Sequence record: NC_019423.1
Source: Escherichia phage IME11
Length of the DNA: 64,000 bases
Strand: one strand, 5' to 3'
Shown here: positions 1 through 64,000 of the stretch, piece by piece
Layout of the letters: each line of letters opens with the position of its first letter
How positions within the stretch are numbered: the stretch's first letter is position 1
Translations under genes and position numbers: made by a program
The notes under the pieces: model-generated
What the model saw: only the letters and a program-made list of their open reading frames with translations
Database searches by the model: none
What the model was told of the DNA's origin: nothing

Positions 1-153
1 GTTTCAGTTCTATCAAGTGGTACTACGGTATTCTGGTTAAACGTCCAGAACGTCTGGCTATGATTAAGACTGTTGCTCCTCTGTAATAGTCCGAAATAAA
101 ACAAGGGGGACTAATGTCCCCCTCTTAATAAAACTAAATGAACCACAGGAAAT

Positions 154-795
154 ATGAACATGAGCATTAACGATAAACCGACCACTGACGTAGAACTGAA
201 CGTACAGGGCAACGAAGATACCGTTAACGATATTGCAATGCCTAGTGAACTTGAAGTTCTTAAGCAACGTGCAACGTTGATGAATATTAAGTTCTCTAAC
301 AACATCTCCGTTGAGAAACTTCGTGAGAAGATTGAAGCTGCACAAGCAAGTGATGAACCAGAAGTAGAAGAAGCTGCTGTTAACCCACTGGGTGCTAAAC
401 AAGAAGCAGGCGTTAAGAAGATGACCCTGGGTCAGAAGATTCGTGCAGAACAGACTCGACTGATTCGTGTACGTATCCAGAACCTTGACCCTAAGAAGAA
501 AGACCTGCCAGGTGAGATTATCACCGTAGCTAATGAATATATGGGTACTGTACGTAAGTTTGTTCCGTTCGGTGAAGTAACCGACAATGGTTATCACATT
601 CCGTACTGTATCTATGAGTTCCTTAAAGAACGTAAGTTTATCAACATTACGACTCGTAAAGGTAAGAATGGCTTACCGGATATCCGTGCAACAGAAGCAC
701 GTGAGTTCTCCATTGAGGTACTGCCACCACTGACTGAAGCAGAGCTGGCTCAACTGGCTCAAGCACAGATTGCTGCTGGTAGCCTGAACGATTAA
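154..795 (+). CDS. hypothetical protein of the late/virion module
   Basis: ATG with AGGAAAT RBS; 213 aa; same strand as vRNAP and structural genes; hairpin plus T-run downstream. Confidence 0.55.
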   Translation: MNMSINDKPTTDVELNVQGNEDTVNDIAMPSELEVLKQRATLMNIKFSNNISVEKLREKIEAAQASDEPEVEEAAVNPLGAKQEAGVKKMTLGQKIRAEQTRLIRVRIQNLDPKKKDLPGEIITVANEYMGTVRKFVPFGEVTDNGYHIPYCIYEFLKERKFINITTRKGKNGLPDIRATEAREFSIEVLPPLTEAELAQLAQAQIAAGSLND

Positions 796-815
796 CGTAT
801 AAGCTACAGTTCAAC

Positions 816-857
816 ACGGCTCACTGGGGTAACTCCGTGGGCCGTTTCTTTTTGAAC
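816..857 (+). terminator. putative rho-independent terminator
   Basis: ACGGC...GCCGT inverted repeat followed by TTTCTTTTT after the 154-795 stop. Confidence 0.4.
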
Positions 858-865
858 CAAGAGGA

Positions 866-1708
866 ATGATTATGTCTTGTTCTGCTGAGGTAGAAGCTAA
901 CCGACTCCTAGAAGAGTTAACCAAGGGTGATGATTTTACCCTTCCCATTATTGATATGACCGGACCTGAATGGGATATCCCTGGTGGGGATAATTCACCA
1001 ATCTTTTCAGAAGTACCCCGAATCACTAACGAATCCCTTACTACTCGTGAAGTTGGTGGCTCTGGTGTATTTGATGCATTAATGGAATCTGCCGGTAAGC
1101 ATCTTAAAGCTGAGTTTAAAGAGAACCGAATTACAGGTGGTGAGTACACTAAAGCCTATATCGCTACCTTGGAAGCATGTATGGGTAACGCTGTTCAATT
1201 CCTTCTGGGTCGTGACTCTGCTTACTTCCAGGCAGCACTGGCACAGATTCAAGCAGTTACTGCACGTGTTGGTTTGGCAACGGCTAAGGCTCAGTTTGTA
1301 CTTGCTAAGGTACAGGCACTGTCTACTAAGTCTGAGTATGCCTTAACTAAGATGAAACTCTCTATTGAGGGCCAGAATTACTGTGCTGCAAAGTTCAATA
1401 TGGATGAGATTCTTCCAGCTCAGGGGCGTTTACTGCAAGAGCAATATGAAGTACAACGTGCACAGACTATGGAAACACGTTCTGACTCTTTACCAATCAA
1501 AGGTAGTATTGGTAAGCAGAAGGAGTTGTATGACCAGCAGATTACTTCATATCAACGTGATGCAGAAGTTAAAGCATCTAAATTGTTTACTGATGCATGG
1601 ATTACACAGAAGACTATTGATGAAGGCTTGAATCCACCAAATGGTTTCACTAACGCAAGTATTGATACCATTTTGACCAAGCTGAAGACTAACAACGGGC
1701 TGAACTAA
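866..1708 (+). CDS. hypothetical virion-module protein (start may be the second ATG at 872)
   Basis: 280-aa ORF; GAGGA RBS before the ATG at 872; co-oriented and tightly packed with neighbours. Confidence 0.55.
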
Positions 1709-1709
1709 T

Positions 1710-4352
1710 ATGGGTTTATTCAGTGGGAAGACCAAAGTATACGTAGCATCCTCTGTCTATAACATGGCAGGGGATATACATAAACGTCCAAACTATATGA
1801 AGACTGTAGTCATTGGTAATATTATTTCCAATACAGGATTCACTATGGCAGATACTATTTCTGATAGTTATCTGAATGGACCGGGTATTCGTATGCGACT
1901 GTTCTCTAGCTGGAGTAAGAACCACTATGATTCAGAAGTTGGTATGGCAGGTTCTTCATTAGGTGTACTGGCTAAGATTGACCCTACTGTTATAGAGGGT
2001 CAAATTACACCTCCTGCTGGAGAGTCTGTCTATGTTCAGGCAGCAGAGATAGGCTTTGCTGACTTTGAGCAATGGTGTGACCAGTATCTTTATGAGAATG
2101 CCCCAAGTCGAATCATGGAACGATTCGACATAGACATTGCTGAAGATACCAATGAAATTACTATGACCTCCTTAGATGGAGGCTCTACTATTACATTCAC
2201 ACCTACTAACTTTGAACCAGGTGCTTTGTATCTCTATGCTGACTACACATTCTATAAGTCACCTACTACTAATCCACCGGTAGAAGGTCCGACTACTGTC
2301 TATGATGATGAGGATGACTTACCCTCCACTTTATTATGGACTACCGTCTCCAGTGATACGACTGCTAATACAACTAACCTTACCAAGACTATACAGACTC
2401 ATTCTGTATACTCTGATGGCAGACCGGATGAAGACAGCACTGTCACAGAACCAAGTGTGGATAACTGGAACTCTTACGTTAAGGTTTATCGCAGAGGATT
2501 CACTGAGAAACCTGATGATGTGACTGTAGTTGTATCTGACAGAGTAATGACTCATACAAAGTTTGGTGAGATTCAATCCAGTACTGCTGTAACTACCAAT
2601 GTAGTTGATATAGGTGGTGGTGTTACTCGCACTGACACAATTACTACAACTACAGAGTCACTGGTTCGCAAGTATTCATCACAGACTACTCGTACTGATA
2701 CAGAAATGGCTGCTGCTGGTACACCTAAGATGCTTATCTATAAACAGAACTCTGGTAACGTTGCACTAGACTCACTGTTTGAAACTGAGGCTACTGATAA
2801 CCGGTTCTACCCATTCATCCCAATAAGGAACGATAAACAATGGGTAGAGAATGACCCAATCTACCCTCACTGCAAGAAGGCTCTTTATAAAGCTACCGGA
2901 GGAAAACTCAATAAAGTAACAGCAGAGCTTAAGAAGAATGATGACATTGGAGATATTCAATACATCTATGGCTCATTCGGTGTATCTCTTAATACACCAG
3001 AGGATACTGCTAAGGAATACATCTACCGTTTCTTTCAGATGGCTACTGAAGCATTCCCACCCGACCCAACTTATCCTACTTTGGAGGCAGTCATTGCAGG
3101 TTATCAGGCAGCTAATGATGCAGTTGATGACTATGTAGCATGGTGGAACAGGCAGGAAGGCCAGATTGTTGGAGCACCCCCACCGCTACCAGAATACCCG
3201 GTCATACCTAAGCGGGAGTTTAGGGTGCACAGTAATAAGCAGTACAAGTATGACATGACTATTGGCTGGAACTACGTATCTGAAACTACCCACTCAGGAC
3301 AAGCATGGGCTGGTGCTAAACAGGGACAACTACGAGCCAGGTATGCAGGAGATATAACTCTTACTCGCAAGAACATACGTACAGGTGATAGCAAAAAACT
3401 AGAGATTACCCCCACGTTTTACTCTATGCAGGAGTATGAATTACTTTGGCAGGATAGTAATAACTCTTACCGTAAACTTAGAGTACTGGGCCTACACCAT
3501 AATAACAGGGTGTATAAAAATAAATCAGTAAACATTGATGTTGCTGAGGCAATGAGTGACGCAGAAGAGAGTGGATTCATTATTCCACTACATACCAACA
3601 TCTACCGTTCCATGTCACTGGTTCGTAGCACTCAGTTATCTACTGCCTGTTCTTACTTAGTAATGAACTCATATAAAAAGGTTAAGAAAAAGTGGTATCA
3701 GTCTTCTGCCTTTAAGATTGTAGTTGTAGTGGTTGCTGTGGTTGTGTCTGTATTTACAGCTGGTGCTGGTGGTGTAGGTATACTTGGGGCATATGGTGCA
3801 GTTGGTGCATCACTAGGTTTTGTTGGATTAGCTGCTGTAATAGTTGGTGCTGTAGCAAATGCCATTGCTGGAATGATTCTGGTATCCCTTATCACAAAAG
3901 TATCCACTTCACTGTTTGGGGATAAACTAGGCTTTATCGTTGCTGCTATTGCTTCAATGGTAGCTACGAACGTTGGTACTGCTTTGTCTACTGGTACATC
4001 ATTATCTACCTTAGCAGGTGAAATGATGAATGCCCAAAACATCATGCAGCTTACCAGCTCAGTAGGTAATGGTATTAGTCAGTATATTAATGCATCCACG
4101 GCTGCTACTATTCAGAAAGCAGAGAGTGTAATGCAGCAGTACAATACTGATATGATGGCAATTAATAAGCAGTACGAAGAAATGTTTGGTACTGCTGGAC
4201 AGGGTGTAATTGACCCTATGCAATTCGTGTCAATGGAGTCGATGGAATCTTTCTTATCACGTACTCTTATGACTGGTTCGGATATAGCTGACTTGTCTTT
4301 AAACATGATTGGCAGCTACTCTGACATGACCCTTAATACTGACCTTGCTTAA
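1710..4352 (+). CDS. putative virion internal/structural protein with C-terminal Gly/Ala-rich hydrophobic segment
   Basis: 880-aa ORF; Thr/Ser-rich middle; long hydrophobic Gly/Ala/Val stretch (VVVVVAVVVSVFTAGAGGVGILGAYGAVGA...) near the C-terminus; three genes upstream of vRNAP. Confidence 0.6.
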   Translation: MGLFSGKTKVYVASSVYNMAGDIHKRPNYMKTVVIGNIISNTGFTMADTISDSYLNGPGIRMRLFSSWSKNHYDSEVGMAGSSLGVLAKIDPTVIEGQITPPAGESVYVQAAEIGFADFEQWCDQYLYENAPSRIMERFDIDIAEDTNEITMTSLDGGSTITFTPTNFEPGALYLYADYTFYKSPTTNPPVEGPTTVYDDEDDLPSTLLWTTVSSDTTANTTNLTKTIQTHSVYSDGRPDEDSTVTEPSVDNWNSYVKVYRRGFTEKPDDVTVVVSDRVMTHTKFGEIQSSTAVTTNVVDIGGGVTRTDTITTTTESLVRKYSSQTTRTDTEMAAAGTPKMLIYKQNSGNVALDSLFETEATDNRFYPFIPIRNDKQWVENDPIYPHCKKALYKATGGKLNKVTAELKKNDDIGDIQYIYGSFGVSLNTPEDTAKEYIYRFFQMATEAFPPDPTYPTLEAVIAGYQAANDAVDDYVAWWNRQEGQIVGAPPPLPEYPVIPKREFRVHSNKQYKYDMTIGWNYVSETTHSGQAWAGAKQGQLRARYAGDITLTRKNIRTGDSKKLEITPTFYSMQEYELLWQDSNNSYRKLRVLGLHHNNRVYKNKSVNIDVAEAMSDAEESGFIIPLHTNIYRSMSLVRSTQLSTACSYLVMNSYKKVKKKWYQSSAFKIVVVVVAVVVSVFTAGAGGVGILGAYGAVGASLGFVGLAAVIVGAVANAIAGMILVSLITKVSTSLFGDKLGFIVAAIASMVATNVGTALSTGTSLSTLAGEMMNAQNIMQLTSSVGNGISQYINASTAATIQKAESVMQQYNTDMMAINKQYEEMFGTAGQGVIDPMQFVSMESMESFLSRTLMTGSDIADLSLNMIGSYSDMTLNTDLA

Positions 4353-4365
4353 CAGGAGAATCCTC

Positions 4366-4809
4366 ATGGATTTGTCATTCTTAACAGGCAACCAAGCTCC
4401 ACAGCCAGCGGCTATGTCTTGGATGTCTAATAACAATCAGAATTTTAATACCCCGGCTATGAACTACAACCCAGGTGCTGCTATTGGTATGGGGGCAGGT
4501 TCGGGAGTAGCTTCCCCTACTTCTTTCATGTCTGGTTCAGCTAATCAGTTGGGCATGAACGTACCAACCTTCCAACTAGGATTAGGTGCACTTGGTTCAT
4601 TAGCTAATATTTACAGTGGTTTCCAGGCTAATAAGTTAGCCAAAGACCAGTTGAACTTTACTAAGAGTGTTACTAACACTAACCTGAATAATCAGATTAA
4701 GTCTTATAACACTGCACTGGAAGACCGTGCTCGTAGTCGTGCTACGGCAGAGAACCGTGACCAGTCTTCGGCTGATGCTTACATTGCAGCCAATAAACTA
4801 ACTCGTTAA
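4366..4809 (+). CDS. hypothetical Gly-rich virion-module protein
   Basis: Track ORF 4345-4809 begins at TTG; ATG at 4366 follows an AGGAGA RBS; low-complexity Gly/Asn-rich. Confidence 0.5.
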   Translation: MDLSFLTGNQAPQPAAMSWMSNNNQNFNTPAMNYNPGAAIGMGAGSGVASPTSFMSGSANQLGMNVPTFQLGLGALGSLANIYSGFQANKLAKDQLNFTKSVTNTNLNNQIKSYNTALEDRARSRATAENRDQSSADAYIAANKLTR

Positions 4810-4823
4810 TAGGAAACACTATC

Positions 4824-6776
4824 ATGCCGATTACATGGAGAAATGTTGATGCACCTAACTTCTCTGGGGTAGGTGACAGCATTCGCACATTTGGTAGCAT
4901 GATTGGTAACGCCACCTCCGGCTTAAGTGATGCACTGGGTAATTTCCAGAACGCTGCCAAGCAGGAGGCTGGCAATGCCGTCATGATGAATGCTATGCAG
5001 TACCAAGACCCAACTGAGTATCGTAATGCTTTGGCATCTGGTGCACTGTTTCAGGGGGTCGATCCTTCTCTGGTAAACCAGCGTACTCTCCAGAATCTGG
5101 ATGAGCGAGCAGGTACATTACTGACTCAACAAGGTCAACAGGGAACCAATGACTACAATGCTTATCGTTTTGGTCGTTTACAGAATACTGACTCTGCATT
5201 AGATAATGCTTCTCCTGCTATTCGTTTATTGTCTGAGGCTTATCAGTCTGGTGACCAGAACCGTATTAATGCTGCATTAGGTCAGACTCGTGAGGCACTA
5301 TCTGCACTCCCTGCTGACCAACAACTGGATATGTTGGGTAGTCTTCAGGGTCAAGGTGGTCAGGCTATTAACCAAGCACAGAACCGTTTTGATTTGGGTG
5401 TGGCTCAACGTAATGATGCTGATAGTCAGGCAGCTATGGGTGTAATGTCACAGATTACCCGTGGTGCTGAGAACCCTAATGATGCACGTCTGTTGGCAGA
5501 GGCATATAGCAAGAACTTGTCTCCAGTTGCTCAGGCACGTTTGCAGGGATTACTGGCTAGTGCTTATCCTGGTGTATATGGTAATGGTGTAGGTGCTGCA
5601 TCTGCTCCGGGTACTGCCGGTACTCGTCAGGGTTCCCCATATGATGTTACTTACCAGTTTGCTGGTACTTCCACTCCTATTACTCAAATGAGTATTGGTG
5701 ATGTAATCAAGCACCAGGATGGTATGAAGACGAACCAAGGTGCTTCACCTGTTGGTGCATTCCAGATTAACCAAGCTACCTTGAAAGACTTTGCTCCCAA
5801 AGTTCTCGGTTCAGATTGGCAAAGCCAGCCTCTTTCTGCTGAGAACCAGGATAAGATTGGTAAGGCTATCTTCGAACAGCGTAAGAATGGCAACCTTAAG
5901 GATACTTGGGCTGCACTTCCTAATGCTGGTGTTGGTGCATATAAGGATATGACCTGGGAAGAGATTAAACCAATTATTGCACAGGCAGAAGTTGGTGCTA
6001 ATCCGTTAGCTATGCGTCAAACTGCACAGGGTAACCAAGCTGTATCTACCTTGGCTCAGGGTATGATTGGTACTCGTTCTATGCAGGATAACACCGGTAG
6101 TCTTAATACCGACTTCCTTGGTACTGTCACTGATAATACCCCGGTAGGTGAGATTGCTAATCGACTGTTGGAAGGTGACTTTAAAGGTGCTGACCGTAAC
6201 TGGGTACTGAACCGACTAACTGATATTTCTCAACGTGGGAATATGTCACCAGCTATGGCTGCTGCTGTTATGCAACGTGCACAGACTGGCGTACCGGAAG
6301 GTTACATTAGCCGTGCTATTGATGCGGTTAACCCATTCATTACCAATGAAGCTGGTAATGGTATGCGTCTTAATGACCGTCAGGTAGAGCAGTTAATTGA
6401 GGGTGTACGTCGAGGCGAACCACTGGAAGGTAGTGTACGTAACCTGAGTCGTGCTCAGGCAGCACAGAACATTCAGGCAGCACAGACTGCTTATGATGCT
6501 GCTGTAGCTGCACTGATGAATACCCAGAACAAGATTAACACTGGACAAAGTGGTCTTACTGCATTGTTACCTGCACGACAGGAAGCTGTTACTAAAGCTG
6601 CTGCAATGCTACAAGCTGCTCAAGGACAAGTACAAGCAGACCCGGCTAACCTGGCTCCAAGAGGTTTCCAGTCACAGGCTAGTGTGGACAGAGCGCGAGC
6701 CAAGGAAGATGAAGAGCGTGCTGCTCGATACTTACGTCAGGCACAAGGTTTGCCTGAGTATATGCAACCTCGTTAA
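4824..6776 (+). CDS. putative virion protein with possible lytic-transglycosylase-like segment
   Basis: 650-aa ORF directly upstream of vRNAP; segment GAFQINQ...WAALPNAGVG weakly resembles SLT-domain motifs; strong terminator downstream. Confidence 0.5.
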   Translation: MPITWRNVDAPNFSGVGDSIRTFGSMIGNATSGLSDALGNFQNAAKQEAGNAVMMNAMQYQDPTEYRNALASGALFQGVDPSLVNQRTLQNLDERAGTLLTQQGQQGTNDYNAYRFGRLQNTDSALDNASPAIRLLSEAYQSGDQNRINAALGQTREALSALPADQQLDMLGSLQGQGGQAINQAQNRFDLGVAQRNDADSQAAMGVMSQITRGAENPNDARLLAEAYSKNLSPVAQARLQGLLASAYPGVYGNGVGAASAPGTAGTRQGSPYDVTYQFAGTSTPITQMSIGDVIKHQDGMKTNQGASPVGAFQINQATLKDFAPKVLGSDWQSQPLSAENQDKIGKAIFEQRKNGNLKDTWAALPNAGVGAYKDMTWEEIKPIIAQAEVGANPLAMRQTAQGNQAVSTLAQGMIGTRSMQDNTGSLNTDFLGTVTDNTPVGEIANRLLEGDFKGADRNWVLNRLTDISQRGNMSPAMAAAVMQRAQTGVPEGYISRAIDAVNPFITNEAGNGMRLNDRQVEQLIEGVRRGEPLEGSVRNLSRAQAAQNIQAAQTAYDAAVAALMNTQNKINTGQSGLTALLPARQEAVTKAAAMLQAAQGQVQADPANLAPRGFQSQASVDRARAKEDEERAARYLRQAQGLPEYMQPR

Positions 6777-6792
6777 AATACTTCATACTAAT

Positions 6793-6816
6793 AAAAGCCC
6801 TCCGGGGCTTTTTTCT
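6793..6816 (+). terminator. rho-independent terminator
   Basis: AGCCC-tccg-GGGCT hairpin followed by TTTTTT, directly after the 4824-6776 stop. Confidence 0.7.
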
Positions 6817-6879
6817 TTAACTGGCTTACTGTAGAGTAAGCTTCCTATATACGATATAAGTTTGAACAGGAAACATGCT

Positions 6880-9800
6880 ATGTCAACATTTGACCGTCTG
6901 GCAGGTTTCGCAGACAGCATCACTAATGCTAAGCAAGTCGATGTCTCTACTGCAACCTCTCAGAAGCAAGCTGCACAAGGGCAAAGCCCTTTCCAATTAA
7001 CCCCAGAGAACGCTTACAATCTCCAAACAGGACGAGTAGGTAATCTTGGAACTGGTGCATTCGATCCAGGTTCACTTCAGGCTGATTTCACCCAAGCCTC
7101 CCCATTAGAAATCATTAATAAGTACGGTAATGAGCAAGGTCTACAGATTCTTAATAGCCGAGCTAATGCTGCTGATGTCGTACGTCAGGACTTATCTAAA
7201 CAGCGTACTAACTCAGAAGCATTTGGCGATACTCTTTCTGGTGTTGGTCTTGGTGTTGCTAATACCCTTGGGGGCATTGCTGCTCTTGGCACAGGTCTGG
7301 TCAATGATAATGCCGGGGCATCCATTGCTTCCGGGATGGATTGGCTGAATGAAGGTGTACATAATCTACAGTCTGATGCACTGAATGCTACTCGTAAGGT
7401 TGTTCAGAATCAGAACCAGATTTCTGCACAAGAGAACCAGAAACTCTATGAAGAAGATATCAAAAATGGGGAGAGCAGTTTGGTTGCCTCCTTGTCTCGC
7501 ATTGGTCGTGACGCTTTTGATTCTGTTGCTAATACACTTGATAATGGTATGGCTGCTTCCGATGGACTGAGTGAAGGTGTTGGTTCTCTCTTTACTGGTG
7601 GTCCACTTATCCGTGGTGTGTCTGCACTAGGTAAAGTAATGGTAGGTGGGGATAAAGCTGTTAAGGGTATTACCCTAGCTGCTGAGTTAGGTTCACGTCC
7701 TGCACAGGTTGCTCTGTCTGCTGGTCGTGTTGCTGCACCTGCTGTAGCAATCGGTGGTATGGAAGCTGGTGGAGCATACCAACAGACTGCTTCTGAAATC
7801 ATGAAGATGTCTCATCAAGAGTTGGCAAGTAAGTCTCCTGTATATCGACAACATATTGCTGATGGTTTATCTCCTGATGAAGCACGCCGTCAGACTGCAT
7901 CTGAAACAGGTATTACTGCTGCTGGCTTAACTGCTCCAGTTGCTGCTGCTACTGGTCCACTGGTATCTCGTTTTGAACTTAACCCACTTAAGGTAGGTTC
8001 ACTGGCTGGTGCTGGTTCTAACATGCTCCGTGAAACTGTAGAAGAGGGTATTCAATCCGGCTTCGGTCAGTTCGCACAGAACACTGCAATTAAGGAAAAT
8101 GTTGATGCATCCCGTGACACCCTCAAAGGGGTTGGTGAGCAAGCAGGTCTGGGTGCACTCTATGGCTTTGGTAGTGCTGGAGTTGCTCAAGCTCCTGGTG
8201 CAACTGTTAAAGCTGCTGGTGCTGCCGTTGGTCCTACTGTACGTACTACCTTGGCTGGTGCTTCTCTGGTTGGTAATGCACTAGCAAAAGTAGCTTCTCC
8301 TATCACTAACATTCTGGTTCAACGTGGAGAAGAAGTTGCTAAGCGAAATGAACAAGCATCTCCTGTATCAGATGCTACCGTTAATGCTGCTGCACAAGAA
8401 GCTACTGCTCAAGCAGAACAAGCACAAGCAACCGTACAGGAAGCAGTAGATGCAATGGATATTTCTCCTGAAGAGAAAGCTGCTGCTACTCAGTATGCTG
8501 CTGACTTAACTCAGGCAATGAAGTTTGACCCAGTAGAACTGGAGCAAGCTAACCCGGCAATCCGTGAAGCTGTTTCTGGTTCCACTAACCGTGTTGAGGC
8601 TATCCAGAAGATGGCTGACTTGGTTAATACTGCCGAAGACCCTAACATTCAAATGGAAGCTGCTATTCAGATGTATGACAACATCATGTCTATGGATAGC
8701 TTCATTAACCGTGACCCAGGTGCACTAGCTAATCTGGAACAAGGCTCTCCTGCTGCTAATATTGTTGACCAGTTCTCTGGTCTGATGGCTAACGTTCAGA
8801 ATACACCGAAGGTACTTCGTGCATTCCGTGCTATTCATTCCATGATTCAGGAACAGGCTGAAGCAGGTAAACTGAAAGCTACTGAAGAAGCTAACCAAGC
8901 TCAGGCAAACAACATTGCTATGGCTGCTGATATGTCTCCAGAAGTTCTGGATGCAGATTCAGTGAACATGGTTCTGAAACATGCTAGTGAAGGTAAGATT
9001 ACACTGGGGAATCGTCAACGTGCTGCCCTGCAATCGGCTGCTGCTGTCTTACAGGGTGCACGTGAGTTCGACGCTAAGGCAGAAGAACTTGGCTTACGTC
9101 CTCAAGACATTGTTAGTAAACAGATTAAAACTGACGAATCTCGTTCTAATGAAGGCCAGTACTCTGCGTTGCAACATGCGAAACGCATTCGCTCTGCGTA
9201 CAACTCTGGTAACTTTGATTTGGCCTCCGCTTACCTTGACGACTTTATGAAGTTCGCCCAGCACATGCAGAATAAGGTCGGAGCGTTGAATGAGCATCTG
9301 ATTTCGGGGAATGCGGATAAGAATAAGTCTGTTCACTATCAGGCTCTCTCGCCTTCCCGTGAATGGGTACGTAGTCGTACTGGCCTCGGTGTTAATCCGT
9401 ATGATACCAAGTCGGTTAAGTTTGCCCAGCAAGTAGGACTGGAAGCCAAGACCGTAGCTGATATTGCTAATGCACTTGCTACGGCTTACCCGGAGCTTAA
9501 TGTTTCTCATGTTAAAGTTACTCCATTAGATTCACGTCTGGACAAGCCTGCTGCCCAGGTGGTTAAAGAGTTCCGTCAGGGCAATCTTGACGCTGCTCAA
9601 TCCCAACAGACTAATGAACCAGTGAATCAGGTTGATGAATCTCCTGCACCAGTGCAAGAGGCCACTACTACTGTACAGCCTAAAACTAAACCAGTGGTAG
9701 AAAATAAATCTGCTCCTGTTAAGGATACTAGTTCAAAACCAGAAGAAGTAACTACTACTGAGTCTGAAACAGTAGATACTGCCCTCACCAATGAGGATAC

Positions 9801-12800
9801 CACTCAGGAAGTAGCTGAAACTAAAACGGAAATGGAAACAGTGTTCCCTGTCTATAACAATGACAAGACACCGAGCCAGTTCCTTAAAGCATTTGCTCTG
9901 CCGGAAGAACCTAAGACTCGTACCATTGGTTCTGAATCTCCTTTGACTGATGTTAAGCAAGCACTGTCTTCTGCTGCTCGCTTTGAAGCATTCACACAAA
10001 AAGAAAATAACGCTCTCACGGGTGATGTGATGAAACGTTATCAAGACTTACTAGGCTTTGGTGAAACTCTGAAGAGTACTCTGTCTGACCGTCTGGCTAA
10101 GTTCCTTGCTAACAAGAATGTTGGTAAACGTTTTGCAGAGGGTACTGAGGCTAACCGTTGGGTAGGTGGCAAACTGCTGAATATCGTTGAGAAAGATGGC
10201 GACACCTTTAAGTTCAACGACCAGTTGTTGGAGACTGCTGTACTTGCTGGATTGCAATGGCGATTAACTGCTACGCAGAATGCTGCCATTAAAGACATGA
10301 AAGACGTAGCTGCTATTACTGGTGTAGAAGTATCCTTGTTACCTGATGGTATTCTGGCTGACTTTGAGAATGCTCAGACCCTGGTTGAAGCTACTAACTC
10401 ACTGGCCCAAAAGATTGAATCTTACTGGGGTTTGAATCGTAATCCAAATGCACCACTGGGTTATACCAAAGGTATCCCAATGGCAATGGCTACGGAGATT
10501 CTGTCTTCTCTCATTGAGATGGGTGAAGTTAAAGAGTCTATGCTGGATGTGTCTGAAATTGACCCAGCCTCCAATAAGACTGTTGGTCTGTATACTATTG
10601 AGAAGCTGGATGATAATGATGCCATTAATAATTTTCCTACTGCTATTGAGGAAGCTGTCCTCGTAGAACCAGAAGAGAAAATGTACTTCGGTGATGATAT
10701 TCCTTCCGTGGCTCAAACTCAGTTACGTAACCCGGCTGTTAAGAATACCCCGGAACAGCAAGCTGCTCTTAAAGCAGAACAGGCTACTGAGTTCCGTGTA
10801 CACATGCCTATGGTTAACTTCTATGAAGCATTGGGTCGTGACAACATTCTGGAACTGATGGGTGCTGGTACTCTTAATCCTGAATTACTGAACGTAAACA
10901 CTGCTAAATCATTGGAAGGTAAAAACCTGTCCGTGTCTATGGCATACGATTCCTTGTTTGGGGTAATCAATCAGGTTCAGGAACAGGAGAACGGACTGGA
11001 TACACCTATTCACTATGGTTACAACATGACCCGTGTAGGTCGTATGCAGATGCTTGGTAAGAATAACCCACAATCCAGTAAGCTGGTTCGTGAAGCAATT
11101 CTGCCAACCTTCTCTACTATCGACTTGAGTAATGAAAACAGCCAAACGTTCTCAGACTTCCAGTTAGGTCTGGCTCAGGCATTAGGCATCAAGGTACATA
11201 ACATGTCCCGTGAAGCTATGTCTGAAAAGCTGACTAAAGCTCTGGAAGGTAATCTGAAACCTGCTGTTGATATGATGGTTGAGTTTGATAAGTCTGGTCA
11301 CTTACCTACTGATGCAGTGGATATTCTGAAGACCTCTTTAGGTGGCGATAAATCATTCGTAGCTCTCATGGCTCTGATGGAATATGCCCGTTACCTGAAT
11401 AGTAACGACCGTGCTAATTTTAATACCCCACTGTACGTTGAAGCCGATGGTGTAACCAACGGACCAATTAACGCAATGGTATTAATGACCGGTGGTAAGT
11501 TCACTCCAGACTGGATTAAGAATACTGCTAAAGGTGGTTTGTTCTTCGGTAAAGCTGGTAAGACTATGAACGAGCATCGTTCACAGGATGACAGTGTTGA
11601 CCTGTATGAAGCATCTACTAATGGTCTGCAACAGGCACTTGGTGAATTACGTAGTACTTACCGTAACAACGTTCCTGTTATGAGCCAGATGAGTCATCTC
11701 CAGAAGTTAATGGACCTGTTCATCAAAGACTTTAACCTGAATGAAGACGGTACACTGGACCTGAAACGTGGTATCGCTAAAAATCCACTAACCATTACCA
11801 TCTATGGTTCTGGTGCTCGTGGTATTGCTGGCAAGATGGTTAGTGCAATTACTGATACCATCTACGAACGCTTCAGCGACGTTCTGCAAGCTCGTGCTGC
11901 TGACCCTAGCATTTCCCCGGCTATGGCAATGTTTGGTAAGGAGGCTGCATCTGAGGCCGATGCTCAGGCTATGCTGGATACTTTCCTTACTTCTATGGAA
12001 GCACTGACTGGTAATGTTCCAGTTATGCGTAAGGGTGAGTTGTCTATTCAGCAAGCAGAAGGTGCTCTGACTGGTAAGTTAGACCCACAGAAGTTTACTG
12101 TATCTGGTAATGCCCTGAAGAACTTACAAGAGAACATGCTTCACCTGTTCGTTGAACCAATGCGTACTGGTATCCGAAATACTGTTGGTGAAGGTCTGAT
12201 GCATTCTACTGAGAACTTACAGAAGGCTACCCAGATTCAATCTCTGGTATTGCAGGATATGTTCCAACAAGCAGTACAGGCTAAACTGGCAGAAAAAGAA
12301 AAAGACCCAACATGGAAGAAAGGTGATTTCTTAACACAGAAAGAACTGAATGAAATTCAGGAATCATTATCTCCACTGGCTCCAATGATTGAGACTGGCT
12401 CACAGACTTTCTACATTGCTGGTAGTGAGAACACTGATGTTGCTAACCAAGTACTGGCTACTAACTTAGATGACCGTATGCGTGTGCCAATGAGCATCTA
12501 TGCTCCTTCACAAGCAGGTGTTGCAGGTATTCCATTTATGACCATCGGTACTGGTGACGGCATGATGATGCAGACCCTTTCTACTATGAAAGGTGCTCCG
12601 AAGAATACCCTGAAAATCTTTGATGGTATGAACATTGGTATCAATGACATCACTGATGCAAGTCGTAAAGCTAATGAGGCTGTATATACTTCCTGGCAGG
12701 GTAACCCTATCAAGAATGTTTATGACTCCTTTGCTAAGTTCATGAAGAACGTAGACTTCAGCAAACTGTCTGATGAAACCAAACAGGCTATCGCTAAATC

Positions 12801-15800
12801 TGCTCTGGAATACGACCAGCGTGAGGGTGCTACTGATGACCTGTTACGTATTGGTGCTGAACAGATTGAACGTAATCTGCGTAACATTGCTCTGGGTGTA
12901 GATATTCGCCACAAGGTAATGAACCAGGTACAGACTACTGTTGACCAGATGGCTGCTGTAGGTGCTCCTTATGTGAACAACGGTAAAATTTCTCTGGAAG
13001 GTCTGACTGTAGACCAACAAGTAGCTAAGCTGAACGAACTGTTTGATGTTGAATTAAACAAGCGTCGTGATGCAGTACGTGCTGCTAAAGCAGAACCAGT
13101 GAAAGAAGTACCAGCAATGGAACAGGTTGGTCGTGTACTGAAGTCTGGTGTACGTCTACTGTCTAATACTGCTATTACTAAGTTGGCTAAAGAGATGACT
13201 CCAGAACAGGCTGCTGTACTGAAAGAAGTACAGAACTCCCTTGCTGCTAAAGACTACAAGGTTGTTTATGGCACTCCTTCTCAACTGGATGCCTACGCTA
13301 TTGAGAAGAACATTACTCGCCCAGCACCGGAAGATATTGAAGCTGCTGAAGCTGGTAATGCATACGGCTGGACTAACTTTGATGATAAGACCATCTACTT
13401 AGTTACTCCTTCCTTAGAGACTCTGGTTCATGAATTGGTACATGCTTCTACTTTTGAATCTGTACTGGCTCACTATGAAGGTACTCCTAATGAAGCAGTT
13501 CAGAATATTGAAGACCTGATGAACCAGTTCCGAACTCTGGATGTTAAGGATGAATCCCCGGCAGTACGTGAAGCATATGCTGATGCACTCAATACCATTA
13601 ATGGTCACTTGTCTAATGGCTTTATTGAACCAGCAATGGCTAAAGCTGCTGCACTGAATGAGTACATGGCATGGGGCTTAACCAACCGTGAACTGATTGG
13701 TAAGCAGAAGAAAACCACTGCACTTAAGGCCATGGTTCAGTCTGTGTATGAAGCAATCAAACGTCTGGTATTCGGACGTAAGAAAGCCCCTGCTAACGCA
13801 GATGATATGTTCTCTGGCTTACTGTTTAACTCTTCTGTAGTTATGCGTGGGCAGGCTCCTACTGCTGCTGTAGCCAAGGACACTACTCTGTTCCATAACA
13901 AAGCATATGGTGACAATACTCGTCTGGAAGAGCTAGGGAAGACCTTCGATAAACTGATTACTAACTACATTGGTTCAGAACCAGTACAACAAGTAATTCG
14001 TAAAGGTAAGTTCTCTGATGCAGTAGTGAATGCAACTAAAGTAACCCGTGATGTTCAGGCTCATGGCTTCACTATGAATATGCAGGAACAGCGTCTCTTT
14101 ACTAACATTGTTGCTGCACTGGCTACCGAAGCTGCTATTAGTCCAGCTGCTCTGGCTCGTGCACAAGAATACTATGCACACGTAACCAAGAACCTGACTG
14201 TTGAAGCGTTCATGACTGACCCGGATAGTACTAACCCTGCTGACCGTTACTACGCACAGCAGAAGTTCGATACCATCATGGGTGCTAACAACATTGAGTT
14301 TGATGCACAAGGTCGTTCTTCCTTACTGCCTACCTTTGTGGCACTGGCAATGGTAAGTGAAGATGTACGTAATGTGCTGGCTGACATTCCTGTTATGAAA
14401 GCAGATAAGCAATCCGGTAATACCGTTGATGCAATGCTGACTAATATCGGTACTGCTGCAATGGCTAGTCTGAATGCTCGTGTAGCAGGTGATACTAAAG
14501 CTACCAATGTACAAGAAGGTATGGATGCACTGGCTCAGACCATCATGCAGACCAGTCTTAATGCACAGTCATTCTATGATTCCGTCGCCACTCCTAGTGG
14601 TAATGCTATAGACCGTGCTAACCAGTATCTGGTGGACTCTATTGATGTACTGTCTACCCGTGCTTTAGAAGGTGCTCGTGAAGTTGCAGCTAATACCAAG
14701 AACCCGTTGGTTAAAGGTGCTGCTCATGCTGCACAACTGGTAGCTGCTATTGCTACAGAGAAGAATGGTGCAATCGTAGCTGAAGGTGTTATGGCTGCAA
14801 TGAACCAGGGTAAAGCATGGCAACCTTTCCACGACCTGGTTAATGACTTAACCGGACGTACTAAGAGCAATGCTTCTGTATATGATTTGATTAAAGCAGT
14901 TCGTGCACAGGTACAGGCTGACCGTCAACAGTTCCGTGAACACTTACCTACCACTATCGCATCCAAGTTCAGCCGTAAGCTGACTAATGATGAGTGGAAA
15001 GCAATGCATACCGGTATGGGTAAAACTGACTTGGCTGTCCTGCGTGACACTATGTCTTTGGCTGAAATTCGTGACCTGCTGACTGACCAGAAGATTGTTG
15101 ACCGTGAGGTGAATAAGCTGGAAGCAGATTTACAGAAACAAGCAGGACGTAACTGGCCTTTGATTAGCCGTAAATCTAAGCAACTGGCTCAGTACATGAT
15201 TAACGGTACAGTCGGTAGTAACCTGCTGCGTAATGCTACTGCAATTTCTCGTATGCTGGGTGAACGACAGGCTGCACGTTCTACCGTAGATGTGGCTCAA
15301 CTGGATAAGCTGATTACCTTGTATGCACTGGAAGCAATGAATAAGACTGACCGTGAGATGTTATCTTCACTGGCTCAGACAGAAATTGAAGGTATGGACT
15401 TTGCTACTTCTTATCTGGTTGGGCAGCGTAAAGATGAAATGGCTAAAGCCAAGTCTGATATGCGTGCAACCTTGAACCAGTACAAAGGACATATCCCCAG
15501 TGAAACTAAACAGGGTGTTAACCTGATTGTTGCTGAAGATAGTCAGTTTGCTGATTTGATTGAGAAGTCCTATGTACGTCTGGGTACTTATCAAGGTAGT
15601 TCTGCTAACCGTGGTCCAGCACGTAGCTACTACTTTGCACCAGTACAGGCACAGGCTCCATTCTCACAGGGTATATTACAGAACGTTCGCAATACTGCTG
15701 GTGGTGTGGACCTTGGTACAGGCTTTACGATGGGTTCCATGGTAGCAGGTCGTATCACTGACAAGCCTTCCGTAGACCGTATCACTAAAGCTCTGGCTCG

Positions 15801-17232
15801 TGGTGAACGTGGTAATGAACCACTGCTGCCTGTATATGATGACAAAGGGAATGTGGTTGCTTATGAGCAATCCATTGACCCTAACATGCTGAAGCACATT
15901 GAGGGTGAGAACCATCTTGCTCGTGCAATCGGTGTATGGCGTGGTCGTCAGGTAGAAGAGGCTAAGGCTCAGCGTTTCAACGATATGCTTATTGAGAACC
16001 TACATAGCATGTATGAGAACGACATTAAGATGTCTGCCTCTAATAAGTCCCAGTACGTTAACCTTCTTGGTTCTAAACTGGACCCAGTAACTGCCGATGC
16101 TCTTAAGCTGATGAATAGTGAAACTCGTCAGAAAGCAGAAAGCCTGTTTGGCCCGGGTGAGTTGTGGGTACGTCGTGATATGCTCAACGATGCTCTTGGT
16201 TATCGTGCAGCTTCTGTAGGGGATGCCTGGTCTGGTAATTCTCGTTGGTCCCCAGAAACACTGGATACCTTCAAGAAAGCTATGCTAGGTGTATTTGGCA
16301 ATCGTGCATATAAGTACACAATGGGTGGTGAGAACCTGGTTCAGAACTTAGTTAAAGAAGCTAAGACCCTGATTGTAGTTAAGTCAGTAGTCGTACCTGC
16401 AGTTAACTTCCTAGCTAACCTTTACCAGATGGTTGCTCGTGGTGTACCGGTTAAGAACATTGCTAAGAGCATTCCACAGAAGACTGCTGAGATTAACCAG
16501 TACCTGAAATCTCGTCTACGTCAGGTAGATGCAGAAGCAGAATTACGTGCAGCTACTAACCCGAACCAGATTCGTAAACTTAAGGCTGAGATTCAGTCCA
16601 TCTCTGATAGCCATAAGCGTTTAAGTATCTGGCCTCTGTTAGAAGCTGGTGAGTTCTCTTCAATTGCAGATGCTGGTATCGGACGTGATGACATCCTTAT
16701 TACTGAGGGTAAACTTCACGAATACATGGATAAGCTGGCTGATAAGCTACCTAAGTCTGTACGTAACGCAGGTCGTTATGCACTTATCACTAAGGATACT
16801 GCTCTCTTCCAGGGTATCCAGAAGACGGTTGAGTACTCTGACTTTATCGCTAAAGCAATCATCTATGATGAACTGACTCAGCGTAAAGGTAAGACTCGTG
16901 AGGAAGCACTGGGACGTGTAACGGAAGAGTTCATTAACTATGATCGTTTACCTGGTCGCTTCCGTGGGTATATGGAAAGCATTGGCTTAATGTGGTTCTA
17001 CAACTTTAAGATTCGTTCTGCAAAAGTTGCAGTGTCCATGATTCGTAATAACCCAGTACATGCTGCTATGGCTATGTTGGCTCCAACCCCTACCATGTTT
17101 GGTAATGTTGGTTTACCTATTCAGGACAACATCTTCAGCATTGCTGCACAGGGCAATCTCGGTTACTCCTTCGGTTTCGGTCAGGGCTTACGTGCCCATA
17201 ACCTGAACCCTTGGCTCAATCTTACTAACTAA
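6880..17232 (+). CDS. virion-encapsidated giant RNA polymerase (N4 vRNAP-like)
   Basis: ~3450-aa single ORF (track start 6862 is TTG; ATG at 6880 follows AGGAA). T7-like motif A YVEADGVTNGPIN (Asp codon 11446-11448), motif B RGIAKNPLTITIYGSG (~11770-11815), motif C KIFDGMNIG (Asp codon 12622-12624). The two Asp are 392 aa apart, the spacing I recall for N4 vRNAP. Confidence 0.9.
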   Translation: MSTFDRLAGFADSITNAKQVDVSTATSQKQAAQGQSPFQLTPENAYNLQTGRVGNLGTGAFDPGSLQADFTQASPLEIINKYGNEQGLQILNSRANAADVVRQDLSKQRTNSEAFGDTLSGVGLGVANTLGGIAALGTGLVNDNAGASIASGMDWLNEGVHNLQSDALNATRKVVQNQNQISAQENQKLYEEDIKNGESSLVASLSRIGRDAFDSVANTLDNGMAASDGLSEGVGSLFTGGPLIRGVSALGKVMVGGDKAVKGITLAAELGSRPAQVALSAGRVAAPAVAIGGMEAGGAYQQTASEIMKMSHQELASKSPVYRQHIADGLSPDEARRQTASETGITAAGLTAPVAAATGPLVSRFELNPLKVGSLAGAGSNMLRETVEEGIQSGFGQFAQNTAIKENVDASRDTLKGVGEQAGLGALYGFGSAGVAQAPGATVKAAGAAVGPTVRTTLAGASLVGNALAKVASPITNILVQRGEEVAKRNEQASPVSDATVNAAAQEATAQAEQAQATVQEAVDAMDISPEEKAAATQYAADLTQAMKFDPVELEQANPAIREAVSGSTNRVEAIQKMADLVNTAEDPNIQMEAAIQMYDNIMSMDSFINRDPGALANLEQGSPAANIVDQFSGLMANVQNTPKVLRAFRAIHSMIQEQAEAGKLKATEEANQAQANNIAMAADMSPEVLDADSVNMVLKHASEGKITLGNRQRAALQSAAAVLQGAREFDAKAEELGLRPQDIVSKQIKTDESRSNEGQYSALQHAKRIRSAYNSGNFDLASAYLDDFMKFAQHMQNKVGALNEHLISGNADKNKSVHYQALSPSREWVRSRTGLGVNPYDTKSVKFAQQVGLEAKTVADIANALATAYPELNVSHVKVTPLDSRLDKPAAQVVKEFRQGNLDAAQSQQTNEPVNQVDESPAPVQEATTTVQPKTKPVVENKSAPVKDTSSKPEEVTTTESETVDTALTNEDTTQEVAETKTEMETVFPVYNNDKTPSQFLKAFALPEEPKTRTIGSESPLTDVKQALSSAARFEAFTQKENNALTGDVMKRYQDLLGFGETLKSTLSDRLAKFLANKNVGKRFAEGTEANRWVGGKLLNIVEKDGDTFKFNDQLLETAVLAGLQWRLTATQNAAIKDMKDVAAITGVEVSLLPDGILADFENAQTLVEATNSLAQKIESYWGLNRNPNAPLGYTKGIPMAMATEILSSLIEMGEVKESMLDVSEIDPASNKTVGLYTIEKLDDNDAINNFPTAIEEAVLVEPEEKMYFGDDIPSVAQTQLRNPAVKNTPEQQAALKAEQATEFRVHMPMVNFYEALGRDNILELMGAGTLNPELLNVNTAKSLEGKNLSVSMAYDSLFGVINQVQEQENGLDTPIHYGYNMTRVGRMQMLGKNNPQSSKLVREAILPTFSTIDLSNENSQTFSDFQLGLAQALGIKVHNMSREAMSEKLTKALEGNLKPAVDMMVEFDKSGHLPTDAVDILKTSLGGDKSFVALMALMEYARYLNSNDRANFNTPLYVEADGVTNGPINAMVLMTGGKFTPDWIKNTAKGGLFFGKAGKTMNEHRSQDDSVDLYEASTNGLQQALGELRSTYRNNVPVMSQMSHLQKLMDLFIKDFNLNEDGTLDLKRGIAKNPLTITIYGSGARGIAGKMVSAITDTIYERFSDVLQARAADPSISPAMAMFGKEAASEADAQAMLDTFLTSMEALTGNVPVMRKGELSIQQAEGALTGKLDPQKFTVSGNALKNLQENMLHLFVEPMRTGIRNTVGEGLMHSTENLQKATQIQSLVLQDMFQQAVQAKLAEKEKDPTWKKGDFLTQKELNEIQESLSPLAPMIETGSQTFYIAGSENTDVANQVLATNLDDRMRVPMSIYAPSQAGVAGIPFMTIGTGDGMMMQTLSTMKGAPKNTLKIFDGMNIGINDITDASRKANEAVYTSWQGNPIKNVYDSFAKFMKNVDFSKLSDETKQAIAKSALEYDQREGATDDLLRIGAEQIERNLRNIALGVDIRHKVMNQVQTTVDQMAAVGAPYVNNGKISLEGLTVDQQVAKLNELFDVELNKRRDAVRAAKAEPVKEVPAMEQVGRVLKSGVRLLSNTAITKLAKEMTPEQAAVLKEVQNSLAAKDYKVVYGTPSQLDAYAIEKNITRPAPEDIEAAEAGNAYGWTNFDDKTIYLVTPSLETLVHELVHASTFESVLAHYEGTPNEAVQNIEDLMNQFRTLDVKDESPAVREAYADALNTINGHLSNGFIEPAMAKAAALNEYMAWGLTNRELIGKQKKTTALKAMVQSVYEAIKRLVFGRKKAPANADDMFSGLLFNSSVVMRGQAPTAAVAKDTTLFHNKAYGDNTRLEELGKTFDKLITNYIGSEPVQQVIRKGKFSDAVVNATKVTRDVQAHGFTMNMQEQRLFTNIVAALATEAAISPAALARAQEYYAHVTKNLTVEAFMTDPDSTNPADRYYAQQKFDTIMGANNIEFDAQGRSSLLPTFVALAMVSEDVRNVLADIPVMKADKQSGNTVDAMLTNIGTAAMASLNARVAGDTKATNVQEGMDALAQTIMQTSLNAQSFYDSVATPSGNAIDRANQYLVDSIDVLSTRALEGAREVAANTKNPLVKGAAHAAQLVAAIATEKNGAIVAEGVMAAMNQGKAWQPFHDLVNDLTGRTKSNASVYDLIKAVRAQVQADRQQFREHLPTTIASKFSRKLTNDEWKAMHTGMGKTDLAVLRDTMSLAEIRDLLTDQKIVDREVNKLEADLQKQAGRNWPLISRKSKQLAQYMINGTVGSNLLRNATAISRMLGERQAARSTVDVAQLDKLITLYALEAMNKTDREMLSSLAQTEIEGMDFATSYLVGQRKDEMAKAKSDMRATLNQYKGHIPSETKQGVNLIVAEDSQFADLIEKSYVRLGTYQGSSANRGPARSYYFAPVQAQAPFSQGILQNVRNTAGGVDLGTGFTMGSMVAGRITDKPSVDRITKALARGERGNEPLLPVYDDKGNVVAYEQSIDPNMLKHIEGENHLARAIGVWRGRQVEEAKAQRFNDMLIENLHSMYENDIKMSASNKSQYVNLLGSKLDPVTADALKLMNSETRQKAESLFGPGELWVRRDMLNDALGYRAASVGDAWSGNSRWSPETLDTFKKAMLGVFGNRAYKYTMGGENLVQNLVKEAKTLIVVKSVVVPAVNFLANLYQMVARGVPVKNIAKSIPQKTAEINQYLKSRLRQVDAEAELRAATNPNQIRKLKAEIQSISDSHKRLSIWPLLEAGEFSSIADAGIGRDDILITEGKLHEYMDKLADKLPKSVRNAGRYALITKDTALFQGIQKTVEYSDFIAKAIIYDELTQRKGKTREEALGRVTEEFINYDRLPGRFRGYMESIGLMWFYNFKIRSAKVAVSMIRNNPVHAAMAMLAPTPTMFGNVGLPIQDNIFSIAAQGNLGYSFGFGQGLRAHNLNPWLNLTN

Positions 17233-17266
17233 ATAAAAAAGCCCCTCTAGTGAGGGGCTTTACTTT
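17233..17266. terminator. bidirectional rho-independent terminator between convergent vRNAP and minus-strand block
   Basis: AAATAAAAAA-GCCCCTC-tagt-GAGGGGC-TTTACTTT: 7-bp GC stem flanked by an A-run and a T-run. Confidence 0.7.
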
Positions 17267-17501
17267 AGAATCTTTCAATTCGTTTATTTAGTACATATAG
17301 ATAGGAACCCATAGCTTGATGTTGTAACCCAAGCAGGTATTTCTCTTCCGGTTCAATATCACGTGCTTTGGGACTGAGTAATAAATCACCTAAAGCTTCA
17401 TACTTCTCTTTGAGATTATCTCTTTCCACTAATACTCTTACTTGATATGCTGCAAATGATTTAGTCATGTGTTCTCCACATCTTAGGCTTACGCCCTTCA
17501 C
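17265..17501 (-). CDS. hypothetical protein
   Basis: 78-aa ORF at the distal end of the minus-strand block. Confidence 0.4.
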   Translation of the reverse strand: MKGVSLRCGEHMTKSFAAYQVRVLVERDNLKEKYEALGDLLLSPKARDIEPEEKYLLGLQHQAMGSYLYVLNKRIERF

Positions 17502-17694
17502 TTAGGAATTTACCAGTCTCCTTAATCTTCTGTAGTGTTTCCTCAGAAGGGAACCACAGGAATGAGAAGTAAAGTTTCTTAGCTACGTAACGAGTTACTC
17601 CTAGTTTCTCTGCGATTTCATCAAATGAATATGTACGGACGGTATTGTTGAGAATGGCCTCACGAACAACAGAGGTAATAGATACTTGTGTCAT
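17461..17694 (-). CDS. hypothetical protein (possible small DNA-binding protein)
   Basis: 77-aa ORF; short HTH-like stretch; overlaps its neighbour by 41 nt. Confidence 0.4.
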   Translation of the reverse strand: MTQVSITSVVREAILNNTVRTYSFDEIAEKLGVTRYVAKKLYFSFLWFPSEETLQKIKETGKFLSEGRKPKMWRTHD

Positions 17695-17704
17695 GCTATC
17701 TTCC

Positions 17705-18205
17705 TTACAGAATTACCCAGTCTTCTGCTAATACATCTGATTGGGATGGAACCCAAGGCATAAACTGGTCATCGACAGTTTTGATTCCCAACCACGGGCG
17801 TGGCTTCAGTTCATCAGCAAATCCTGGACGCTCTAAGCTACTACTGTTCCAATCTTGAGCGTCAACGTACTCAACATACATTCCTTTTCCGTTCCAACCT
17901 TTGCGGGCTAGCTTGAATCCTGATTTGAGAAGCTCTACTGCATGACCAAAGGTACAACCTTTTTCTACGTCATGGTATGCAGCTTCGAATGCAGTTTTAG
18001 GTGACCAGCTAATATAGCCACGGAACTGAGGATGGTTGGACTTCGAGTCTGGATACTCAACTAAGTAACCTACTTCTAGCGGGTCTTCATCTGCTGGTAC
18101 ATCCCAGCCACGAAGTTTGCAGTATGTTTCTTTGTTCATCCGGAAACCATTTACACACTTGGTTCCGATATAGTTGGTGAAATGGACTTTAATTTCTTCT
18201 GACAT
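17705..18205 (-). CDS. DUF2829-domain (Tad2-like) protein with extra N-terminal domain
   Basis: ATG at 18205 with GAGGT RBS (track ORF extends to 18343). C-terminal half LKSGFKLARKGWNGKGMYVEYV...RPWLGIKT...MPWVPSQSDVLAEDWVIL matches the DUF2829 pattern as I recall it. Confidence 0.5.
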   Translation of the reverse strand: MSEEIKVHFTNYIGTKCVNGFRMNKETYCKLRGWDVPADEDPLEVGYLVEYPDSKSNHPQFRGYISWSPKTAFEAAYHDVEKGCTFGHAVELLKSGFKLARKGWNGKGMYVEYVDAQDWNSSSLERPGFADELKPRPWLGIKTVDDQFMPWVPSQSDVLAEDWVIL

Positions 18206-18349
18206 AACTACCTCAAATGATAAAGCCCTCACTAGGAGGGCTTGTTTTGTTTTGGCTTCTAAAGCCTTACCACATGTCGGGTAGTTCTGTACCTTTCGGT
18301 GAAAACTACCATATACCTGTTTGCTAAATGGTGCAACCACCACTAACTT

Positions 18350-18598
18350 TTATTTAGAATATTGCCCTTTCGTATACTCAATGAAGTATCCGAACTTAGC
18401 TTCATACTCTGTAGGGGGATGTTTGCTTACATGGTGTTTAGCCATACTAAGTAATTCCTTTTCCAACTTATTTACATTGATTGTATCTGCTGTTTCCCCA
18501 ATAGGGAACTTATGGTGGTAAGCTGGTTCAGAAGTAATTTTTCCGCTTTTAGCTAAAACTTTAACGGAAGCAAACCCAACTTTAGGGTTTATATCCAT
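18350..18598 (-). CDS. hypothetical protein
   Basis: 82-aa ORF abutting its neighbour. Confidence 0.4.
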   Translation of the reverse strand: MDINPKVGFASVKVLAKSGKITSEPAYHHKFPIGETADTINVNKLEKELLSMAKHHVSKHPPTEYEAKFGYFIEYTKGQYSK

Positions 18599-19020
18599 TA
18601 GATTTTACAACCCCCACCTTCACACTCATTATTTTCCAGGAAGCCCTTCAGCATTTCTTGGCTCTGAGCTTGCTCATGCAGATTCTGCTTAAGCAGGTAA
18701 CCTTCCAGTAACCAGACCTTATCGATTGCATTTTCATAGGCAATCTTACGCCCAATTTCTTCGTTGAAGTTTCCCGGGGATGCACAGGCAGACTCACCAG
18801 TAACAGTGAAGCCATTCTCCAGAACCAGTACACAGAAAGTCAGCAGAGATAGTGACTGTACTTCCTGGTTCTTAATGGTTGCTAAGTCTGGTAGTACAGA
18901 TGCTGCACCATCCAGGCCAGTAAAGAAGTAAGTACCAAGTACTTTACTCTTGATGTGGTCAGGGGTAATGCGTGGAGCTTTATCAGCACCAGCTTCTTTA
19001 ATCTGTTGTTCGAGTTCCAT
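18598..19020 (-). CDS. N4 gp49-like protein (Phage_gp49_66 family)
   Basis: ATG at 19020 with GAGGA RBS (track start 19047); segment TFCVLVLENGFTVTGESACASPGNFNEEIGRKIAYENAIDKVWLLEGYLL resembles the gp49/Sf6 gene 66 family. Confidence 0.5.
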   Translation of the reverse strand: MELEQQIKEAGADKAPRITPDHIKSKVLGTYFFTGLDGAASVLPDLATIKNQEVQSLSLLTFCVLVLENGFTVTGESACASPGNFNEEIGRKIAYENAIDKVWLLEGYLLKQNLHEQAQSQEMLKGFLENNECEGGGCKI

Positions 19021-19046
19021 AGATTCCTCAGTGTTTATGTTATTCA

Positions 19047-19069
19047 AATAAAAAAGTCCCCCAGAGGGG
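19047..19069 (-). terminator. putative rho-independent terminator downstream of the tRNA cluster
   Basis: Minus-strand reading gives CCCC-tct-GGGG followed by ACTTTTTTATTT. Confidence 0.45.
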
Positions 19070-19328
19070 CGACTCTAGGGGACTTAGTACTATTTACCCA
19101 TAGCTGGGAGGCTTTTGGTTCTTACCACGAAGACAGTCCACGCTGACTAGGCTTGGGATTGATAGTCCCGTTCCTGTGGTAATTACTCAGGCTAGGATTT
19201 AAGGAGTTCCTATTCTCCAGCGAAATTCCCGTCGAGGGGAATAACAATACAATAGCAGTCACTGGACTGTCTTACCAGTGTTGTCTTTAGAGTGCTATGC
19301 AATCAGGACTATGTTACTGCTGAATGGG

Positions 19329-19402
19329 TGTCCACTACTGGATTTGAACCAGTGACTTTCCGATTATTAGTCGGTTGCTTTCCCCGTCTAAGCTAAGTGG
19401 AC
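19329..19402 (-). tRNA. tRNA; manual fold gives anticodon loop CUAAUAA (anticodon AAU, Ile-reading) - needs software confirmation
   Basis: 74-nt cloverleaf: 7-bp acceptor GTCCACT/AGTGGAC, D arm GCTT/AAGC, anticodon stem CCGA/TCGG, T arm ACTGG-TTCAAAT-CCAGT; CCA not encoded. Confidence 0.6.
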
Positions 19403-19408
19403 TTATTA

Positions 19409-19484
19409 TGGTTACCCAGGCAGGATTCGAACCTGCGTCCTAGTTGGTTTACTAGTGGGGCTTTACCACTAAGCCTACTGGGTA
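19409..19484 (-). tRNA. tRNA-like gene with encoded CCA and non-canonical anticodon loop (6 or 8 nt)
   Basis: 76 nt: perfect 7-bp acceptor TACCCAG/CTGGGTA, D arm GGCT/AGCC, T arm GCAGG-TTCGAAT-CCTGC, discriminator A plus CCA. The anticodon arm only pairs as CTAGT/ACTAG with a 6-nt loop (AAACCA) or as a 4-bp stem with an 8-nt loop. Confidence 0.55.
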
Positions 19485-19724
19485 TTAATAGGGGAGTCAT
19501 GCCAGGCTTTAACTGGCTCCTTCTTCGCAATCCTTACATACCCCTACATAATTATTGCGTTAAGCTTTTTTGTTTAAGTTTAAGTGAAGGCGTTCTTGCT
19601 GACTCATTGTTGGATGCTCCCGGGTATCTGAACTATTGAACGGGTGTTTCCAGCCATGCAGGCGTTCAAGATGTTTGGGAGCATAATTCTTTCAATTCAG
19701 AGTAGCACTGTTGCAGTCGTCACT

Positions 19725-19798
19725 GCCCATAGGTAAGGATTCGAACCTTACAATACCGTTAGTTTGCAACGTCGCTGTACCATTTCGCGTTCTATGCA
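19725..19798 (-). tRNA. tRNA-like element, possibly degenerate
   Basis: T arm TAAGG-TTCGAAT-CCTTA present; acceptor pairing has a G-G mismatch; anticodon loop lacks U33; resembles the neighbouring element. Confidence 0.3.
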
Positions 19799-19812
19799 AT
19801 GCTACTTTGAAT

Positions 19813-19879
19813 TGGTTCCGGCGTCTGGACTCGAACCAGAACACTCACGTTTGTGCACAACGCTAGTACCTACACCGGA
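19813..19879 (-). tRNA. compact tRNA-like gene (67 nt, encoded CCA, anticodon loop GUGCACA suggesting GCA/Cys, reduced D arm)
   Basis: Acceptor TCCGGTG/CGCCGGA (one G-U), T arm TCTGG-TTCGAGT-CCAGA, anticodon stem GCGTT/AACGT, 3' ACCA; only 7 nt where the D arm should be. Confidence 0.4.
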
Positions 19880-21105
19880 ATTAATTGCCAGGGATTCCAC
19901 CTGGCTCTATCTGTTTTTATAGTCACTCAGATATCGTCTGGACTTGTTGTGGTGACCGGTACTGATCTCCGGCATAAGGCGCTTATTCGGCGGCGTCGAG
20001 CTTGCTTATTCGCTTGAGCCATCCTCGTGAGTCAGCCACGTCCCACTGCGCATCAGCCTGCACATTCACCACAACGGAAAGAGCACTGATGCGCTCACTT
20101 GGGACTCCTTAGCCATAACCCACGGGCTTCTGGTACACCAATGCTCTTACCTGTTGTGTGCCCATTATTAATCACACCGGGCCAGTGCGCCGAATTTGTT
20201 TACAAGGAATCGGAAGACCTTGCTGACTTATAGGCTATTACGCCGCCATCAGAACAACATCATCGTTTGCATTTATGTTATTGGTTCGTTTCTAAAAAAC
20301 CACATAATCGCTTACGAAAACTATCAAAGAGTACACTTACTCGACTGGTTAAACTACATCTGTCCAGCTCCGCAACAAATATACTCATTGATAGGATGTC
20401 ATAATAGGGGAGGGAGGACGAATCCCTCTTTACCCTATGGTTTAGTTTACATGTAAGACCTAACATCTCTATGCTGGATGAATAGCGTAATGAACTATCC
20501 GACATCATTGGTTAATGTTGTGCTCAACATGAGCGTTAGTTGATAAGGGATCTGAAGCCTTATCCTAAAGATACTAACCTTTGGGATATAGCCTAAGATT
20601 CAGAAATGGCCCCTATAGGGAGAGGCCATTGATTAACCCGAATGTTGCTTTACATTTTCTGTGATAACCCATTCTTAAAATAGTCTACCTGACGGATGGG
20701 AGTTAACCCTAGCGTCAGTGCCATACGGCAAAGATTAAGTTAAGAAAGGTTACGATAGGAGTTCCTATCTCAAAGGATTCTAACAGAACCCTTCACGATA
20801 TTAACTATTCATTGTGAAATTCTTTGTTTCCTTCAGCAGGTTCTACACCCAAGAAAAAGCTAACTTTTCCACTTAGTTTAGATTGAACCAATGGACTTCG
20901 GAGAGTATTAAAGCCCACTGGTTCGGTTGTTGTTGTTACTCTGGCGGCTTGTCACCACCGTGTTTACCACTGCATTTCCACAGGATAATGACAGTGATGA
21001 TAAAAGCTATGTATGGAGCCGACACGTCTATAATCCTGACCAGTAGTAGCATCAGGACTATAAACACTACCACACCTAGCAGCAGCTTCTGAGCCACCTA
21101 CCAGA

Positions 21106-21546
21106 TTAACTACGTTTCAGGCCAGCGAACAGTGAAGGTTTCGCAGCAGGTTTCTCTACTGGTTCTTCAGCCTTAACTTCTTCCTGCACAACTTCTTCTT
21201 GTGCTTCTGGTTCAGCTACTGCTTCTTCTTCAGGTTCCGGCGTAGAACTCTCGTTCTGACCACCAGTAGAGGTCTGGGTTTCTTCTACCTTTACCTCTTC
21301 AACTACTTCTTCCGGCTCTGGTTCTACCGGGCGATGTTTAGCTTCTTGAGGGTTCTTACGAGAACGGCGAGTTTTCTTCTCTACTCCCACGGGTGGAGTA
21401 TCTTCATGAACCTCTTCGTTGATGCCAACGGAGGCAGTACCATCTGCATTGATGACAATACTAATGTCACCAGCAAGATTGATTTGATCATCGACATAAG
21501 CCTGTACAGCAGCTTCTACTTCGGACTGGTTCAAAATGATTTGCAT
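21106..21546 (-). CDS. acidic Glu-rich hypothetical protein
   Basis: 146-aa ORF with ATG start; extremely Glu/Val/Pro-rich C-terminal half; stop overlaps the RuvC-like start. Confidence 0.5.
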   Translation of the reverse strand: MQIILNQSEVEAAVQAYVDDQINLAGDISIVINADGTASVGINEEVHEDTPPVGVEKKTRRSRKNPQEAKHRPVEPEPEEVVEEVKVEETQTSTGGQNESSTPEPEEEAVAEPEAQEEVVQEEVKAEEPVEKPAAKPSLFAGLKRS

Positions 21547-21547
21547 A

Positions 21548-22102
21548 TTACGCCTTTAATAACTTAATGAGGTTCTGGAAAGCTGAGAGATTTACACCAG
21601 CATGTATTGCACCGATTGCATCTGCTAAGTGCTCATTCTTATTCAGAAGTTTACCCTTCTTATCAGTGAGCCAGTTGGCTTCAGGATAGATGGCATGAGC
21701 AGCACGAATCATCGTGTCTTTGGATGCAGTTTTATCACCGACCAGTGCAAGTTTGTTTTCAATTGGGGATACTTCAAAGATTGGACAACCCAATGCACGA
21801 AATGCACCTATTAATCCTACGCATACGCCATATGATTTCATACCGTTAGCAGACTGAGAGCCTACTGGTACTTCTACGAATACTGCTTTAGCAGATCGTA
21901 ACCATTCTTCACAACCAAGAAACAAATCGTGAGCGGCTTGTATATCTTTGGAGTTGGTTCGAACTTGTTTGTTGTGGTCAACTTCAGTTTGAACCAGTTT
22001 AAGTTCGACCTGCTCGAAGACGCCGGACTCAATGTCCAGCATCCCACGAGCTAAACCCCAATTGCGGAGACTAATGTCTGCACCGACAATTGGGATTTTC
22101 AT
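21548..22102 (-). CDS. RuvC-like Holliday junction resolvase
   Basis: 184 aa; N-terminal KIPIVGADIS, mid VFVEVP, C-terminal HLADAIGAIHAG match RuvC-family acidic catalytic positions. Confidence 0.6.
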   Translation of the reverse strand: MKIPIVGADISLRNWGLARGMLDIESGVFEQVELKLVQTEVDHNKQVRTNSKDIQAAHDLFLGCEEWLRSAKAVFVEVPVGSQSANGMKSYGVCVGLIGAFRALGCPIFEVSPIENKLALVGDKTASKDTMIRAAHAIYPEANWLTDKKGKLLNKNEHLADAIGAIHAGVNLSAFQNLIKLLKA

Positions 22103-22899
22103 TATTTCTTACCGAACAGTGATTTACCACCAGCAGGAGTAGTACCTGTGCCAGCACCTGGTTTAGGAGGCAATCCACCTTTACCATTACCACCGGCAGA
22201 ACTCTTAGTTTTATCACGAGTCTTGCCTTTGTTCTTCTCCAACCATGCTGCATGGAATACAGCCAGTTCTGGGGTCAGTTCTTTTTCAGCCTTCTCTGCT
22301 TCCTGAGCCTCAACGACTGTGACCAGCAGTTCCGGGTGAAACACTTTCTGAATCTCGTTTACTTCACGGGTTTCACCGGAGTCAACGTAACCGTTGTCAC
22401 CCTTGACCTGCTTAGCTTCCAGAACCTTTTCCAGAGCAAAGGTAACAGTCTGTCCAACCAGTTCAACCGGAACCATGACAGACTTATTAACTTCTGCTTT
22501 AGCGTCGAAATCGTAGACTTTAACAATCTTCTCTTCGAAATCTGCTTCAGGCAGTTCAGTACCAGTTGCCATCAGCATCATGTCATTAATGACAGTGTAG
22601 CCAGGCAGGAAGTACTCTTTACCGTTCTTCTCGTAAGTTGGCTTGTTGCCTTTAGCATTACCGGAAGTGAAGTACACCTGGGCACGGAACTCACCGGCAG
22701 GTACGCCATCAGAGTTCTTCAAGTTTTCAATAATTAACTGCATCCAGTCTGCACCAGAGTCAGCTTTACCTACGTAAGCTACTTTTACAGTACCGGTGTA
22801 GATATCGGATTCTTTTGCACCGAAGCCACCACCACCCAGGGAGTCTTTAACAGCTTCAACGTTTTTGGTTTTTTCTTTCAGATTACTGAACAATGACAT
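22102..22899 (-). CDS. putative single-stranded DNA-binding protein (N4 SSB-like by size and position)
   Basis: 265-aa ORF with Gly-rich N- and C-terminal tails, sited between recombination and resolvase genes; assignment is by synteny and size only. Confidence 0.4.
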   Translation of the reverse strand: MSLFSNLKEKTKNVEAVKDSLGGGGFGAKESDIYTGTVKVAYVGKADSGADWMQLIIENLKNSDGVPAGEFRAQVYFTSGNAKGNKPTYEKNGKEYFLPGYTVINDMMLMATGTELPEADFEEKIVKVYDFDAKAEVNKSVMVPVELVGQTVTFALEKVLEAKQVKGDNGYVDSGETREVNEIQKVFHPELLVTVVEAQEAEKAEKELTPELAVFHAAWLEKNKGKTRDKTKSSAGGNGKGGLPPKPGAGTGTTPAGGKSLFGKK

Positions 22900-22938
22900 A
22901 TGATTTTCCTAATAAGTGATTAACAACCAGGCAAACGC

Positions 22939-23691
22939 TTAAGCGTAGTATTCAGCCAGATGGTCTAAGAGTTTCTGGGCATCGTTGTCGATATAAGTCT
23001 CGGACTTATCGAACATACCCATTGGGGAACGAAGTCGTTTGCCAACTGACTTCTTGGTTGGACGGGTCTGGAATACGTGCTTATACCCTAAGTCACGTTC
23101 TTCTTCCGTAATTTCAAGCATCTTGTTCCCATACTTCTCCAGTTCTTTAATGTCTACGCGTTCTGCGTAAACTACTGTAGAGAAGTAGGCTTCAAGTCCG
23201 TTATTCTTCAGGGAGCCTTTCACTGGGATGAATGTTTTAATCACACCAGCAGCTTCATCCAGTTCGTCTTTAGCATGTGCAGTAATGATTACTGGCTTAC
23301 CAAATTTAACAACTTTCTGTTGTAGCAGTACTTTAAAGAATTGTGCAAAGTCCCCCCAAGCCTTTTGCGTATTTGCAGAAGGCAGAACATACTGTGATTC
23401 CAGCATGTCCATCATGAAGGTTGCTGAGTCAATAATGATACCATCAACATCGTCTGCCATTTCTCCACCCGGAGATGCAACATCAAATGCTTCCCAGATT
23501 TGATATGGGTCTTCAATGTTATAAGTGTTGAACTTGTTACGGAAAGGCAGACGCTTACCTGCTTCAGTATTCAGATATAACCAGCGTTCCTGGTTCCGGA
23601 TGTTGCGCAGTGATGCTGATTTACCACTCGCTGAGAATCCTGCAATCAGGATTAGCTGAGTGTTCATATCATTGGAGATTTCTTCGGACAT
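22939..23691 (-). CDS. Sak4-like RecA-fold ATPase (AAA_24-like)
   Basis: Walker A GFSASGKSAS and Walker B IIIDSATFMMD in a 250-aa protein. Confidence 0.6.
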   Translation of the reverse strand: MSEEISNDMNTQLILIAGFSASGKSASLRNIRNQERWLYLNTEAGKRLPFRNKFNTYNIEDPYQIWEAFDVASPGGEMADDVDGIIIDSATFMMDMLESQYVLPSANTQKAWGDFAQFFKVLLQQKVVKFGKPVIITAHAKDELDEAAGVIKTFIPVKGSLKNNGLEAYFSTVVYAERVDIKELEKYGNKMLEITEEERDLGYKHVFQTRPTKKSVGKRLRSPMGMFDKSETYIDNDAQKLLDHLAEYYA

Positions 23692-23747
23692 TATTTTTCC
23701 TCGTTTAGTTTAGGAGTCCTTCAAACCAAAGAAAGACTCCTGTTTGC

Positions 23748-25901
23748 TTATTTGCCAGCGAAGCGTTTAGCCACGGTGACCATTACGGTTGCATTCAATT
23801 CATCATCCGGCAACGGATTAGCCAGTTTCTTATTGAATGAGTAGACGGCTTGCTGTACTTGAGCAAAGTCCCAACCACTGTCTACTAATGCCAGTGCGTA
23901 TTTAATCATTTGATTATTACGATTACCGGAGGCAATACGACCAGCGAACCAACGCTCCAGATTATCCAACGACTGTACTTCCTTCATCTGGTTCTGGAAC
24001 TGCTCGTTCTTACTGGTACGAGGAATAAAGTCACGCACGTCCAACAGATTCGCATCAAGGTTGTAATGATAGGAACCAGTTTCACAGGACATCCACTTCT
24101 TGGCTCGTTGGTTAGCAGACTCATCCGTTTCGAATGGTAGCCAAGCCATAACGTTATTCATGAACTCTTTGTATTCCTCAGTGTCGAGGTGTAACTCATA
24201 GTTCATTGGAATAATTAGACGGAAGCGGTTCTCTTCATTAGAATGACGCTTAGTGGTATAGGTCATGAACTTATATTCCTTCATTAGTTCATGGCACGTA
24301 TGCAGTGGTACTCCACCATCACAATCAATAACAATCATGTTAAATCCTGGAATAACGTTCTCTTCAGAACGATGCCCATTCTTCATGTGATGGTTTACCC
24401 AGTGCATACCGGGAGCTTGGGTTAATACATGTAGCTGGTCAAACGGTACACGTTCACCAACATAGTCATAAGCAAAGCTATCACTATATGCCACCAGCAT
24501 CTCATTGGTGTCAGTCTCTTTCAGAGTCTCACCACGGAAGAACTCAATACCTTCATTGAAGGTCTTCTTAATAATGATGTGCTGTTTGTAACCCCATGCT
24601 GTAGCAAGAGTCATCATCTCATTACGAGCTGCATTACCACTCTTATAGAAAGGTAAAGACTCCAGTAAGTCAGCATGAGTTACTTCTTTACCTACGGAAG
24701 CAATGTACTTAGCCAGCTTCACATAAGCCTTCTCACGATTGAGGATTGTCTGGAATGCTGCCCCGGATTCCTCTACGAGCAGGATTGCTTGTTTAAGGTG
24801 AGTCATTTCAATGAATGAACTCTGGTCAACAAACGCCAGTGCACCTGCCAGCTTAAGAGCCTTGAAGTAACGGTGGGATATTTCAGCCTTACGAATTTCT
24901 TCGTGGTCAGCCATAGCCTCTGCTTGTTTCTCACAATCAATTTTGTAAGTAATCAGAGCAATACCCACTGCATCTTCCACAATCATCTTAAAGCCAAACA
25001 GGTTTGGGTCAGCCAAACTATGGAAGTGGTTAGCCCACTTACCAAGAGACTGTACGTTATCCTGCTTAATCAGGTTGCGGTAGATTTCTTCCGGGGTCAG
25101 CGTTGCATGTGCTCGTTTGTCTAAGTGCCCAATGGCAAACAGGCAGCGACGTGCATACCCTGTATCCAGGAAATCATAGAACTGGTCTTCAGTCTGACCA
25201 CCGTCCAGCAACTTACTTGGAGTACCAAATAACAGTAGGTTAGCGGGGGTCTTACCATCCAGTTCTTCGCCACGAACACTTTCAGCAGTGTTCTTGGTTA
25301 GTTTCTGCTTAACTTTCCCCTGGTCATACAACTCAAGGAACAGGTTAAGAACTTCAACGTTAGCAATGAGGTTGGAACCAATCTCATCAATCTGTAGGTT
25401 AATAGCGCCACAACCAGCCATAAGCAGTTTGTGACGAAGCTGTTTTACAGCAGGTGCTGTACCGGAGTCGAATGTGAATGGGAATGCCCCAGCACGTTTA
25501 TATTCTGCTTCAACTTTATCAAACTCTTCCTGCTGGTCAGTGCCCTGACGTGCAGAACGTTCGTTAGCAATCTTCCATAGACGGTCATTTGCAATGACGG
25601 GCATGGTGTCTTCCATAAAACGTTTACGGAAGCCAGTCATGAACCCGTCTTCAATGATATTTACTGAGTGACCTTTACCGAAACCAGATGTAGCCAACGC
25701 CATAGCGTAGATGTTTACCGGCAGGTCACCACGGTCTTTAGTTACGATGGTTGCACCCATGCAGGATGCCATTTTAGCCAAGAAGTAGGCCACTTCGACA
25801 CGGAAGAATCCCCGGTCATTATTCTGGGTTTTATTGCAGAGCACATCTACGATTTCTTCAATCGCTGGATGGTGCACTACTCCGGTAAGGTCAATACTCA
25901 T
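23748..25901 (-). CDS. putative DNA primase / replication initiation protein
   Basis: Track ORF to 25958 starts at TTG; ATG at 25901. Contains hhhDxD-type motif MIVIDCDGG and a C-terminal region reminiscent of primase C-terminal domains. Confidence 0.5.
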   Translation of the reverse strand: MSIDLTGVVHHPAIEEIVDVLCNKTQNNDRGFFRVEVAYFLAKMASCMGATIVTKDRGDLPVNIYAMALATSGFGKGHSVNIIEDGFMTGFRKRFMEDTMPVIANDRLWKIANERSARQGTDQQEEFDKVEAEYKRAGAFPFTFDSGTAPAVKQLRHKLLMAGCGAINLQIDEIGSNLIANVEVLNLFLELYDQGKVKQKLTKNTAESVRGEELDGKTPANLLLFGTPSKLLDGGQTEDQFYDFLDTGYARRCLFAIGHLDKRAHATLTPEEIYRNLIKQDNVQSLGKWANHFHSLADPNLFGFKMIVEDAVGIALITYKIDCEKQAEAMADHEEIRKAEISHRYFKALKLAGALAFVDQSSFIEMTHLKQAILLVEESGAAFQTILNREKAYVKLAKYIASVGKEVTHADLLESLPFYKSGNAARNEMMTLATAWGYKQHIIIKKTFNEGIEFFRGETLKETDTNEMLVAYSDSFAYDYVGERVPFDQLHVLTQAPGMHWVNHHMKNGHRSEENVIPGFNMIVIDCDGGVPLHTCHELMKEYKFMTYTTKRHSNEENRFRLIIPMNYELHLDTEEYKEFMNNVMAWLPFETDESANQRAKKWMSCETGSYHYNLDANLLDVRDFIPRTSKNEQFQNQMKEVQSLDNLERWFAGRIASGNRNNQMIKYALALVDSGWDFAQVQQAVYSFNKKLANPLPDDELNATVMVTVAKRFAGK

Positions 25902-26878
25902 GATGGAAAATATCTCTCTCTTTGTTTGCAAATGGACGCGACAGGGCAGTACAGACAACGCTTAACCTGCCCCTCCACGACCTTGATAGCACCCTTGCCA
26001 CCTTTTTCAGCCATGAAGATACGGGCAGATGACATATCGTCAAAGTTTTTAGTACTTCTGGCTCCAGGTACATCTACCTTAGAAGCATCAGAGAAGTATT
26101 TGAACTGTGGCTCTGTTCGCCACAACTCCTCGTCAGTACATTCAGGGATTTGCTCTTCAGGAGCATCCCAGTACTTCTCAATGAGGTGAATCTTCTCTTC
26201 TACCCAACGTTCAGTCTTCTCGACAGATAGCAACGGAATATCCTTATGCATAATACGATTAGCAGGATAATTCGGATTGCTATTAGCCATGTGTTTCATG
26301 AAGTCAGTGAAGATGTAGTTAATACGAATTACATCCTCGGTAATGATGTCGTTGTGAATCCAACGATACAAGCTACCTTGCATCTTGTGTTCATCATCAC
26401 GGGAACCAGCAACCCAGGAATAGGTTGAGGTAGACTTAAAGTCTTGCAACAGACCTTCTGTTACGATGTCGAACTTACCACCGATAGTCCAACCCTTAAC
26501 TATCTTGGTTCCACGTTGTTCAATGTAGATTGGAATAATGTCAGGGTTAGCATCAAAGTCTGCTTTGGTTGGGTTAATGACTACTGCATCAATTACTCGT
26601 TGAGGATAACCCAACTTCTTCAATGCAGTCTTATGACCTAGCTTCCAGGCTTTCTCGATAGAGTCATGTAAGCCAGTACCCATTGATGTGGAGACGAAAT
26701 CCATAACATCAATAGACTGGTCACTGAAATCTACACGATGTTTCATGACAATTTGCTTAAGAGGTTTAAGCAATGTAGTAGCAGACAGATACTTAGGATT
26801 GTCTACGTAATCATACTCATCATGCAATAGCCATACAGCCAGAGCCAGTGAGACATCATGGTTGTTGGTTATCTTCAT
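25898..26878 (-). CDS. PD-(D/E)XK nuclease, Cas4/RecB-like with C-terminal Cys cluster
   Basis: 326 aa; GGKFDIVTEGLLQDFKST fits the D...(D/E)xK core; C-terminal CLYCPVASIC (C-x2-C-x5-C) plus an N-terminal Cys suggest an Fe-S cluster. Confidence 0.5.
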   Translation of the reverse strand: MKITNNHDVSLALAVWLLHDEYDYVDNPKYLSATTLLKPLKQIVMKHRVDFSDQSIDVMDFVSTSMGTGLHDSIEKAWKLGHKTALKKLGYPQRVIDAVVINPTKADFDANPDIIPIYIEQRGTKIVKGWTIGGKFDIVTEGLLQDFKSTSTYSWVAGSRDDEHKMQGSLYRWIHNDIITEDVIRINYIFTDFMKHMANSNPNYPANRIMHKDIPLLSVEKTERWVEEKIHLIEKYWDAPEEQIPECTDEELWRTEPQFKYFSDASKVDVPGARSTKNFDDMSSARIFMAEKGGKGAIKVVEGQVKRCLYCPVASICKQRERYFPS

Positions 26879-27351
26879 CAGAAGGTAATCCTATAACGAT
26901 AAATATTTTCCCAATTAATGGACTCGAAAAGGAATCCTCCAGGAAAGCATGTGTATGTTTTACAATGGTCCTTGTACTCATACTCAATCTTCTTCCACTT
27001 ACGCATGAAGGAAGGTCTTTCATTACTGTAAACCCAATCGGTACAGGATTCTTCTTCCTTAACTGCTTCAGCACTAGCCTTAGAATCAATGAAAGCTTTA
27101 GCAAGTAGACGATTAGTGTAATGAACCAGCTTCTCACAGTCATACACTGTAGTGTTTCCTGGCTTACCATTACCCATACGGGCAGCAGCATTTCGCCATA
27201 GAGCTTTAAAGGCACAACCCTCATCGAAGGTCATGCCCAGTGCTTGGATAATATCCTCGCACTCTGCTTGATATGGCTCTTGCTCTTTCCGTTGAGGGTG
27301 CTTAACTGGTACTACATACCAGTTATTCAATCCACCGGAGAGCTTAGTCAT
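26878..27351 (-). CDS. hypothetical protein (possibly DUF3310-like)
   Basis: 157-aa ORF, ATGA overlap with neighbour; segment ALWRNAAARMGNGKPGNTTVYDCEKLVHY. Confidence 0.4.
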   Translation of the reverse strand: MTKLSGGLNNWYVVPVKHPQRKEQEPYQAECEDIIQALGMTFDEGCAFKALWRNAAARMGNGKPGNTTVYDCEKLVHYTNRLLAKAFIDSKASAEAVKEEESCTDWVYSNERPSFMRKWKKIEYEYKDHCKTYTCFPGGFLFESINWENIYRYRITF

Positions 27352-27656
27352 TATTCCCCCTTGGGAACCATGTTTGCTTGGAACTCTGGTTCAGACATTA
27401 GGCCCAGGTTGTTAATAGACAGATAAACAATGTCTTTCAAATCAACCGAGGTGTCGAAACGCTGGTCCAGACTAATCTTCAGAGAGTGATTGGCACGAGC
27501 CAAATCTTTATAGGTCACATGAGGTTCGTCAGTGAGCAACATTGTGTTCATAGTAAGCAGGGAACCGTCATCCACCTTAGGAAGCTGGAAGATTACCTGT
27601 GCTGCTATCATCCAATGATATTTTCTGACGACGGTTTCTTTAGTACTTTTAGTCAT
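27351..27656 (-). CDS. hypothetical protein
   Basis: 101-aa ORF translationally coupled between DNA polymerase and downstream gene. Confidence 0.4.
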   Translation of the reverse strand: MTKSTKETVVRKYHWMIAAQVIFQLPKVDDGSLLTMNTMLLTDEPHVTYKDLARANHSLKISLDQRFDTSVDLKDIVYLSINNLGLMSEPEFQANMVPKGE

Positions 27657-30232
27657 GCGAATGCCTTTTGAATTGTTTGATGAACTTCTTCTGGGGTAGC
27701 GTGATTTGGAATTTCAATCTCGTTAGCCCACGTTGGGTAGAACAAGGATAGTTCCCCACCCAAACCAACTTCTGGATGAGCAATATCAGGATGGTCTTGC
27801 CAGTTAACAGCCTCAACCAAGTGCTTGTTCGTGTACTGCAAGGTATCCATGTTGTCACGAATCATGAAGTACTGGGCATCATGAATGTGAATACTAGGAC
27901 GTATATCTAATCTGAACTCACTGGCTCTGACTTTACGCATAAACTCGGAACCCGCACGGTTATTCAGTAGACACCAGCTTTGCCCTAAAGCATTACCAGC
28001 GGTTCTGCCTTCAGCTTCTGCTTCATACGGAGTCTTACATGTCCCACGTAAAACCTGAGCCAGTAAAGGAGTACGCACTCTCAAACCGAATGCGGCAGTA
28101 ACATAACCAGTTTTGGCAGCTTCGTCTAGCTTAGCCTGAACCCACCTGTCACTAACTACATAGAGGTCGTGATAACGTTTCTCTGTAGTCTTAGCCTTCT
28201 CTTCAGAGAAGCCACAGTTTTTCATTAAGCCCATATACGTACCACCATAGGTAAGCAAGAAGGTTGGAGCCTTCGAGTCACTACGCAATGATTTGTACTT
28301 ATGCTGAATGGAGTTAATGGATTCTACCGTGTCTTCAATGTCTGGCATCTGCTCACCAAAGTAAGCATATGCACGGAGACTGTGCCCATCATAGCCATCG
28401 GTATACACCTTAAGCTTCTGTGGGTCTTTAGTAGTCAGTGCAGAGATTCTGTCTTCCAGCGAGGCGAAATCCAAGCCGCAAAATACCCAGCCAGGGGCTG
28501 CTTCGAAACATTTCTTAATCTTCTTGGCATATTTAGAGCCGGATGGAATTGTTTGTAGATTTGGCTCTGAAGCCGATAGCCTACCGGAGACTGTGCCTCC
28601 CAGATTGAGGTTGCCGAATAGGTAGTGCCAACCATCCGGTCCCGGTTGGGCATTCCTGAAAGCTGGTATAAAGCTAGTGATAATCTTATCCACGAGCTTA
28701 TAGTCGATAAGTGCATTGAGCAGTTCCTTAACATCTTCACTCTGCGTATGTGTACGCAGTGCTTTAATAGTGTCACCGTCAGTAGCAGGTTGCTTGCTCT
28801 TAGTAAGACCAAGAACTGGTAAGCCAATATAATCAAATAACAGTTTTTGTAATTGTGGACCAGAGTTTGGATTAAACTCGATGTCACAATCAGCAAGTGT
28901 TACCTGCTTCTTCTTCAACTTAGCATTCTTATCATCTACCCATTCCTGACGAAGCATCAGGGTGAAATTCTTCATGAGCTTAGATTCACGAATAGTTTTC
29001 AGAGCCTGGTTCCTGTCAGTTTCCATCTCTTTAGCTACTTGGTTAACGGTTTCCATATTCATGGGCATACCGGTTAACTGCATCTGAATAATGTCTTCAC
29101 AGGCTGGTTTAAAGATGTTGTTGTAAACATCCAGTTGGTCATCAGCAATGAGAGTATCCCAGTGCTTCTCATAGGTGTACCAAGTACACAAACCATCAAT
29201 GAGGTTGTAGCGTAACAGCTGTTCATTAGGAATAAGACGGATGTCTTTAATATCATCCTGAGCATAGTTACCAGCATACTCCTGAGCCTGGTCTTTCAGA
29301 CTAAGGTGATTACCAGCACAGCTGTTAGTAGCCAGGTAGGTGATTAACTTAGTACAGTCCCAATTACGTAGCATGATATCCATGCCATGCAGTAAGCCTT
29401 CTGTATCAATCAGGTTATCCATGAATAACTGATAGATGAGTACGTACACGTCATAGCTAATGTTGTGATACATCTGCCGTTGAGTGTACTTAATAAAGAA
29501 CTCACGTAGAAGATTTCGAACAACATCATTTCTATTGATACGCCCGTATGGTGCTTCTGTAGCTCCAGGAATCGGCTCGTAGTCCACATTAAAGGCTATG
29601 CCTTGTGTCTTACTCCAACAGAATGTAATTGTTCCTATACCGGCGTTATAGTGCTTTAAACCGAATGCTTCGATGTCTATAGCCAGTGGCTTATTCATCT
29701 CAAGCAGCTGGTCTAGCCAGGCTTTAATCTTCTCTGGGGTATCCGGGTAAGCTTCAAACTCAATGATTCCTTGTCCTGGTTCAGCATACTGTCCACGAAT
29801 GTGGTTAAGTAATGCATCCATACCTTGAGCAATCTTGGATTTCACTACAGGTGGGTCATAAAAGACCTGCCTGTAGCTAGGTGCATAGATAACCTTTTGA
29901 TTACCCCATACTGAATCACAAACATAGCCAAGGTTAGCCTCTGCTTTAGCTTCTTTAGTCAGTATTTTGAAGTAATCAGAATCGGTACAGATAATGTACT
30001 GAGTTTCTGCATCATCCAGTACTTGCTGCAATTCCTGCTGTATGAACTCCTTAATCTCCCTTGCAGGAGTCTTCTTCTTGCCTGGGGCAGAATGAAGTTC
30101 GATGAAGATGAAATCTTCCATGCTTAGGTCATTAGGCAGCAGGTAGGTTTTAATCATCTCCTCCCTTCGGATTTGATGACCGAGGATAGCAATAGGATAC
30201 TTACCCGTATCTTGAGAGGTGATGTAACGCAT
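27653..30232 (-). CDS. family-A DNA polymerase with 3'-5' exonuclease domain
   Basis: 859 aa; exo motif LAIDIEAFG; Pol motif A CGLDFASLEDR, motif B KAPTFLLTYGGTYMG, motif C IHIHDAQYF; ATG with AAGGT RBS. Confidence 0.85.
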   Translation of the reverse strand: MRYITSQDTGKYPIAILGHQIRREEMIKTYLLPNDLSMEDFIFIELHSAPGKKKTPAREIKEFIQQELQQVLDDAETQYIICTDSDYFKILTKEAKAEANLGYVCDSVWGNQKVIYAPSYRQVFYDPPVVKSKIAQGMDALLNHIRGQYAEPGQGIIEFEAYPDTPEKIKAWLDQLLEMNKPLAIDIEAFGLKHYNAGIGTITFCWSKTQGIAFNVDYEPIPGATEAPYGRINRNDVVRNLLREFFIKYTQRQMYHNISYDVYVLIYQLFMDNLIDTEGLLHGMDIMLRNWDCTKLITYLATNSCAGNHLSLKDQAQEYAGNYAQDDIKDIRLIPNEQLLRYNLIDGLCTWYTYEKHWDTLIADDQLDVYNNIFKPACEDIIQMQLTGMPMNMETVNQVAKEMETDRNQALKTIRESKLMKNFTLMLRQEWVDDKNAKLKKKQVTLADCDIEFNPNSGPQLQKLLFDYIGLPVLGLTKSKQPATDGDTIKALRTHTQSEDVKELLNALIDYKLVDKIITSFIPAFRNAQPGPDGWHYLFGNLNLGGTVSGRLSASEPNLQTIPSGSKYAKKIKKCFEAAPGWVFCGLDFASLEDRISALTTKDPQKLKVYTDGYDGHSLRAYAYFGEQMPDIEDTVESINSIQHKYKSLRSDSKAPTFLLTYGGTYMGLMKNCGFSEEKAKTTEKRYHDLYVVSDRWVQAKLDEAAKTGYVTAAFGLRVRTPLLAQVLRGTCKTPYEAEAEGRTAGNALGQSWCLLNNRAGSEFMRKVRASEFRLDIRPSIHIHDAQYFMIRDNMDTLQYTNKHLVEAVNWQDHPDIAHPEVGLGGELSLFYPTWANEIEIPNHATPEEVHQTIQKAFA

Positions 30233-30241
30233 AGCTTTACC

Positions 30242-30772
30242 TTAGAAAATCAGATGGGAAGCTGCATAGTACTCAATAGAAGGCAGAATCTTCTCATACT
30301 GTTTTATTGCCATAGTATCACCAGCAAGAGTCCAGGCTGCTTCACGAGTACGTGGCAGTTCCTTGTACTTACCAGTCTGGTCTTGTGCTACCAGGCATTC
30401 AGGTAAAGCATCACGTACATCCTGATAGGACATACAACCACGAACCAGGCGATATACAGTCTGGTTCACAAGGTGTACTTCCATAATCAGACGACTGGAG
30501 GCTTTCAGATACTTGTCCATTGCAGGCCATAGTTCTGGATTAAGTGTTAATCGTTCACCGTAGGTTGGAGGTCTGGAAGCATTAGAACGCTGATAGAACT
30601 CCCCTTGATAAAGAAATCCAGCTGATACATCAATACCATTGATACGGTCATTCTTATCAATGATACCGTTTAACACACTATCAAGACGAACCAGTTCTGC
30701 TAAGAACAGGTGTTTGACTATCTCGCTGCTATTGGCAACTTGACCAATAGTCGCTGAACCAATCTGAGGCAT
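30242..30772 (-). CDS. hypothetical protein
   Basis: 176-aa ORF between helicase and polymerase. Confidence 0.45.
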   Translation of the reverse strand: MPQIGSATIGQVANSSEIVKHLFLAELVRLDSVLNGIIDKNDRINGIDVSAGFLYQGEFYQRSNASRPPTYGERLTLNPELWPAMDKYLKASSRLIMEVHLVNQTVYRLVRGCMSYQDVRDALPECLVAQDQTGKYKELPRTREAAWTLAGDTMAIKQYEKILPSIEYYAASHLIF

Positions 30773-30782
30773 ATATCCTCCC

Positions 30783-32093
30783 TTAGAAAGTTAGACCACC
30801 ATACTTACTGGCAAGATTGCCGTAGAACACTACTCGCTTACGGGCACGAGACACAGCGACGTAAAGCAGACGGGCAACCATATCAGGTTGGCGACAGCTT
30901 GAGAGGTCATCTGCATCAATGAAGATTGTGTCGTAAGTAGAGCCTTGTGATTTATGGACAGTACATGCATGAGTAGCACGTAGGTCTGGAATGGTTTCTT
31001 TAAGACGGAAGTATGGTTCCCAGTTCTTCTCTTTACCTAGCCACTTAACCAAACGGTTGAAGTATTCCGGGTCAGTAGGTACTGGAACTTCACTTACGAT
31101 ACCACCGTAACCAAGGTCCAGAGTACTATCACGAACTTCCAGTTCCAGGTCACCTGTAACCTTAATCATGCGAGTACTACTGTCCTGGTCAATGAGTTTT
31201 ACGTCTTGCTCGATAGACAGACGGTCATCCACCCCCAAACGAACAGCAGAGTTAGAAACTAACTGTTCACCAATGGAGTATTCACCTACGTAGCCATTGG
31301 CTTCACGAATGTAGTTATTGTAATTAATAACCTGGTCATTTGTGTAAGCAACAATACGGCTGTTGGTAGGTTGAGTGAAGTGACTGAGAACCAGTTTCTC
31401 CATCTCTTCCCCCTGTACCCAGTCAATAATGCCTGGAATACATTTAATAGGCAGGAAGCCTGTCTTACCTTCCACCGTATCACGCAATTGCTGGTGCAAT
31501 GCTTTGAGTTCCGGTGCATCGGTACGCATCTGTTCAGTCAGATAGTGTGTTGGGATATTACCTGCATACACTGGAGACTTATTCTCTTTAACAGGTAGAA
31601 GCTGAGAAGCATCTCCTACGAATACCAGTTTACACTGGTGAGTACCTTCACGAGCATACTTAAGTAACTGACGGTCAATCATGGATGCTTCATCTACGAA
31701 GATAATTTTGTTCTTCTTAATAGTGAATGATTTAGATGGCACTACGTTAGCCTCACCAGTCTTAAAGTCATTCTTAACAATCAGACCCTGGAAGGAATGA
31801 TAGGTAGACGTTGGACGACCTGTAGCTTGAGCCAGAACTTCAGCAGCTTTGTTCGTGGTCGCAGTCATAACAACTTCGTTATACAGAGGCTTGGTTCCCA
31901 TTAGAGAACAAGTTTCCATATATGCAGGCATAGTGTCATCAATGAGGTGCGACATCAGGAATGTCTTACCAGTACCTCCTGGGCCTGAAATTCCAAATTC
32001 GGTAGCATTAGGGTCGAGCAGGAAGTCGAAGAACTCCTTCGCAACCGCTTCTTGCCCCTTGTTCAGTGGGGCTTTGGTAGGTTTGGAAAACAT
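30783..32093 (-). CDS. SF1 DNA helicase (Dda/RecD-like)
   Basis: Walker A GPGGTGKT, Walker B FVDEASM, motif VI-like TVHKSQGSTYD. Confidence 0.8.
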   Translation of the reverse strand: MFSKPTKAPLNKGQEAVAKEFFDFLLDPNATEFGISGPGGTGKTFLMSHLIDDTMPAYMETCSLMGTKPLYNEVVMTATTNKAAEVLAQATGRPTSTYHSFQGLIVKNDFKTGEANVVPSKSFTIKKNKIIFVDEASMIDRQLLKYAREGTHQCKLVFVGDASQLLPVKENKSPVYAGNIPTHYLTEQMRTDAPELKALHQQLRDTVEGKTGFLPIKCIPGIIDWVQGEEMEKLVLSHFTQPTNSRIVAYTNDQVINYNNYIREANGYVGEYSIGEQLVSNSAVRLGVDDRLSIEQDVKLIDQDSSTRMIKVTGDLELEVRDSTLDLGYGGIVSEVPVPTDPEYFNRLVKWLGKEKNWEPYFRLKETIPDLRATHACTVHKSQGSTYDTIFIDADDLSSCRQPDMVARLLYVAVSRARKRVVFYGNLASKYGGLTF

Positions 32094-32105
32094 TAAAATC
32101 TCCAG

Positions 32106-32126
32106 TAAAAAACCCTCCGTAGAGGG
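32106..32126 (-). terminator. putative rho-independent terminator
   Basis: ACCCTC-cgta-GAGGGT hairpin with adjacent A-run on plus (T-run on minus). Confidence 0.45.
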
Positions 32127-32594
32127 TTAGATGTAAGGGGTTAAATCCGGGGGAGTATAGTCTTTCCCTTTCATAACTTTCATATTCTCATTGAAGACAG
32201 GTTCCCCATCTTCAAACTTAGAATAGTTTGAGCGATTGACTTCAGCCAATGCTCCGGGGACATTCATCCCAAGGAAAGTACCGACGCCAGTTGCTGTAAC
32301 AATCTGGTCTGCCAGCGAGTCCAGCAAAGCTAAGCGATTGCTATTCGCTGGGAAGATAGCCATGTGGTTTGCTTTCATCAGCAGAGATAATTTACCCAAA
32401 GCAGCCTGTGCATCGGCTAACACTTGCATACTATCCTCACAGGATGGGGTCAACTCATCTAACATTTCACATACTTCTTCCAGATGGCAACCAATCTGGG
32501 TACTAATGTTTTTACTCGTTGGATTTGGTACTGCTTTCCGGAACCAGGCTTCCGTATTTGCCAGCGTACAAACGGATGAACTTTTCATGTTCAC
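32127..32594 (-). CDS. hypothetical protein, possibly MazG-like NTP pyrophosphohydrolase (start uncertain)
   Basis: 155-aa ORF; acidic helix pattern HLEEVCEMLDEL and LLDSLADQIV; overlaps the upstream gene by 83 nt. Confidence 0.35.
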   Translation of the reverse strand: MNMKSSSVCTLANTEAWFRKAVPNPTSKNISTQIGCHLEEVCEMLDELTPSCEDSMQVLADAQAALGKLSLLMKANHMAIFPANSNRLALLDSLADQIVTATGVGTFLGMNVPGALAEVNRSNYSKFEDGEPVFNENMKVMKGKDYTPPDLTPYI

Positions 32595-32907
32595 TCTCTT
32601 GGTTAAGGTGGCGATTATTATATGCCTCCAGAATCAAGTCTCTTACATATGAGCGAATCTCATAAGCAGGACCAACTTGTTCTGACAGCCAATCAGCCAC
32701 ATGGGTTGGTAAAGGTCGTAATACGTTTTCCATGAACGTCCGACGTGTGTCGGCTGGTTCAATGTTTAGAGAACGCAATCGCAAAGTAACCGTAGTGGGG
32801 TGAACCCCCAGCGTCTTAGCGATAGTTGCGAGGGACAGACCAACAGCATTCATGCGAATGATGTCTTCATCAGTTGCTTTGCGATTACTTCTGAATACTT
32901 TAGACAT
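32512..32907 (-). CDS. small HTH DNA-binding protein
   Basis: 131 aa; helix-turn-helix-like GLSLATIAKTLGVHPTTVTLRLRSL. Confidence 0.5.
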   Translation of the reverse strand: MSKVFRSNRKATDEDIIRMNAVGLSLATIAKTLGVHPTTVTLRLRSLNIEPADTRRTFMENVLRPLPTHVADWLSEQVGPAYEIRSYVRDLILEAYNNRHLNQESEHEKFIRLYAGKYGSLVPESSTKSNE

Positions 32908-33133
32908 AGCTTATTTCCTCCTCAAAATTACCCTCACTTTATTACAAGTGAGGGCTTTTGAACAGGCTAGGACTGGTTCTTATACCATTCTCCGAACTCT
33001 TTCATCGCATCTTCTAGAGACAAGCCTTCAAAGAATTGACCAAAGTGTCCGTTGTACTTCACACAAATCCTTATAACGGTTTGCTTTAGGGGTGTGATTA
33101 CTTCCCGTATATCCACCTTATCAATGCTAACCA

Positions 33134-35185
33134 TTACTTAGCAGCCTTAACCAGCTTGGTAGCTAACTTAGCTTCTTCCTCAGTCAAACCCATTGCAGTG
33201 AATGACTTCTTAGCATGACGCTTATAGTCTTGCAGAGCATGGCCTTTCTGATAGTCGGAGTACGACGTATCGTTCAGGATGCTACGCAGATTATCAGCGT
33301 GTTTACCAGATGGAGCTACTTTAGTGGCAGCAGCAGAACGCGTAGGTTTAACTGTCTTATCCTGCTTAACAGCTTTAGGTTCTGGTTTACGTGTAGAACG
33401 TACATCAGCAATCTTAGCTACTACATCACTGCCGACACCGAATGCACCCCAAGGCTTTCTGGCTTTGGAACGCAGTTCTACCAGAAGGTCAGCAGCAGCT
33501 AACTCATCTTCTTGGGTTGGTGCATTTAGGAACTCTTTAACCAGTTCCTGGATTTGTTCTTTCACAGTAGGAGCCTTCTTATTAACAGGTTTAAGGTCAG
33601 TAGCCTTCACTGGTTCAGTAGCTACAGCTTCATTCAGTGTCTCTTCCATATTCAGTGCCTCTTTATTAGCAACTGTACGGAATTGTTCTACAGAACCAGA
33701 TGTAAGATTAGTGTATTTGAGGTTAGTACCACGGTGACCACCAACCATAATAAGTGTGGTAGGTGAACTATGGTTCCCAACGATGGCATCATTAAGTAAT
33801 TTCTTACCTACTTCTGTTTTAGACAGATAGATGCCATTGTTAACGTTATTACGTTCTTCTTCCGGCAGTTCAGCAATAATATGATATGCAGATACACGCA
33901 TCTTATTGGTGCTGTACTGAGGAACAGCAAATACATCTTCCGGTGCTACTTTACCAAGGATAGTTACGTTACCACCGAAGCTACGGATATAACTCATGGA
34001 TGCTACATGCAGACCATTTGAGCAGTCCTGACGACGGTCAGGGTCTACCAGGTCTTCACGCACTTGCACTTTACAGCCTACCCATTGACGGATATTGCCT
34101 GAATGACAGTCAACGAATACACGACGTTTGTGTTCATCTTCTCCTTTATACTGAAGACGTTTCAGGAACAGGATTGAACCATCATCAGCAATAGGCAGTT
34201 CAGCAGTCTCCATGAATTTCATCAGGTCTTCCACTGAGTGCAGACGGTCTTTAATAACCGGAGCCAGACGCTCAAGGAACTTAGTAAAGCCTTTGTAGTC
34301 TTTCAGCTTGGCAGACTGACGTAGGTGACGTTGTAGGTTTTCAACTCCAGGGATAACCCCATTGTTGGTGACAGCAACAACTACTTCATCTTCCCTCACA
34401 TCAGTGTGGAAGTTAGCATCATCGGTACTAATAGCCCCCAATGCAGCTAACTTCTCAGAAGCAGCAGCCAGTTTATCCTGGTTCGTAGTTTTAGTTACTT
34501 CTACGTAAGGAAATGGCGTTTCATCACGATTGGTAAATACAACGTGTACTCCTTTGATGTGCTTGGCTTGTTTAGAAAACTCACCCATCTCATCATCGGA
34601 TACTGCACGAATTGCAATAGGCCATTCTTGTGCAAGAGTACGGTTGGTATGGTCATAACCACAACGCAGTACGTCATTGATAAAACGAACCAGTGCAGGA
34701 TGGTTGTGGTCCTTATCCCAGCCAGTAACCCACATCAGATTGTCACGTCTGTCATAATAGCCATCTGTTACTGTTACTTCTGGTTCATTAGCCTGTACAG
34801 CCAGGAAGGTATCCATAGCTTTAGATACTAATGTTTTAGTAGGATTGCCTAGCTTAATATCAGAAACGATACGGGCAGGTGGAGCACCTGTACCATCTTC
34901 GAAGAACTCTTTCAGTTTAGCTTTTGCTACCTTGAAGAAACGGACGAATCCGTTAGTGTTCTTCTCTGCTTCCAGATATTCAGTACGTAGTTCTACTTCT
35001 GGTGCAATGTTTACTTCTACTTGGTCTTTGGTAGTTCCCAGACCTTTGGTTTGTGCTTCAGATACAATACGAGCAACCCGTGGGTCGCTCTGTGGATATA
35101 CAACCGTGGAGCCATCTGGCTTCCACAGTGTAAGGTTACGACTGTCAACTGCCAGTGCGATGATAGAAATCAGTTCGATTTTCAT
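33134..35185 (-). CDS. rIIB: rIIB-like protein (by position next to rIIA-like gene)
   Basis: 683-aa ORF immediately downstream of the rIIA-like gene; assignment is by synteny, not motif. Confidence 0.4.
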   Translation of the reverse strand: MKIELISIIALAVDSRNLTLWKPDGSTVVYPQSDPRVARIVSEAQTKGLGTTKDQVEVNIAPEVELRTEYLEAEKNTNGFVRFFKVAKAKLKEFFEDGTGAPPARIVSDIKLGNPTKTLVSKAMDTFLAVQANEPEVTVTDGYYDRRDNLMWVTGWDKDHNHPALVRFINDVLRCGYDHTNRTLAQEWPIAIRAVSDDEMGEFSKQAKHIKGVHVVFTNRDETPFPYVEVTKTTNQDKLAAASEKLAALGAISTDDANFHTDVREDEVVVAVTNNGVIPGVENLQRHLRQSAKLKDYKGFTKFLERLAPVIKDRLHSVEDLMKFMETAELPIADDGSILFLKRLQYKGEDEHKRRVFVDCHSGNIRQWVGCKVQVREDLVDPDRRQDCSNGLHVASMSYIRSFGGNVTILGKVAPEDVFAVPQYSTNKMRVSAYHIIAELPEEERNNVNNGIYLSKTEVGKKLLNDAIVGNHSSPTTLIMVGGHRGTNLKYTNLTSGSVEQFRTVANKEALNMEETLNEAVATEPVKATDLKPVNKKAPTVKEQIQELVKEFLNAPTQEDELAAADLLVELRSKARKPWGAFGVGSDVVAKIADVRSTRKPEPKAVKQDKTVKPTRSAAATKVAPSGKHADNLRSILNDTSYSDYQKGHALQDYKRHAKKSFTAMGLTEEEAKLATKLVKAAK

Positions 35186-35189
35186 CAGA

Positions 35190-37754
35190 TTAGTTACCTT
35201 TCAGTTTATTTAGACGATTACGGTAGAGGGACTTAAACCCAGGAATATCCTCTGGATTCTTCTTAAGGTGTTTTACCAAACTACCTAAGTCCAGCGTCTG
35301 TAGGATGTCATTTTTATTCCAGCTATAGCTGAATAACTCTTTGTAACCATTAAGTATCTCATAGTACTTATGGTTACGTGGATTAACCATCTTTACATAT
35401 GGCTCTAAGTCATTCACTGACTTAATACAACCCATTTCAACAAGTTTTTCTTTGTTGTTGAGTGGTCGATTACGTAAAAAGTCATATGCCCATTCATACT
35501 CTGGTTTAAAAATCAGATTCTGTAATGGTTTGAATGTTAGACCTAGTATGTTGAGGATTTCCCAATACTCTCTGTCATCCAGTCCTATGTATTCCAGAAT
35601 ATCGATGCGGTGTTCAGTAACATATTTCTTGAAGCCTTTACTGGTAATAACTGACATCAATTCACTAAAGCGAACATCATCAATGTGGATAGCACCTCGT
35701 CGTTTGGCCTTGTTAGCTTCGATTTGATTACGGCAGACAACTGTCTCTGCTTTCATCTCATCGGTCAGCTCATACCATTTCCACATGGTTCCAATCTGAG
35801 CAGTTACAGAACTACCCGAACCAACCTGATTGGCTAGTACGTAGTACTTAGGTTGCTCCACTTCAACGAAACCGTGCTTCTCATGACGACTTGGGTCAGC
35901 AAATCCCTTGTCAATGAATGGCTTATATATCAAATCACCGCTCTTATCCCATCCAAGAGTAGTACCAAGAACTGCATTCAATGAAATCAGTGCATTAGTT
36001 TTACCTTCTGCTTTGGTTTTATTGGCAGCTATTGTCTTAGCCCGTTTCTCAGCAGCCATCTTAGCCTGTTCCCTGCGGAAGTTAGTTGGTTTGTCCCACT
36101 CATTATATTGAGTAAGGTCAATTACCCGATAACCCATAGCAGTGAACTTAGCTACAGCCTCTTCTGCTGCACCCTTCTTAGGACCAACGACGTGAACAAA
36201 AGCTGTACGCTCCAGGTCACCTCGGTTGTACTCAGGGAAGTATGAGAAAGAGTCTGCACAATCAGATAAACGTCGGGTAACTACAACATTCTTGGTAGTG
36301 AATATGCCAATACTCTGGTGGGAGTTATGGTAAATCTTAAAGTAGTCAGTAAGTTTACCTTTCACCAGGTCTACAGTGTTACCTTGATTCATTATGTAAC
36401 CAGACCACTTAACACCAGAAGCTTTTAAAGCAGCAAGCTGGGGTAAATGTAGATGACGGTATACTAAATCCTGAAATAAGGTTGCACAGTCTGCACGTGT
36501 ATGTTTAAGAGCACCCATAGCCTTACTATATAGTTTTTTAAGTCCTGCATATTCAGGACGGGCTAATAATGCCTTATTGGATAAGTTACGCCAGTGCTTG
36601 ATGTGGTGCTTACGTTGCTTAGCCCATAAACTGGAGGACATATAGCGTTGAACAATTGGGTCTGTAACAGCACCCAGGAAAGAAGGATATTCCCAGAAGC
36701 GAGTAGAGGATTTAGAGGCATATTCTTCAACCTGCTTAATAGCTTCAGGAATCTTAGCCTTAATCTCTTTCTCCATACGGTCTACTAAATCTACACATAG
36801 AGTAGTAATACCATCGTCGGTTAACTTCTGGTTAGATAGTGTTTCTCGACTAGGAGCAATAGCCAGCGTATCTGGTGCAGCCTGAACTACTAAATTGTCA
36901 GCACCAATAATATTCATGAAGTTGAGGATAAGACCTACAGCCTCTTCACTAGCTGGGCTGGATACAATTGGGTACATTACGTTACCGTAGCGAACGTATA
37001 TGTTACTGCTTCCCATATAGCCTTGATACCAGCTATCAGACATATCATATGAACCAGGCTCAAATGACATGCCTAGTGTACTCAGTAGAGTGTAGTCGCC
37101 CTGCTGAATACTATTACTCTCGTCTGTTCTAATGAGTTTGGGGGTACTTAGCTCAGCTTTAATCTCACCGTTAAACACGATTGACTTGATGTAATGTACA
37201 AAGGTATTTACATCATGCTTACCTAGCTGGAATTTAACTTCCAGACCAGATTCCTTAGTAGGAATATTAGTAACAATAGGAACAATACCAGGCTTACCAT
37301 CATTCTCAATCGCAGCCTTAGCTACGTTATATACAGACATCTTTCCTTGGTTCCATGAAGTAACCTGGAAGCTATCTGTATAAGCGAATGGGGATTTACA
37401 TCCCAGACCAAAGCCACCAGTAACACTACTGTTGGACTTCTTAGTAGATGCACCATAGACACCATAGATGGAACCAATGAGTTCATCTGGGATTCCGTTA
37501 CCGAAGTCACGGAAGGTAATAAAGTTGTCTGTATCAATGGTAATACGGATAGGGGTATCAGTTTTACCTGCTTCAATATGAGCATCCCAACTGTTACAGA
37601 TAGTCTCACGAACTACTGCCAGAGTAGGATTGTTATACAGGGAAGTACTTAATACATGAAAGAATGCCGGGTCATCAGAGATGCCAAAGGCAATAGTTTC
37701 TTTGCCACCCAGTGTCGCTGAGGTAGCTACTTCATTGGTATCTGCAACTAACAT
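35190..37754 (-). CDS. rIIA: rIIA-like protein with GHKL-type ATPase N-terminal domain
   Basis: 854 aa; N-box ETICNSWDAH and G1-box DFGNGIPDE near the N-terminus. Confidence 0.65.
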   Translation of the reverse strand: MLVADTNEVATSATLGGKETIAFGISDDPAFFHVLSTSLYNNPTLAVVRETICNSWDAHIEAGKTDTPIRITIDTDNFITFRDFGNGIPDELIGSIYGVYGASTKKSNSSVTGGFGLGCKSPFAYTDSFQVTSWNQGKMSVYNVAKAAIENDGKPGIVPIVTNIPTKESGLEVKFQLGKHDVNTFVHYIKSIVFNGEIKAELSTPKLIRTDESNSIQQGDYTLLSTLGMSFEPGSYDMSDSWYQGYMGSSNIYVRYGNVMYPIVSSPASEEAVGLILNFMNIIGADNLVVQAAPDTLAIAPSRETLSNQKLTDDGITTLCVDLVDRMEKEIKAKIPEAIKQVEEYASKSSTRFWEYPSFLGAVTDPIVQRYMSSSLWAKQRKHHIKHWRNLSNKALLARPEYAGLKKLYSKAMGALKHTRADCATLFQDLVYRHLHLPQLAALKASGVKWSGYIMNQGNTVDLVKGKLTDYFKIYHNSHQSIGIFTTKNVVVTRRLSDCADSFSYFPEYNRGDLERTAFVHVVGPKKGAAEEAVAKFTAMGYRVIDLTQYNEWDKPTNFRREQAKMAAEKRAKTIAANKTKAEGKTNALISLNAVLGTTLGWDKSGDLIYKPFIDKGFADPSRHEKHGFVEVEQPKYYVLANQVGSGSSVTAQIGTMWKWYELTDEMKAETVVCRNQIEANKAKRRGAIHIDDVRFSELMSVITSKGFKKYVTEHRIDILEYIGLDDREYWEILNILGLTFKPLQNLIFKPEYEWAYDFLRNRPLNNKEKLVEMGCIKSVNDLEPYVKMVNPRNHKYYEILNGYKELFSYSWNKNDILQTLDLGSLVKHLKKNPEDIPGFKSLYRNRLNKLKGN

Positions 37755-37781
37755 TTATTTACTCTCTAGATTAAATGTTGC

Positions 37782-38030
37782 TTACATTAGAACTTGTTTA
37801 CATTTATCAAAAATAGCCTTACGAAGTTCAGCTTCTTCCCGTGGTTCATCATTGGGATGGTGACCCACTGGACTATTTTGAAAAGCATTCATTAGGAATA
37901 AGACCTGATACTCGGTTAATCCATTAATCTGAATGCTATACGTTTTCTCTGAGGCGATATTTACATTAGCCATTACGTTTACCTGCCATTGCTTGCAATA
38001 CAAACACAGCCATATCTGATGCCATGTCAT
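37782..38030 (-). CDS. hypothetical protein
   Basis: 82-aa ORF, overlaps neighbour. Confidence 0.35.
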   Translation of the reverse strand: MTWHQIWLCLYCKQWQVNVMANVNIASEKTYSIQINGLTEYQVLFLMNAFQNSPVGHHPNDEPREEAELRKAIFDKCKQVLM

Positions 38031-38340
38031 CTGTTATATCGTTGACAGTCCCATAAGGGAGTGGGCCATTCTCTTCCCAGTTATCTAACGTGTTTTGCAC
38101 TTCAGCTAAACCAGCCAGTACCATTTCCTTGCTTGGTTCCAGCCATAATTTACGTTCTTCTGCCAGTGCAGCAATACACATACGGAGAGAAGCAATATTT
38201 GCAGGGCAAGCAGCAATATCTCCAGTTACTGCAATCTCACTAAGTGGTACAGCCTTACCGGTTTTACTATGAATTACTTCAGGATTTATCATGAATTTGC
38301 TCCAGGTTATGGGCAGGAATAGGGAAGCATGGATAGTCAC
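37966..38340 (-). CDS. hypothetical protein
   Basis: 124-aa ORF. Confidence 0.4.
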   Translation of the reverse strand: MTIHASLFLPITWSKFMINPEVIHSKTGKAVPLSEIAVTGDIAACPANIASLRMCIAALAEERKLWLEPSKEMVLAGLAEVQNTLDNWEENGPLPYGTVNDITDDMASDMAVFVLQAMAGKRNG

Positions 38341-38497
38341 CGGTAGGGTCCAGTGTTACTGATACATGCAGTGTATTGGTCATTTGGGTTAGCATCTGGG
38401 CAGCATTGAAGTCATCCTGAATACAGGCATACACAATGTCACCCTTCTCACCTTCACACATTACGGGTGTGTCTTTGATACGGTATTTAGCAGGCAT
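38279..38497 (-). CDS. hypothetical protein
   Basis: 72-aa ORF. Confidence 0.4.
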   Translation of the reverse strand: MPAKYRIKDTPVMCEGEKGDIVYACIQDDFNAAQMLTQMTNTLHVSVTLDPTGDYPCFPIPAHNLEQIHDKS

Positions 38498-38516
38498 ATG
38501 CCCTCCTGAAAGAGTT

Positions 38517-38541
38517 AATTGAAACCAAAAAAAGACCTCCC
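38517..38541 (-). terminator. rho-independent terminator
   Basis: GACCTCC-cgga-GGAGGTC with 7-nt A-run on plus (T-run on minus). Confidence 0.55.
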
Positions 38542-38557
38542 GGAGGAGGTCTTAGGT

Positions 38558-38797
38558 TTACTTACTATTTTCTTCAATGAAGCGTCTCATACGTTCCTTT
38601 GCTTCATCATGTTCACGAATTGCTTCATAATCACGAGCAAAGTAGTAAATGCACCACAAACCAATTTCACTTACAAAGAGCAGAATGCTGGCTCGAATGA
38701 ACTGCATATCTGTTTCTAATACAAAGGCTACTTTGTATGCGAAGATTAGTGTGAGTAAGGCACTAGTTAGCATTGTGTACAGAGCTAGTTTTTTCAT
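38558..38797 (-). CDS. small membrane protein
   Basis: 79 aa with two predicted hydrophobic helices. Confidence 0.45.
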   Translation of the reverse strand: MKKLALYTMLTSALLTLIFAYKVAFVLETDMQFIRASILLFVSEIGLWCIYYFARDYEAIREHDEAKERMRRFIEENSK

Positions 38798-39738
38798 TCA
38801 GTAATAGTCTCACCGGGGATTAACTTACGGAATTGGATAAAGTGAAGCAGGTTACCTGAATACAGATTCCCTTCTTTATCCATGGATGTAACACCTTGTT
38901 CCCAGGTAACTGGGTTCATGTTATTCACGTACTTCTCACCAAGGTTCATAGGCGTAGCTTGATGTTCCGTTGGAGAAGCATGAATAGGTTGGTTTTCCAC
39001 TAACTTAGCGAACAAGCCGAGGTCTTCTTCGATAGTAGAAGGGCGTCCTTCAAAGTTGTTATAGGAAGCTCGTGCACAACGTGCAGCACTCACTTTGAGA
39101 AGTAATCCATACATTTCTGCAATACTTGGTTCATCGCGTGTAACTCGATTACGTTTGCAGAAATTATAAGCCCCAACACGGTCACTATGAGTAATATATG
39201 GCAGATGCCAATGTCCATGCGATAGTGTTTTTGGTGAACTCTCTTCTTGTGCCTTACGCATTGCTTGAGCCAGTTCACGAATTTCTGGTTGTGCATCTTT
39301 GTGGTCACGCAGTCCATAGAAGTTAGCCCAGCTTGTTGAAGTTACCACTACACGGATATGTGTGAATGGTTCCAGAATACGGTTAACAATCTGCTTATGT
39401 ACTTGCCCACGACGCAACATTTCAGCATAGGTGGCAACACTGGATGCAGCCTGTTCCCAGATAAAAATTGCATCACTGCGTTGGTCTTCTGATAGCTCTT
39501 CAAATGCTTGCATACCTTTCTGGTTCTTACCCCAGTGACTTGGCATCACTGGTTCATTACGAACTTGTTCGATGAACTTAGCAGTGGGGATAGCACGACT
39601 ACTTGAAGCATTACGGTTGAATACACGGTGGGTCATAAACTCACTGTGAATGAATCGGGGATAAACCAATTCAAAGGTTGTGATACGAGTTCCTGTTTCT
39701 GGATGAACGGAATCTGCAATTACTGATGCCTTAATCAT
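38794..39738 (-). CDS. thyX: ThyX-like flavin-dependent thymidylate synthase (putative, motif variant)
   Basis: 314 aa; segment FMTHRVFNRNASSSRAIP resembles the ThyX RHR-x7-S signature but with THR in place of RHR. Confidence 0.45.
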   Translation of the reverse strand: MIKASVIADSVHPETGTRITTFELVYPRFIHSEFMTHRVFNRNASSSRAIPTAKFIEQVRNEPVMPSHWGKNQKGMQAFEELSEDQRSDAIFIWEQAASSVATYAEMLRRGQVHKQIVNRILEPFTHIRVVVTSTSWANFYGLRDHKDAQPEIRELAQAMRKAQEESSPKTLSHGHWHLPYITHSDRVGAYNFCKRNRVTRDEPSIAEMYGLLLKVSAARCARASYNNFEGRPSTIEEDLGLFAKLVENQPIHASPTEHQATPMNLGEKYVNNMNPVTWEQGVTSMDKEGNLYSGNLLHFIQFRKLIPGETITE

Positions 39739-40181
39739 TAGAATGACCTTAGATAGTTGGTGATACCACTTCTCGTCTCTGTGATTCTCTTAACCTGAAC
39801 GTATACCAGCTTAAACTCACTACGAGGTAGTTCTTGTAATACTGCTACACCTTCAGTAAGGGCCACAGAACACGCTACAGCGGTTTCTTCTTTAAAGGAG
39901 TACAAGTCTTCATACATGAGGGCTTCATACTCTTTACGGAGCATACAGAGAGCAACTCTTGCCTTATCACTTACTTCTTGTGAACCAGCAGACATAGCTA
40001 AGCTGTATATGATAAAGACTTGTTCAAAAACAAAGTCCAGTAATCTATCAGGGGTATTAGTACCCATGAATAATTTTGTTGTATAGGAACGAGCTTTACG
40101 GTTGAGTTCATACTCATCCTCTATGCCTTTATTATAAAGAACAGGATTTCGTTCCCTTTTTCTTAGGAATGGGATACGCAT
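39738..40181 (-). CDS. hypothetical protein
   Basis: 147-aa ORF with ATGA coupling. Confidence 0.45.
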   Translation of the reverse strand: MRIPFLRKRERNPVLYNKGIEDEYELNRKARSYTTKLFMGTNTPDRLLDFVFEQVFIIYSLAMSAGSQEVSDKARVALCMLRKEYEALMYEDLYSFKEETAVACSVALTEGVAVLQELPRSEFKLVYVQVKRITETRSGITNYLRSF

Positions 40182-40567
40182 TAGTATTTACTACCTCTTC
40201 TATACCAGGGGTAGTGGTGAGTAGTACTCTTACCCTTGAACAAGTCACGAGTAATGGGATTCTTTCGTAACTGCTCCAGGTATAGGTACATGTGACCTTC
40301 TCCTGGATATGCCCAGAACTTATCTATGATATGGTCTACCTTAGATTTCAGATGCGGTTCTGGGGGAATGTATGAGGTGGTATTAAAAGGTCTTCCAGTA
40401 GTCCATCCTTTCTGAACAAGAACCTGCATTGTTGTATAAAGATCTAATTCACTTTCATTCTCTACTTGGTCATGAATAGTTTTACCCAAAGTAAGCATTG
40501 CAGTTTGTTCCAGCTTACTTAAGTCCAGCCCATACAAGATAGACTTACCATTTCGTCTGTTTGACAT
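40181..40567 (-). CDS. hypothetical protein
   Basis: 128-aa ORF. Confidence 0.45.
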   Translation of the reverse strand: MSNRRNGKSILYGLDLSKLEQTAMLTLGKTIHDQVENESELDLYTTMQVLVQKGWTTGRPFNTTSYIPPEPHLKSKVDHIIDKFWAYPGEGHMYLYLEQLRKNPITRDLFKGKSTTHHYPWYRRGSKY

Positions 40568-40583
40568 ACGAGTACCTGTAATT

Positions 40584-40609
40584 AAAAAAGCCCACGGGTT
40601 ATGTGGGCT
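40584..40609 (-). terminator. rho-independent terminator
   Basis: AGCCCAC-gggttat-GTGGGCT with A-run on plus. Confidence 0.55.
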
Positions 40610-40682
40610 TGGATTAGGAGAAGGATAAGCAATGAGCTGGAAGCAACTTCCAGAAGTACCCTCTTAGGGATACTTCGGTTAG

Positions 40683-40925
40683 TTACTCTGCTTTACTGCC
40701 ACCATTGGTTTGAACAACAGTTACATTTGTAACCTGGTTCTGACCTTTGTTGGACAGTGCCCAAATAAGTGCTACTACCCAGAAGACTAAAGACCAGCCT
40801 AATACGATATTAAGCACACCAATGCCCCACTTAGAGGCATGGCCTCGTGTAAAAGCGATGATAGTAGGGATAAGGTATACAGCTAATACAAATAACAGAA
40901 CAAGGATTGCTGCTAAAGATTCCAT
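40683..40925 (-). CDS. superinfection immunity (Imm)-like membrane protein
   Basis: ATG at 40925 with AGGAA RBS (track start 40961 is GTG); two TM helices; YLIPTIIAFTRGH...NIVLGWSLVFWVVALIWAL resembles the Imm family. Confidence 0.5.
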   Translation of the reverse strand: MESLAAILVLLFVLAVYLIPTIIAFTRGHASKWGIGVLNIVLGWSLVFWVVALIWALSNKGQNQVTNVTVVQTNGGSKAE

Positions 40926-40998
40926 GATGGTTCCTATGTAGGGTTGAGTTAGTTTCTTCACAAATAGCCCAACTATGCTGGGCTATTTAGGCAGCTAC

Positions 40999-41208
40999 TT
41001 ACTCAGAGTCTTTGCTTGCAGGTGTAAGAGCTTTCTTCAGGTAATTGCGTACTGAACGATAGGTTTCTTTGGTTTCTATATAGTTATTATCTACAAATAT
41101 GACGCGTGCATGGTCAGACTGTGGAATCTGTTCTACTGCAATTACATTTGCAGCATTAATGGTTAAGCGTACATCTGAGGTTGCATGAGTTACTTGAAAT
41201 ACTGACAT
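40999..41208 (-). CDS. hypothetical protein
   Basis: 69-aa ORF. Confidence 0.4.
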   Translation of the reverse strand: MSVFQVTHATSDVRLTINAANVIAVEQIPQSDHARVIFVDNNYIETKETYRSVRNYLKKALTPASKDSE

Positions 41209-41217
41209 GAGTTTTCC

Positions 41218-41724
41218 TTATTTACTGCTTCTTGCAGCTACTGGTTTGTTTTCCTGGTTCTGATACTTGCCATTGTAATTAGCAGGTTCCTGAACCAGAT
41301 GAAATAATACTTGAGCTATCCCAGAACCAGCCGGGATATGCAGTTTTTTACGACCATGATAGACCAATTCGAGGGTAAGATACCCTTTCCATCCTGGTTC
41401 GATTACTGTATTAAATACGGATAATGCACGTCTTGCCCATGTAGACTTGTCGTGAACGATAGCCACACAGGATGGTGACATGTTGAACTTCTCAATTGCT
41501 GAAGCCAATGCGAATTTACCGAGATGGCGTGATACTTGATCTCCATCAACGACCTTCACCATTGGAATCAACCCAAATAAGCAATAGAAGGTAATATCTT
41601 GTTTGATGCGAATATCATAACCAGCTTCACCTAATCCATAGCTTACACCATGTTCGGATACCTTACGGTCTGGTACATCCAGCAACTGAGATGAACGATA
41701 TAGAGAATTACCATTAACAACCAT
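41218..41724 (-). CDS. dcd: dCTP deaminase (dUTPase superfamily)
   Basis: 168 aa; VSYGLGEAGYDIRI, VIEPGWKGYLTLEL and IPAGSGIAQVLFH fit Dcd-family motifs. Confidence 0.65.
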   Translation of the reverse strand: MVVNGNSLYRSSQLLDVPDRKVSEHGVSYGLGEAGYDIRIKQDITFYCLFGLIPMVKVVDGDQVSRHLGKFALASAIEKFNMSPSCVAIVHDKSTWARRALSVFNTVIEPGWKGYLTLELVYHGRKKLHIPAGSGIAQVLFHLVQEPANYNGKYQNQENKPVAARSSK

Positions 41725-42899
41725 TATTTCATTCCTTTAGGGATATGAACTACCTCCCCAAAAGGTACGGTAGCATTGGGATTATTCAGAACACACCAGA
41801 TGATAGGGATATCAAATGGTAATTCTTCCATTGGACGAACATACATATCAGAGAATATGATTGCAGCGGTTGGCTTATTCTTAATAATCCAATCTCGTAC
41901 TGGTTCAAGGTTTGTACCACCACGGCCTGTAATCTTAATCTCTTCGAAAGTATCTTCTTCAGTGATGTCTATTTCTTCCTGAATAATATCGTCGAAGGTA
42001 ATTAAGGACATCTTCTTAGGATTAAACTGGCTCTTAACATAGGCAACCTCTGAGTTAAAACGCAGAGAGTCAGCACTACTAATAGAACCAGATACATCCT
42101 CAAAGTAGGCTAAGTGTCGTAAGCGTCCTTCATCATCTTCCAGGGAAGGTAGATAAATGTCAAAGAAACGACGGTTAGGTCTGGCCCACGTATAATGTGT
42201 GTCATCAATGTCGGTAAAGAAGTTCATCAGAACTTCCTGCCAGGGAACCACTGGTTTAAGGAATTGGGTAATAACCTCTTCCATGCGACCAGCACCTTTA
42301 CCGGGCATTGTTCCACCAGCCATCTTCTGGCTCTGCATTGCACGTACTACGTTGTTGACAACAGCACCCTGGGACTGCCCCGAAGAGGGAGCTTTCATGT
42401 CGCCAGCAAGACCTGCTCCAGCACCCCCAGACGGCTTCTGCCTTTTCTGAGGGTTCTTCATCAGGTCATCGTAGATGTCTTCTTCGACCCATCCTTTATA
42501 TTGAGGGTCTTTGCAAATACCTTTATCAATGCCAGTGAACTTATAACCATCTTCCTCTAACTGAAGGTTAATGAAGTGATCACATGCCTGGTTCCAGACT
42601 TCCGGGTCACGGCTTCCACAACGGATGCCATGTAGATATGCTACATGCCAGAGTTCGTGCATTAACACTGTTTCCCTTGCATCTGGGCACATCCAGATAA
42701 AGAAATCTGGGTTGAAATGGAGTTCTATCCCATCAGTACATGCAGTGGGACAATCCTCACGTTTCCATGAGAACTTAAGACTACACAGCAATGAACCAAA
42801 AAACGCTGCACTGCGTCCTAGGAAAGCGTTGGCCTGAATACGGTCATACTCACGCAAGAGTTGTTCATCACTAAGTGTGTGCTGAGGTATCTGGTTCAT
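41724..42899 (-). CDS. VWA-domain protein with N-terminal HExxH metallopeptidase-like domain (DUF2201-type)
   Basis: ATG at 42899 lies 8 nt after the AAA gene stop (track ORF extends to 42983). HExxH in VLMHELWHVAYLHG; MIDAS-like DxSGS in YFEDVSGSIS. Confidence 0.6.
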   Translation of the reverse strand: MNQIPQHTLSDEQLLREYDRIQANAFLGRSAAFFGSLLCSLKFSWKREDCPTACTDGIELHFNPDFFIWMCPDARETVLMHELWHVAYLHGIRCGSRDPEVWNQACDHFINLQLEEDGYKFTGIDKGICKDPQYKGWVEEDIYDDLMKNPQKRQKPSGGAGAGLAGDMKAPSSGQSQGAVVNNVVRAMQSQKMAGGTMPGKGAGRMEEVITQFLKPVVPWQEVLMNFFTDIDDTHYTWARPNRRFFDIYLPSLEDDEGRLRHLAYFEDVSGSISSADSLRFNSEVAYVKSQFNPKKMSLITFDDIIQEEIDITEEDTFEEIKITGRGGTNLEPVRDWIIKNKPTAAIIFSDMYVRPMEELPFDIPIIWCVLNNPNATVPFGEVVHIPKGMK

Positions 42900-42906
42900 A
42901 GTGTGA

Positions 42907-43959
42907 TTACCCGTGAATGTAACGAGAGATATTAGCAGCAGCCTTACGCCATTCAGGAGTAGCCTGAAGATCTGGTAATGCATTGCCTACTGTACGGAAG
43001 TACAGAATCTTATGGGTGAATGTTTTAAAGCGTTCAATATACTGAAGAACATCAGCAAAGTTTTCTTCAGTAGTTTTGTTAGCCAGATGGTTAACGGTAG
43101 CCCAGCACAGGTTGTTATCTTCCGGTAGTGCACAGCCCATAGGGTCTTTAACTACCTTCTCAATCGTAATCATACGATTGTACACCTGAGTAAACTGAAC
43201 AAATTCTGTAGCTTTACCAGCAGTAACGTGACCTGCATAGTAGATAGAATCTTCATCAGGCAGAGCACCTTCTGGCAGGTTCTTGAGGTCTTTGTTAACA
43301 AAGTCCCAAGTACGAGGACAACAGAACGTTTTGTTTTTATGAGCAGGGTCGAAGTCATGTAGATAACCAGGGTTAGCATGTAAGAATGCAACCAGACGTT
43401 CATCCCATTGCTGAGGAACCATTACGTCTTCAACAAAGATGTCGAAGTTAAGTTCCATTTCAAAGTGAACCACACGAGACTGCATTGCAGTACCTAGTGG
43501 GTTAACAATGGCACGGTCGGTAGCTTTGTTACCAGCACATACAATCATCACATTAGGATGAAGTTTTTTCTGACCTGTCATACGGTCCAGAATCAGTTTG
43601 TATGCAGCAGCTACTACTTCTTTCTTAGCTGAGTTGAACTCATCAAGGAATAAGAGCCAGCCATTATACCCTTCTGGTAATTCATCCCCCTCAATAGGAA
43701 ATAAGTCAGCGAATGGGATAAATTCTGCACGGTCACCATTACGAAATGGTAAGCCAGAAAGGTCTTCCGGGGCAGAAGTAGACAGACGGTGGTCTATCAG
43801 CTTCATACCAAATTCTTCTGCAACAGAACGAATAATTGCAGATTTACCCATGCCCGGTGATGAAGTCAGGAACGGTACGTTACCTGCTCTAAGGGCACGG
43901 ATAATAAAGTTACGAGCTTGACGTGTATTACATACGGTCAAGGAGTCAATGCTTGCCAT
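42907..43959 (-). CDS. MoxR-like AAA+ ATPase
   Basis: 350 aa; Walker A SPGMGKSA, Walker B LLFLDEFN, sensor-like VCAGN; immediately upstream of the VWA partner. Confidence 0.7.
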   Translation of the reverse strand: MASIDSLTVCNTRQARNFIIRALRAGNVPFLTSSPGMGKSAIIRSVAEEFGMKLIDHRLSTSAPEDLSGLPFRNGDRAEFIPFADLFPIEGDELPEGYNGWLLFLDEFNSAKKEVVAAAYKLILDRMTGQKKLHPNVMIVCAGNKATDRAIVNPLGTAMQSRVVHFEMELNFDIFVEDVMVPQQWDERLVAFLHANPGYLHDFDPAHKNKTFCCPRTWDFVNKDLKNLPEGALPDEDSIYYAGHVTAGKATEFVQFTQVYNRMITIEKVVKDPMGCALPEDNNLCWATVNHLANKTTEENFADVLQYIERFKTFTHKILYFRTVGNALPDLQATPEWRKAAANISRYIHG

Positions 43960-43993
43960 TTACTTACTCTCCTAAAGTTAATGGAATTACTAA

Positions 43994-44323
43994 TTAAGAT
44001 TTGGTGCAGGGATATGCCTTGTGTACTGAGTACACAACAATTTGAGATGTATTCTTCAATTTGAGGATTGCAGAGTCATAAATAACTACTTTGGCAATCT
44101 TAGGCAGAATGTCTGAATACTTAATACCATCTGGAACACAGTTATCAGTGTTCTCGATGTAAGCAATCATACTGCCCATGAAGAATCCTTGTCCGAATGC
44201 ATCACGAGTGTCATCCAGGTAAGCCTGAGCACCTTCCAGAATTGGTTCTGGTTCAATTGCTTGTGCATTTGGGGCCAAAGCTATCAGTGCAGCTACGGTA
44301 AAACCTTTAAGTAAAGTTTTCAT
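43994..44323 (-). CDS. secreted/periplasmic small protein
   Basis: 109 aa; signal-peptide-like N-terminus MKTLLKGFTVAALIALAPNAQA. Confidence 0.5.
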   Translation of the reverse strand: MKTLLKGFTVAALIALAPNAQAIEPEPILEGAQAYLDDTRDAFGQGFFMGSMIAYIENTDNCVPDGIKYSDILPKIAKVVIYDSAILKLKNTSQIVVYSVHKAYPCTKS

Positions 44324-44509
44324 TTAGTTACCTTTCATTTCATTGAGATGAAGTACACCGATAGGGGTTAATGACCACCCAAGACCAGCATTGAACTGTA
44401 CTAAGCCCAGCTTCTTAAGAGACTGTGCGGTTTTGTTATTACGGTTGCTGGTGGCAGAGCCACCTTGAACCATACGAAGGAAGATTGCTTGGGACTGAGT
44501 TAATTTCAA
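44324..44509 (-). CDS. hypothetical small protein
   Basis: 61-aa ORF, tightly packed. Confidence 0.35.
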   Translation of the reverse strand: MKLTQSQAIFLRMVQGGSATSNRNNKTAQSLKKLGLVQFNAGLGWSLTPIGVLHLNEMKGN

Positions 44510-44715
44510 AGGTAATATCCTTCCAGGTTTATTGGTGTTACGAATGTACTTGCTGATAGACAGAAAGACTTACCAGTCTCTACTGCAACAGCAGCAGGTT
44601 TACCATCAGGTAGGTGAATCTTTAGACATACCGTCTGGTTATAAATAAAACCATTAGCAGGCTGCACATCACCAAAAGTTACCTCATTGTTCTCAGAACG
44701 ATTTGTTACTTTCAT
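44506..44715 (-). CDS. hypothetical small protein
   Basis: 69-aa ORF with ATGA coupling. Confidence 0.35.
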   Translation of the reverse strand: MKVTNRSENNEVTFGDVQPANGFIYNQTVCLKIHLPDGKPAAVAVETGKSFCLSASTFVTPINLEGYYL

Positions 44716-44933
44716 TTCTTCTCCGGTACGAACTGCATTACACAGTTTTGGTTACGAGGGATATTCAATTCACATTCATGCTTGAGGGTTTGTGTTACAG
44801 AGTTTGGAGTAGAACCAAAGTAGGTATTAGAAATAGCTACAAATCCTGCACCTATTAAACCACCCAGTAAGAATGAGAAAAATGCAATCTCTTTATACAT
44901 TTCCTGGCTCCAGATGTAGAAAACCCCAGTCAA
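44712..44933 (-). CDS. small single-TM membrane protein
   Basis: 73 aa with one hydrophobic helix (IAFFSFLLGGLIGAGFVAI). Confidence 0.4.
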   Translation of the reverse strand: MTGVFYIWSQEMYKEIAFFSFLLGGLIGAGFVAISNTYFGSTPNSVTQTLKHECELNIPRNQNCVMQFVPEKK

Positions 44934-44961
44934 TGCTGGGGTTTATCTATCAGTTTATGCT

Positions 44962-45222
44962 TTATAGACCGTGTGGTCGGCATAGGCTGCCCGAACCAAA
45001 GGAACGGTGTCCAAGTCGGCCCAGTATTAGATTGCTTACTTCAGCAGCAGCACGACTGAATGCTTTAAAATCAAAGGTTACAATACCGAAGAGTGGGGCT
45101 GCGATAGCAGCTGCCATGACTGGCGTCAGGTCAATCAATGACATACCCAAGATTAAGTGGGCAGCGTAGGCAATAAGGCCCATTACAGCACCACAACCGT
45201 ATCCAATAGCAATTTTACGCAT
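44962..45222 (-). CDS. small membrane protein
   Basis: 86 aa with two hydrophobic segments. Confidence 0.4.
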   Translation of the reverse strand: MRKIAIGYGCGAVMGLIAYAAHLILGMSLIDLTPVMAAAIAAPLFGIVTFDFKAFSRAAAEVSNLILGRLGHRSFGSGSLCRPHGL

Positions 45223-45282
45223 AGTTACCTTCTTAGTTAGTAGGTTGATTTACATATTTATATAACAGACAAACAATAGTCA

Positions 45283-45311
45283 AAAAAAGACCTCCCTTCA
45301 ATAGGGAGGTC
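45283..45311 (-). terminator. rho-independent terminator
   Basis: GACCTCCC-ttcaata-GGGAGGTC with A-run on plus. Confidence 0.55.
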
Positions 45312-45356
45312 AAACTTGAGGGTTTCATTTCAGGGTTTATAACCCCAAGAAAGCAA

Positions 45357-45671
45357 TCATACTTGCTTGGTTAGATAATTCAGATACTCTTCCGGGTCAT
45401 CAAAGAAATCATCTTCAGTTTCAATATACCAATCCACCCAACGGTCTTCTAAACCCATCTCCACTAGTTCTTGATCAGAGATAGTCTCATCCCACATCTC
45501 AATACCGTTAGCATTAGCATAATTGCCTTTGACATTGTTCTCATACTGAAATAGGTCATAGTCTGCTAATGCATTCTTAATCTTAACAGCTTCCTGAAGA
45601 CTATCTGTCTCTACATGAAATGCCTTCATTGGCACTTGAGGAATGTGCCATACACGCAATTTTTGTGTCAT
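45357..45671 (-). CDS. acidic hypothetical protein
   Basis: 104 aa, Asp/Glu-rich. Confidence 0.45.
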   Translation of the reverse strand: MTQKLRVWHIPQVPMKAFHVETDSLQEAVKIKNALADYDLFQYENNVKGNYANANGIEMWDETISDQELVEMGLEDRWVDWYIETEDDFFDDPEEYLNYLTKQV

Positions 45672-45737
45672 TTTTACTCTCCTATAAATACAAGAAAGCC
45701 CTCACAAGGAGGGCTATAACCACGAAAAGAAATACAC

Positions 45738-46571
45738 TTACTCTGCAACAGTAATAGCGATGGTTACATCGACAGTACCATTGGTAACTACTACAGAAGT
45801 AGCTTCACCAGCAGCCACTGGTTTAACTGTCAGCACATTACCAGCAAGGGTAGCTGTAGCACGAGCAGAATCCGGAGCAGTTTTGATAGTCAGCGTACCA
45901 GCAGAAGAACCAACAGGCATAGCAGCAATTGTTACGGTCTTACCGGCAGCGGTATCAGCAGCAACAGACAGAGCCAGTGAATCAGGAGTAGCTACCAGTG
46001 AGCTTGCTTCGTAGTAGCCTACAGCCAGCAATGAGGTATCTTCTACAGTGGTTCCATTAGCATCAGTAACAATTACTTTATAAGTACCAGCAGAAGCAGC
46101 TGTTACGTCATTAAGAGTCAATGTTGCAGTAATAGCAGATGCGTTCTCACCTGAATCAATATCAGCGAATACTGCACCAGCGGTATCAGCTTTAAATTGC
46201 CATTTATAAGTAAATGGTGCTTTACCACCTGCTACATCAACATGCCAGTTAATATCTTCACCTTCGATAGCGGAGATTACACGAGGCAGTTTGGTAGCAA
46301 TAGTCAGTCGTGGAGTTGCTTTCATATCAATAGAGATAGACTGCATATCCACGATGTTGTTAGGCCAGAAACCTGCTTCAGCAGGGTTTTTAGCAGAGCG
46401 TTTATACAGCAGATCACGTACACCGTGATAGATAACTAAGCTATCAGGGTAAGTGGCATCTGGGTGTACAAAGGTTCCTACTTCTACTGAACCACCGGGG
46501 ATAGAACCACCGGCATCCAGTACAGTTGCGACATTAGTGGTTTTGTTAAAACCTACTTTCAAAGTTGGCAT
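45738..46571 (-). CDS. Ig-like (Big-type) repeat protein
   Basis: ATG at 46571 with GAGGA RBS; Thr/Ala/Val-rich beta-strand repeats (TYKVIVTDANGTTVEDTSLLAVG, VTNGTVDVTIAITVAE) typical of bacterial Ig-like domains. Confidence 0.5.
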   Translation of the reverse strand: MPTLKVGFNKTTNVATVLDAGGSIPGGSVEVGTFVHPDATYPDSLVIYHGVRDLLYKRSAKNPAEAGFWPNNIVDMQSISIDMKATPRLTIATKLPRVISAIEGEDINWHVDVAGGKAPFTYKWQFKADTAGAVFADIDSGENASAITATLTLNDVTAASAGTYKVIVTDANGTTVEDTSLLAVGYYEASSLVATPDSLALSVAADTAAGKTVTIAAMPVGSSAGTLTIKTAPDSARATATLAGNVLTVKPVAAGEATSVVVTNGTVDVTIAITVAE

Positions 46572-46620
46572 ATCAATTTCCTCATAAGTAAATAGCAGGG
46601 TTAGTATACACGATGGGTAA

Positions 46621-46645
46621 AAATAAAAACCCACCTAGTGGTGGG
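46621..46645 (-). terminator. rho-independent terminator
   Basis: CCCACC-tagt-GGTGGG with A-run on plus. Confidence 0.55.
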
Positions 46646-46861
46646 TTAGTTGATTACACAGTAGAGAGCAAAAGCCATCCATCCTGCCATTACAAAGCAG
46701 CCAAATGAATATGCCCCATAGTAGCAATAGGCAAACTTAGACTTGTGGGCACGAACTATCGTAGCCAGAACCAGTACAGATAAAACTATCAGTATTAGCT
46801 GAAAGATTACTTCAAAATTGATTAGCATAGTTGTTACCTCCAAGCAAAAAATAAGCCTCAC
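46646..46861 (-). CDS. small membrane protein
   Basis: 71 aa with two hydrophobic helices. Confidence 0.4.
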   Translation of the reverse strand: MRLIFCLEVTTMLINFEVIFQLILIVLSVLVLATIVRAHKSKFAYCYYGAYSFGCFVMAGWMAFALYCVIN

Positions 46862-47012
46862 TCCCGAAGGAATGAGGCTAGTTTACTAACACACTTGCAC
46901 AGTCCAACCATTGTAGGAATCTACGAAGGCAATCCAGTCATCTTCTGACCAGAAGATAGAACAAACTCCTGGGGCTTTGAATCTATATAAACCTTGTCTA
47001 TAGGCTTCTTTT

Positions 47013-48230
47013 TTAACTAAGGGCATAATCAGTCTCCAGAATGTCCTGCCAGAGGCTGTCATCCAGCTTACCAGCAGAGAACTCTTGCCCCAATACCTGA
47101 GACAGGATGAAGCCCAGCAGGTCACTCTTAGCGATGTCAGACAGAATCTGATTGTACTGACGACGCAGGTCATTACCGTAGTTAGGATGGCAACGGAAGC
47201 AGTCATGCACAGTCATTACAGGGAATGGTTTCTTAGGCAGAGTGTCAATCATATCTGCTACTACCTGACGGTCTACATAAGCAATAGTACATGGGTCAAG
47301 ATAATCAATGATTGATAATGATAAGAAGCCAGATTTCTCATAGTGGCTCCATAGCTCTTGTACCTTCTCCAGATTACCTACAATCTCCCCATATTCTGAT
47401 GGACCTTCATCACAGAGTTCTCTCACAGCTTCCACTAAGTCACGGTCGAAGTTACAACGACGCAGCATCTCACGTACCACCATCCCATCAATTGAGTGAG
47501 TGATGTTAGCAGAGAGCATACGAGTCTTCTCTTCAGTACCCTGAACCATACGAGTGATGTCGAATGGCTTACCTAAGAAGTTAACAGTCTGTACTTCAGG
47601 AACCATTACCTTAATGACAGCGTGGAAGTTGTCAGGCAGTACCCATATATAACGGTTGGCATCCGGGTTACCACATTGCAGTAAGAACTTGTTCAGTGCC
47701 CAAGGACCACTTGCAACAGTTTCCATTACATTCTCAAAAGTCTTGAGACGAATACCTTCACCGAATACCTCTTTGGGCTTGGCTTCTGAGCCGTAGAATG
47801 CAGTCATAACTGCTTGCTTGGTGTCACTACGTTTAATACGGGATGCTTCACCAAGGATGTCCAGCATCTTGTGATAGATGACTGTATAAGCATCACGACG
47901 TAATGGCTTACCATTCTCTCCCATGTAGTTAACTACGTTACACAGTTCAGCAGCAGAACGGTCACCAGTCAGGCAGGCCAGTAACTGCAAGCCTGATGAT
48001 GTAGCATCCAGAGCTACGGCATAACCGATAGGCTTACCTGCTTTCATATCTTTCCATGCGTTTACACCAGCAAAGAACAGTGCAGATTCTTCAGCCTCAT
48101 CTACCAGATTAAGCAGGTTAGTTTCGTTCTCATCGAACCAAGCAATACGCTCATCCCATGTCTTCTTATCTAAGCCATAGTTATTGGCGATATCTACTTT
48201 CAGGTATTCACGAGCGGTTAACAGTTGCAT
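47013..48230 (-). CDS. T7-like RNA polymerase catalytic subunit (N4 RNAP II large-subunit-like)
   Basis: 405 aa; motif A AVALDATSSGLQ, motif B TKQAVMTAFYGSE, motif C MTVHDCF. Confidence 0.75.
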   Translation of the reverse strand: MQLLTAREYLKVDIANNYGLDKKTWDERIAWFDENETNLLNLVDEAEESALFFAGVNAWKDMKAGKPIGYAVALDATSSGLQLLACLTGDRSAAELCNVVNYMGENGKPLRRDAYTVIYHKMLDILGEASRIKRSDTKQAVMTAFYGSEAKPKEVFGEGIRLKTFENVMETVASGPWALNKFLLQCGNPDANRYIWVLPDNFHAVIKVMVPEVQTVNFLGKPFDITRMVQGTEEKTRMLSANITHSIDGMVVREMLRRCNFDRDLVEAVRELCDEGPSEYGEIVGNLEKVQELWSHYEKSGFLSLSIIDYLDPCTIAYVDRQVVADMIDTLPKKPFPVMTVHDCFRCHPNYGNDLRRQYNQILSDIAKSDLLGFILSQVLGQEFSAGKLDDSLWQDILETDYALS

Positions 48231-48287
48231 TTTATGTTCCTTTTGCTTCTTGGCTCCCCACTATGGAGAGCCTGCTTATTGGATGGA

Positions 48288-48527
48288 TTAGCCAGCATTA
48301 AATGATGCCAATACTATTCCTGGTTCCACACCTTCGGTGGCAATGCCCAGATATTCAACGTTTACTTTGTCAGGGGAAGAGCACCAAGCGGAGTATAGTT
48401 TCCATTCCCCGTCTGGGTTAATAAGGCGAGCTTCCTCTTCAGTTTTAGCCGCTACTACAGCAGAATCGTATGAATCCCATCCCGTATTTTCTTCCTGGCT
48501 AATAAGCCATAGTTTTAATCTACTCAT
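48288..48527 (-). CDS. hypothetical protein
   Basis: 79-aa ORF between the two RNAP II subunit genes. Confidence 0.4.
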   Translation of the reverse strand: MSRLKLWLISQEENTGWDSYDSAVVAAKTEEEARLINPDGEWKLYSAWCSSPDKVNVEYLGIATEGVEPGIVLASFNAG

Positions 48528-48697
48528 CGTTTACTAGCTCCTTATCTTAGATGGTTACTACGTCTGCAGTTAGTTTGTAAATTATGGTTTTACTCTTAGG
48601 GTTCTGTAGCTTGTAAAGCTTCTCAAAGTATAAGCACTTCACATATGTACCTGAGTAAATACACTCTTCATTAACCCATAGCTCATAGGAGCCAATG

Positions 48698-49516
48698 TTA
48701 GTCTTCATTTACTAACTCCTTATCAGCGAACTCCAGCACAGCTTTGTTGTAACTGGTTCCCTGATAGTTGATGTGGTAGCCACAGGCATATGTACGCCCA
48801 CGTTTGTCATATTTGTGAGCCAAGGAGAAGTTATTGCCTTCTTTGGTTACTAGCTCCATTACTTCCTTAGCTGTACGACTGTACTTCTCAAAGGCTTTAA
48901 CACGTTTCTCATAGTCCTGACGGGTTTCACCTTCTTTGGGTTTATCCATGTTAGGACGAGAGTCTTTTACGTAGTTAGCAACGTCCCAGTTAATGCAGAG
49001 ACGTTGATTATTCATACGGTTGATGTGGTCAAGACAGACGTCCATCTCATGATGGTTCTTCTTGAGGATGATGCTTCCTTTGCTTTCGTAGTAACCGGTG
49101 TCACGGTTACTCATAACAGGCTTAGGAGCACTTACGATAGGCAATGGGTACTGGAATGCTTCCAGTTCCATCTGTACATCTTCACCAATCTCATAAATAA
49201 CACCGAACTTGTCGATGGTAGGGTCATAGTTGAAGCAGTCATTCTCTGCCATCTTATACAGACAGTCAGCGATGTACTGAGCATCATCTGAGTGACTCAT
49301 GAGGGAGCCAATCATAGTTTGAATGTCAGCTCGTTTATGTAGGGCAATCTGCACCATTGCATCAATGAGCAGCTTATAATCAATTTCTAAATAGGCAGCG
49401 AATGCCTTAAAGTCAATTTCTTTGGAGTCCTCGAATTCCTTCCTCATGCGAGGCAGGAGCTGATTTTTATTGAATAGTACTTCGAGTTGCTTCTGATGTT
49501 CGATTGACGAGTACAT
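48698..49516 (-). CDS. putative RNAP II small subunit (by position and size)
   Basis: 272-aa ORF immediately downstream of hairpin promoter 49546-49564 and upstream of the catalytic subunit; assignment is by synteny. Confidence 0.45.
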   Translation of the reverse strand: MYSSIEHQKQLEVLFNKNQLLPRMRKEFEDSKEIDFKAFAAYLEIDYKLLIDAMVQIALHKRADIQTMIGSLMSHSDDAQYIADCLYKMAENDCFNYDPTIDKFGVIYEIGEDVQMELEAFQYPLPIVSAPKPVMSNRDTGYYESKGSIILKKNHHEMDVCLDHINRMNNQRLCINWDVANYVKDSRPNMDKPKEGETRQDYEKRVKAFEKYSRTAKEVMELVTKEGNNFSLAHKYDKRGRTYACGYHINYQGTSYNKAVLEFADKELVNED

Positions 49517-49545
49517 CGCTTATTCTCCTAAATGTGATTAATAAC

Positions 49546-49564
49546 CAAAAGCTGCGGAGCAGCT
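49546..49564 (-). promoter_or_regulatory. N4-type vRNAP hairpin promoter (template on plus strand, transcription leftward)
   Basis: CCAAAA-AGCTGC-GGA-GCAGCT: 6-bp stem, GGA loop; CC at 49545-49546 sits 11 nt 5' of the loop-centre G (template +1/+2, giving a GG-initiated RNA). Confidence 0.6.
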
Positions 49565-49569
49565 ATTAC

Positions 49570-49830
49570 CTAACGCTTAGTCCAAAAGGTAATACGAATA
49601 CTATTTTCATTACCAATGTAGTCGATACGTACATGCAAGCCATTACCATTAAACTCATTGCTTTTATTCTGATAAGGCCAGACTAGGCTAGTCATAGGTA
49701 TTTTAATGAAACCTGATATGTGTCCTAGTTTAGTACGGCTCTTTAATTCGTTCTGTAATGCACAATAGATATCGTGTCGTGTAAGTGCTCTGGCTCTGAC
49801 TTGAGCAGACCATAATTCTTCATAAGTCAT
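49570..49830 (-). CDS. hypothetical protein
   Basis: 86-aa ORF. Confidence 0.4.
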   Translation of the reverse strand: MTYEELWSAQVRARALTRHDIYCALQNELKSRTKLGHISGFIKIPMTSLVWPYQNKSNEFNGNGLHVRIDYIGNENSIRITFWTKR

Positions 49831-49832
49831 TA

Positions 49833-50183
49833 TTAACTCCAGTAGTTGTAAGCATCGCCTAAGTGTTTACGCCATGCTTCTGGTAACAGTACATTTCCAG
49901 TTACGTTAATGAATTGGTATGGGTCCAGATAGTCATTACTCATAACTTTGAAATCCCATTGTGGATTAGAAGATGCATAGGCAATGAAACCTTCAATGAA
50001 GCCATAGATAGCACCCTCTTTAATCCGGTTACCATAACCATCCTTTACTGGAATGGCAAAGCTATTACCATAATGACCATAGGCCATACCCCAGCGAGCA
50101 CCATGCTTCTTATATGCTAATTTGGCAGCAGCATTATTATGCTGCCCAAGTAAATTGGTAGTGAATACTAAGATTTCTTTCAT
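49833..50183 (-). CDS. hypothetical protein
   Basis: 116-aa ORF. Confidence 0.45.
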   Translation of the reverse strand: MKEILVFTTNLLGQHNNAAAKLAYKKHGARWGMAYGHYGNSFAIPVKDGYGNRIKEGAIYGFIEGFIAYASSNPQWDFKVMSNDYLDPYQFINVTGNVLLPEAWRKHLGDAYNYWS

Positions 50184-50186
50184 GAA

Positions 50187-50567
50187 TTATCCTTTTGGAT
50201 TTTCTACAAAGTAGTTATACATAGCCTTTACTAGCTTCTCTTTAATAACTTCACCATGACATGGTTTTGGATAGCAGAAGCACTGTAAGGCTAATCCTTT
50301 CTCGTCAATGGCTTTATTACCAAGACGATTAAGTTCATCCAGCACAACTGGATTACCTTTATCAATCTGTTCTTGTAACCAGACTCTATACTTAGCAATT
50401 ACTTGCTCTCTGGTTCCATGTTTACCAATGACGAATGGATTGCCTAATGGTGAGCCACGTCCAATATACTCACCGGATTTACCGTGATGTTTATTAACAA
50501 TAATGATTGGACGTGCAGATACACCTAGTAAAGCATTGGTGTCGTCACCTAATGACATAATCTTCAT
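50187..50567 (-). CDS. DUF4326-like protein
   Basis: 126 aa; GRGSPLGNPF...AKYRVWL resembles the DUF4326 WGNPF-type signature. Confidence 0.4.
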   Translation of the reverse strand: MKIMSLGDDTNALLGVSARPIIIVNKHHGKSGEYIGRGSPLGNPFVIGKHGTREQVIAKYRVWLQEQIDKGNPVVLDELNRLGNKAIDEKGLALQCFCYPKPCHGEVIKEKLVKAMYNYFVENPKG

Positions 50568-50878
50568 GGTTTAAGTACCTGAAATGCAAACACAGGACGT
50601 TTACTACGCCACTGGTTCATAGCTAATTCACTAGTTTCAGAACCATCATGTAAGTCATAGATAAATGAGATTACATAGTCTGGTTCCTCTGGGAAGTTCT
50701 CTGTAGAGAATGGTAGACCTGATTCCTTAAGGATTGGAACTAGTGGTGATTCAGCATTGCAGTACAGAGTAAACTCTTCATTGAATGCTTGGCTTGTCTG
50801 AGATACATAATCAATATTACGCATCATCTTATCTACATCAGTAAATGTAGAATCATGAATTACTAGAATAGTTTTCAT
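50564..50878 (-). CDS. hypothetical protein
   Basis: 104-aa ORF, ATGA coupling. Confidence 0.4.
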   Translation of the reverse strand: MKTILVIHDSTFTDVDKMMRNIDYVSQTSQAFNEEFTLYCNAESPLVPILKESGLPFSTENFPEEPDYVISFIYDLHDGSETSELAMNQWRSKRPVFAFQVLKP

Positions 50879-51129
50879 ACCTTTCTCAATGTCCCATAGA
50901 TGTTATTATTGACAATACTCAAATCACAGAAACCAATCTCTTCTTGTCTCCCAGCGGATACCCAGATATTGTTTTCTGTTAGCTTAGGTTTCTTAGAGAA
51001 TCCTATTAATGAGGTATTAGCACTCTTATACTGTCGGGTATATAACGCTATATACTTAACCCAGTGAGGCACTTGAATAGTATGTTTCATATACTCCACA
51101 GTCTTGCCTGTAGGATATGTAATAATCAT
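50875..51129 (-). CDS. hypothetical protein
   Basis: 84-aa ORF. Confidence 0.4.
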   Translation of the reverse strand: MIITYPTGKTVEYMKHTIQVPHWVKYIALYTRQYKSANTSLIGFSKKPKLTENNIWVSAGRQEEIGFCDLSIVNNNIYGTLRKV

Positions 51130-51347
51130 TTCTGATACCCTTCTATGAAGTTAGTACGACGAATGAGCTGAGTAGATGCCTTAACAGCCGTCTTCTTGAA
51201 CTCATCTTTGTGTTGGTTTTCCAATATCTTATCCCATTCTTTCTGGTTCCGGCGTTTCTGTAGAATACGACTACACTTCTTATGATTAGCAACTCCTTTA
51301 CGTTTATTACATATAGGGCAAACACCATAATCAGTTGAGTACATCAT
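51126..51347 (-). CDS. small Cys-containing basic protein (possible Zn-ribbon)
   Basis: 73 aa; CPIC...KKCS pattern; basic. Confidence 0.4.
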   Translation of the reverse strand: MMYSTDYGVCPICNKRKGVANHKKCSRILQKRRNQKEWDKILENQHKDEFKKTAVKASTQLIRRTNFIEGYQK

Positions 51348-51652
51348 TGGCTTAAAGCCTCCATTAATATTTTACGAATAACGTTAACATCAGATTCAGT
51401 ACCAATTAAGCCAACAGGTTTACCTGTACTATCTGTTACAAAGGATGCAATCCTTTCCATCTCTGCTATAATTAACTTGTCACCACTAATAAGACGATTA
51501 CGAAGGTAAGCTTCATAAGCTACCTCTACATCTTCTACCGTGGTTCTTTCATTACGAGAGAATGGATTACTTAATGGAAAGGGTAAATGTACCCTTATAT
51601 TCCTGTCAGCTACCTTAGCTAAATGAGGAAGTATACATACTATTTCATTCAA
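51344..51652 (-). CDS. hypothetical protein
   Basis: 102-aa ORF. Confidence 0.4.
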   Translation of the reverse strand: MNEIVCILPHLAKVADRNIRVHLPFPLSNPFSRNERTTVEDVEVAYEAYLRNRLISGDKLIIAEMERIASFVTDSTGKPVGLIGTESDVNVIRKILMEALSQ

Positions 51653-51734
51653 GGTTATTTCTCCTATTTAAATACATATCTAACTATTCAAGAATAAAAA
51701 ATAGAAGCCCTCCTAATGGAGGACTCCTTACAGT

Positions 51735-51947
51735 TTAGGAATATAGCTTGAATAGTTTTACTAATAACTCCATTACAAACCAAATCGTATAACCAATAGT
51801 TACACCACTGAGTAATGAACTGAAGTAACCCAATACAACAGCAGCAATATAATTATCACTGTTTTTAAGTGCACATAGTGCTTCTTTACCATTACGCTTC
51901 TGCCAACCATTCATGATTAGCAGTGTTACTAAGATAATAATTTCCAT
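51735..51947 (-). CDS. small membrane protein
   Basis: 70 aa with two hydrophobic helices. Confidence 0.4.
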   Translation of the reverse strand: MEIIILVTLLIMNGWQKRNGKEALCALKNSDNYIAAVVLGYFSSLLSGVTIGYTIWFVMELLVKLFKLYS

Positions 51948-52132
51948 TAGTTGTTTCCTAAGATTGATGGATGGTTGAAGGTTACGATACGAGCTTTACT
52001 TTGTTTAAGTCCTGCATCAATGAACTCTTGTAATTGTTCATTGGTCATGCTGAGTGCCCGTTTACTTGCTACATTACGATTACGCATACGTGATACGTCT
52101 TCTTTGGTTCCCATGATTAATGACTTACGCAT
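51947..52132 (-). CDS. hypothetical small protein
   Basis: 61-aa ORF. Confidence 0.35.
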   Translation of the reverse strand: MRKSLIMGTKEDVSRMRNRNVASKRALSMTNEQLQEFIDAGLKQSKARIVTFNHPSILGNN

Positions 52133-52289
52133 GATTTAGTTGTCCACATAAAACGTTGAGGGTTACTGTTACGTACAATACGCACAGCAATGAGATGACC
52201 TTTCTGTACCAGACCATAATGTCTTATCTGAGGACCACTGGTCATACGATACATAGCTTCTTCAATAGCAGCCTCTATATCGGTGAACA

Positions 52290-52508
52290 TCACTGGTTCC
52301 TCTTAGCATAGTCTTCTGCTTCCTTAGCCCAGAGTTGCTTACGAACTTCTTTAGCTACGATGGAAGCAAACAGACACTTAACGAATACAACTGGTAGCTT
52401 ACAGATAAGTACCAGCTTAGTGATTACCCACTTGGCTCCATTGAGGATGTAACCACGTAGGCGATACAGCACATAACAGAGTATTACAAACGCAATGAAG
52501 TCCAACAT
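52290..52508 (-). CDS. small membrane protein
   Basis: 72 aa, hydrophobic N-terminal half. Confidence 0.4.
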   Translation of the reverse strand: MLDFIAFVILCYVLYRLRGYILNGAKWVITKLVLICKLPVVFVKCLFASIVAKEVRKQLWAKEAEDYAKRNQ

Positions 52509-52512
52509 AGTC

Positions 52513-52698
52513 TTACTCCTTATGGAGTTTACGGATTTGTTTACGGGTAGGTTTAGTTACAAAGAAGTGGTCATAGCAACGACCATTTTCATCTTTTACA
52601 GATACCTGCCAACGAGCATTCAATGTCATCTTACTGCCCCAAGGCTGTAATGTAACAATCAACTTCTGTGAGTTATAACGGTTACATACTGTACGCAT
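52513..52698 (-). CDS. small basic protein, paralog of 53352-53558
   Basis: 61 aa ending KPTRKQIRKLHKE; shares N-terminal MR and C-terminal KPT(K/R)KQIRKL with its paralog. Confidence 0.45.
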   Translation of the reverse strand: MRTVCNRYNSQKLIVTLQPWGSKMTLNARWQVSVKDENGRCYDHFFVTKPTRKQIRKLHKE

Positions 52699-52803
52699 AA
52701 TGGTTACTCCTTCATCTAATATAAATCTATATCTATTGAGTTACTGTTTCAGTACCCTTCGTCTAAAGATACTCAAAAAGTAGAAATAGCTTATCGTCTA
52801 GTT

Positions 52804-52831
52804 AAAAATAAAAGACTCCCCGAAGGGAGTC
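52804..52831 (-). terminator. rho-independent terminator
   Basis: GACTCCC-cgaa-GGGAGTC preceded on plus by AAAAATAAAA (T-run on minus). Confidence 0.55.
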
Positions 52832-52841
52832 CAGTGGTTGA

Positions 52842-53318
52842 TTAGAAAGTCAGTTTACGAGCATATTTATTCTCGTCTGCTGGGATGTCAGCAGCCTCTG
52901 CTTTCACTCGACGAAGTTGAACTTGCAGGTTAATGATACCTTCTTCACCTGGTTCCAGGTTCTGAGCATATTCAATTAACTGTTCCAGCAAGTCGTTCTG
53001 TGCACAACGCATAGCACGGAAGTCAGCATTGCTGCTATTAGTAGGCAGTGGTTCCTGAGTATCCAGTGGAATACCAGTGGGCAAAGAGATGAACTTCTCT
53101 TCTTCAGAGCCTTCATTAGCTACATAACCAATGTTTAACCAGAACTGTGCCTTAGGCTTAGCAGCTTTAGATTCAGTAGAAGCAGCAGCGTTAGATTGAC
53201 CGAAAGTGAATTTTTGAATAGACATTTTGTACTCTCCAGATTTATGTGATTTACGGGTGAACTCGTCGGTGAGAACACCCAAACAAAAGGATAAAAGTTC
53301 AATGATTAGTGGATGCAT
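52842..53318 (-). CDS. hypothetical early protein (probable start near 53228)
   Basis: 158-aa track ORF; internal MSIQKF start more plausible; directly downstream of hairpin promoter 53329-53347. Confidence 0.45.
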
Positions 53319-53328
53319 TTACATCATC

Positions 53329-53347
53329 CATAAGACGCGGAGCGTCT
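53329..53347 (-). promoter_or_regulatory. N4-type vRNAP hairpin promoter
   Basis: CATCCATA-AGACGC-GGA-GCGTCT; CC at 53328-53329 is 11 nt 5' of the loop-centre G. Confidence 0.6.
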
Positions 53348-53351
53348 AGTT

Positions 53352-53558
53352 TTAGATTGCTTCTTTACGAAACTCTCTACGCAATTTACGGATTTGTTTC
53401 TTGGTAGGCTTAGCAGGGAATGAATGACAAGCAACATAGTGCTGTCTCTCTGTTACGTTAGTAATCTCTGAGAACCAAAGATTCCACTGAGCATCCATCT
53501 TACCTAACAATCCACCATTGTTACTCTTGTTTGCAAACAGGGAAGTTTGAATACGCAT
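53352..53558 (-). CDS. small basic protein, paralog of 52513-52698
   Basis: 68 aa with C-terminal KPTKKQIRKLRREFRK; flanked by two hairpin promoters. Confidence 0.45.
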   Translation of the reverse strand: MRIQTSLFANKSNNGGLLGKMDAQWNLWFSEITNVTERQHYVACHSFPAKPTKKQIRKLRREFRKEAI

Positions 53559-53587
53559 AGCTTAATCTCCAATAGTTAAATGATAGC

Positions 53588-53606
53588 CAATAGATGTGGA
53601 GCATCT
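53588..53606 (-). promoter_or_regulatory. N4-type vRNAP hairpin promoter
   Basis: AGCCAAT-AGATGT-GGA-GCATCT (one T-G in stem); CC at 53587-53588 is 11 nt 5' of the loop-centre G. Confidence 0.55.
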
Positions 53607-53612
53607 TGGTTT

Positions 53613-53813
53613 TTAAGGAATGTAAGAAAACCAGGTTAGCAGTTCAGCTTTAGCTTTCTGATACTTACTGTCTACATTTTCATCTGAGATATCTATGTCT
53701 GATTCTCCATAATGATGGAGGTCAGACTGATATTGTTCTTGCTGACGAACGGCTTCTTCAAAGCGTTCTAAAGCTTCTTGTGGAGATTCAGATTTGCAAT
53801 CTGTTAGAGACAT
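53613..53813 (-). CDS. hypothetical small acidic protein
   Basis: 66-aa ORF. Confidence 0.4.
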   Translation of the reverse strand: MSLTDCKSESPQEALERFEEAVRQQEQYQSDLHHYGESDIDISDENVDSKYQKAKAELLTWFSYIP

Positions 53814-53815
53814 AC

Positions 53816-53998
53816 TTATTCCTTAGTTAGTTCAACTATAAAGTTATCTAGTTTCTGCCTAGCTATTTCACACGATTCTACTATTGATTCATAGTCATCA
53901 GGGTCTGCTGAACCAGCCCAACTATCTGCAATTGCTGATTCTGCGTAGTTACTAATTAGCTTTTTAAGCTTCTCTGCTTGCTTAGGATTAAGGGACAT
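53816..53998 (-). CDS. hypothetical small protein
   Basis: 60-aa ORF. Confidence 0.4.
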   Translation of the reverse strand: MSLNPKQAEKLKKLISNYAESAIADSWAGSADPDDYESIVESCEIARQKLDNFIVELTKE

Positions 53999-54041
53999 TT
54001 TACTTCTCCTAAAGTAGATAGTTATCTACTTTTGACTATCT

Positions 54042-54068
54042 ATCTAATGTTCAAAACAGGAGACTCCG
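54042..54068 (-). terminator. putative terminator hairpin
   Basis: GGAGACTC-cgaa-GAGTCTCC downstream of 54087-54410. Confidence 0.4.
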
Positions 54069-54086
54069 AAGAGTCTCCTAGGTGAC

Positions 54087-54410
54087 TTAGTCTTTAGTCA
54101 GGATGTCAATTACTTTAGAATATTCTGCGTTATAGATACGAGCGTTCTCTGAATCTTTGCAGAAATCTTCGATACTTTTCTTACGCAGAGTCTCGTTCCT
54201 AGCTGTTTCCTCTGCCAGTTTATTAACAAAGGTATGCATTTCTAATTTAGTACGAATGGCTTGTTTCTCTGCCATAGTACTTACATATGAATTAAGCATA
54301 CCTACTGCTTTAGTTGCTGTACCAAATGTATCTGCAACAGTAGTAGCAGCTGAGTTAACAGTACCAAGTAAAGTTCCTGCGGTCATACGTACAGTAGCGG
54401 TAGTAGTCAT
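54087..54410 (-). CDS. hypothetical early protein
   Basis: 107-aa ORF, first gene downstream of hairpin promoter 54449-54467. Confidence 0.45.
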   Translation of the reverse strand: MTTTATVRMTAGTLLGTVNSAATTVADTFGTATKAVGMLNSYVSTMAEKQAIRTKLEMHTFVNKLAEETARNETLRKKSIEDFCKDSENARIYNAEYSKVIDILTKD

Positions 54411-54448
54411 GATGATAGCTCCAATAGTTGATGATAGGACGACATGTC

Positions 54449-54467
54449 CATAACATGCGGAGCATGT
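54449..54467 (-). promoter_or_regulatory. N4-type vRNAP hairpin promoter (the one furthest to the right in this window)
   Basis: GTCCATA-ACATGC-GGA-GCATGT; CC at 54448-54449 is 11 nt 5' of the loop-centre G. Confidence 0.6.
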
Positions 54468-54643
54468 GTAACGTGTAAGGTGGGGTAGGGTAGTGGCTAC
54501 ACCGTCAACATACCGGGGGGGCTAGTTGAGTGTAAGGGTGTAGCCCCAGCCACACCACTGTAGCCATACATAGCTATCATCATTTTGGTATGCAAAAATA
54601 CCATAGCTATCCTACTTATAAGCAGTTAAATAGGAGGAAGCTT

Positions 54644-54964
54644 TCAGGTGATTATGCGTGCTATACCAGGGTAATAGTCCGGATGGTTAGGATTACCACT
54701 ACTATTCCTTACGGTAGCATCTTTGATAAATACATGGGCATAATCACCGTATGGTATGAATACTGACTCACCATTTTGCAGGATAACTATCTCTGCATTA
54801 CTGTTAGTAAGTAGCTTATGTCCCTGTGCAAAGTCTGCTAACTCTCCTGGCTCCATTATTAGTGTAGAAGTTCCATGGGTCATAATGTGGATGATTGCTT
54901 TTTCTGGTACAGAGGAATAATGCAGTAAGTCCGTACCTTTCATTCCTAATAGTTTAACGTTCAT
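54644..54964 (-). CDS. small protein of tandem paralog family (member F)
   Basis: 106 aa; core EPGELADFAQGHKLLTNSNAEIVILQNGESVFIP shared with 55265-55615 and others. Confidence 0.5.
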   Translation of the reverse strand: MNVKLLGMKGTDLLHYSSVPEKAIIHIMTHGTSTLIMEPGELADFAQGHKLLTNSNAEIVILQNGESVFIPYGDYAHVFIKDATVRNSSGNPNHPDYYPGIARIIT

Positions 54965-55268
54965 GCTTCAGTACCTGTTTAAGAAGACTATCCATGTAAT
55001 AGCAGTATGCCTCGGAGTTATCATCGTTGATTGGTAATCCAATGAACCCGAAGGTGTATATACAGAAGTGATTAAGTTCATGAACCAAGGTGATAGGGTC
55101 ACTATCTTGTGCATAGATAAGTACCGAACCATCAGATAGCAGTGTAGTTACACCTTTGCTTTGTTCCTCTGGTTCACAGCCCTTAGCTTTCTTGTACTTC
55201 TTAATGAAGGTATCCCAGTCGAATACTACCTCTAACTGTACCGGATAGGGGGATGTGTTTAGTTTCAT
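54954..55268 (-). CDS. small HExxH-motif protein (putative mini metallopeptidase-like)
   Basis: 104 aa; LVHELNHFCIY contains HExxH; embedded in the paralog array. Confidence 0.45.
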   Translation of the reverse strand: MKLNTSPYPVQLEVVFDWDTFIKKYKKAKGCEPEEQSKGVTTLLSDGSVLIYAQDSDPITLVHELNHFCIYTFGFIGLPINDDNSEAYCYYMDSLLKQVLKHER

Positions 55269-55615
55269 AGAGATACCTTTGGATAAATGGTGCGTACTCT
55301 TTTAAAATCTTTATTAGGTCTACCATCTATAGTAAGCCCAACAAACCCTTCTTCTATCCTTGGTTCAAAGAACAAGAATGCAGATTCACCAGCAGGTATC
55401 TTTATGGATTCCCCTGGATTAAGGATGGTTAAATTAGCAGGGCTGTTGAGTAGAAGGATGGAACCACGAGTACTATCTGCTAACTCACCGGGTAACATAA
55501 GCATATGACAGTCTTGCGGGAGTAACCAATCAATAGCTTTAGTGACATTCTCAGAGTAAACGGATACCTCATCTGTATACTGGTGAAGGAATAATACTCT
55601 ATTCATAAGGTACAC
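55265..55615 (-). CDS. small protein of tandem paralog family (member E)
   Basis: 116 aa; core LPGELADSTRGSILLLNSPANLTILNPGESIKIP. Confidence 0.5.
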   Translation of the reverse strand: MYLMNRVLFLHQYTDEVSVYSENVTKAIDWLLPQDCHMLMLPGELADSTRGSILLLNSPANLTILNPGESIKIPAGESAFLFFEPRIEEGFVGLTIDGRPNKDFKRVRTIYPKVSL

Positions 55616-55923
55616 TCGTCGCTAGATAAATATGAGGTAGAAGGATAGAGGGTAATAAGTCTACCTGTTAGGGTAGTTACTACCATAGGTTCACAGGAGG
55701 AGTAGATGTATACAACTACATTCTCTGGAACTTCAATGGAAGTATCTATTTTAATAAAGGTAATAGGTACACCCAACATGAGGCAGGTTCCGATGAACTC
55801 ATCCGCTTTTTCACATTGTTCGTAGTACATGGTCATAGGTGTGCTTATCCTCAACCAATGGGATTTACCTACCCCCAGATTAAGGGGACTGGTACTACGA
55901 TAACTCAAACCATAGAAGTGCAT
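55603..55923 (-). CDS. small protein, possible divergent member of the paralog family (D)
   Basis: 106 aa; weaker similarity (ADEFIGTCLMLGVPITFIKIDTSIEVP). Confidence 0.4.
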   Translation of the reverse strand: MHFYGLSYRSTSPLNLGVGKSHWLRISTPMTMYYEQCEKADEFIGTCLMLGVPITFIKIDTSIEVPENVVVYIYSSCEPMVVTTLTGRLITLYPSTSYLSSDECTL

Positions 55924-55926
55924 AAC

Positions 55927-56304
55927 TTACTTCCTTACATAGTAGTAACGATAGTCATCATTATCATGACGACTATCCCACTGGTAGTCATGAGATATCA
56001 TCATGAAAGGTAGAGCATCATATGCACAACTAACGGTGTATACTGAGGGAGGAATGATACATACAACCTTACGGTCACAACCAGCTAAGAATAGCTGACC
56101 CCTTACTTCATGATAATCTTCTAAAGTAGGAACCAGTATTACTCGTTGGGGACTGCTGTTCATCACTTCTTCTAAAGTGAAGTCAGTTGTAAACAATAGT
56201 TCCCCTTTAATAAAACTGGGGGCGGTCATTATGAATTTCATGATTGATTCTCCTTCCTTTAGGAATAGGTCTGAAGTAAATGGAAAGTGTTTTATTAAAG
56301 ACAT
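55927..56304 (-). CDS. small protein of tandem paralog family (member C)
   Basis: 125 aa; core VPTLEDYHEVRGQLFLAGCDRKVVCIIPPSVYTV; overlaps member B by 98 nt. Confidence 0.45.
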   Translation of the reverse strand: MSLIKHFPFTSDLFLKEGESIMKFIMTAPSFIKGELLFTTDFTLEEVMNSSPQRVILVPTLEDYHEVRGQLFLAGCDRKVVCIIPPSVYTVSCAYDALPFMMISHDYQWDSRHDNDDYRYYYVRK

Positions 56305-56605
56305 TATGGTCAGCTATCAATTCCCAACCAGGTATCTTATAGAAACGTACACCGGGGAAGATCATACTAAAGTCATTGTAAAACGAAAGATCATACACCT
56401 TTGGTTCAGTAAGTATCTTAGTATTGAGTTGCAGATTGGATAGGAAAAGAGAACCAATAACTTCATGGGACTCTTCGCAGTCAGGTAAGAATACCGTTTG
56501 CCACGGGGTAATGAACTTACTTACTACTTCTGGTTCCCCTAGTAGATAGGGTTCCTGCTTATGAAGTACTCCAGTAATATCAATATCAAAAGCGTAGATG
56601 CTCAT
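56207..56605 (-). CDS. small protein of tandem paralog family (member B)
   Basis: 132 aa; core LPDCEESHEVIGSLFLSNLQLNTKILTEPKVYDL. Confidence 0.45.
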   Translation of the reverse strand: MSIYAFDIDITGVLHKQEPYLLGEPEVVSKFITPWQTVFLPDCEESHEVIGSLFLSNLQLNTKILTEPKVYDLSFYNDFSMIFPGVRFYKIPGWELIADHNVFNKTLSIYFRPIPKGRRINHEIHNDRPQFY

Positions 56606-56620
56606 AGTTGCATACCTCCT

Positions 56621-56657
56621 GAAAAAGAAATGGGGTAGAGCCTCTCGACTCTACCCC
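56621..56657 (-). terminator. putative rho-independent terminator
   Basis: 9-bp stem GGGGTAGAG/CTCTACCCC with 8-nt loop, preceded on plus by GAAAAAGAAA (T-run on minus). Confidence 0.45.
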
Positions 56658-56805
56658 TTACCGTTTTCTATCACGGGTCAGTTCATCACCCTAGATACAT
56701 GTGTATCGTTAGCCTACTAGGTAGGAAAGGAGCCGGGTAACCCTGACTGTAGAAGTTATTAACTCTTTACGAGTACCGCCACTGTCTACTAGGCGGTATG
56801 ACTAA

Positions 56806-57096
56806 TCACATCGTCACCGTCATCCGAACGCTGTCTTTGCTTCGTTTGATGGAGACACTATGAGGTAATTTTGTGAAGAACACAAGAGCTGAAAAGCGTT
56901 TTTCTAAAGAGTAAGTTTCTCTTGGTTCTAGGATTTTAATGCCAGGACGATTCTCTAACAGCATCATCCCAGCTAATTCATGATAGGTGTCTTCATCATG
57001 CGTAATGATAATATCACCTGAAAGGAAGCCAGTCTTAGTGTGGTCTAGCTCCTTGTATTCATCTTTAGAGTCCTGGACTCTCATATAGATTCTCAA
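56806..57096 (-). CDS. small protein of tandem paralog family (member A)
   Basis: 96 aa; core YHELAGMMLLENRPGIKILEPRETYSL; first minus-strand gene next to the divergent junction with terminase. Confidence 0.5.
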   Translation of the reverse strand: MRIYMRVQDSKDEYKELDHTKTGFLSGDIIITHDEDTYHELAGMMLLENRPGIKILEPRETYSLEKRFSALVFFTKLPHSVSIKRSKDSVRMTVTM

Positions 57097-57267
57097 AGGT
57101 TACTCCTTTAGGGAATAAGGTCATCGGAACATTACATACTATTTAGTATCATGAACTTTTTCTATATCATGACTAAAGTGTAACTGTATGGTATGGTTTC
57201 TTCAAGGGGTATCTCACCCCAAGAAAAGAATCTTCGTTAATAGACATAACTTTGTAGAGAGATAAGT

Positions 57268-57957
57268 ATGAGTGAGTTAACCAGACAGCAAATTATTAAT
57301 GCACTACCTGCTAACTTCAAAAATAGTGTAAGCCAGGAATTGGTAGACACGATTAACAACATTACCCAAGACCAGCTGGTTGCTGAGGCATTCCGTGAAA
57401 ACTTCATCTCTTACTCTGGTGTAATGAAGGAGGGTAAGTTCAAGACACAGGACTACATGAATGCAGTTCAGTATGTGACTTACAAACATATGGGCTATTC
57501 CAATAAGGAAGCCTACTTCAAAACATTCCCTAACCGACAAGCAGAACTTGTAGCACGGGGAACCAGTGAGAAAGATATTAGTGCTTATGTATCTGCTTAC
57601 CACAGGGGTAAGCTAGTTAACCTCATCATGGAACAAAGTTTGGTTCCAGTGTGGATTGTGAACCAAGACAATTATCAGAAGGCAATCAATGTTCAGGTTG
57701 AACTGATGACTACAGCAGCAAGTGAGAAGGTAAGATGTGATGCAGCTAACTCTATCCTTACCCACTTAGCTAAACCAAAAGACCAGGTAACTAACATCAA
57801 TCTGGACTTGAGAGAGAACTCCGGGTTGACCGACCTCAAAGCAACACTTGCTGCATTAGCTGAACAGCAAATCAATGCAATCAATAGTGGTGTACCTACT
57901 AAAGAGATTGCTGGTTCTAAACTAGTACGTGCAGATGAGGACATTACAGATGTCTGA
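57268..57957 (+). CDS. putative terminase small subunit (by position)
   Basis: 229-aa ORF immediately upstream of and overlapping the terminase large subunit; assignment is by synteny. Confidence 0.4.
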   Translation: MSELTRQQIINALPANFKNSVSQELVDTINNITQDQLVAEAFRENFISYSGVMKEGKFKTQDYMNAVQYVTYKHMGYSNKEAYFKTFPNRQAELVARGTSEKDISAYVSAYHRGKLVNLIMEQSLVPVWIVNQDNYQKAINVQVELMTTAASEKVRCDAANSILTHLAKPKDQVTNINLDLRENSGLTDLKATLAALAEQQINAINSGVPTKEIAGSKLVRADEDITDV

Positions 57958-59539
57958 GTTAATTAAACAGGAACTGGATGAATGGCTAGACCAGGTGGAT
58001 TATTCCCACCTTAACTCTTCTAACTATGTTCCCAGTCAGTTTGCTCTTACCTTTGCCAACTTTATTAAGTTGGTTAATGGTAAGGAAGGTGAATCCAACA
58101 AAACACCACCAGTTCACTTGAAGATGTTGGATAAGATGATTAGCCCGAACCAGTATGTAGTTAACCTGTGCTTCCGTGGTGCAGGTAAGACTGCTGTGTT
58201 CATGGAATACTTTACATTGTTCTTGGCAGTGTTTGGACACTTACCAAGTCTGGGAAAAGTAGAAGGAATGATTTACGTATCCGACTCAATGGATAACGGT
58301 GCTAAGTCTGCACGTAAGAATATTGAGTTCCGGTATAAGAATAGTGAGTTCCTTCAGCAGTGGATACCTGAAGCTACCTTTACGGATAACCTGTTAGAGT
58401 TCCGTAATGCAGAAGGGCATCGACTGGGTGTTAAGTTGTTTGGTGCTAAGACAGGTCTTCGTGGTACGAAGATATATGGTAAACGTCCAACACTCTGTGT
58501 ACTGGATGACTTGATTAGTGATGGTGATGCTAACTCTAAGACTAGCATGGAAGCTATTAAAGATACCGTCTATAAAGGTGTGAACCATGCTCTTGACCCA
58601 ACCCGTCGTAAAGTAATCTTCAACGGTACTCCCTTTAATAAGGAAGACATTATCATTGAGGCTGTTGAGTCTGGTGCATGGGATGTAAACGTATGGCCTG
58701 TATGTGAGAAGTTCCCTTGCAGTGAAGAAGAATTTCAGGGTGCATGGGATGACCGTTTCTCTTACGACTACATCAAAGCCCAATACGATATGGCAGTTAA
58801 GACCGGTAAGCTGGCAGGCTTCTATCAGGAACTTATGCTCCGTATCAGTTCTGAGGATGAGAGACTGGTTCAGGATAGTGAAATTAAATGGTACAGCAGG
58901 CAGCAGCTATTAAGGATGAAATCCTGCTACAACTATTACATTACAACTGACTTTGCTACTTCGGAGAAACAGACCAGTGACTACAGTGTCATATCAGTTT
59001 GGGCTTATAGTTCTAATGGAGATTGGTTCTGGGTTGATGGTGTGGCTAATCGCCAGCTTATGGATAAAAACTTTGATGACCTGTTCCGTCTGGTTCAGGA
59101 ATACCAACCACAAAACGTTGGTGTCGAAATTACAGGACAACAGAATGGATTCATCTCACTCCTTCAGAAAGAAATGATTAACCGTAACGTCTTCTTTAAC
59201 TTTGCTACCTCTGAGGGTGGTAAGCCAGGCATCCGTCCTGTAACCTCTAAGCTGTCACGCTTTAACCTGGTAGTTCCATGGTTCAAGGCTGGTAAGATGT
59301 ATTTCCCGGAAGAGTTGAGAGATACAACTATTATGGGGCTGTTCATGGGCCAGATTAAACTAGCTACCATTAATGGAATCAAAGGTAAGGATGACTGTAT
59401 TGATACTATTTCCATGCTGGGTTATCTCAATCCTTGGAAACCACAAGCAGGTATGACTATGGTGGATAGTAAGGGTGACCCAATGTGGGATGAGGAAGAA
59501 GAAGATAGTGTTAACCCACTACGTTCATATATTGTATGA
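57950..59539 (+). CDS. terminase large subunit
   Basis: ATG at 57950 with GAGGA RBS (track start 57929 is GTG); Walker A CFRGAGKT, Walker B LCVLDD, C-terminal nuclease-like acidic motifs (ITTDFATS, DDCIDT). Confidence 0.8.
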   Translation: MSELIKQELDEWLDQVDYSHLNSSNYVPSQFALTFANFIKLVNGKEGESNKTPPVHLKMLDKMISPNQYVVNLCFRGAGKTAVFMEYFTLFLAVFGHLPSLGKVEGMIYVSDSMDNGAKSARKNIEFRYKNSEFLQQWIPEATFTDNLLEFRNAEGHRLGVKLFGAKTGLRGTKIYGKRPTLCVLDDLISDGDANSKTSMEAIKDTVYKGVNHALDPTRRKVIFNGTPFNKEDIIIEAVESGAWDVNVWPVCEKFPCSEEEFQGAWDDRFSYDYIKAQYDMAVKTGKLAGFYQELMLRISSEDERLVQDSEIKWYSRQQLLRMKSCYNYYITTDFATSEKQTSDYSVISVWAYSSNGDWFWVDGVANRQLMDKNFDDLFRLVQEYQPQNVGVEITGQQNGFISLLQKEMINRNVFFNFATSEGGKPGIRPVTSKLSRFNLVVPWFKAGKMYFPEELRDTTIMGLFMGQIKLATINGIKGKDDCIDTISMLGYLNPWKPQAGMTMVDSKGDPMWDEEEEDSVNPLRSYIV

Positions 59540-59545
59540 GGAATT

Positions 59546-60253
59546 ATGATTAAACTAACCGAGCTGTATAAGAGTCTGGCTCTAAGTGTTCTGAATAACA
59601 CCAGTGTTGTTACTGATGATAAGAAGGACATTGAGACAGATAAGAAAGAATACATCCTCGAATTTATTAATGAGGGGCTTACCCGTTTACACGGCAGGTT
59701 CCCACTTAAAACTGAGAATATATTCGTAGAAATGAGGGAGGGTAGAACAGAGTACCCATTGCTCAAGCGATACTCTTTTATGGGGTTTGACCCTGAGCTA
59801 GCCCAGTACCCTTTCATAATGGATTCAGTAACTAACCCATTTGAGGAGAATGTGATAAAGATACTGATGGTGTATGACTCTTGGGGGGAACGTCGAGGAC
59901 TTAACGACAGCCACAATCCACATGGGTTATTCACCCCAAGACCAGACACGTTACAGTGTATTCGTCCTCGTCATTGTGAAGTACTTACGGTAACATATCA
60001 GGCGAAGCATCCAACTCTTACTGTAGAAGGTGAGAACCAGGAAGTAGACCTGCCTGATTCCTTACTGCCTGCATTAAAGTACTGGGTAGCATATAGCTAT
60101 TACACTGGCCTCAACACTGCTGAAAGTACAAGTAAGGCAGCAGAGTATTTGCAAATGTACGAGTCAATCTGTGGAGAGGTTAAGGACTATGACCTTGGTA
60201 GCAGCAGTGAGTCAAACACCAATACATTATTTGAAAGAAGAGGGTGGATATGA
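59546..60253 (+). CDS. hypothetical structural-module protein
   Basis: 235-aa ORF with AGGAA RBS between terminase and tail fibre. Confidence 0.5.
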   Translation: MIKLTELYKSLALSVLNNTSVVTDDKKDIETDKKEYILEFINEGLTRLHGRFPLKTENIFVEMREGRTEYPLLKRYSFMGFDPELAQYPFIMDSVTNPFEENVIKILMVYDSWGERRGLNDSHNPHGLFTPRPDTLQCIRPRHCEVLTVTYQAKHPTLTVEGENQEVDLPDSLLPALKYWVAYSYYTGLNTAESTSKAAEYLQMYESICGEVKDYDLGSSSESNTNTLFERRGWI

Positions 60254-62940
60254 ATTCTCATAATCCGTTTAACACAGGTGGTAGTGGGTGCACTAATGAT
60301 TTTCGTTCTGCTGACCAGTTAGTAGACCGAATTATTGGTGACGCCTACCATGTAGTAAAAGAGGTATACCTTGCATTAGGTAACCTTACCTACATCTATA
60401 ACTACCTACAGAAGTACGGCCTAATTATTACTGTAGACAGTGAAGATGCAATCAAGGATATCCCCTTATCAATTGGTAAGTTTGCACGTGTCTACAACAA
60501 ATCAGAAACGGCTGGGTACTACTTCACTGACTACCTGTATGTAGCAGATGATACTACAGGCATCCCATCGAATGACCCAACTGCAACTGGTTCATGGGTA
60601 AGTACGAAAGCTACCGGCTCTAATGCATCTTTCGTGCGTATCTGGAAGTATCGGGCTGAGGCCGATGGCGTTACTTCGATAGAGCTACCCACGGATATTC
60701 CAATTGTTGGAGTGCAGACCATTTACGTGGAGGGTGTAAGACAGGACATCAATGAAGGCTTCTCCTACAATGAGGGCACAGCTACAATCACATTAGCTGA
60801 CTCTCTAGAAGCTGGTAATCTGGTTACCGTTATTATAGGTATAACTGACCCAGATTTGGATGTGGATGTTTTCGCCATACTCAAGAACAGCGATGGGGCT
60901 TCCAACATTGGAACCAGCGATGGTAGTACTGTTCAACAAGAATTAGACACTGCACTAAAGAGCTTCATTAGTTTGGAAAAAGGTGGGGTTCTTACCAAAC
61001 GTAACCAATTAGTCTATGACGGAGAGTCGTTTTATAATTGGAGAGGGGACTTACCTAAGACTATCCCAGCAGGTAGCACTATTAGTAGCTTGGGGGGAGT
61101 TGGTAAGAAAACCTGGGGCGTCATCTCAATGACTGAAGCTTCTCAGTTGCTCTGGAAGCGTAATAAATTAATCACTGCAATTACCGGTGTAGGTGGGTTG
61201 TTGGACTCCCAATGGGTAAGTATTTGGGAGTTCGCCAATGAAATTGTAGACATGCCCACCAGCAATCCCCAAACTTGGGACTGGACACCAGCATTTGTAG
61301 CAGCCCGTGACTACATCGAGTCTTATGTGCAGCAGGTTGCAGTTAACTCTACCATGTGGGGAACCAAGACACTCTTCGTGCCTTCTGGTATTTACTTGCT
61401 TAAAGAAGAGGTACTGTTTACTCAGTACGCTAACAGCAGAGGCTCACTCTCTACAGGGTATCGTATCGTCGGTGACGGTATGACATCCACCGTCATTCAG
61501 CCTGTAACGGACGGACAAACTGCCTTCAGAGCTACTAACTGTAAGTTCAATCTACAGGATATTGGTTTCCGTGCTGGGGCTAAGTACAACAAGGGTGTGG
61601 TGATGGGTTCCACTGATAAGTGGGAACCAGTTTTCCACTCTAACTGGGACCGTGTTGGATTCTCTGGTTTTGCTCGTGGTGTTGTAGGCAACCTGGTATT
61701 TGACAGTACTTTTATTGACGTCTTTGTTCAAGAAATTACAGAGATGCAGGACATTAGCGAGTACTCTGCTGGGGTAGACTTCCCTGCCTATATGGGTCCA
61801 GCTAACAATAGCAAGGATGCTGTAAACACAGGGGACTGCTCCAACAATATTACGTTTATTCGTCTTACTGTAGAAACTGCTAAGACTAACAACGCAATCA
61901 TGATTAACTTACGAGGCAGGAACAACTCGTATGCTAACCATGCATTTAACTTCTTTGCTGGTCACGTAGAGACACACAACCGTTACGCTAAAACTCTGTC
62001 AGTACAGAACAGTATTAACATTAACGCATTTGGTGTGATTTTTAGCCAGAACGGTGATGAGGATACGCCTCCTACTCGTGTAATGTATTTCAACAACGCT
62101 TCAGACATTTGCCTGCAAGCTTGTCGTATCATTACTAATAACGTGGTTGCTGCCTATGCAGATACTGATACTAAGATGATTGCAGTAGAGGGCAACTCTG
62201 GTAACGTATCGTTCCCTCACACTTACGTAAGGACCCCTTACTACAACCTCAATACGTACAATGCTGGTATAGCGTATTGTATTGATAGCTCTAATGCTAC
62301 CCGTGGTGTGCGTTCTTATGACGATACTGGTGTCATCATTAACCAGTACTCCAACAAGAAGGTTGCCAGCAGACGTAGACTGACCAGCATGAATAGTATT
62401 GGCCTCTCCTTTGAAGAAAGGGTAGAGGCAGATGGTTCTTTAGTATGGGCTTACAGTACATCACGTGATGATACAACAGTTCCTACTGACAGAATGTCTC
62501 TTACTTCGGCTGGTGCACTGCAAACCACAGGTAACCTACAGATTGGTGCAATGTCTTCTTCTGGGGTCACCCGTGGAATTGACTTTATCAACAACGGTGA
62601 CAAGAGTACCATCACTGCACGTATTCAGGCAGATAATGTAGGGCGACTGTACTTTGGTTCCTATGGCTTAACCCAAAACTGGGTAATGGGTAGTAATACA
62701 TTTAACCCAACTACTGATAACACCCATAGCATGGGTACAGCAGCAAATAGAATCAATGCAGTTTACGCTGTAGTATTCCGCTTCTCTGCAACAGTAGGTA
62801 TCTTTTCTGGTTCTGGTAGCCCAGAAGGCATAGTAACTGCTGGAGCCGGTTCTATGTACTTAAGGACAGATGGTGGTGCTAATGCATCAATGTATGTTAA
62901 AGAAACCGGTTCAGGTAACGTAGGGTGGGTAGCCAAATGA
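60250..62940 (+). CDS. tail fibre / tailspike protein
   Basis: ~897 aa (track start 60244 is GTG); beta-rich Ser/Thr/Asn/Gly composition; C-terminal GSPEGIVTAGAGSMYLRTDGGANASMYVKETGSGNVGWVAK resembles conserved podophage tail-fibre C-termini. Confidence 0.55.
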   Translation: MNSHNPFNTGGSGCTNDFRSADQLVDRIIGDAYHVVKEVYLALGNLTYIYNYLQKYGLIITVDSEDAIKDIPLSIGKFARVYNKSETAGYYFTDYLYVADDTTGIPSNDPTATGSWVSTKATGSNASFVRIWKYRAEADGVTSIELPTDIPIVGVQTIYVEGVRQDINEGFSYNEGTATITLADSLEAGNLVTVIIGITDPDLDVDVFAILKNSDGASNIGTSDGSTVQQELDTALKSFISLEKGGVLTKRNQLVYDGESFYNWRGDLPKTIPAGSTISSLGGVGKKTWGVISMTEASQLLWKRNKLITAITGVGGLLDSQWVSIWEFANEIVDMPTSNPQTWDWTPAFVAARDYIESYVQQVAVNSTMWGTKTLFVPSGIYLLKEEVLFTQYANSRGSLSTGYRIVGDGMTSTVIQPVTDGQTAFRATNCKFNLQDIGFRAGAKYNKGVVMGSTDKWEPVFHSNWDRVGFSGFARGVVGNLVFDSTFIDVFVQEITEMQDISEYSAGVDFPAYMGPANNSKDAVNTGDCSNNITFIRLTVETAKTNNAIMINLRGRNNSYANHAFNFFAGHVETHNRYAKTLSVQNSININAFGVIFSQNGDEDTPPTRVMYFNNASDICLQACRIITNNVVAAYADTDTKMIAVEGNSGNVSFPHTYVRTPYYNLNTYNAGIAYCIDSSNATRGVRSYDDTGVIINQYSNKKVASRRRLTSMNSIGLSFEERVEADGSLVWAYSTSRDDTTVPTDRMSLTSAGALQTTGNLQIGAMSSSGVTRGIDFINNGDKSTITARIQADNVGRLYFGSYGLTQNWVMGSNTFNPTTDNTHSMGTAANRINAVYAVVFRFSATVGIFSGSGSPEGIVTAGAGSMYLRTDGGANASMYVKETGSGNVGWVAK

Positions 62941-63134
62941 GTAAGCAAACTGTTATCAGAGATGCAGCGGGTAATGTGATTAACATCGGTCCTTGGGATT
63001 TTGTTAAAACTGTAGAGACTGATTTAAGCACAGGTGAAGACTATCTGGTCATAAATAATCCTATGCCAGATGGTTGTTATGAGAGTACTGCTGAGATTAC
63101 AACTCTACCTGATGGTGGATTATCAGCTGAGTAG
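62937..63134 (+). CDS. hypothetical small protein
   Basis: 65-aa ORF; ATG overlaps the tail-fibre stop (ATGA). Confidence 0.35.
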   Translation: MSKQTVIRDAAGNVINIGPWDFVKTVETDLSTGEDYLVINNPMPDGCYESTAEITTLPDGGLSAE

Positions 63135-63190
63135 TAACTAAGGCTAGGGGGGTGTTAGCCCCCTTAAAACTACAACATGAGGAATGACCC

Positions 63191-64000
63191 ATGAATAAGG
63201 TGTTTACCCAACCCACAGGCCCAGTGGCTAAACAGGTTAATAAGCAAACTATAGCCCGATTGCTGGGTATAAAGACAGCACAAGTAGGTTATATAAATAG
63301 GCTCTCCCCTATTGATTCATATACTGTACTTTTTGATGAGTCCTCTCAGTTGCCCTTTTACAGAGGCTCAGCATTAGGTACTCCAACCTCATGGGCTTAT
63401 AACGCGGCCCTAGACGTGTTGGACATAACAACCACATCTGGGACTTATTCCCTGGTTCTAGCTAATAAAGTTAAAGAGCTAGAGAACAATCTAAAATCAG
63501 AAGATACAGGCAAAGGGGCTGATACTGTTAAAGTACGTAAAGGTAGAGCAAGCATTACTCCTGCTCGTACTGTGGCAGAGTTGTTATTAGATGGTATGGC
63601 TGGATTGCGTAAAAATTTCGGGGCAATTGGTAATGGTATTGCTGATGATACCAATGCTATCAATGATATGTGGGAATGCATGTATGATGCATCCTACAAA
63701 AGATTTGGAGCACTCACTGATGAAGCAGCTATCAGTTTTATGCTTCAAAAAGGCCCAGCTTGTTTAGTTGAAAATGGGGTGTATGTTTACTCTGGCCCCG
63801 GTTTAACTTTTCCAAGTGGTGCTGCATTTGTAATGAATATCCATGGTGAAAGTGCTCTTTCGTCTAAGTTCCTTATTACTTCAGATGCTTATCTTTTTGA
63901 TTTGGATAATAACCCAGTACATAGTTATTTAGGTAAATTAACTATTCATGGGGGGCGAGGGGCTGTACGAATGAAATCCGATGCCCGAACTACGGCGGGT
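63191..64000 (+). CDS. tailspike / depolymerase with pectate-lyase-like beta-helix N-terminal motif (3'-truncated by window end)
   Basis: ATG with GAGGAA RBS; open frame to window end (270 codons, absent from ORF track); motif GAIGNGIADDTNAINDMW resembles the G-D-G-x-T-D-D-T signature of Pectate_lyase_3-type tailspikes. Confidence 0.55.
   Translation, partial: MNKVFTQPTGPVAKQVNKQTIARLLGIKTAQVGYINRLSPIDSYTVLFDESSQLPFYRGSALGTPTSWAYNAALDVLDITTTSGTYSLVLANKVKELENNLKSEDTGKGADTVKVRKGRASITPARTVAELLLDGMAGLRKNFGAIGNGIADDTNAINDMWECMYDASYKRFGALTDEAAISFMLQKGPACLVENGVYVYSGPGLTFPSGAAFVMNIHGESALSSKFLITSDAYLFDLDNNPVHSYLGKLTIHGGRGAVRMKSDARTTAG

Follow-up and report, generated by a model that had tools for sequence, protein, structure and literature searches.

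The window analysed here is a stretch of 64,000 nucleotides from Escherichia phage IME11 (NC_019423.1), a Gamaleyavirus, that is, an N4-like coliphage. The open reading frame singled out in a preliminary description of this DNA is real: in the ORF list and its translation it runs on the minus strand from ATG to TGA, at exactly the limits given in Table 1, and encodes 326 amino acids. Its N4 ortholog is gp42, and it belongs to the orthologous group PHROG 2139: the ‘exonuclease’ profile of that group matches residues 1-325 (E 4e-152); N4 gp42 and the IME11 protein share 70% amino-acid identity over the full length; the gene region is 96% identical in nucleotides to Gamaleyavirus genomes that annotate exonuclease/gp42 there; and the gene order gp39-gp40-gp41-gp42-gp43-gp44-gp45 is identical in IME11, N4 and St11Ph5. 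The N4 gene occupies the same slot, between gp41 and the primase gene gp43, and its product agrees with the IME11 protein in motifs and in all four cysteines; there is no difference of substance, and the two are the same gene.

gp42 lies within one co-directional block of overlapping genes, together with those for polymerase, primase, a Sak4-like annealase, SSB and a RuvC-like resolvase (Table 1). Read from the sequence, the stop of gp41 overlaps the ATG of gp42 (TGATG) and the ATG of gp43 overlaps the stop of gp42 (ATGA), the latter in agreement with the St11Ph5 annotation. Homologs are present in 472 phage records, mostly of N4-like phages, with Vibrio, Pseudomonas, Escherichia, Klebsiella, Erwinia, Achromobacter, Rhizobium and others as hosts; in the few records inspected, the gene is located in the replication block. 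In Enterobacter phage SonariX (a 248 kb ‘partial genome’) the neighbors of the homolog are all annotated as hypothetical, and the context is uninformative. Two close relatives have apparent insertions in gp42 that are not in-gene introns: in one, an HNH gene is inserted upstream of gp42; in the other, gp42 is split or duplicated.

Papers list N4 gp42 merely as ‘unknown’, ‘exonuclease’ or ‘PD-(D/E)XK nuclease’. The literature searched yielded no biochemistry or structure for the family, no comment on its cysteine cluster or on Fe-S or Cas4 likeness, and no assignment to gp42 of the classical N4-coded 5′-3′ exonuclease. That enzyme was reportedly purified in 1986 by Guinta et al. (J Biol Chem).

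Table 1. Position of gp42, its motifs and its neighbors in the window
Feature	Residues	Coordinates	Strand	Basis
gp42 ortholog, complete gene, 326 aa plus TGA stop		25898..26878	-	ORF list, translation
N-terminal motif Y-L-S-A-T-T-L-L-K-P-L-K-Q-I-V-M, counterpart of Cas4 V-T-D-L-V-R-C-P-R-R	30-45	26744..26791	-	Profile alignments
Motif I, G67-x3-H71-x3-E75, on long helix 58-88 (RecB/Cas4-type)	67-75	26654..26680	-	Conservation, Cas4 4ic1 alignment
PD-(D/E)XK core, D137 (G-K-F-D-I-V) and D146-F-K148 (L-Q-D-F-K)	137-148	26435..26470	-	Conservation, predicted strands
QxxxY motif of RecB-family nucleases, Q167-G-S-L-Y171	167-171	26366..26380	-	Conservation, Cas4 4ic1 alignment
C247 in P-E-C247-T-D-E-E-L-W (I-P-E-C-T-D-E-E-L-W)	245-253	26120..26146	-	Conservation
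Insert of ~55 aa, tentatively DUF2188-like	254-307	25958..26119	-	Secondary structure, distant-branch Pfam matches
Triad C308-L-Y-C311-P-V-A-S-I-C317 (C-x2-C-x5-C), then conserved Q319	308-317	25928..25957	-	Conservation
gp46, RuvC-like Holliday-junction resolvase		21548..22102	-	PHROG 159 E 2e-42
gp45, SSB of the N4 type (a protein that binds single-stranded DNA)		22102..22899	-	PHROG 743 E 1e-89
gp44, Sak4-like ssDNA-annealing protein (RecA-core ATPase), putative recombination partner		22939..23691	-	PHROG 124 E 3e-49, Pfam AAA_24
gp43, DNA primase (N4 ‘DNS protein’)		23748..25901	-	PHROG 2135 E 0, Pfam PriCT_1
gp41, 157 aa, upstream of gp42, no assigned function		26878..27351	-	PHROG 9919
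gp39, family-A DNA polymerase, same replication block		27653..30232	-	ORF list, St11Ph5 and N4 synteny
gp37, SF1B Dda/RecD/Pif1-like helicase, same block		30783..32093	-	PHROG 325 E 3e-136, Pfam AAA_30, UvrD_C_2, PIF1

The nuclease core

The residues expected of a RecB/Cas4-type nuclease are present and nearly all invariant in an alignment of the gp42 family (151 sequences; 150 cluster representatives at 32-52% identity). D137, D146 and K148, like Q167 and Y171, occur in 151/151 sequences; G67 and H71 of motif I are found in 150/151 and E75 in 145/151. The preliminary description had picked out a core FDIV...QDFK and assigned the protein to this nuclease type; F-D137-I-V and Q-D146-F-K148 are indeed there, followed by Q167-G-S-L-Y171, and the invariance of the catalytic residues bears the assignment out. 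Motif I aligns with the segment G-D-I-L-H-L-G-L-E of the Cas4 structure 4ic1, and the QxxxY motif with M-Q-L-Q-I-Y of the same protein.

The fold agrees. An AlphaFold model (pLDDT 88) puts the core catalytic residues on predicted beta-strands 130-135, 138-140 and 143-150; a Foldseek search with this model returned Cas4 4ic1 as the top match, with Exo5 and Dna2 among the structural neighbors, which is consistent with PD-(D/E)XK. Placement by sequence HMM is weak: Pfam PDDEXK_1 (PF12705) matches the query at 16.7 bits (E 0.007), under the cut-off of 22, and 37/73 family members at E <= 1 (best 3.7e-7). A distant branch, made up of gp62 of Leptospira phage LE4 and 120 proteins from its homolog search (121 in all), gives matches to PDDEXK_1 in 41 of 46 members (best 1.5e-9). 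PDB sequence searches with the single gp42 protein and with two gp42-family profiles returned nothing meaningful; only the LE4-like branch profile reached Cas4 4ic1. Judged by its motifs and its modelled structure, gp42 falls among the PD-(D/E)XK nucleases, in the structural class of RecB, Cas4, Exo5 and Dna2; its activity is predicted, as are its catalytic residues D137, D146, K148, Q167 and Y171.

An unusually placed cysteine

The translation contains exactly four cysteines, at 247, 308, 311 and 317. As residues 1-246 have none, and C247 lies ~75 residues past the QxxxY motif, all four are C-terminal to the catalytic core. C247 is found in 150/151 family sequences, the single exception being a gap; C308, C311 and C317 are each found in 147/151, the remainder being gaps in fragments. 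The whole set is invariant among 24 homologs that share 53-87% identity, in the 150 cluster representatives (truncated fragments aside) and in 121/121 members of the distant branch, at about 23-27% identity; 60/142 full-length representatives have no further cysteine. Across these alignments the conservation of the four is beyond chance. With the cysteines conserved and the fold in line with PD-(D/E)XK, neither of the two refuting outcomes named in the preliminary description arose.

The preliminary description had joined an N-terminal cysteine to the C-terminal C-x2-C-x5-C, in the arrangement of the Cas4/AddB-type nucleases. The triad of this arrangement stands; the N-terminal cysteine does not exist, and the fourth ligand would be C247. 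Where the Cas4 cysteine ought to fall can be followed through profile alignments. The LE4-like branch profile aligns to 4ic1 (E 0.014; hhalign E 4e-5) with the Cas4 cysteine opposite P/S; hhalign of gp42 with that branch carries the Cas4 first-Cys column to K38, and direct hhalign of the gp42 family with 4ic1 carries it to P39. None of the 272 aligned sequences (151 gp42-family and 121 distant-branch) has a cysteine in the Cas4 first-Cys columns. By these alignments the Cas4 first-Cys site is K38/P39 in gp42, and C247 is a candidate for the relocated first cysteine ligand.

The four invariant cysteines probably hold a metal cluster, which we infer to be most likely Fe-S in preference to zinc. 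The AlphaFold model is confident around them (pLDDT 80-90). The C-x2-C-x5-C at the extreme C-terminus has exactly the spacing of Fe-S nucleases, and it aligns with the C-terminal end of the PDDEXK_1 profile of Pfam (positions about 204-247); zinc sites, moreover, are usually paired CxxC knuckles, not an isolated cysteine plus a triad. All this counts against a structural zinc in the same nuclease, pinning an inserted C-terminal mini-domain to the core, an arrangement that we consider rather unlikely, although it has points of its own: the canonical N-terminal Fe-S ligand is missing; the four ligands fall within one segment of ~70 residues, as in many zinc modules; and in the distant branch the first two cysteines of the triad drift apart, to C-x3-C and C-x4-C, a drift that we do not know of in Cas4, AddB or Dna2. 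We know of no Fe-S nuclease that shares the gp42 layout; because it is unlike that of every one familiar to us, transfer of the ‘Fe-S’ label is less safe here than usual.

The insert between C247 and the triad is predicted to fold as beta(258-262)-beta(277-279)-alpha(282-291)-beta(297-301), with pLDDT 80-90. Pfam DUF2188 matches this segment in 31/46 distant-branch members (best E 3.1e-5), and the insert regions of gp42 and of the distant branch align with each other (profile-profile, hhalign). In the gp42 branch itself DUF2188 matches 3/73 members, weakly, and 0/10 of the isolated C-terminal modules; the label thus draws its support from the distant branch and the profile-profile alignment, and the gp42 insert can tentatively be called DUF2188-like.

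The enzymes with ‘iron-staple’ domains (AddB, AdnB, Dna2 and Exonuclease 5) invite comparison. gp42, at 326 aa, differs in standing alone, unfused to any helicase. Their cluster, as reportedly described by Yeeles et al. in 2009, ties the C-terminus of the nuclease domain to the N-terminal part of that domain. With all of its ligands C-terminal to the core, a gp42 cluster would instead close a local loop. If an Fe-S cluster is present, it may stabilize the C-terminal module and aid the grip on DNA ends, by analogy with AddB, Cas4 and Exo5. As a Cas4/Exo5-class nuclease with a conserved four-Cys site, gp42 offers a natural experiment in how far Fe-S ‘iron-staple’ domains put up with a ligand that has moved and with a domain inserted into the loop of the cluster.

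A bolder reading, possible but on the doubtful side, makes the family a distinct and previously undescribed class. The ancestral N-terminal ligand would have been lost (K38/P39 here, P/S in the distant branch) and replaced by the cysteine of P-x-C-T-x-E-E-x-W after the core, and the cluster would clamp a DUF2188-like beta-beta-alpha mini-domain instead of stapling the N- and C-termini. If so, binding of DNA ends or of a partner could fall to the mini-domain, as an element that depends on redox state or on the cluster; it might dock the annealase, the SSB or the SF1B helicase, to form a split resection machine like Dna2 or AddAB; and the family would offer the first functional handle on DUF2188. 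Apart from the one unusually placed cysteine, gp42 is ordinary, and the outcome for its annotation is mostly confirmatory.

Likeness to Cas4 and the CRISPR question

CRISPR-associated Cas4 (SSO0001, PDB 4ic1; Pfam Cas_Cas4/DUF83) and gp42 have much in common: the N-terminal S/T-x-T-x-L...P motif, the G-x3-H-x3-E helix, the D...D/E-x-K core, QxxxY and the C-terminal C-x2-C-x5-C. The differences are equally plain. Identity is only 15-19%, and no Cas4 HMM is significant; the first cysteine of Cas4 gives way to K38/P39, with the new cysteine after the core instead; and gp42 has ~55 extra residues between C247 and the triad and ~40 extra (76-115) after the motif I helix.

The searches with Cas4 models were negative: Pfam Cas_Cas4 (PF01930) matches neither the query nor any of the 73 family members, and for the query there is no match to PADLOC Cas4 and no Cas4 or other usable match in NCBIfam. 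The PADLOC Cas4 model touches the distant LE4 homolog (E 2e-5), in the core region only. No cas genes lie near gp42, where the neighbors are polymerase, primase, annealase, SSB, resolvase and helicase, and the same is true in N4 and St11Ph5. On these three counts (models, N-terminal cysteine, context) Cas4 proper is not supported as an identity for gp42; of the ‘Cas4-like’ label given earlier, a RecB/Cas4-type nuclease survives, while membership of Cas4 itself finds no support. A practical consequence is caution against annotating gp42 as a CRISPR-related ‘Cas4’.

It had also been suggested that the protein might interfere with host CRISPR adaptation. No evidence for this was found: the gene occurs throughout N4-like phages, in the replication module, with no cas neighbors. 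To our knowledge, moreover, Cas4 plays no part in the type I-E and I-F CRISPR-Cas systems of E. coli. A viral Cas4 acting against host spacer acquisition, or hijacking it, would accord with the closest solved structure being a CRISPR-associated Cas4 and with the weak similarity to PHROG 1706 (‘CRISPR/Cas system associated’, E 1.6e-11). In Campylobacter, a phage-borne Cas4-like protein is reported to have a link with the acquisition of spacers (PMC4283603). For gp42 we find such a role scarcely credible, since the Cas4 models of Pfam, NCBIfam and PADLOC fail to match, the defining N-terminal cysteine is absent, the 472 records with homologs are mostly of N4-like phages, with the gene in the replication block in the few inspected, and the genes around it serve replication and recombination.

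End resection or fork processing

A guide to function is the company that the family keeps in unrelated phages. In IME11 the Sak4-like gp44 is two genes downstream; in Leptospira phage LE4 the homolog follows two genes after a RecT-like annealase gene; in two types of metagenomic phage contig it shares an operon with an ERF annealase, with RusA adjacent. Taken with the RuvC-like resolvase of IME11, these contexts mean that one nuclease family is found with annealases of three unrelated families and with resolvases of two. The lambda Exo-Beta and RecE-RecT pairs show the same pattern of linkage between nuclease and annealase. Such neighbors (annealase, SSB and resolvase), here and in the distant homologs, point to a nuclease that resects ends for recombination and replication, not to CRISPR interference; the recombination or end-processing role that the preliminary description had offered as one option fits this context well. 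We consider it probable that gp42 is an N4-type metal-dependent PD-(D/E)XK exonuclease, with a cysteine cluster most likely of the Fe-S kind, that resects ends for recombination and replication, a reading that builds on the identity of the gene, its fold class, the conserved residues, the unusual cysteine layout and the linkage to recombination genes, all of them shown here, and in which activity, polarity, metal and role in vivo are inferred.

The course of events might be as follows. gp42 would load at the end of a DNA molecule (a genome terminus carrying terminal repeats, or a replication intermediate that has broken) and degrade the 5′-ended strand to leave a 3′ single-stranded tail; the phage SSB, gp45, would coat the tail; Sak4-like gp44 would pair it with complementary DNA, giving concatemers and recombination-dependent replication; and the RuvC-like resolvase gp46 would remove the branches. 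The 5′-to-3′ polarity is borrowed from relatives, some of which (Dna2, Exo5 and some Cas4) are bidirectional or are endonucleases.

Another possibility is that gp42 acts mainly at the replication fork, in the manner of Dna2 or Exo5, to remove RNA primers or 5′ flaps and so offset a polymerase with no 5′-3′ exonuclease domain. N4 replication needs the 5′-3′ exonuclease of host Pol I, which would already cover primer removal; and the companions of the family in distant phages are annealases (RecT, ERF) and resolvases, not a polymerase. Both points make a mainly fork-bound enzyme unlikely, even though Exo5 and Dna2 are among the structural neighbors, gp42 lies between the polymerase and primase genes and is translationally coupled to the latter, and a Dda/Pif1-like helicase is encoded in the same block. 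On this account gp37 might take part as well, although its casting as the helicase partner of the gp42 nuclease is speculative. The phage polymerase does lack the domain in question, as described for N4 DNA polymerase (PMC2784036). Roles at the fork and in recombination are not mutually exclusive.

Its recognition as a nuclease of the Cas4/Exo5 class makes gp42 a concrete candidate for the end-resection step in the recombination-dependent replication of N4-type phages; the N4-like phages, its main carriers, include candidates for phage therapy. The genomic logic is one known from lambda Exo, RecE and further ‘exo’ partners of single-strand annealing proteins in phages: for the gp42 family, a nuclease gene is linked to those for annealase (Sak4-like, RecT or ERF), SSB and resolvase. 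The proteins themselves differ: lambda Exo and RecE come from the YqaJ and RecE branches of the superfamily and have no cysteine cluster, whereas gp42 has its set of four; in both sequence and structure they resemble gp42 less than Cas4 or Exo5 does.

The gp42 gene and its neighbors

The gp42 ORF is a real gene, and a well-known one, already annotated in N4-like phages. Its DNA is 95-96% identical to that of Gamaleyavirus genomes (G7C/St11Ph5-like, N4-like coliphages of the family Schitoviridae). The St11Ph5 counterpart, annotated 'exonuclease, gp42', lies between gp41 and gp43 ('DNS protein'/primase) and has the DNA polymerase gp39 upstream of it. The order is the same in phage N4, whose gp42, 70% identical, is labeled 'exonuclease' in RefSeq. 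PHROG 2139 ('exonuclease') covers the full length of the protein (E 4e-152). Full-length homologs occur by tblastn in 472 phage records, nearly all N4-like, with hosts that include Vibrio, Pseudomonas, Escherichia, Klebsiella, Erwinia, Achromobacter, Rhizobium and others. Genome papers speak of 'N4 gp42-like' proteins, whose function was given as unknown in 2009 and in subsequent papers as 'exonuclease' or 'PD-(D/E)XK nuclease domain protein'.

The gp42 ATG overlaps the stop codon of gp41 (TGATG, 26876-26880), and its own TGA shares bases with the start codon of the 717-aa downstream gene gp43 (ATGA); gp42 is thus part of a tightly packed, co-directional gene block, and the overlaps suggest that gp41, gp42 and gp43 are translationally coupled. 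The gp42 start codon is fixed by its N-terminus, M-K-I-T-N-N, which is kept even in very distant homologs.

Genes of the block that holds gp42
Gene	Coordinates	Strand	Description
gp37			Dda/Pif1-like SF1B helicase
gp39			family-A DNA polymerase
gp41	26878-27351	minus	157 aa; PHROG 9919; upstream of gp42
gp42	25898-26878	minus	ATG start, 326 aa, TGA stop (ORF list, translation)
gp43			primase
gp44			Sak4-like annealing protein
gp45			N4-type SSB
gp46			RuvC-like resolvase

Some annotations in the window call for comment. The mechanical ORF list starts gp43 at a TTG inside gp42 (25958, minus strand); the gene almost certainly begins instead with the ATG at 25901-25899, at the gp42 stop, as annotated in St11Ph5 and N4. 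The first ~85 residues of gp41 match a domain that longer PHROG families, among them one labeled 3'-phosphatase/5'-polynucleotide kinase, also carry at the C-terminal end; the short protein is annotated as polynucleotide kinase in some relatives, which looks like over-annotation from the shared small domain. Size, and synteny with St11Ph5 and N4, identify a single ORF of 3456 aa at 6862-17232 (plus strand) as gp50, the giant virion-encapsidated RNA polymerase typical of N4-like phages.

Predicted nuclease fold and putative cysteine ligands

The preliminary description saw a Cas4-like PD-(D/E)XK nuclease with a cysteine cluster. The fold is borne out by an AlphaFold2 model (24-sequence alignment; mean pLDDT 88, pTM 0.77, no segment below 50), which together with its structural neighbors predicts a PD-(D/E)XK domain of the RecB/Cas4 type. 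Foldseek against the PDB places Cas4 SSO0001 (4ic1) first (E 2e-7), followed by Exo5, RecE, AdnAB, RecB, MGME1 and lambda Exo. Structural neighbors were scored as follows: 4ic1, 12.4 (185/202 residues aligned); Exo5, 10.7; a Cas4-Cas1 fusion, 10.0; Dna2, 9.0; AdnAB, 8.9 and 8.7; MGME1, 8.5; RecE, 8.4; Pcal_0546 Cas4, 6.9; AddB, 6.7. In a viral structure library the only full-length match was the homolog of an N4-like Delftia phage (TM 0.86), followed by Cas4-like nucleases from viruses of archaea and from uncultured phages (TM 0.4-0.6).

The translation contains the core motifs as described, F-D-I-V (D137) and Q-D-F-K (D146 and K148), along with a QxxxY motif (Q167-G-S-L-Y171). The cysteine arrangement is confirmed in part: the C-terminal C-x2-C-x5-C is present (C308, C311, C317), but the supposed N-terminal cysteine is absent. 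The protein has exactly four, and the fourth, C247 (in I-P-E-C-T-D-E-E-L-W), follows the nuclease core instead of preceding it.

A profile from 24 homologs, searched against 1.8 billion cluster representatives, gave 3982 matches at E <= 0.001, 465 of them at E <= 1e-30; the query was aligned with the best 150 (32-52% identical to it). All 151 sequences have E120, D137, D146, K148, Q167 and Y171, and 150 have G67 and H71. C247 is found in 150, and C308, C311 and C317 in 147 each, every exception being a gap in a truncated entry; the cysteines, whose variation among homologs was to count against the proposal, are thus clearly conserved. No other column is dominated by cysteine; two have it in a minority (~12/151), and 60 of 142 full-length proteins have no cysteine beyond the four.

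By sequence models, gp42 is not a member of the Cas4 family. Its sole Pfam match, PDDEXK_1, is sub-threshold (16.7 bits; cut-off 22). Among 73 diverse family members, 37 match PDDEXK_1 and none matches Cas_Cas4; the NCBIfam and PADLOC models gave no match for the protein of the window. The ligand layout departs from that of Cas4 as well.

The layout can be traced through a distant branch, typified by gp62 of Leptospira phage LE4, that is ~23-27% identical to gp42 and joined to its family by hhalign at 100% probability; the sample was LE4 gp62 with the best 120 of 249 database matches. The branch shares a P-x-C-T-x-E-E-x-W motif with gp42 and has the pattern C216 ... C282-x3/4-C286-x5-C292. Its profile reaches 4ic1 by sequence (hmmsearch E 0.014; hhalign E 4e-5), in an alignment that pairs S-V-T-x-L, G-x3-H-x3-E, the catalytic D, D/E-x-K and QxxxY, and sets Cas4 'V-T-D-L-V-R-C-P-R-R' opposite 'v-t-e-l-i-s-P-P-R-i'. 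The column of the first Cas4 cysteine, transferred to gp42 in this way, is K38; the direct, weaker hhalign of the gp42 family (E 0.003) gives P39. Across columns 30-41, which include both, no cysteine occupies a ligand-equivalent position in the 151 or the 121 sequences. The family-wide pattern is C-x(50-65)-C-x(2-4)-C-x5-C. From these alignments it appears that the first ligand, which in Cas4 lies in the N-terminal segment, has moved to a post-core position, whereas the C-terminal triad is canonical.

The branch has other peculiarities. Its proteins (~290-300 aa; 6001-6909 in LE4, locus L002; 5001-5885 in L004, L007 and L008) come mostly from metagenomic phage contigs; the triad begins C-x3-C or C-x4-C in place of C-x2-C; a fifth, fairly conserved cysteine lies in a core strand (89/121); DUF2188 matches are frequent, and RecT or ERF annealases and RusA are linked to it.

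What the four cysteines hold can be argued two ways. A putative Fe-S cluster is fairly probable: triad spacing and C-terminal position are those of Fe-S nucleases, the structural neighbors are Fe-S enzymes, and the nearest solved relatives carry such clusters. A putative structural zinc site would instead accord with loss of the canonical first ligand, with the placement of all four ligands within ~70 residues, and with the variable first triad spacing of the LE4 branch (x2, x3 or x4).

Between C247 and the triad, residues 254-307 are predicted to form a beta-beta-alpha-beta unit (pLDDT 80-90). Pfam DUF2188 matches exactly this segment in 31/46 LE4-branch members (best E 3.1e-5); in the gp42 branch it matches weakly in 3/73 members and not at all in ten isolated C-terminal modules, so 'DUF2188-like' is a tentative name for the gp42 insert. 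DUF2188 itself, a domain to which no function is assigned, is reported in putative defense operons.

The finding, then, is real, and the original interpretation is right at its core: a Cas4-like PD-(D/E)XK nuclease with a conserved cysteine cluster and a likely role in recombination or end processing. Its novelty is modest and lies in the non-canonical topology of the ligands and in a mini-domain inserted in the cluster loop, each common to a wide phage family.

Proposed roles: recombination partner or CRISPR antagonist

A recombination or end-processing role, one of two proposed, is likely from the neighbor genes in the window and from distant homologs. In Leptospira phage LE4 a RecT-like annealase gene lies two genes upstream of the nuclease; metagenomic phage contigs of two kinds have the nuclease as the first gene of an operon that includes an ERF annealase, adjoining RusA and a primase-helicase. 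One nuclease family is found with annealases of three unrelated families and with resolvases of two, likewise unrelated. Such company marks the 'exo' partner in phage recombination modules, of which lambda Exo-Beta and RecE-RecT are examples. Most likely gp42 acts in 5'-strand resection of DNA ends, for which we infer polarity, substrate preference and metal identity. Resection would leave 3' tails for SSB to coat and for annealing, a supply on which both the formation of concatemers and recombination-dependent replication would draw. Dna2/Exo5-type fork processing can reasonably be put forward as a second function, or as an alternative one, because the phage polymerase lacks a 5'-3' exonuclease domain (PMC2784036).

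The other proposal, interference with CRISPR adaptation, finds no support: the gene lacks cas context, and no Cas4 model matches it. It is found in N4-like phages of many hosts, and Cas4 is not known to serve in the CRISPR types of E. coli; both points speak against the proposal.

Variants in relatives

In several close relatives, though not in the window, an HNH homing-endonuclease gene immediately adjoins gp42. Escherichia phage 24-32N (L010, 801-2344) has it between gp41 and gp42, and upstream of it the 5' end of gp42 appears to be duplicated as a short copy; the junction looks like a homing hot-spot. In Escherichia phage UE-S5b (L011, 801-1930) the gp42 gene is ~150 bp longer and annotated as two overlapping ORFs; the second, labeled 'UvrD/REP helicase', is clearly the mis-annotated C-terminal part of the nuclease, and the split may reflect real duplication, frameshift or assembly error. 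Enterobacter phage SonariX (L009, PQ898399) is a 248-kb 'partial genome' record without taxonomy, every gene annotated as hypothetical. At 4989-10594 it has successive N4-like ORFs that agree in length with nuclease, primase, annealase and SSB; the record may have arisen by chimeric or mixed assembly and not represent a jumbo phage with this module.

Follow-up and report, generated by a model that had tools for sequence, protein, structure and literature searches.

Gene Organization at the Locus

The window, meaning the whole stretch of 64,000 nucleotides of Escherichia phage IME11 DNA analysed here (NC_019423.1), comes from a G7C/Bp4-type N4-like coliphage (Gamaleyavirus), has a GC content of 43.1% and shares 97.5% nucleotide identity with phage 24-32N between positions 38000 and 41000. 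This region carries a complete gene of the ThyX family (Table 1), whose 314-aa product is 100% identical to YP_006990647.1 (Escherichia phage IME11, "FAD-dependent thymidylate synthase") and 99.7% identical to its counterpart in phage 24-32N. The start codon of this gene shares the sequence TAATG with the stop codon of the upstream gene, and its stop codon shares ATGA with the next start, which places it within a tightly packed same-strand block. Since these overlaps occur at both ends and the same Met is used as start by the homologues, the limits of the ORF are sound.

A gene of the dCTP deaminase/dUTPase superfamily was found 1.5 kb upstream of the ThyX gene on the same strand, and it likely supplies dUMP or dUTP to the ThyX pathway. 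The proximity of both genes was also considered as a general rule for the ThyX proteins described below, and it was rejected, since phmmer recovered a dCTP deaminase beside them in only 3 of 80 genome loci. The window was devoid of ORFs resembling ThyA (sought by phmmer at E≤10 with an E. coli ThyA query), FolA or canonical ThyX. Neither a further thymidylate synthase nor a DHFR, a ribonucleotide reductase or thymidine-hypermodification genes are listed in the full annotation of phage 24-32N.

Other minus-strand genes of this region were also inspected. Between the dCTP deaminase-like and ThyX genes, positions 40683-40961 encode a membrane protein of 92 aa, in which a superinfection-immunity domain was recognised (PF14373, 1.1e-16). 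The ORFs at 40181-40567 and 40999-41208 are named "shikimate kinase" and "flagellar and swarming motility protein" in 24-32N, labels that look unsupported, as neither had a Pfam match at E≤0.01. Directly upstream of the dCTP deaminase-like gene, positions 41724-43959 harbor an AAA-type ATPase gene (42907-43959) and a gene for a DUF2201 putative metallopeptidase/VWA-like protein (41724-42983), which overlap by 77 nt.

Table 1. Features of the IME11 ThyX gene and its product, with the associated and homologous features considered in the text (residue numbers after the equals sign are those of T. maritima ThyX).
Feature	Position	Strand	Details
ThyX-family CDS, complete	38794..39738	minus	ATG start, 314 aa + TGA stop; from the ORF list
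Start of the N-terminal beta-hairpin (first strand and turn), aa 1-18	39685..39738	minus	Predicted strands E3-11 and E18-27
ThyX core, aa 19-170 (= 63-199)	39229..39684	minus	R120 (=R147), T135 (=R165), N139 (=N169), R144 (=R174)
Variant signature, aa 36-48	39595..39633	minus	THRVFNRNASSSR; T36=R78, H37=H79, R38=R80, N43=N85, S46=S88, R48=R90
Clade-specific linker, aa 171-216	39091..39228	minus	Invariant W177-H178-x-P180
Putative relocated module (helix-loop-helix-short helix), aa 217-261 (= 22-61)	38956..39090	minus	S225 (=S30)
HASPTEH motif, aa 253-259	38962..38982	minus	H253-A-S-P-T-E-H259 = H53-E-T-P-F-E-H59; canonical HxxPxEH
Clade-specific C-terminal tail, aa 262-314	38797..38955	minus	Conserved Q302 and R304
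dCTP deaminase/dUTPase-superfamily gene	41218..41724	minus	Pfam DCD 6.1e-16, dUTPase 1.2e-5; "dCTP deaminase dUTPase" in 24-32N
Intein site A (relatives)	THRxF|SRNASSSR, in the signature motif		P0144, P0151, P0175
Intein site B (relatives)	YPRFIH|S/C-EFMTHR, in the helix preceding the signature		P0169, P0238
Intein site C (relatives)	KPAH|SSPFEH, within the putatively relocated His motif		P0218, P0243, P0269
Calothrix sp. NIES-2100 locus (AP018178.1)	L030:4407-6798		DCD-like gene, canonical-type thyX in two ORFs (5084-5623, 5679-5900), then a rearranged-type ThyX reading T-Y-R

Assignment to the ThyX Family

The IME11 protein matched the Pfam Thy1 family (PF02511) with 52.1 bits (gathering score of 24.8; E 8.9e-14), covering positions 60-190 of the 191-position profile, and PHROG 85 ("thymidylate synthase") in a full-length match from aa 2 to 313 (E 2.6e-114). 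The TIGR02170 equivalog model was matched over profile positions 61-207 with 57.2 bits, below its cut-off of 87.9. The best phmmer match in the PDB was a canonical ThyX (E 0.0035), and Pfam and NCBIfam searches revealed no similarity to ThyA-type thymidylate synthases or to dUMP or dCMP hydroxymethylases. Moreover, an AlphaFold2 model obtained from a 31-sequence alignment (pLDDT of 87.7 and pTM of 0.87) was compared by Foldseek and all of its top matches were ThyX proteins, with query-normalised TM-scores of 0.34-0.41, which are low because sequence-order matching was possible for only about half of the chain. A comparison with BFVD added nothing to this picture. These profile searches, together with the predicted structure, show that the protein belongs to the ThyX family and has a ThyX fold, so that the HMM search and the structure prediction suggested in the initial annotation both gave the outcome expected for a ThyX-like protein.

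That annotation had also drawn attention to a signature with HR-x7-SS-R in the place of RHR-x7-S, THR replacing RHR, and to a length beyond that of typical ThyX proteins, and both descriptions proved accurate. The residues 36-48 (THRVFNRNASSSR) correspond to T36-H37-R38, seven residues, and S46-S47-R48, and the 314 aa of the protein compare with 191-270 aa in the solved ThyX chains and 196-255 aa in 120 close homologues of the T. maritima enzyme. Compared with the canonical signature R-H-R-x7-S, the IME11 version T-H-R-x7-S-S-R preserves the H, R and S residues. The variant motif and the extra length are traits of a whole clade and not private to the IME11 gene.

A Probable Rearrangement of the Chain Order

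Canonical ThyX enzymes are homotetramers with bound FAD and active sites built from three subunits, which carry out the NADPH- and CH2-THF-dependent methylation of dUMP. The IME11 protein has a homologous core with these enzymes (T. maritima TM0449, PBCV-1 A674R, and those of M. tuberculosis and H. pylori; PF02511, TIGR02170); however, both differ in the location of an active-site module, which in canonical ThyX precedes the RHR helix, inserted between strands 1 and 2, and in IME11 follows the core. In the AlphaFold2 model, no helix separates the first two strands of the IME11 protein, this hairpin runs directly into the THR-bearing helix, and the two helices and the His motif of canonical ThyX are absent from the N-terminus. 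On the other side of the core, the residues 206-263 were predicted to form a helix, a 9-residue loop, a helix, a short helix and a strand (helices at 206-226, 236-248 and 255-259), a layout that agrees with the helix 1/folate loop/helix 2/helix 3 arrangement of T. maritima ThyX. This segment of the phage protein, SAARCARASY...EEDLGLFAKLV...HASPTEH, also resembles the T. maritima SAVRAARVSF...DRHLIEYLM...HETPFEH, the module and the canonical proteins sharing the motifs S-x-x-R-x-A-R-x-S-Y/F and H-x-S/T-P-x-E-H.

The homology of this module was detected only by profile-profile comparison and grafting, which were the only approaches sensitive enough; the C-terminal 147 aa used alone in single-sequence searches had no match in Pfam or the PDB, and a 21-sequence profile of the C-terminal part had no match in the PDB. 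A profile of the C-terminal part of the clade (aa 171-314, 156 sequences) was compared by hhalign with that of 120 canonical ThyX sequences, using a T. maritima reference sequence identical to PDB 1kq4 in 219 of 220 residues. The residues 217-261 aligned with T. maritima 22-61 (Prob 96.2, E 2.5e-9, score 59.4), compared with Prob 94.6, E 6.8e-8 and a score of 54.1 for the core (aa 21-169 with T. maritima 63-199), and a weaker version with fewer sequences still yielded an E of 0.0016 for the module. In the grafting assay, the residues 205-259 were placed in silico ahead of residue 19, and reversed and shuffled grafts served as controls. The Pfam Thy1 score rose from 49.9 to 64.2 bits and the coverage was extended from profile 60-190 to 13-190, with the controls remaining at 49.9, and the TIGR02170 score rose from 52.7 to 69.9 bits with coverage of 18-205 (controls, 54.3 and 52.6), a value that still did not reach the equivalog cut-off of 87.9.

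On the basis of these profile comparisons and of the predicted model, it is very probable that the chain order was rearranged and that the canonical N-terminal active-site module now lies C-terminal to the core. The relocated module accounts for part of the additional C-terminal length, which is not a simple extension. About 95 further residues, distributed between the linker (aa 171-216) and the tail (aa 262-314), have no counterpart in canonical ThyX. In hhalign comparisons, no similarity to the canonical profile was found for aa 1-20, the linker region (aa 168-216) or the tail, and the rearrangement is therefore described as circular-permutation-like. The tail, which is partly missing in the shorter cyanobacterial members, was also considered as the helix remnant of a second copy that would supply the missing Q75/R78 through its F-I-Q302-F-R304-K segment, an idea left unsupported by the empty hhalign result against the canonical profile. 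As the canonical module reaches the active site of another subunit in the tetramer, this trans arrangement may permit a change in its point of covalent attachment.

Conserved and Replaced Active-Site Residues

The conservation of the clade was evaluated in an alignment of the IME11 protein with 156 diverse members (n=157). Around 25 positions, including every nucleotide-binding residue, were near-invariant across members sharing ≤50% identity. The Thr of the variant signature was found in 150 of the 157 sequences and replaced by Arg in only one, three of the seven exceptions being alignment artefacts at intein junctions, and the remaining signature residues were preserved to a similar extent (H37 in 156, R38 in 147, S46 in 155, R48 in 156 and A49 in 155). 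The same was observed in the core and module, where R120, R144 and S225 were present in all 157 sequences, H253 in 156, and E258 and H259 in 152 each, and among the clade-specific positions H178 (157), P180 (157) and R304 (156).

The residues kept relative to T. maritima ThyX comprise H79 (H37), R80 (R38), N85 (N43), S88 (S46), R90 (R48), R147 (R120), N169 (N139) and R174 (R144) in the core, and S30 (S225), H53 (H253), T55 (S255), E58 (E258) and H59 (H259) in the module. Several of these residues have assigned roles in published work on canonical enzymes: R174 acts in dUMP activation, S30 forms a hydrogen bond with the flavin O4, and H53, which is donated by a different monomer and kept in place by N85 and Y91, forms stacking contacts with the flavin or folate. 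Otherwise, three positions are replaced, R78 by T36, Y91 by A49 (155/157) and R165 by T135 (147/157); in the case of A49, the active-site loop is also shortened and no conserved Tyr lies in its vicinity. R78 faces the flavin N1/C2=O in the T. maritima enzyme and has been described only as a conserved arginine, and S88 and Y91 have been called strictly conserved and critical, mutants of Y91 being 100- to 1000-fold slower. It was also reported that the first Arg of RHR forms a hydrogen bond with the isoalloxazine and that S71 and R190 of the M. tuberculosis enzyme bind the FAD phosphates; these two residues would correspond by alignment to T. maritima T55 and R165. As judged from these alignments, conservation extends over the side that binds the substrate and the one that stacks on folate and flavin, and the differences are systematic at three flavin-side or catalytic positions, for which K115, H114, R28, H178, Y226 and R304 are candidates for compensation.

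Distribution of the Clade and Intein Insertions

When 1.84 billion representative proteins were scanned, the matches formed at least 5,263 clusters (50% identity) at E≤1e-3 and 2,844 at E≤1e-30. They belong essentially to a single clade, since the distance to canonical ThyX proteins prevents these from reaching such E-values; even in the PDB, a 10,000-fold smaller database, the best match with a canonical ThyX gave the E of 0.0035 mentioned above. By tblastn, 1,032 phage records were found to encode a ThyX of this clade, including N4-like phages, 86-94 kb Pseudomonas phages, Vibrio ICP1, 130-150 kb enterobacterial myophages and Caulobacter phages. The contig JANQNF010000027.1 ("MAG: archaeon isolate PL23a_bin.95", 69,347 bp) encodes an 83% identical ThyX and a protein with a 358-bit match to the dCTP deaminase-like product of the window, and it looks like the entire genome of a Gamaleyavirus-like coliphage that was assigned to an archaeal MAG during binning.

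The clade is also present in bacterial genomes (at least 382 loci). The complete chromosome of Pseudanabaena minima carries a 275-aa homologue placed among cbiC, precorrin methylase, GAF-domain, recO, MFS transporter and malic-enzyme genes, with no phage genes, and this synteny is maintained among close relatives. The corresponding 90% cluster contains 206 members on 4-5 Mb contigs, under the RefSeq name FAD-dependent thymidylate synthase. The nearest relatives outside Pseudanabaena are metagenomic proteins (P0471, P0456, P0490, P0517 and others) with 62-78% identity, several of them on 50-125 kb contigs, which probably belong to phages, maybe cyanophages; a phage-to-host transfer would fit the presence of the gene in Pseudanabaena. 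In Calothrix sp. NIES-2100 a canonical-type and a rearranged-type ThyX adjoin each other, the only case among 80 genome loci, and the flanking ORFs had no Pfam matches. This side-by-side pair is a small warning that argues against assuming strict redundancy of the two ThyX types.

All the long members of the clade (549-654 aa) owe their size to intein insertions with HNH or LAGLIDADG endonucleases. Domain fusions had been sought as functional hints and were ruled out, since every long member proved to be an intein insertion. The inteins occupy three sites inside conserved motifs, which may be taken, from their sequence positions, as independent signs of an essential catalytic role.

Proposed Function and Alternative Explanations

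On the evidence of sequence profiles and of the structural model, the IME11 gene most likely encodes a functional flavin-dependent thymidylate synthase of a large, distinct and rearranged ThyX clade, although the subthreshold TIGR02170 score and the absence of equivalents of R78, Y91 and R165 count against this interpretation. The catalytic activity, cofactor and oligomeric state of the protein are predicted from canonical ThyX. The overall reaction would convert dUMP, with CH2-THF and NADPH, to dTMP; S46, R48 and R120 would hold dUMP and R144 would activate it, H253, positioned by N43, would sandwich the flavin and folate, and S225 would contact the flavin O4. The roles of R78 (flavin N1/C2=O), Y91 (proposed general acid) and R165 (FAD phosphates) would be either filled by clade-specific invariant residues or performed differently. 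Together with the nearby dCTP deaminase-like gene, this enzyme would allow the conversion of host dCTP to dTTP for an AT-richer genome, and a DHFR would not be needed. No member of the clade with a biochemical or genetic test or a solved structure was found.

The initial annotation had offered two possibilities, a divergent thymidylate synthase or a related enzyme producing a modified pyrimidine. An altered chemistry or substrate, such as a non-reductive hydroxymethylation of dUMP or the methylation of another pyrimidine, leading to a modified pyrimidine or other product, would be in line with the clade-wide change of R78/Y91/R165 to Thr/Ala/Thr, two of these three positions being catalytic, and with the TIGR02170 score under the equivalog threshold. 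Moreover, the ThyX paralogue PolB shows that a change of substrate is possible on the ThyX fold, and the Calothrix locus pairs a canonical-type thyX with a rearranged gene. However, the clade leaves the uracil-activating R144 (=R174) unchanged, together with S46, R48 and R120, which bind the phosphate; it also retains the His module that stacks on folate and flavin, and the annotation of 24-32N contains no kinase, transferase or other hypermodification genes. Likewise, the DNA of N4-like Pectobacterium phages with a thymidylate synthase (of unspecified type) is cut by BamHI and ClaI, the Pseudanabaena homologue lies in a housekeeping chromosomal setting, and more than 1,000 phage records carry the clade, from many phage groups that are not known for thymine replacement. 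A changed chemistry is consequently considered improbable; the divergent thymidylate synthase is the better supported of the two proposals and the modified-pyrimidine enzyme gained no positive support, given the kept uracil- and phosphate-binding residues and the lack of hypermodification genes. If the flavin chemistry were nevertheless altered, for example by a different flavin or binding mode, by a non-reductive transfer yielding 5-hydroxymethyl-dUMP or by the use of another pyrimidine substrate, many common phages (N4-like, ICP1, rV5-like, PAK_P1-like) would make an unrecognised nucleotide.

Two other explanations dispense with either the rearrangement or the activity. The protein might be an ordinary ThyX whose signature carries a point change and whose C-terminal extension is an unrelated accessory domain, as the empty single-sequence (Pfam, PDB) and 21-sequence profile (PDB) searches and the matching of the core only by sequential structure aligners would suggest. 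Such an extension would leave unexplained why the N-terminal 60 positions of Thy1 and TIGR02170 are unmatched and the model presents a bare hairpin there, why the extension profile aligns with canonical residues 22-61 with a better E-value (2.5e-9) than the core itself, and why grafting adds 14-17 bits and scrambled controls bring no improvement, with agreeing motifs on both sides; it is highly improbable. The loss of the R78, Y91 and R165 equivalents could also indicate a catalytically dead relic with a structural or regulatory role, a proposal that is hardly credible against the roughly 25 near-invariant positions with all the nucleotide-binding residues, the intein homing sites in three conserved motifs and the thousands of clusters. 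A functional, rearranged thymidylate synthase is thus the preferred reading.

Relation to Known ThyX Proteins and Biological Meaning

The gene and its family were already annotated, and as a phage gene it has an ordinary nucleotide-supply function. The proteins of G7C/Bp4/ECBP1-type Gamaleyavirus phages and of PHROG 85 are near-identical and annotated as (FAD-dependent) thymidylate synthase, and phage papers treat the gene of this clade as an ordinary thyX. These annotations rest on domain similarity and mention neither the rearrangement nor the missing residues, and a literature search on circular permutation or rearranged chain order of ThyX, on clade-wide loss of R78/Y91/R165 and on functional work returned only routine annotations. 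The automated annotation of the clade is inconsistent because the curated equivalog model TIGR02170 misses it, its members scoring below the cut-off. In a survey of jumbo phages, the classical thymidylate synthase and ThyX were anticorrelated.

PolB, the UMP/dUMP C5-methylase of polyoxin biosynthesis (PDB 4p5a), retains the canonical chain order, unlike the IME11 protein, and is no closer to it than true ThyX enzymes are. A work of Liu & Yang from 2004 is said to report a cyanobacterial (Trichodesmium) ThyX with an intein and "distinctive ThyX motifs", and it may perhaps already describe the rearranged clade. The likeness lies in that the clade is also cyanobacterial and often bears inteins in its motifs; the membership of the Trichodesmium protein is a lead only, and a search from the Pseudanabaena ThyX returned no Trichodesmium sequence.

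Phage groups that have been well studied carry the clade, which is also found, apparently as a chromosomal gene, in Pseudanabaena. ThyX serves as a target for antibacterial drugs and its mechanism is under revision, and in current models Tyr91 and Arg78 are essential. A natural clade of thousands of members that lacks both residues and keeps all of its substrate-binding residues under strong selection provides a ready-made test of these mechanism models. Moreover, its very probable rearrangement shows that the folate/flavin module of ThyX, which acts in trans, tolerates being joined to the opposite end of the chain.

Follow-up and report, generated by a model that had tools for sequence, protein, structure and literature searches.

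The ATPase gp24 of Escherichia phage N4 and its neighbour gp25 are listed in the core-protein table of the Schitoviridae (PMC7650795), and the pair belongs to the fewer than 20 proteins common to all N4-like phages. A chaperone-cochaperone pair of the same two-gene architecture, consisting of a MoxR AAA+ ATPase and a metallopeptidase-vWA protein, has been described in the group 2.2 jumbo phages (Iyer et al. 2021, PMC7824862). In NorQ/NorD and CbbQ/CbbO, a MoxR ATPase and a VWA adaptor remodel a target enzyme, and the finger-in-pore binding and linker stretching of NorQD (PMC13036017) served as our mechanistic template. The literature on DUF2201, N4 gp24/gp25, sll7028/9 and phage gene-essentiality screens yielded genome annotations only, with no functional data. 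The sequence-only reading of the present locus had called the pair a recurring phage module of unknown function, a description that is accurate and that had already been published for the N4 core and the jumbo phages. The window (the whole 64,000-nt stretch of DNA analysed) adds another near-identical copy of this known core module and nothing new beyond it.

With ~94 % nucleotide identity to Gamaleyavirus genomes, the window is that of a Gamaleyavirus-type N4-like coliphage. Three minus-strand ORFs encode an AAA+ ATPase, a DUF2201_N + DUF2201 protein and a dCTP deaminase (Table 1); these are the orthologues of N4 gp24, gp25 and gp26 (62, 60 and 63 % amino-acid identity, respectively), which form a conserved block. 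A chance origin of the three-gene pattern is excluded by the HMM E values and by conservation across hundreds of phages. The first two genes are closely adjacent, as the sequence-only reading had stated, but the spacer between the ATPase stop and the next gene is 7 nt (TAA-TCACACT-ATG) and not 8. The overlap it reported between the stop of the VWA gene and the start of dcd amounts to one base, the A at 41724 that both codons share in TAATG. The true start of the VWA gene is the ATG at 42899 (391 aa), backed by relatives; a 419-aa reading from an upstream ATG at 42983 was rejected, having no counterpart in four close relatives. Some GenBank records and the ORF lister use the ATG at 42983.

Table 1. 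Coordinates of the features of the ATPase-VWA-deaminase locus (positions in the window)
Feature	Position	Strand	Support
dCTP deaminase-like protein, 168 aa, N4 gp26 orthologue	41218..41724	-	Pfam DCD, PDB matches
DUF2201-family protein, 391 aa (zincin-like peptidase domain, flexible linker, compact VWA), N4 gp25 orthologue	41724..42899	-	Pfam, relatives, AF2
Putative metallopeptidase domain, residues 17-253 by Pfam	42141..42851	-	Pfam and AF2 model
HExxH motif HELWH, residues 81-85	42645..42659	-	H81, E82, H85 invariant
VWA domain, residues 263-386	41742..42113	-	
MIDAS DxSxS (DVSGS), residues 268-272; further MIDAS residues T329, D351	42084..42098	-	Invariant in alignment
MoxR-clade AAA+ ATPase, 350 aa, N4 gp24 orthologue	42907..43959	-	ORF, Pfam, PHROG, AF2/Foldseek
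Walker A SPGMGKSA, residues 34-41	43837..43860	-	Sequence; G38, K39, S40 invariant (32 homologues)
Walker B LLFLDEFN, residues 102-109	43633..43656	-	Sequence; D106, E107 invariant (32 homologues)
Intrinsic-terminator-like hairpin upstream of predicted transcription unit	45289..45311	-	9-bp stem, 6 GC pairs, T-run
Intrinsic-terminator-like hairpin closing predicted unit	40588..40610	-	8-bp stem, 5 GC pairs, T-run

The two terminator-like hairpins, predicted by a simple scan only, enclose ~10 genes, including those for the ATPase, the VWA protein and dcd, while ThyX falls in the next unit. A superinfection-immunity gene and a Tai4/Rap1a-like gene lie in the same operon as the pair. The gene map shows stop/start overlaps of 1-4 bases at five junctions in this stretch; because such overlaps are routine in this operon, the one between the VWA gene and dcd says little.

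The Walker A and Walker B motifs quoted in the sequence-only reading were read in the ATPase ORF (SSPGMGKSA and LLFLDEFN). Residues N144, R162 and R216 are likewise invariant in the alignment of 32 homologues and, judged by position, are candidates for sensor-1, the arginine finger and sensor-2, respectively. Intact Walker motifs together with a candidate sensor-1 and arginine finger are as expected for a member of the MoxR/dynein/midasin clade. The generic AAA family was the sole AAA model in Pfam to pass its threshold (27.4 bits). AAA_5, suggested earlier as a check, scored 16.4 bits against a Pfam cutoff of 22, and no clade-specific Pfam HMM (AAA_5 or AAA_3) exceeded its curated threshold for this protein. 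Precomputed Pfam domains are absent from most of the ATPase homologues, and NCBIfam returned no match for either the ATPase or the VWA protein; the ATPase does fall in PHROG 1297, annotated 'ATPase' (E value 4.5e-134). Since AAA_5 misses the Pfam threshold, the MoxR assignment rests on structure and context. The AF2 model (pLDDT 86.5) returned NorQ (7.9e-8) and CbbQ2 (6.5e-7) as top Foldseek matches, along with dynein and midasin, and the only PDB sequence match was the midasin AAA module, upholding the placement in this clade. A beta-hairpin modelled between strands 2 and 3 (residues 72-79; strands 72-74 and 77-79, pLDDT only 50-73) lies within the conserved stretch DHRLSTSAPEDLSGLP and is a candidate for the helix-2 insert of this clade. 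The ATPase is probably hexameric, as its relatives are.

For the partner protein, an N-terminal HExxH domain and a C-terminal VWA domain with a MIDAS motif had been claimed, and both are present, with HELWH and DVSGS at the positions listed in Table 1. Pfam supports them and places the protein in the DUF2201 family (PF13203 + PF09967), both domains passing their thresholds in the expected order (DUF2201_N: E value 2.7e-54, 185.1 bits, cutoff 23.2; DUF2201: E value 1.7e-33, 115.8 bits, cutoff 26.4). In an alignment of 13 sequences from N4-like, jumbo, cyanophage, Vequintavirinae and other phages, H81, E82 and H85 are invariant, as are N103, A105, D107 and N111, while H90 is variable; from this pattern, D107 is a candidate third zinc ligand. 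The invariance of the catalytic Glu of HExxH argues for catalysis rather than mere metal binding. A profile search gave weak matches, over the HExxH region, to the minigluzincins MJ1213/projannalysin and to M48 HtpX/BepA (E ~2e-3). The AF2 model (pLDDT 76) is well folded up to about residue 150, beyond which come a disordered, Gly-rich linker and a helical segment. A W-x-R-P-N-R-R motif at residues 238-244 is conserved. At the other end of the protein, D268, S270, S272, G328, T329 and D351 are invariant across all aligned lineages, from N4-like phages to jumbo phages and cyanophages; DxSxS, Thr and Asp occupy the canonical MIDAS positions on a VWA fold. Both fold searches with the partner returned VWA matches only and none for the peptidase domain.

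The product of dcd matches Pfam DCD (E value 6e-16, 59.3 bits, cutoff 27), and the proteins it matches best by sequence in the PDB are dCTP deaminases without exception; with TIGR02274 it scored 79.6 bits, under the equivalog cutoff of 92.8. The label 'HNH endonuclease', carried at this locus by PHROG 1314 and many RefSeq records, was rejected, as no HNH family appears among the Pfam hits. This label is a propagated misannotation that should be corrected.

The sequence-only reading described the pair as coupled to this deaminase; a special coupling is not borne out by the data in that form. Although dcd follows the pair in 63/77 N4-like loci, it lies within 20 nt in only 34 of them, and no dcd stands next to the pair in Litunavirus, Pacinivirus or Efbeekayvirus, nor in any lineage outside the N4-like phages that was examined, among them the jumbo phages, cyanophage S-TIM5, Vequintavirinae and plasmids. 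The pair is also kept in PEV2 and the roseophages DSS3phi2/EE36phi1, which have a dCMP deaminase in place of dcd. The adjacency is inherited gene order, a lineage-specific synteny rather than a defining coupling, and dcd is a neighbour transcribed along with the pair but lies outside the module.

In a broader version of this idea, dCTP deaminase, thymidylate synthase or some other nucleotide enzyme would be matured, activated or regulated by the pair, in the way that NorQD, CbbQO and CobST act on their targets. This version draws on the position of dcd directly downstream and translationally overlapped, an overlap that persists even in loci where a dcd allele of only 46 % identity has taken its place, and on the fact that characterised MoxR/VWA pairs do activate enzymes. 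A ThyX-like gene also lies within 6 kb of the pair in 44/71 N4-like loci, and non-orthologous thymidylate synthases are found 1.5-2.5 kb downstream of the pair in jumbo phages (ThyA) and in S-TIM5 (canonical ThyX). Recurrence near non-orthologous thymidylate synthases in three phage lineages, the N4-like phages included, is a residual lead, the signal being post hoc and drawn from 2 of ~7 non-Schitoviridae phage lineages (rough estimate p ~0.02). Two further apparent links were discarded on checking: the 'thymidylate kinase' of KpS8, a label without Pfam support, and a 498-aa protein in PA5oct-like phages, for which a connection with nucleotide synthesis was unsupported. Against enzyme activation stand the retention of the pair in the three genera without dcd and in phages using dCMP deaminase, the routine nature of the overlaps, and the lack of nucleotide-metabolism genes beside the pair in Vequintavirinae, Pag-Yong1, SCTP-2 and the plasmid or chromosomal loci. 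Nor does activating an enzyme need an invariant catalytic Glu in HExxH. We therefore consider such a role very unlikely, and regard as equally improbable its narrower form, in which the pair would be tied to thymidylate (dTTP) supply and would mature, gate or protect phage pyrimidine enzymes.

The pairing itself is robust. The ATPase gene lies upstream of the VWA gene on the same strand in 75/75 N4-like loci, so that no loss of the pairing was seen among close relatives, and the two genes also occur together in jumbo phages, S-TIM5, Pag-Yong1, SCTP-2, Vequintavirinae, plasmids and cyanobacterial chromosomes. Jumbo-phage homologues share 25-30 % identity and the same Pfam domains, and the family profile is matched by 22,081 cluster representatives (50 % identity). 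We found no conserved third gene between the two in N4-like phages, where inserted ORFs are heterogeneous (clusters of ≤4). On the Cupriavidus plasmid pRK1-1 a DUF3150 gene separates the two genes, and Burkholderia and Rhodovastum plasmids carry mutually similar ORFs at this position, that of Burkholderia being without a Pfam match.

Genomic surroundings differ between lineages and bear on what the pair may do. One proposal, made for the group 2.2 jumbo phages with the p618/p892 proteins of Acidianus two-tailed virus as a precedent (PMC7824862), is that it serves virion morphogenesis as a chaperone/protease, helping to assemble structural proteins and to process them proteolytically. Structural and tail-fibre genes indeed flank the pair in Asteriusvirus, Mimasvirus and Eneladusvirus. 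In S-TIM5 its neighbours are Hsp20 on one side and, on the other, a gene with a virion-structural annotation whose product has FG-GAP repeats by Pfam, and on plasmid pBVIE02 it lies just upstream of type IV secretion genes; core-gene status is compatible with such a role. However, the N4-like pair shares its strand and its early/middle arm with RNAP1, RNAP2, rIIA/B, helicase and DNA polymerase, whereas vRNAP and the structural genes are on the opposite strand, and in phage PEV2 the genes flanking the pair are annotated as early transcribed (RNA-seq). Non-mobilizable plasmids and cyanobacterial chromosomes carry the pair without virion or secretion genes, and its presence on replicons making no virions means that it is not virion-specific. 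The word 'ATPase' is absent from a paper on mass spectrometry of CsCl-purified Moo19 virions, although assembly factors can act without ending up in the virion. In close relatives, proteomics of particles reports 44-56 proteins as 'particle-associated'; since replication enzymes are among them, these data cannot discriminate here. Taken together, a role in assembly seems unlikely.

The bacterial context, taken from plasmid tblastn and from contigs encoding cyanobacterial homologues, suggests a different setting. Bacterial copies lie in islands with toxin-antitoxin, DUF262, GIY-YIG and E2/JAB/ThiF genes, and PRTRC/ThiF, zeta toxin and MazF genes are found in the vicinity of the plasmid-borne copies. 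MoxR-vWA couples have been described as thresholding chaperones of conflict systems (PMC7159879), and the pair could accordingly be a counter-defence or host-takeover protease in phages, or a thresholded defence effector on plasmids and chromosomes, with MoxR/vWA gating peptidase release against a protein of the opposing genome. The spread of the family over phages, plasmids and chromosomes agrees with this, as does the operon shared with the superinfection-immunity and Tai4/Rap1a-like genes. On the other hand, the island contexts come from a handful of loci, no PADLOC protein model matched the ATPase, VWA or dcd proteins, and counter-defence genes are not typically conserved as strictly as this core pair is across Schitoviridae that infect alpha-, beta- and gammaproteobacteria. 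We regard a role in conflict as doubtful.

We favour the view that the pair is an ATP-driven, MIDAS-guided protease or remodeller made with the replication genes, the deaminase being merely a neighbour, and assign it a probability of roughly 0.5. The gp24-like protein would be the MoxR-clade AAA+ motor and the gp25-like protein its dedicated partner, the two forming a complex. By analogy with NorQ/NorD and CbbQ/CbbO, the MIDAS site would capture one specific protein substrate by an acidic residue; the ATPase ring may grip the VWA protein via its helix-2-insert pore loops, and ATP hydrolysis would then twist or stretch the linker. This movement would be tied to cleavage by the HExxH domain of the same protein, either through exposure of the substrate or through release of an auto-inhibited peptidase. 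The machine is likely made with the transcription and replication genes and not with the virion genes, and its most likely target would be a conserved host or element-associated protein. As the next gene of the operon, dcd would supply dUTP/dUMP towards the phage ThyX and would be no component of the machine.

Several observations count against this protease model. The MoxR/VWA pairs characterised so far act as remodellers or as chaperones for metal insertion, not as proteases, and the resemblance of the N-terminal domain to known peptidases is weak (E ~2e-3). Factors directed at the host or at its defences seldom have strict core status throughout a phage family; such status better fits a part in replication or assembly of the phage itself, while jumbo phages and S-TIM5 have the pair among structural and chaperone genes. 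If the pair were shown to be an ATP-gated, MIDAS-guided protease with a target, a real gap in N4 biology would be filled; an ATP-gated protease would also be a new functional class among MoxR/VWA chaperones. The practical outputs are correction of the 'HNH endonuclease' label and recording of the deaminase adjacency as lineage-specific synteny.

Comparison with known systems places the pair as follows. The top Foldseek match of the partner is the VWA domain of CLCA1. In CLCA proteins the VWA domain is preceded by an N-terminal zincin protease that cleaves itself, and in FtsH an AAA+ motor is fused to an HExxH protease. Both are analogies only: CLCA1 lacks an ATPase partner, FtsH lacks a VWA domain and belongs to another AAA+ clade, and the peptidase domains of the two show no sign of common descent with that of the phage protein. 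By its description, the p618 (MoxR)/p892 (VWA) pair of Acidianus two-tailed virus is likewise virus-encoded, but it is without a peptidase domain and acts in extracellular tail growth. NorD and CbbO also lack a peptidase domain and their systems have metabolic enzymes as targets; they share negligible sequence similarity with the phage partner, whose VWA domain is much smaller (~130 residues). The pair of the group 2.2 jumbo phages, for which a function in virion assembly was suggested, is surrounded by structural genes, whereas the present one lies in the transcription/replication arm. In N4 itself, gp24 (AAA+ ATPase), gp25 (vWFA superfamily) and gp26 (dCTP deaminase) show the identities given above and the same order and strand. 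The gap between the ATPase and VWA genes is 167 nt in N4 and 7 nt here; otherwise, there is no difference of substance.

Three consecutive genes on the minus strand of IME11 encode an ATPase with Walker A and Walker B motifs, a VWA protein and a dCTP deaminase (dcd), and we regard these identities as close to certain (see table). Pfam searches returned DUF2201_N (E value 2.7e-54) and DUF2201 (E value 1.7e-33) for the VWA protein and DCD (E value 6e-16) for the deaminase; for the ATPase, the generic AAA family alone passed (27.4 bits), while AAA_5 (16.4 bits) was below its threshold of 22. The sequence-only reading had named the same genes in this order, and its observation is confirmed with small corrections: the HMM matches it expected were found for DUF2201_N and DUF2201 but not for AAA_5, and the VWA gene does follow the ATPase gene, but after 7 nt rather than 8. 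As it had stated, the VWA stop overlaps the dcd start, with one base in common (TAATG at 41724). The window also holds a longer VWA ORF, starting at 42983. This start was rejected because the extension has no start codon in four relatives (L013–L016, protein 96–97 % identical) and database homologues begin at the shorter one, which we therefore adopted.

Features of the IME11 window, of the comparison loci (L numbers) and of the VWA protein model
Feature	Locus	Position	Strand	Detail
Three consecutive genes	IME11	41218-43959	minus	
ATPase gene	IME11	42907-43959	minus	350 aa; Walker A SSPGMGKSA, Walker B LLFLDEFN
VWA protein gene	IME11	41724-42899	minus	391 aa; start ATG at 42899
Strong terminator-like hairpin	IME11	45311-45289	minus	simple scan
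Strong terminator-like hairpin	IME11	40610-40588	minus	simple scan
Gene directly 5′ of ATPase	IME11	43994-44323	minus	109 aa
Superinfection-immunity protein	IME11	40683-40961	minus	
Counterpart of 'Hoc-like' gene	IME11	45738-46634	minus	
ThyX	IME11	38794-39738	minus	314 aa
Thymidylate synthase	L006 (jumbo phage)	8942-9871		ThyA
Thymidylate synthase	L093 (jumbo phage)	9575-10504		ThyA
Thymidylate synthase	L094 (jumbo phage)	9474-10412		ThyA
Thymidylate synthase	L007 (S-TIM5)	8633-9304		ThyX
Divergent dcd allele	L013 (close relative)	9173-9625 (same position in L014)		150 aa
Middle ORF of triad	L101 (Cupriavidus pRK1-1)	7094-8011		
Middle ORF of triad	L010 (Burkholderia plasmid)	6013-6942		
Middle ORF of triad	L011 (Rhodovastum plasmid)	6066-6965		
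VWA protein, part 1	IME11	up to ~residue 150		AF2 model; folded N-terminal domain
VWA protein, part 2	IME11			AF2 model; disordered Gly-rich linker
VWA protein, part 3	IME11			AF2 model; helical segment
VWA protein, part 4	IME11	stretch 233-256, then VWA		AF2 model; disordered stretch with conserved W-x-R-P-N-R-R, then compact VWA domain

Alignment of 13 VWA proteins from N4-like genera, jumbo phages, S-TIM5, a Vequintavirinae phage and Aeromonas phage PAc, with identity to the query down to 22 %, revealed invariant residues at H81, E82, H85, N103, A105, D107, N111, Y143, G200, R243, D268, S270, S272, G328, T329, D351 and G381. As read from the alignment, these positions comprise an HExxH motif that includes the putative catalytic Glu, D107 as a candidate third ligand, and the full MIDAS set; together with the DUF2201_N and DUF2201 matches, these residues bear out the proposed combination of HExxH and VWA domains. 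In a profile search of the PDB, the HExxH region weakly matched M48 HtpX/BepA and the minigluzincins MJ1213/projannalysin, and the AF2 model (pLDDT 76) has four parts. PHROG 1314 and many RefSeq/GenBank records name the protein 'HNH endonuclease'; since Pfam finds no HNH domain but DUF2201_N and DUF2201 instead, we consider this a propagated error. In Klebsiella phage vB_Kpl_K57alpha1.2, the closest protein-level match, both genes are erroneously annotated 'virion RNA polymerase'.

Across 32 ATPase homologues (50–88 % identity), G38, K39, S40, D106, E107, N144, R162 and R216 are invariant (32/32), as are residues of a long segment between strands 2 and 3 (D56-H57-R58 ... P64, D66, G69, P71). 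The AF2 model (pLDDT 86.5, pTM 0.81) is confident outside this segment, where it places, at low confidence, a short β-hairpin at the site of the MoxR-clade helix-2 insert. The best Foldseek match in the PDB was NorQ (7.9e-8), and dynein AAA modules, CbbQ2 and midasin ranked next; by single sequence or profile, a midasin AAA module was the only PDB match. We accept the protein as a probable MoxR-clade AAA+ ATPase on structure and context, the clade-specific HMM test having failed. In Bp4, pSb-1, U1G, VCO139, JA-1 and Pollock, HNH homing endonuclease genes interrupt the ATPase gene, and two ATPase fragments are annotated; the insertions may be intein-like, intron-like or free-standing, the last of these splitting the protein.

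The pairing itself is highly conserved. Among 80 N4-like loci from IMG/VR analysed by tblastn (38–97 % VWA-protein identity), all 75 with enough upstream sequence carry the ATPase gene upstream on the same strand, at a gap of ≤100 nt in 37, so no loss was seen in close relatives. Where the gap is longer, it is filled by small ORFs of diverse kinds or by homing endonucleases rather than by a conserved third gene. The pair also occurs together in three jumbo-phage genera, S-TIM5, Planktothrix phage Pag-Yong1, Salicola phage SCTP-2 and Aeromonas phage PAc, and in Vequintavirinae it is divergently arranged, ~4 kb apart. With a profile of the N4-like proteins, 22 081 cluster representatives reach E≤1e-3, and 5632 reach E≤1e-30. 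The description of a recurring phage module of unknown function is true, but the module is already in the literature: a 2009 table lists N4 gp24 (AAA superfamily) and gp25 (vWFA superfamily) among the conserved genes of N4-like phages that have no known function (PMC2784036), and the table of Schitoviridae core proteins includes both (PMC7650795). Literature searches turned up no experiments on members of the family. The phage, too, is nearly identical to sequenced ones, with ~94 % DNA identity to Gamaleyavirus genomes such as vB_EcoP-ZQ2, St11Ph5, Bp4 and ECBP1 and proteins 96–99 % identical to those of known phages; importance lies in what this widespread pair does, not in anything specific to this window.

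Beyond phages, the pair is present on Burkholderia, Cupriavidus, Rhodovastum, Rhodococcus and Synechocystis plasmids and on cyanobacterial chromosomes. In one cyanobacterial locus, E2-CBASS, Prok-JAB and ThiF genes lie 6 kb away, and another has BrnT and HEPN/nucleotidyltransferase toxin–antitoxin genes. Cupriavidus plasmid pRK1-1 encodes an ATPase–DUF3150–VWA triad, with PRTRC/ThiF nearby; the Burkholderia and Rhodovastum plasmids share this layout, with mutually similar middle ORFs of ~300 aa (no Pfam match for that of Burkholderia) and ParB, toprim or type IV secretion genes nearby. A leucine-rich variant (LRV) repeat protein adjoins the DUF2201 gene in 3/3 cyanobacterial loci, whose islands hold toxin–antitoxin, GIY-YIG, HIRAN and E2/JAB/ThiF genes. 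Such company would suit a role in a conflict system; neither phage protein matches PADLOC defence models, and we consider this role unlikely.

In IME11, the pair lies in a long minus-strand arm with RNAP1, RNAP2, ThyX, rIIA/rIIB, helicase, DNA polymerase and primase, the plus strand carrying the 3456-aa virion RNA polymerase and structural genes. For the MoxR/metallopeptidase-vWA pair of group 2.2 jumbo phages, Iyer et al. (PMC7824862) proposed a role in virion assembly, which we rate here as somewhat less probable still than a conflict role. About 10 genes, including the ATPase, VWA and dcd genes, lie between two predicted hairpins; the last of this predicted operon encodes a superinfection-immunity protein (PF14373, E value 1.1e-16). 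The protein encoded directly 5′ of the ATPase has, read by eye, a hydrophobic signal-peptide-like N-terminal stretch and weakly matches Pfam Rap1a (18.5 bits, under the cutoff), which is an immunity protein of type VI secretion, and its counterpart in phage 24-32N is labelled 'tai4 protein'; a T6SS immunity homologue on a phage, if it is one, would merit attention. The position of the 24-32N 'Hoc-like head decoration protein' also falls in this early/middle arm, away from the structural genes.

The sequence-only reading further proposed a special coupling to the dCTP deaminase, which conserved gene order largely explains. Phage N4 has the same order, gp24 (ATPase), gp25 and gp26 (dCTP deaminase), at 62, 60 and 63 % identity, and a same-strand dcd lies 3′ of the pair in 63/77 N4-like loci (34 with a gap of ≤20 nt, 16 with one of up to 400 nt and 13 with a wider one). 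It is missing beside the pair in Litunavirus PEV2, Pacinivirus VCO139 and Efbeekayvirus Halo_KS_7, where helicase and DNA polymerase, or an annotated exonuclease V, are the next recognizable genes, and in all non-Schitoviridae contexts examined; PEV2 and roseophages DSS3phi2 and EE36phi1, which retain the pair, encode a dCMP deaminase in place of dcd. As 1–4-base stop/start overlaps occur at 39738, 40181, 41724, 44506-44509 and 44712-44715, overlap is a property of the operon rather than of the VWA/dcd junction. In L013 and L014, close relatives with a 97 % identical VWA protein, dcd is a 150-aa allele, only 46 % identical and without an internal segment, as if one allele had replaced another at a junction that stayed fixed. 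In L013, the relative examined in detail, the ATGA overlap between this allele and the VWA stop is retained, a single detail that speaks for selection on the junction. On balance, we read the adjacency as ancestral synteny within the replication/nucleotide-supply arm and not as a defining part of the module, and a role for the pair on a nucleotide enzyme is very unlikely.

A thymidylate synthase lies shortly 3′ of the pair in three lineages, and the enzymes are non-orthologous: a long divergent ThyX in N4-likes and, 1.5–2.5 kb 3′ of the pair, ThyA in jumbo phages (PF00303, E value 3.6e-101) and canonical ThyX in S-TIM5, the latter two paralleling dcd and ThyX of the N4-likes. The IME11 ThyX has a partial Pfam Thy1 match (52 bits) and scores 57 against TIGR02170 (cutoff 88). 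Beyond Schitoviridae, this amounts, post hoc, to 2 of about 7 phage lineages, with ~0.2 expected by chance on a rough estimate; a tie to thymidylate supply has a low probability. A 'thymidylate kinase' in KpS8, considered as a further link, has no Pfam support.

We propose, with a probability of about 0.5, that the pair would act as a protease/remodeller that is driven by ATP, guided by the MIDAS site and produced alongside the replication genes. As its substrate, we favour a conserved protein of the host or one associated with an element over the deaminase or a virion protein, each single target class being judged less likely than not. The proposal arises because the phage partner shares its layout with the VWA protein of NorQ/NorD and has a putative peptidase as its N-domain. 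In NorQ/NorD structures, a VWA-domain finger inserts into the ATPase pore, where it touches the helix-2 insert, and ATP-driven rotation stretches the linker between the VWA and N-domains, remodelling the MIDAS-held target (PMC13036017). The phage partner is reminiscent of this system in its order of N-domain, linker and VWA domain, the phage N-domain being a putative peptidase.

Follow-up and report, generated by a model that had tools for sequence, protein, structure and literature searches.

The window, the whole 64,000-nucleotide stretch analysed here, shows the genome of a G7C-like phage (Gamaleyavirus, Schitoviridae) in circularly permuted form; about 8-9 kb of that genome falls outside the window. 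Megablast of the region returned Gamaleyavirus genomes at 87-94% identity, with matches stopping at the physical genome end, at about window position 54553. The early genes lie on the minus strand between 49.5 and 54.55 kb. The genes that bear on the analysis are as follows.

6880..17232, plus strand: virion RNA polymerase gene (gp50 homologue), the predicted reader of the four hairpins
47013..49516, minus strand: RNAPII gene block downstream of site 1, with two small ORFs between gp15 and gp16
47013-48230, minus strand: gp16 homologue (68% identity to N4 gp16)
48698-49516, minus strand: gp15 homologue, an RNAPII subunit (65% identity to N4 gp15)
52842..53318, minus strand: gp2 homologue, the RNAPII cofactor, after site 2 (69% identity to N4 gp2, 94% to G7C gp2)
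53352..53558, minus strand: 68-aa accessory ORF, the sole gene that would depend specifically on site 3
54087..54410, minus strand: gp1 homologue, first gene after site 4 (66% identity to N4 gp1, 88% to G7C gp1)

Among these genes are four short inverted repeats, each preceded by a CC dinucleotide.

49550-49564, plus strand: site 1 hairpin, AGCTGC-GGA-GCAGCT (element with CC, 49545..49564; 5' flank CCAAA, CC at 49545-6)
53333-53347, plus strand: site 2 hairpin, AGACGC-GGA-GCGTCT (element with CC, 53328..53347; 5' flank CCATA, CC at 53328-9)
53592-53606, plus strand: site 3 hairpin, AGATGT-GGA-GCATCT (element with CC, 53587..53606; 5' flank CCAAT, CC at 53587-8)
54453-54467, plus strand: site 4 hairpin, ACATGC-GGA-GCATGT (element with CC, 54448..54467; 5' flank CCATA, CC at 54448-9)

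The original prediction had given the positions, sequences and strand of these hairpins exactly, and the ORF map bore out its placement of all four in intergenic gaps between minus-strand ORFs. The sites span 4.9 kb on a single strand, are between 95 nt and about 5.0 kb away from the physical left end of the genome, and precede and share the orientation of early genes (the gp1, gp2 and gp15 homologues). In every site the loop-centre G is 11 nt 3' of the hairpin-proximal C, the spacing that had been proposed. The proposed 6-bp stem was found at sites 1, 2 and 4, where the template strand gives six unbroken pairs around a 3-nt loop, but not at site 3, where T53597 lies opposite G53601 and five Watson-Crick pairs remain.

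Frequency of the motif and terminator-like hairpins

The prediction had named shuffled sequence as a check on the motif, and we compared the window with 300 dinucleotide shuffles on both strands. A perfect 6-bp stem with GGA loop and CC occurred three times against 0.020 expected, and the full motif with one stem mismatch allowed occurred six times against 0.36 expected; neither count was reached in any of the 300 shuffles. Elsewhere in the 64 kb we found no other G(A/G)A-loop hairpin with -8G, a -9C closing pair and +1C. Chance palindromes without function in an AT-rich intergenic region might be suspected, given that the heptamer GCGRAGC alone showed no enrichment (6 versus 5.65 expected) and that short one-mismatch hairpins are common (14 versus 8.7 in shuffles). 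The excess of the full motif, the confinement of all four sites to one strand and to intergenic gaps, and conservation in over 20 relatives, complete with compensatory changes, leave that reading practically no credence, and the shuffle statistics and the conservation effectively refute it. The signal is the combination of hairpin, spacing and strand rather than the GC-rich heptamer. Sigma-70-like host promoter sites were depleted in the region (9 versus 23.2 expected).

The region also contains hairpins that resemble intrinsic terminators.

54052..54079, minus strand: terminator-like hairpin after gp1, AGGAGACTC-TTCG-GAGTCTCCT then GTTTTG (RNA fold -17.1 kcal/mol, z -4.3); the SP5M record has a terminator annotated at the equivalent position
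52813..52832, minus strand: terminator-like hairpin after gp2, then a U-run (-14.1 kcal/mol, z -3.7)
51703..51728, minus strand: terminator-like hairpin within the small early ORF block, then a U-run (-18.5 kcal/mol, z -4.5)

A consensus scan called two of the four elements terminator-like as well, site 1 on the minus strand (AGCTGCTCCGCAGCT with TTTGGTTATT) and site 2 on the plus strand (with AGTTTTAGAT), which would fit a role for the hairpins as RNA-level terminators or attenuators of early or antisense transcripts instead of promoters. As sense RNA, however, the four fold at only -5.8 to -8.8 kcal/mol (z -0.4 to -1.8) and three of the four have no U-run, whereas the terminator-like hairpins proper reach -14 to -18.5 kcal/mol (z -3.7 to -4.5) and have U-runs after them. 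Termination would also leave unexplained the invariant template-strand GGA, the -8G, the CC at a fixed 11/12 nt and the identity with mapped N4 promoters, and we consider it very improbable.

Correspondence with the N4 promoters and their polymerase

The three promoters of phage N4, P1, P2 and P3, have been mapped in vivo and in vitro, and a crystal structure of the P2 complex exists. The same scan applied to N4 (NC_008720) picked up all three on the template strand, near positions 97, 566 and 4555. Sites 4, 2 and 1 align with P1, P2 and P3, respectively, across hairpin, CC start and leader, and the genes that follow them are homologues of gp1, gp2 and gp15 (RNAPII), as after the N4 promoters.

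Site 4, counterpart of N4 P1: predicted start 54449, leftward, 39-nt leader to the gp1 ATG
Site 2, counterpart of N4 P2: predicted start 53329, 11-nt leader to the gp2 ATG
Site 1, counterpart of N4 P3: predicted start 49546, 30-nt leader with AGGAG to the gp15 ATG
Site 3, accessory and absent from N4: predicted start 53588, 30-nt leader with GGAG to the 68-aa ORF

The flanks of site 4, catgtCCata...gtaacgtg, are nearly identical to those of P1; the site falls within the terminal repeat, some 95 nt away from the genome's physical left end, and the terminal-repeat annotation of Mimir124 includes an equivalent hairpin. The site 2 leader GGATGATGTAAATGCATCC aligns with N4 GGATGAAGTAATGCATCC, the flanks of site 2 are likewise shared with P2, and the site 1 hairpin is identical to that of P3. 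On these alignments and the recovery of the mapped promoters, we judge the predicted class (N4-type virion RNA polymerase hairpin promoters), leftward direction and start sites to be right. The N4 P2 sequence given with the prediction (AGAAGC-GGA) is correct, and the site placed directly upstream of the RNAP II genes does precede the gp15 homologue.

A review of N4 describes a loop of 5'G (-10), central purine (-11) and 3'A (-12), a G:C loop-closing pair needed for hairpin extrusion and stability, contact of D901 with -9C, G at -8 and C at +1 (PMC4496689); R904 reads the -8G through the major groove, and +1C lies 8 nt from -8. In the window the loop is GGA and -8 is G in all four sites, the latter invariant in an alignment of 38 sequences. 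The CC at +1/+2 is likewise present in all four and invariant in that alignment, for which relatives were collected with a CC filter. The closing pair C(-9):G(-13) appears as GC-GGA-GC at 49554-60, 53337-43 and 54457-63, so that sites 1, 2 and 4 carry every determinant reported for N4 (-11G, -10G, -12A, the -9C:-13G pair, -8G and +1C).

The polymerase ORF was listed from an in-frame TTG at 6862, and we chose the ATG at 6880, which matches the N4 gp50 N-terminus. It matches the PDB chains of N4 vRNAP (E=0); identity to N4 gp50 is 67% over the whole protein and 71% within the polymerase domain. Conserved residues are K114, R119, W129, K849, K850, D901 and R904, along with the catalytic D559/D951; by contrast, K267 of the intercalating hairpin is N in the window polymerase.

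In complete relatives the hairpins are confined to the left ~6.3 kb plus a P1 copy in the right terminal repeat, and the GGA loop invariably sits on the strand that is template for the genes downstream, as in the window. Stems of the P1 counterparts are ACATGC, AGTTGC or GGTTGC, and those of the site 3 counterparts are AGAAGC/GCTTCT, AGATGC/GCATCT or AGACGC/GCGTCT between identical flanks. Double changes occur at five of the six stem pairs across 38 distinct sequences, a count inflated by pre-filtering for at least 5/6 pairs; the robust part of the covariation is the compensatory change seen where the flanks show two sites to correspond. Together with the sequence itself, the motif statistics, the N4 correspondence and the conserved polymerase residues, these compensatory changes support the interpretation that the four elements are very probably the early promoters from which this G7C-like (Gamaleyavirus) N4-like phage is transcribed by the RNA polymerase it packages in the virion and injects.

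The altered loop closure of site 3

The original prediction had treated site 3 as equivalent to the other three sites, which its loop closure contradicts. A C-to-T change at -9 places T53597 opposite G53601, and the C(-9):G(-13) pair is lost. Among the 38 distinct promoter sequences the -9:-13 pair is CG in 34, TA in 3 and TG in 1, the sole T·G being site 3. The nine counterparts (SP5M, PE007, U1G, ST4, K57alpha1.2, NAN33P5, KKP3715, Jgk1 and UViG_3300045988) have stems AGAAGC, AGATGC or AGACGC, matched in every case by compensation in the 3' arm, and C:G at the closing pair in nine of nine. As single-stranded DNA, site 3 folds into a 5-bp stem with a 5-nt loop at -4.5 kcal/mol, versus -5.7 for the intact K57alpha1.2 counterpart. 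From mutational and structural statements in the N4 review, according to which extrusion needs the G:C closing pair, site 3 is probably weakened in this genome. T53597 could also be a sequencing error.

Full activity of all four sites, with a Gamaleyavirus polymerase that tolerates a non-C at -9 and a T·G wobble that closes the loop, strikes us as possible if somewhat doubtful. Site 3 retains -12A, -11G, -10G, -8G, +1C and +2C together with its good GGAG leader, and the functional N4 P1 is predicted to be less stable (-3.7 versus -4.5 kcal/mol by nearest-neighbour parameters, which ignore GNA-triloop stability). Moreover, G7C, pSb-1 and CU10EC keep an extra hairpin closed by -9T paired to -13A, and therefore -9C may be non-obligatory in the genus. 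Against such tolerance stand the reported need for G:C closure, the conservation in the window polymerase of the D901 that contacts -9C, and the uniform C:G of the corresponding sites; on the opposite strand the change leaves a C·A mismatch, from which cruciform extrusion should suffer.

More speculatively, and in our estimate rather unlikely, site 3 would be a natural, uncompensated loop-closing mutant of an accessory promoter that, with the T:A hairpins of G7C, pSb-1 and CU10EC, would reveal either a looser requirement at -9/-13 in Gamaleyavirus polymerases than in N4 or free decay of accessory promoters. If accessory promoters do decay freely once gp2 has its own promoter, the variation between three and five promoters would reflect gain and loss of a cassette of promoter plus ORF, with no fixed regulon. 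Weakening of site 3, the reading we prefer, would be tolerable, since directly downstream an intact promoter serves gp2.

Proposed mechanism and comparison with known systems

By analogy with N4, host gyrase would supercoil the DNA after injection and each inverted repeat would extrude as a cruciform, its template (plus) strand arm forming a very stable GC-GGA-GC mini-hairpin. The injected polymerase would read -11G, -10G, -9C and -8G and begin the RNA with GTP at the C located 11 nt from the loop centre, transcribing leftward; we infer both initiation at these sites and its dependence on gyrase and SSB. Promoters of the N4 type are further marked by rifampicin-resistant initiation in vivo and by activity on ssDNA in vitro. 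Site 4 (P1) would serve gp1, ending at the terminator; site 2 (P2) would serve gp2 to its terminator and, presumably by read-through, the small early ORFs; and site 1 (P3) would serve gp15 and gp16, which form the RNA polymerase of the middle genes. Site 3 would be an accessory promoter travelling with the cassette of the 68-aa ORF, which is present in about half of the relatives sampled. At site 3 of this genome, the change from C:G to T·G, with C·A on the opposite strand, would be expected to weaken extrusion and polymerase binding.

The promoter set is of a known type, site 3 is an additional copy typical of the genus but with a point change that probably impairs it, and four sites are not unusual. 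As in N4, sites 1, 2 and 4 are template-strand hairpins with stems in the N4 range (5-7 bp), a 3-nt G-purine-A loop, C:G loop closure, -8G and +1C 11 nt from the loop centre, and in both phages gp1, gp2 and gp15 are preceded by the promoters near the left end of the genome. The window differs from N4 in its P1 counterpart, where the loop is GGA and the stem is the 6-bp ACATGC (N4 P1 has a GAA loop and a 5-bp stem), and in having three small ORFs and the extra hairpin of site 3 between gp1 and gp2. The N4 promoters were mapped experimentally, whereas those of the window are predicted from sequence; the literature searched yielded no transcript 5' ends or biochemistry for the promoters of any Gamaleyavirus.

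Within the genus, extra hairpins in SP5M, PE007, U1G, ST4, K57alpha1.2, NAN33P5, KKP3715 and Jgk1 share the site 3 flank gatatCCaat ... tggtttttaag and, like site 3, follow an orf66-like gene and precede the 68-aa ORF family. The 68-aa ORF itself is 94-96% identical in amino acids to those of SP5M, PE007 and U1G, and a search for an N4 homologue found none. The extra hairpins of relatives are closed by C:G, or by T:A in the G7C type, and T·G is found only in the window. In K57alpha1.2, ST4 and NAN33P5 the site-3-type promoter is the sole one ahead of gp2.

Having four sites rather than three had been put forward as distinctive, but relatives carry three, four or five hairpins, and Klebsiella phage KP8 (Kaypoctavirus, Enquatrovirinae) already has a published P1-P4, annotated in GenBank as early promoters and predicted only from similarity to N4. 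These stand ahead of gp1, a small ORF, the gp2 analogue and the gp15 analogue, the order found in the window, and the KP8 P2 hairpin, AGACGC-GGA-GCGTCT, is that of site 2. KP8 differs in belonging to another genus and in the intact C:G closure of all four hairpins. In Pseudomonas phage LUZ7, from a distant genus with other downstream genes, an injected N4-type polymerase likewise uses hairpin promoters, which have a 3-nt loop and give G-initiated transcripts; LUZ7 stems go down to 4 bp, and starts lie 13-14 nt from the hairpin centre versus 11 here. ONT-cappable-seq mapped nine early start sites in LUZ7, so the number of such promoters is not fixed at three.

Template-strand hairpins and their N4 counterparts

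Four 15-nt elements had been proposed as equivalent N4-type promoters, each with a 6-bp stem, a GGA loop and a CC start. Re-reading the window reproduced the coordinates and sequences of all four exactly, together with a CC 11/12 nt 5' of the loop-centre G at each:

49550-49564, plus strand: site 1, counterpart of N4 P3
53333-53347, plus strand: site 2, counterpart of N4 P2
53592-53606, plus strand: site 3, an accessory extra hairpin without N4 counterpart
54453-54467, plus strand: site 4, counterpart of N4 P1

The 6-bp stem proved right for sites 1, 2 and 4 but not for site 3, in which loop-closing T53597 lies opposite G53601. A hairpin scan of the 64 kb found three perfect 6-bp GGA-loop stems on the plus strand (loops at 49556, 53339 and 54459) and a single perfect GGA-loop stem of at least 5 bp on the minus strand; site 3 (loop at 53598) was recovered solely when G·T pairs were permitted. 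Folded as single-stranded DNA, sites 1, 2 and 4 gave -5.7, -5.6 and -4.7 kcal/mol, and site 3, whose stem shortens to 5 bp around a 5-nt loop, gave -4.5 kcal/mol. The original prediction had proposed a comparison with shuffled sequence, in which the motif was not equally frequent; a chance origin is excluded.

Motif counts in the window, with 300 dinucleotide shuffles as null model
Perfect stem + GGA + CC: observed 3; expected 0.020; shuffles reaching observed, 0/300
Same motif, one stem mismatch allowed: observed 6; expected 0.36; shuffles reaching observed, 0/300

The GC-rich heptamer GCGRAGC alone occurs in the window at chance frequency, without enrichment, and is therefore unusable as a signal on its own. 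Scanning the window for further promoters (G(A/G)A loops with at least four consecutive pairs and any flank, or with 5/6 pairs and C at +1) yielded none; apart from the four sites, CC at +1/+2 accompanied just two hairpins, the lookalikes at 22254 and 54690:

22248-22262, plus strand: CTGCAT-GGA-ATACAG, CC at the right distance, one stem mismatch, -8A, -9T
54684-54698, plus strand: TGGTTA-GGA-TTACCA, CC at the +1/+2 distance, a stem mismatch, no -8G/-9C

Both were rejected as promoters, each having a stem mismatch and lacking -8G and -9C; we take the first as chance, and the second is probably not a polymerase site. Rfam gave zero matches in 47-56 kb at E values up to 1.

The identical scan of the first 9 kb of N4 (NC_008720) returned three template-strand hairpins, with 5-7 bp stems, a C:G closing pair and a CC start:

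~97, template strand: GTTGC-GAA-GCAAC, ahead of gp1
~566, template strand: AAGAAGC-GGA-GCTTCTT, ahead of gp2
~4555, template strand: AAGCTGC-GGA-GCAGCTT, ahead of gp15

Sense-strand alignment matched sites 4, 2 and 1 with N4 P1, P2 and P3 from the hairpin through the GG start to the leader (for example, window GGATGATGTAAATGCATCC and N4 GGATGAAGTAATGCATCC), with the Shine-Dalgarno region AACTATTGGAG common to both phages. The homologous genes are as follows:

54087-54410: gp1 homologue, 66% identity to N4 gp1
52842-53318: gp2 homologue (RNAPII cofactor), 69% identity to N4 gp2
48698-49516: gp15 homologue (RNAPII), 65% identity to N4 gp15
47013-48230: gp16 homologue (RNAPII), 68% identity to N4 gp16

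The N4 polymerase recognises -11A/G, -10G, -8G and +1C and starts 8 nt downstream of -8; -11 and -10 are read by W129, K114 and R119, D901 contacts -9C/-10G, R904 contacts -8G, K849 and K850 bind the backbone, and extrusion and stability depend on a G:C loop-closing pair together with 5'G and 3'A in the loop (2015 review, PMC4496689). Sites 1, 2 and 4 show every one of these sequence features, and site 3 departs from them in the closing pair alone. On the plus strand, 6880-17232 encodes the giant virion RNA polymerase (ORF listing and homology); the product is 67% identical to N4 gp50, the injected polymerase, and 71% identical in the polymerase domain. K114, R119, W129, K849, K850, D901, R904 and the catalytic aspartates are conserved; the N4 numbering is valid, since each N4 residue named here proved to be the expected amino acid. 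The only replacement is K267 of the intercalating hairpin, which is N in the window polymerase (residue 1238), and the base-reading residues are all conserved. In N4, K267 belongs to the pair of intercalating-hairpin lysines by which the promoter stem is melted at its base.

Genome layout and covariation among relatives

Megablast with 49000-55500 matched 79 phage records, nearly all of them Escherichia, Shigella and Klebsiella phages of Gamaleyavirus (G7C-like; Schitoviridae, Enquatrovirinae), the Gamaleyavirus matches having 87-94% identity over ~60-75% of the query. In many of these the match ends at the record's base 1 (query 5551-5554, window ~54550-54553), which shows the window to be a circularly permuted copy of an N4-like genome of ~72 kb, with its physical left end near 54553 and its early genes on the minus strand, oriented leftward. 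The lookalike at 54684-54698 lies ~135 nt past this end, which puts it in the genome's right-end region, and its sequence is identical in ECBP1 (position 40). Site 4 is ~95 nt from the genome end, within the terminal repeat; N4 terminal repeats are 390-440 bp, and the 403-bp repeat annotated in Mimir124 spans the equivalent P1 hairpin. A second P1 copy is therefore expected at the right end of virion DNA, and the Jgk1 record has one there. P1 occurs at 95, 595 and 73753 in Jgk1 and twice, 215 bp apart, in CU10EC, as terminal-repeat copies or assembly duplications.

The IMG/VR search for relatives gave only seven loci, so the comparison was drawn from the GenBank phage collection and covered ~20 further genomes (G7C, SP5M, Mimir124, ECBP1, pSb-1, PhAPEC5, CU10EC, nithesis, AN24P2, NAN33P5, K57alpha1.2, PE007, U1G, ST4, Jgk1, KKP3715, KP8 and three IMG/VR contigs). 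All carry the same kind of hairpin, always on the early-gene template strand and always with -8G; since the scan itself demanded CC at +1/+2, that feature is not an independent observation. The common layout is P1, gp1, an optional orf66-like gene, an optional extra hairpin with an orf68-like gene, an optional hairpin with gp2 and, further on, a hairpin ahead of gp15.

Hairpins between gp1 and gp2
Extra hairpin and gp2 hairpin: window, SP5M, PE007, U1G, Jgk1
Extra hairpin only (then also serving gp2): K57alpha1.2, ST4, NAN33P5
gp2 hairpin only: Mimir124, ECBP1, AN24P2, nithesis

Jgk1 has five distinct hairpins. In PE007 and Jgk1, the two relatives scanned end to end, perfect-stem hairpins of this type were confined to the left ~6.3 kb and, as a copy of P1, to the right terminal repeat; Jgk1 has three mismatched GAA-loop lookalikes elsewhere. 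By analogy, the 8-9 kb of the genome beyond the window would be expected to hold no additional site.

Corresponding sites show compensatory double changes between identical flanks: the stems of site-3 counterparts are AGAAGC/GCTTCT, AGATGC/GCATCT and AGACGC/GCGTCT, and those of P1 counterparts are ACATGC, AGTTGC and GGTTGC, the 3' arm matching in every case. Across 38 distinct sequences, five of the six stem pairs change on both sides and the covariation score is 0.50, compared with 0.13 in shuffles and at most 0.11 in slid registers; because this set was gathered with a pairing filter, the independent evidence is only the compensatory pattern between corresponding sites established by their flanks.

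On the template strand, 3' of gp2-type and extra hairpins, lies a conserved TGGTTTTTAAG (AGTTTTAG at site 2; 53607-53617 and 53348-53356, plus strand), a sense-strand A-tract just upstream of the promoter that overlaps the upstream ORF's stop codon. It is common to different promoter copies and phages, is absent from N4 and, as an AT-rich flank, might aid cruciform extrusion. The deposited annotation of K57alpha1.2 (OY979416.1) places primase, SSB, Sak4 and virion RNA polymerase over early-region DNA that tblastn identifies as gp1, gp2 and gp15 homologues; the feature table appears to be out of register with the sequence.

The loop-closing mismatch at site 3

The loop-closing pair is C:G in 9/9 corresponding sites and T·G in the window alone. 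Site 3 is one transition from the intact K57alpha1.2/NAN33P5 sequence AGATGC-GGA-GCATCT, and its opposite strand has a C·A mismatch at the same position. Because the review requires a G:C closing pair (PMC4496689), extrusion and binding would be reduced, and we consider site 3 probably weakened substantially. We give a fully active site 3 a lower probability. Three observations speak against a strong effect: G7C, pSb-1 and CU10EC have an extra hairpin closed by T:A, site 3 outranks N4 P1 in nearest-neighbour energy, and T53597 could be an assembly error. With an intact promoter of its own (site 2) 259 bp downstream, gp2 does not need site 3; the 68-aa accessory ORF is the one gene left dependent on it, which would relax selection on the site.

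The site-3 leader (GGCTATCATTTAACTATTGGAG..., 53559-53588) resembles the P1 leader (…CCTATCATCAACTATTGGAG..., 54411-54449) and the N4 P1 leader, all on the minus strand. Sequence likeness suggests that the accessory cassette acquired a duplicated promoter-leader module.

A search of IMG/VR with the exact pattern CCAATAGATGYGGAGCATCT found no other carriers of the T variant. Seven metagenome stretches contained CCAATAGATGYGGAGCATCT; their flanks were unrelated, their proteins did not resemble those of the window, and they were set aside as uninformative chance or unrelated repeats. The 20-mer CCAATAGATGCGGAGCATCT forms part of a conserved repeat of ~60 nt (…gccagccaacCCAAT…ggccttaga.tttttccg), with two occurrences on each of two contigs (contigs for the 20-mer: Ga0116151_10001418, Ga0116152_10002349 and Ga0116152_10000741); the metagenome contigs bearing it had no similarity to any window ORF of at least 100 aa.

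Predicted early transcription units and known systems

Transcription is predicted to start at 54449, 53588, 53329 and 49546, which would give leaders of 39, 30, 11 and 30 nt, respectively, to the next ATG. Three strong terminator-like hairpins (-14 to -18.5 kcal/mol, z -3.7 to -4.5 by RNA folding) lie nearby:

54079-54052, minus strand: after gp1
52832-52813, minus strand: after gp2
51728-51703, minus strand: after an internal early ORF

A terminator role for the four promoter hairpins themselves is unlikely, because their sense RNA folds weakly (-5.8 to -8.8 kcal/mol, z -0.4 to -1.8) and mostly lacks a U-run, in contrast to the three terminator-like hairpins above. Sigma-70-like matches in 48000-56000 are depleted (9, against 23.2 +/- 4.9 in shuffles), consistent with host-polymerase-independent transcription. 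Two small ORFs (60 and 66 aa; 53613-53998, minus strand) between the gp1 terminator and site 3 have no hairpin promoter of their own and would need P1 read-through or a middle-class promoter.

These results place the predicted early transcription starts correctly and delimit the predicted injected-polymerase regulon to gp1, the 68-aa accessory ORF, gp2 with small early ORFs, and the RNAPII genes, which is of use in annotating and engineering therapeutic G7C-like coliphages. The four hairpins add no new mechanism: their identification is correct and the feature is ordinary, the sole small curiosity being the site-3 mismatch, a natural loop-closing variant that could test extrusion and recognition rules outside N4. 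Our literature search, whose coverage did not extend to the G7C genome paper, found no paper on Gamaleyavirus hairpins specifically.

N4-type hairpin promoters have been a textbook case since the 1980s-90s. The class has long been known for N4 (2015 review, PMC4496689), and hairpin promoters have been predicted in many N4-like phages. In LUZ7, early promoters of this class have been mapped, with nine early starts. The idea that four sites set this phage apart did not survive comparison with Klebsiella phage KP8, in which a four-promoter layout, identical in order to that of the window, is already published and annotated.
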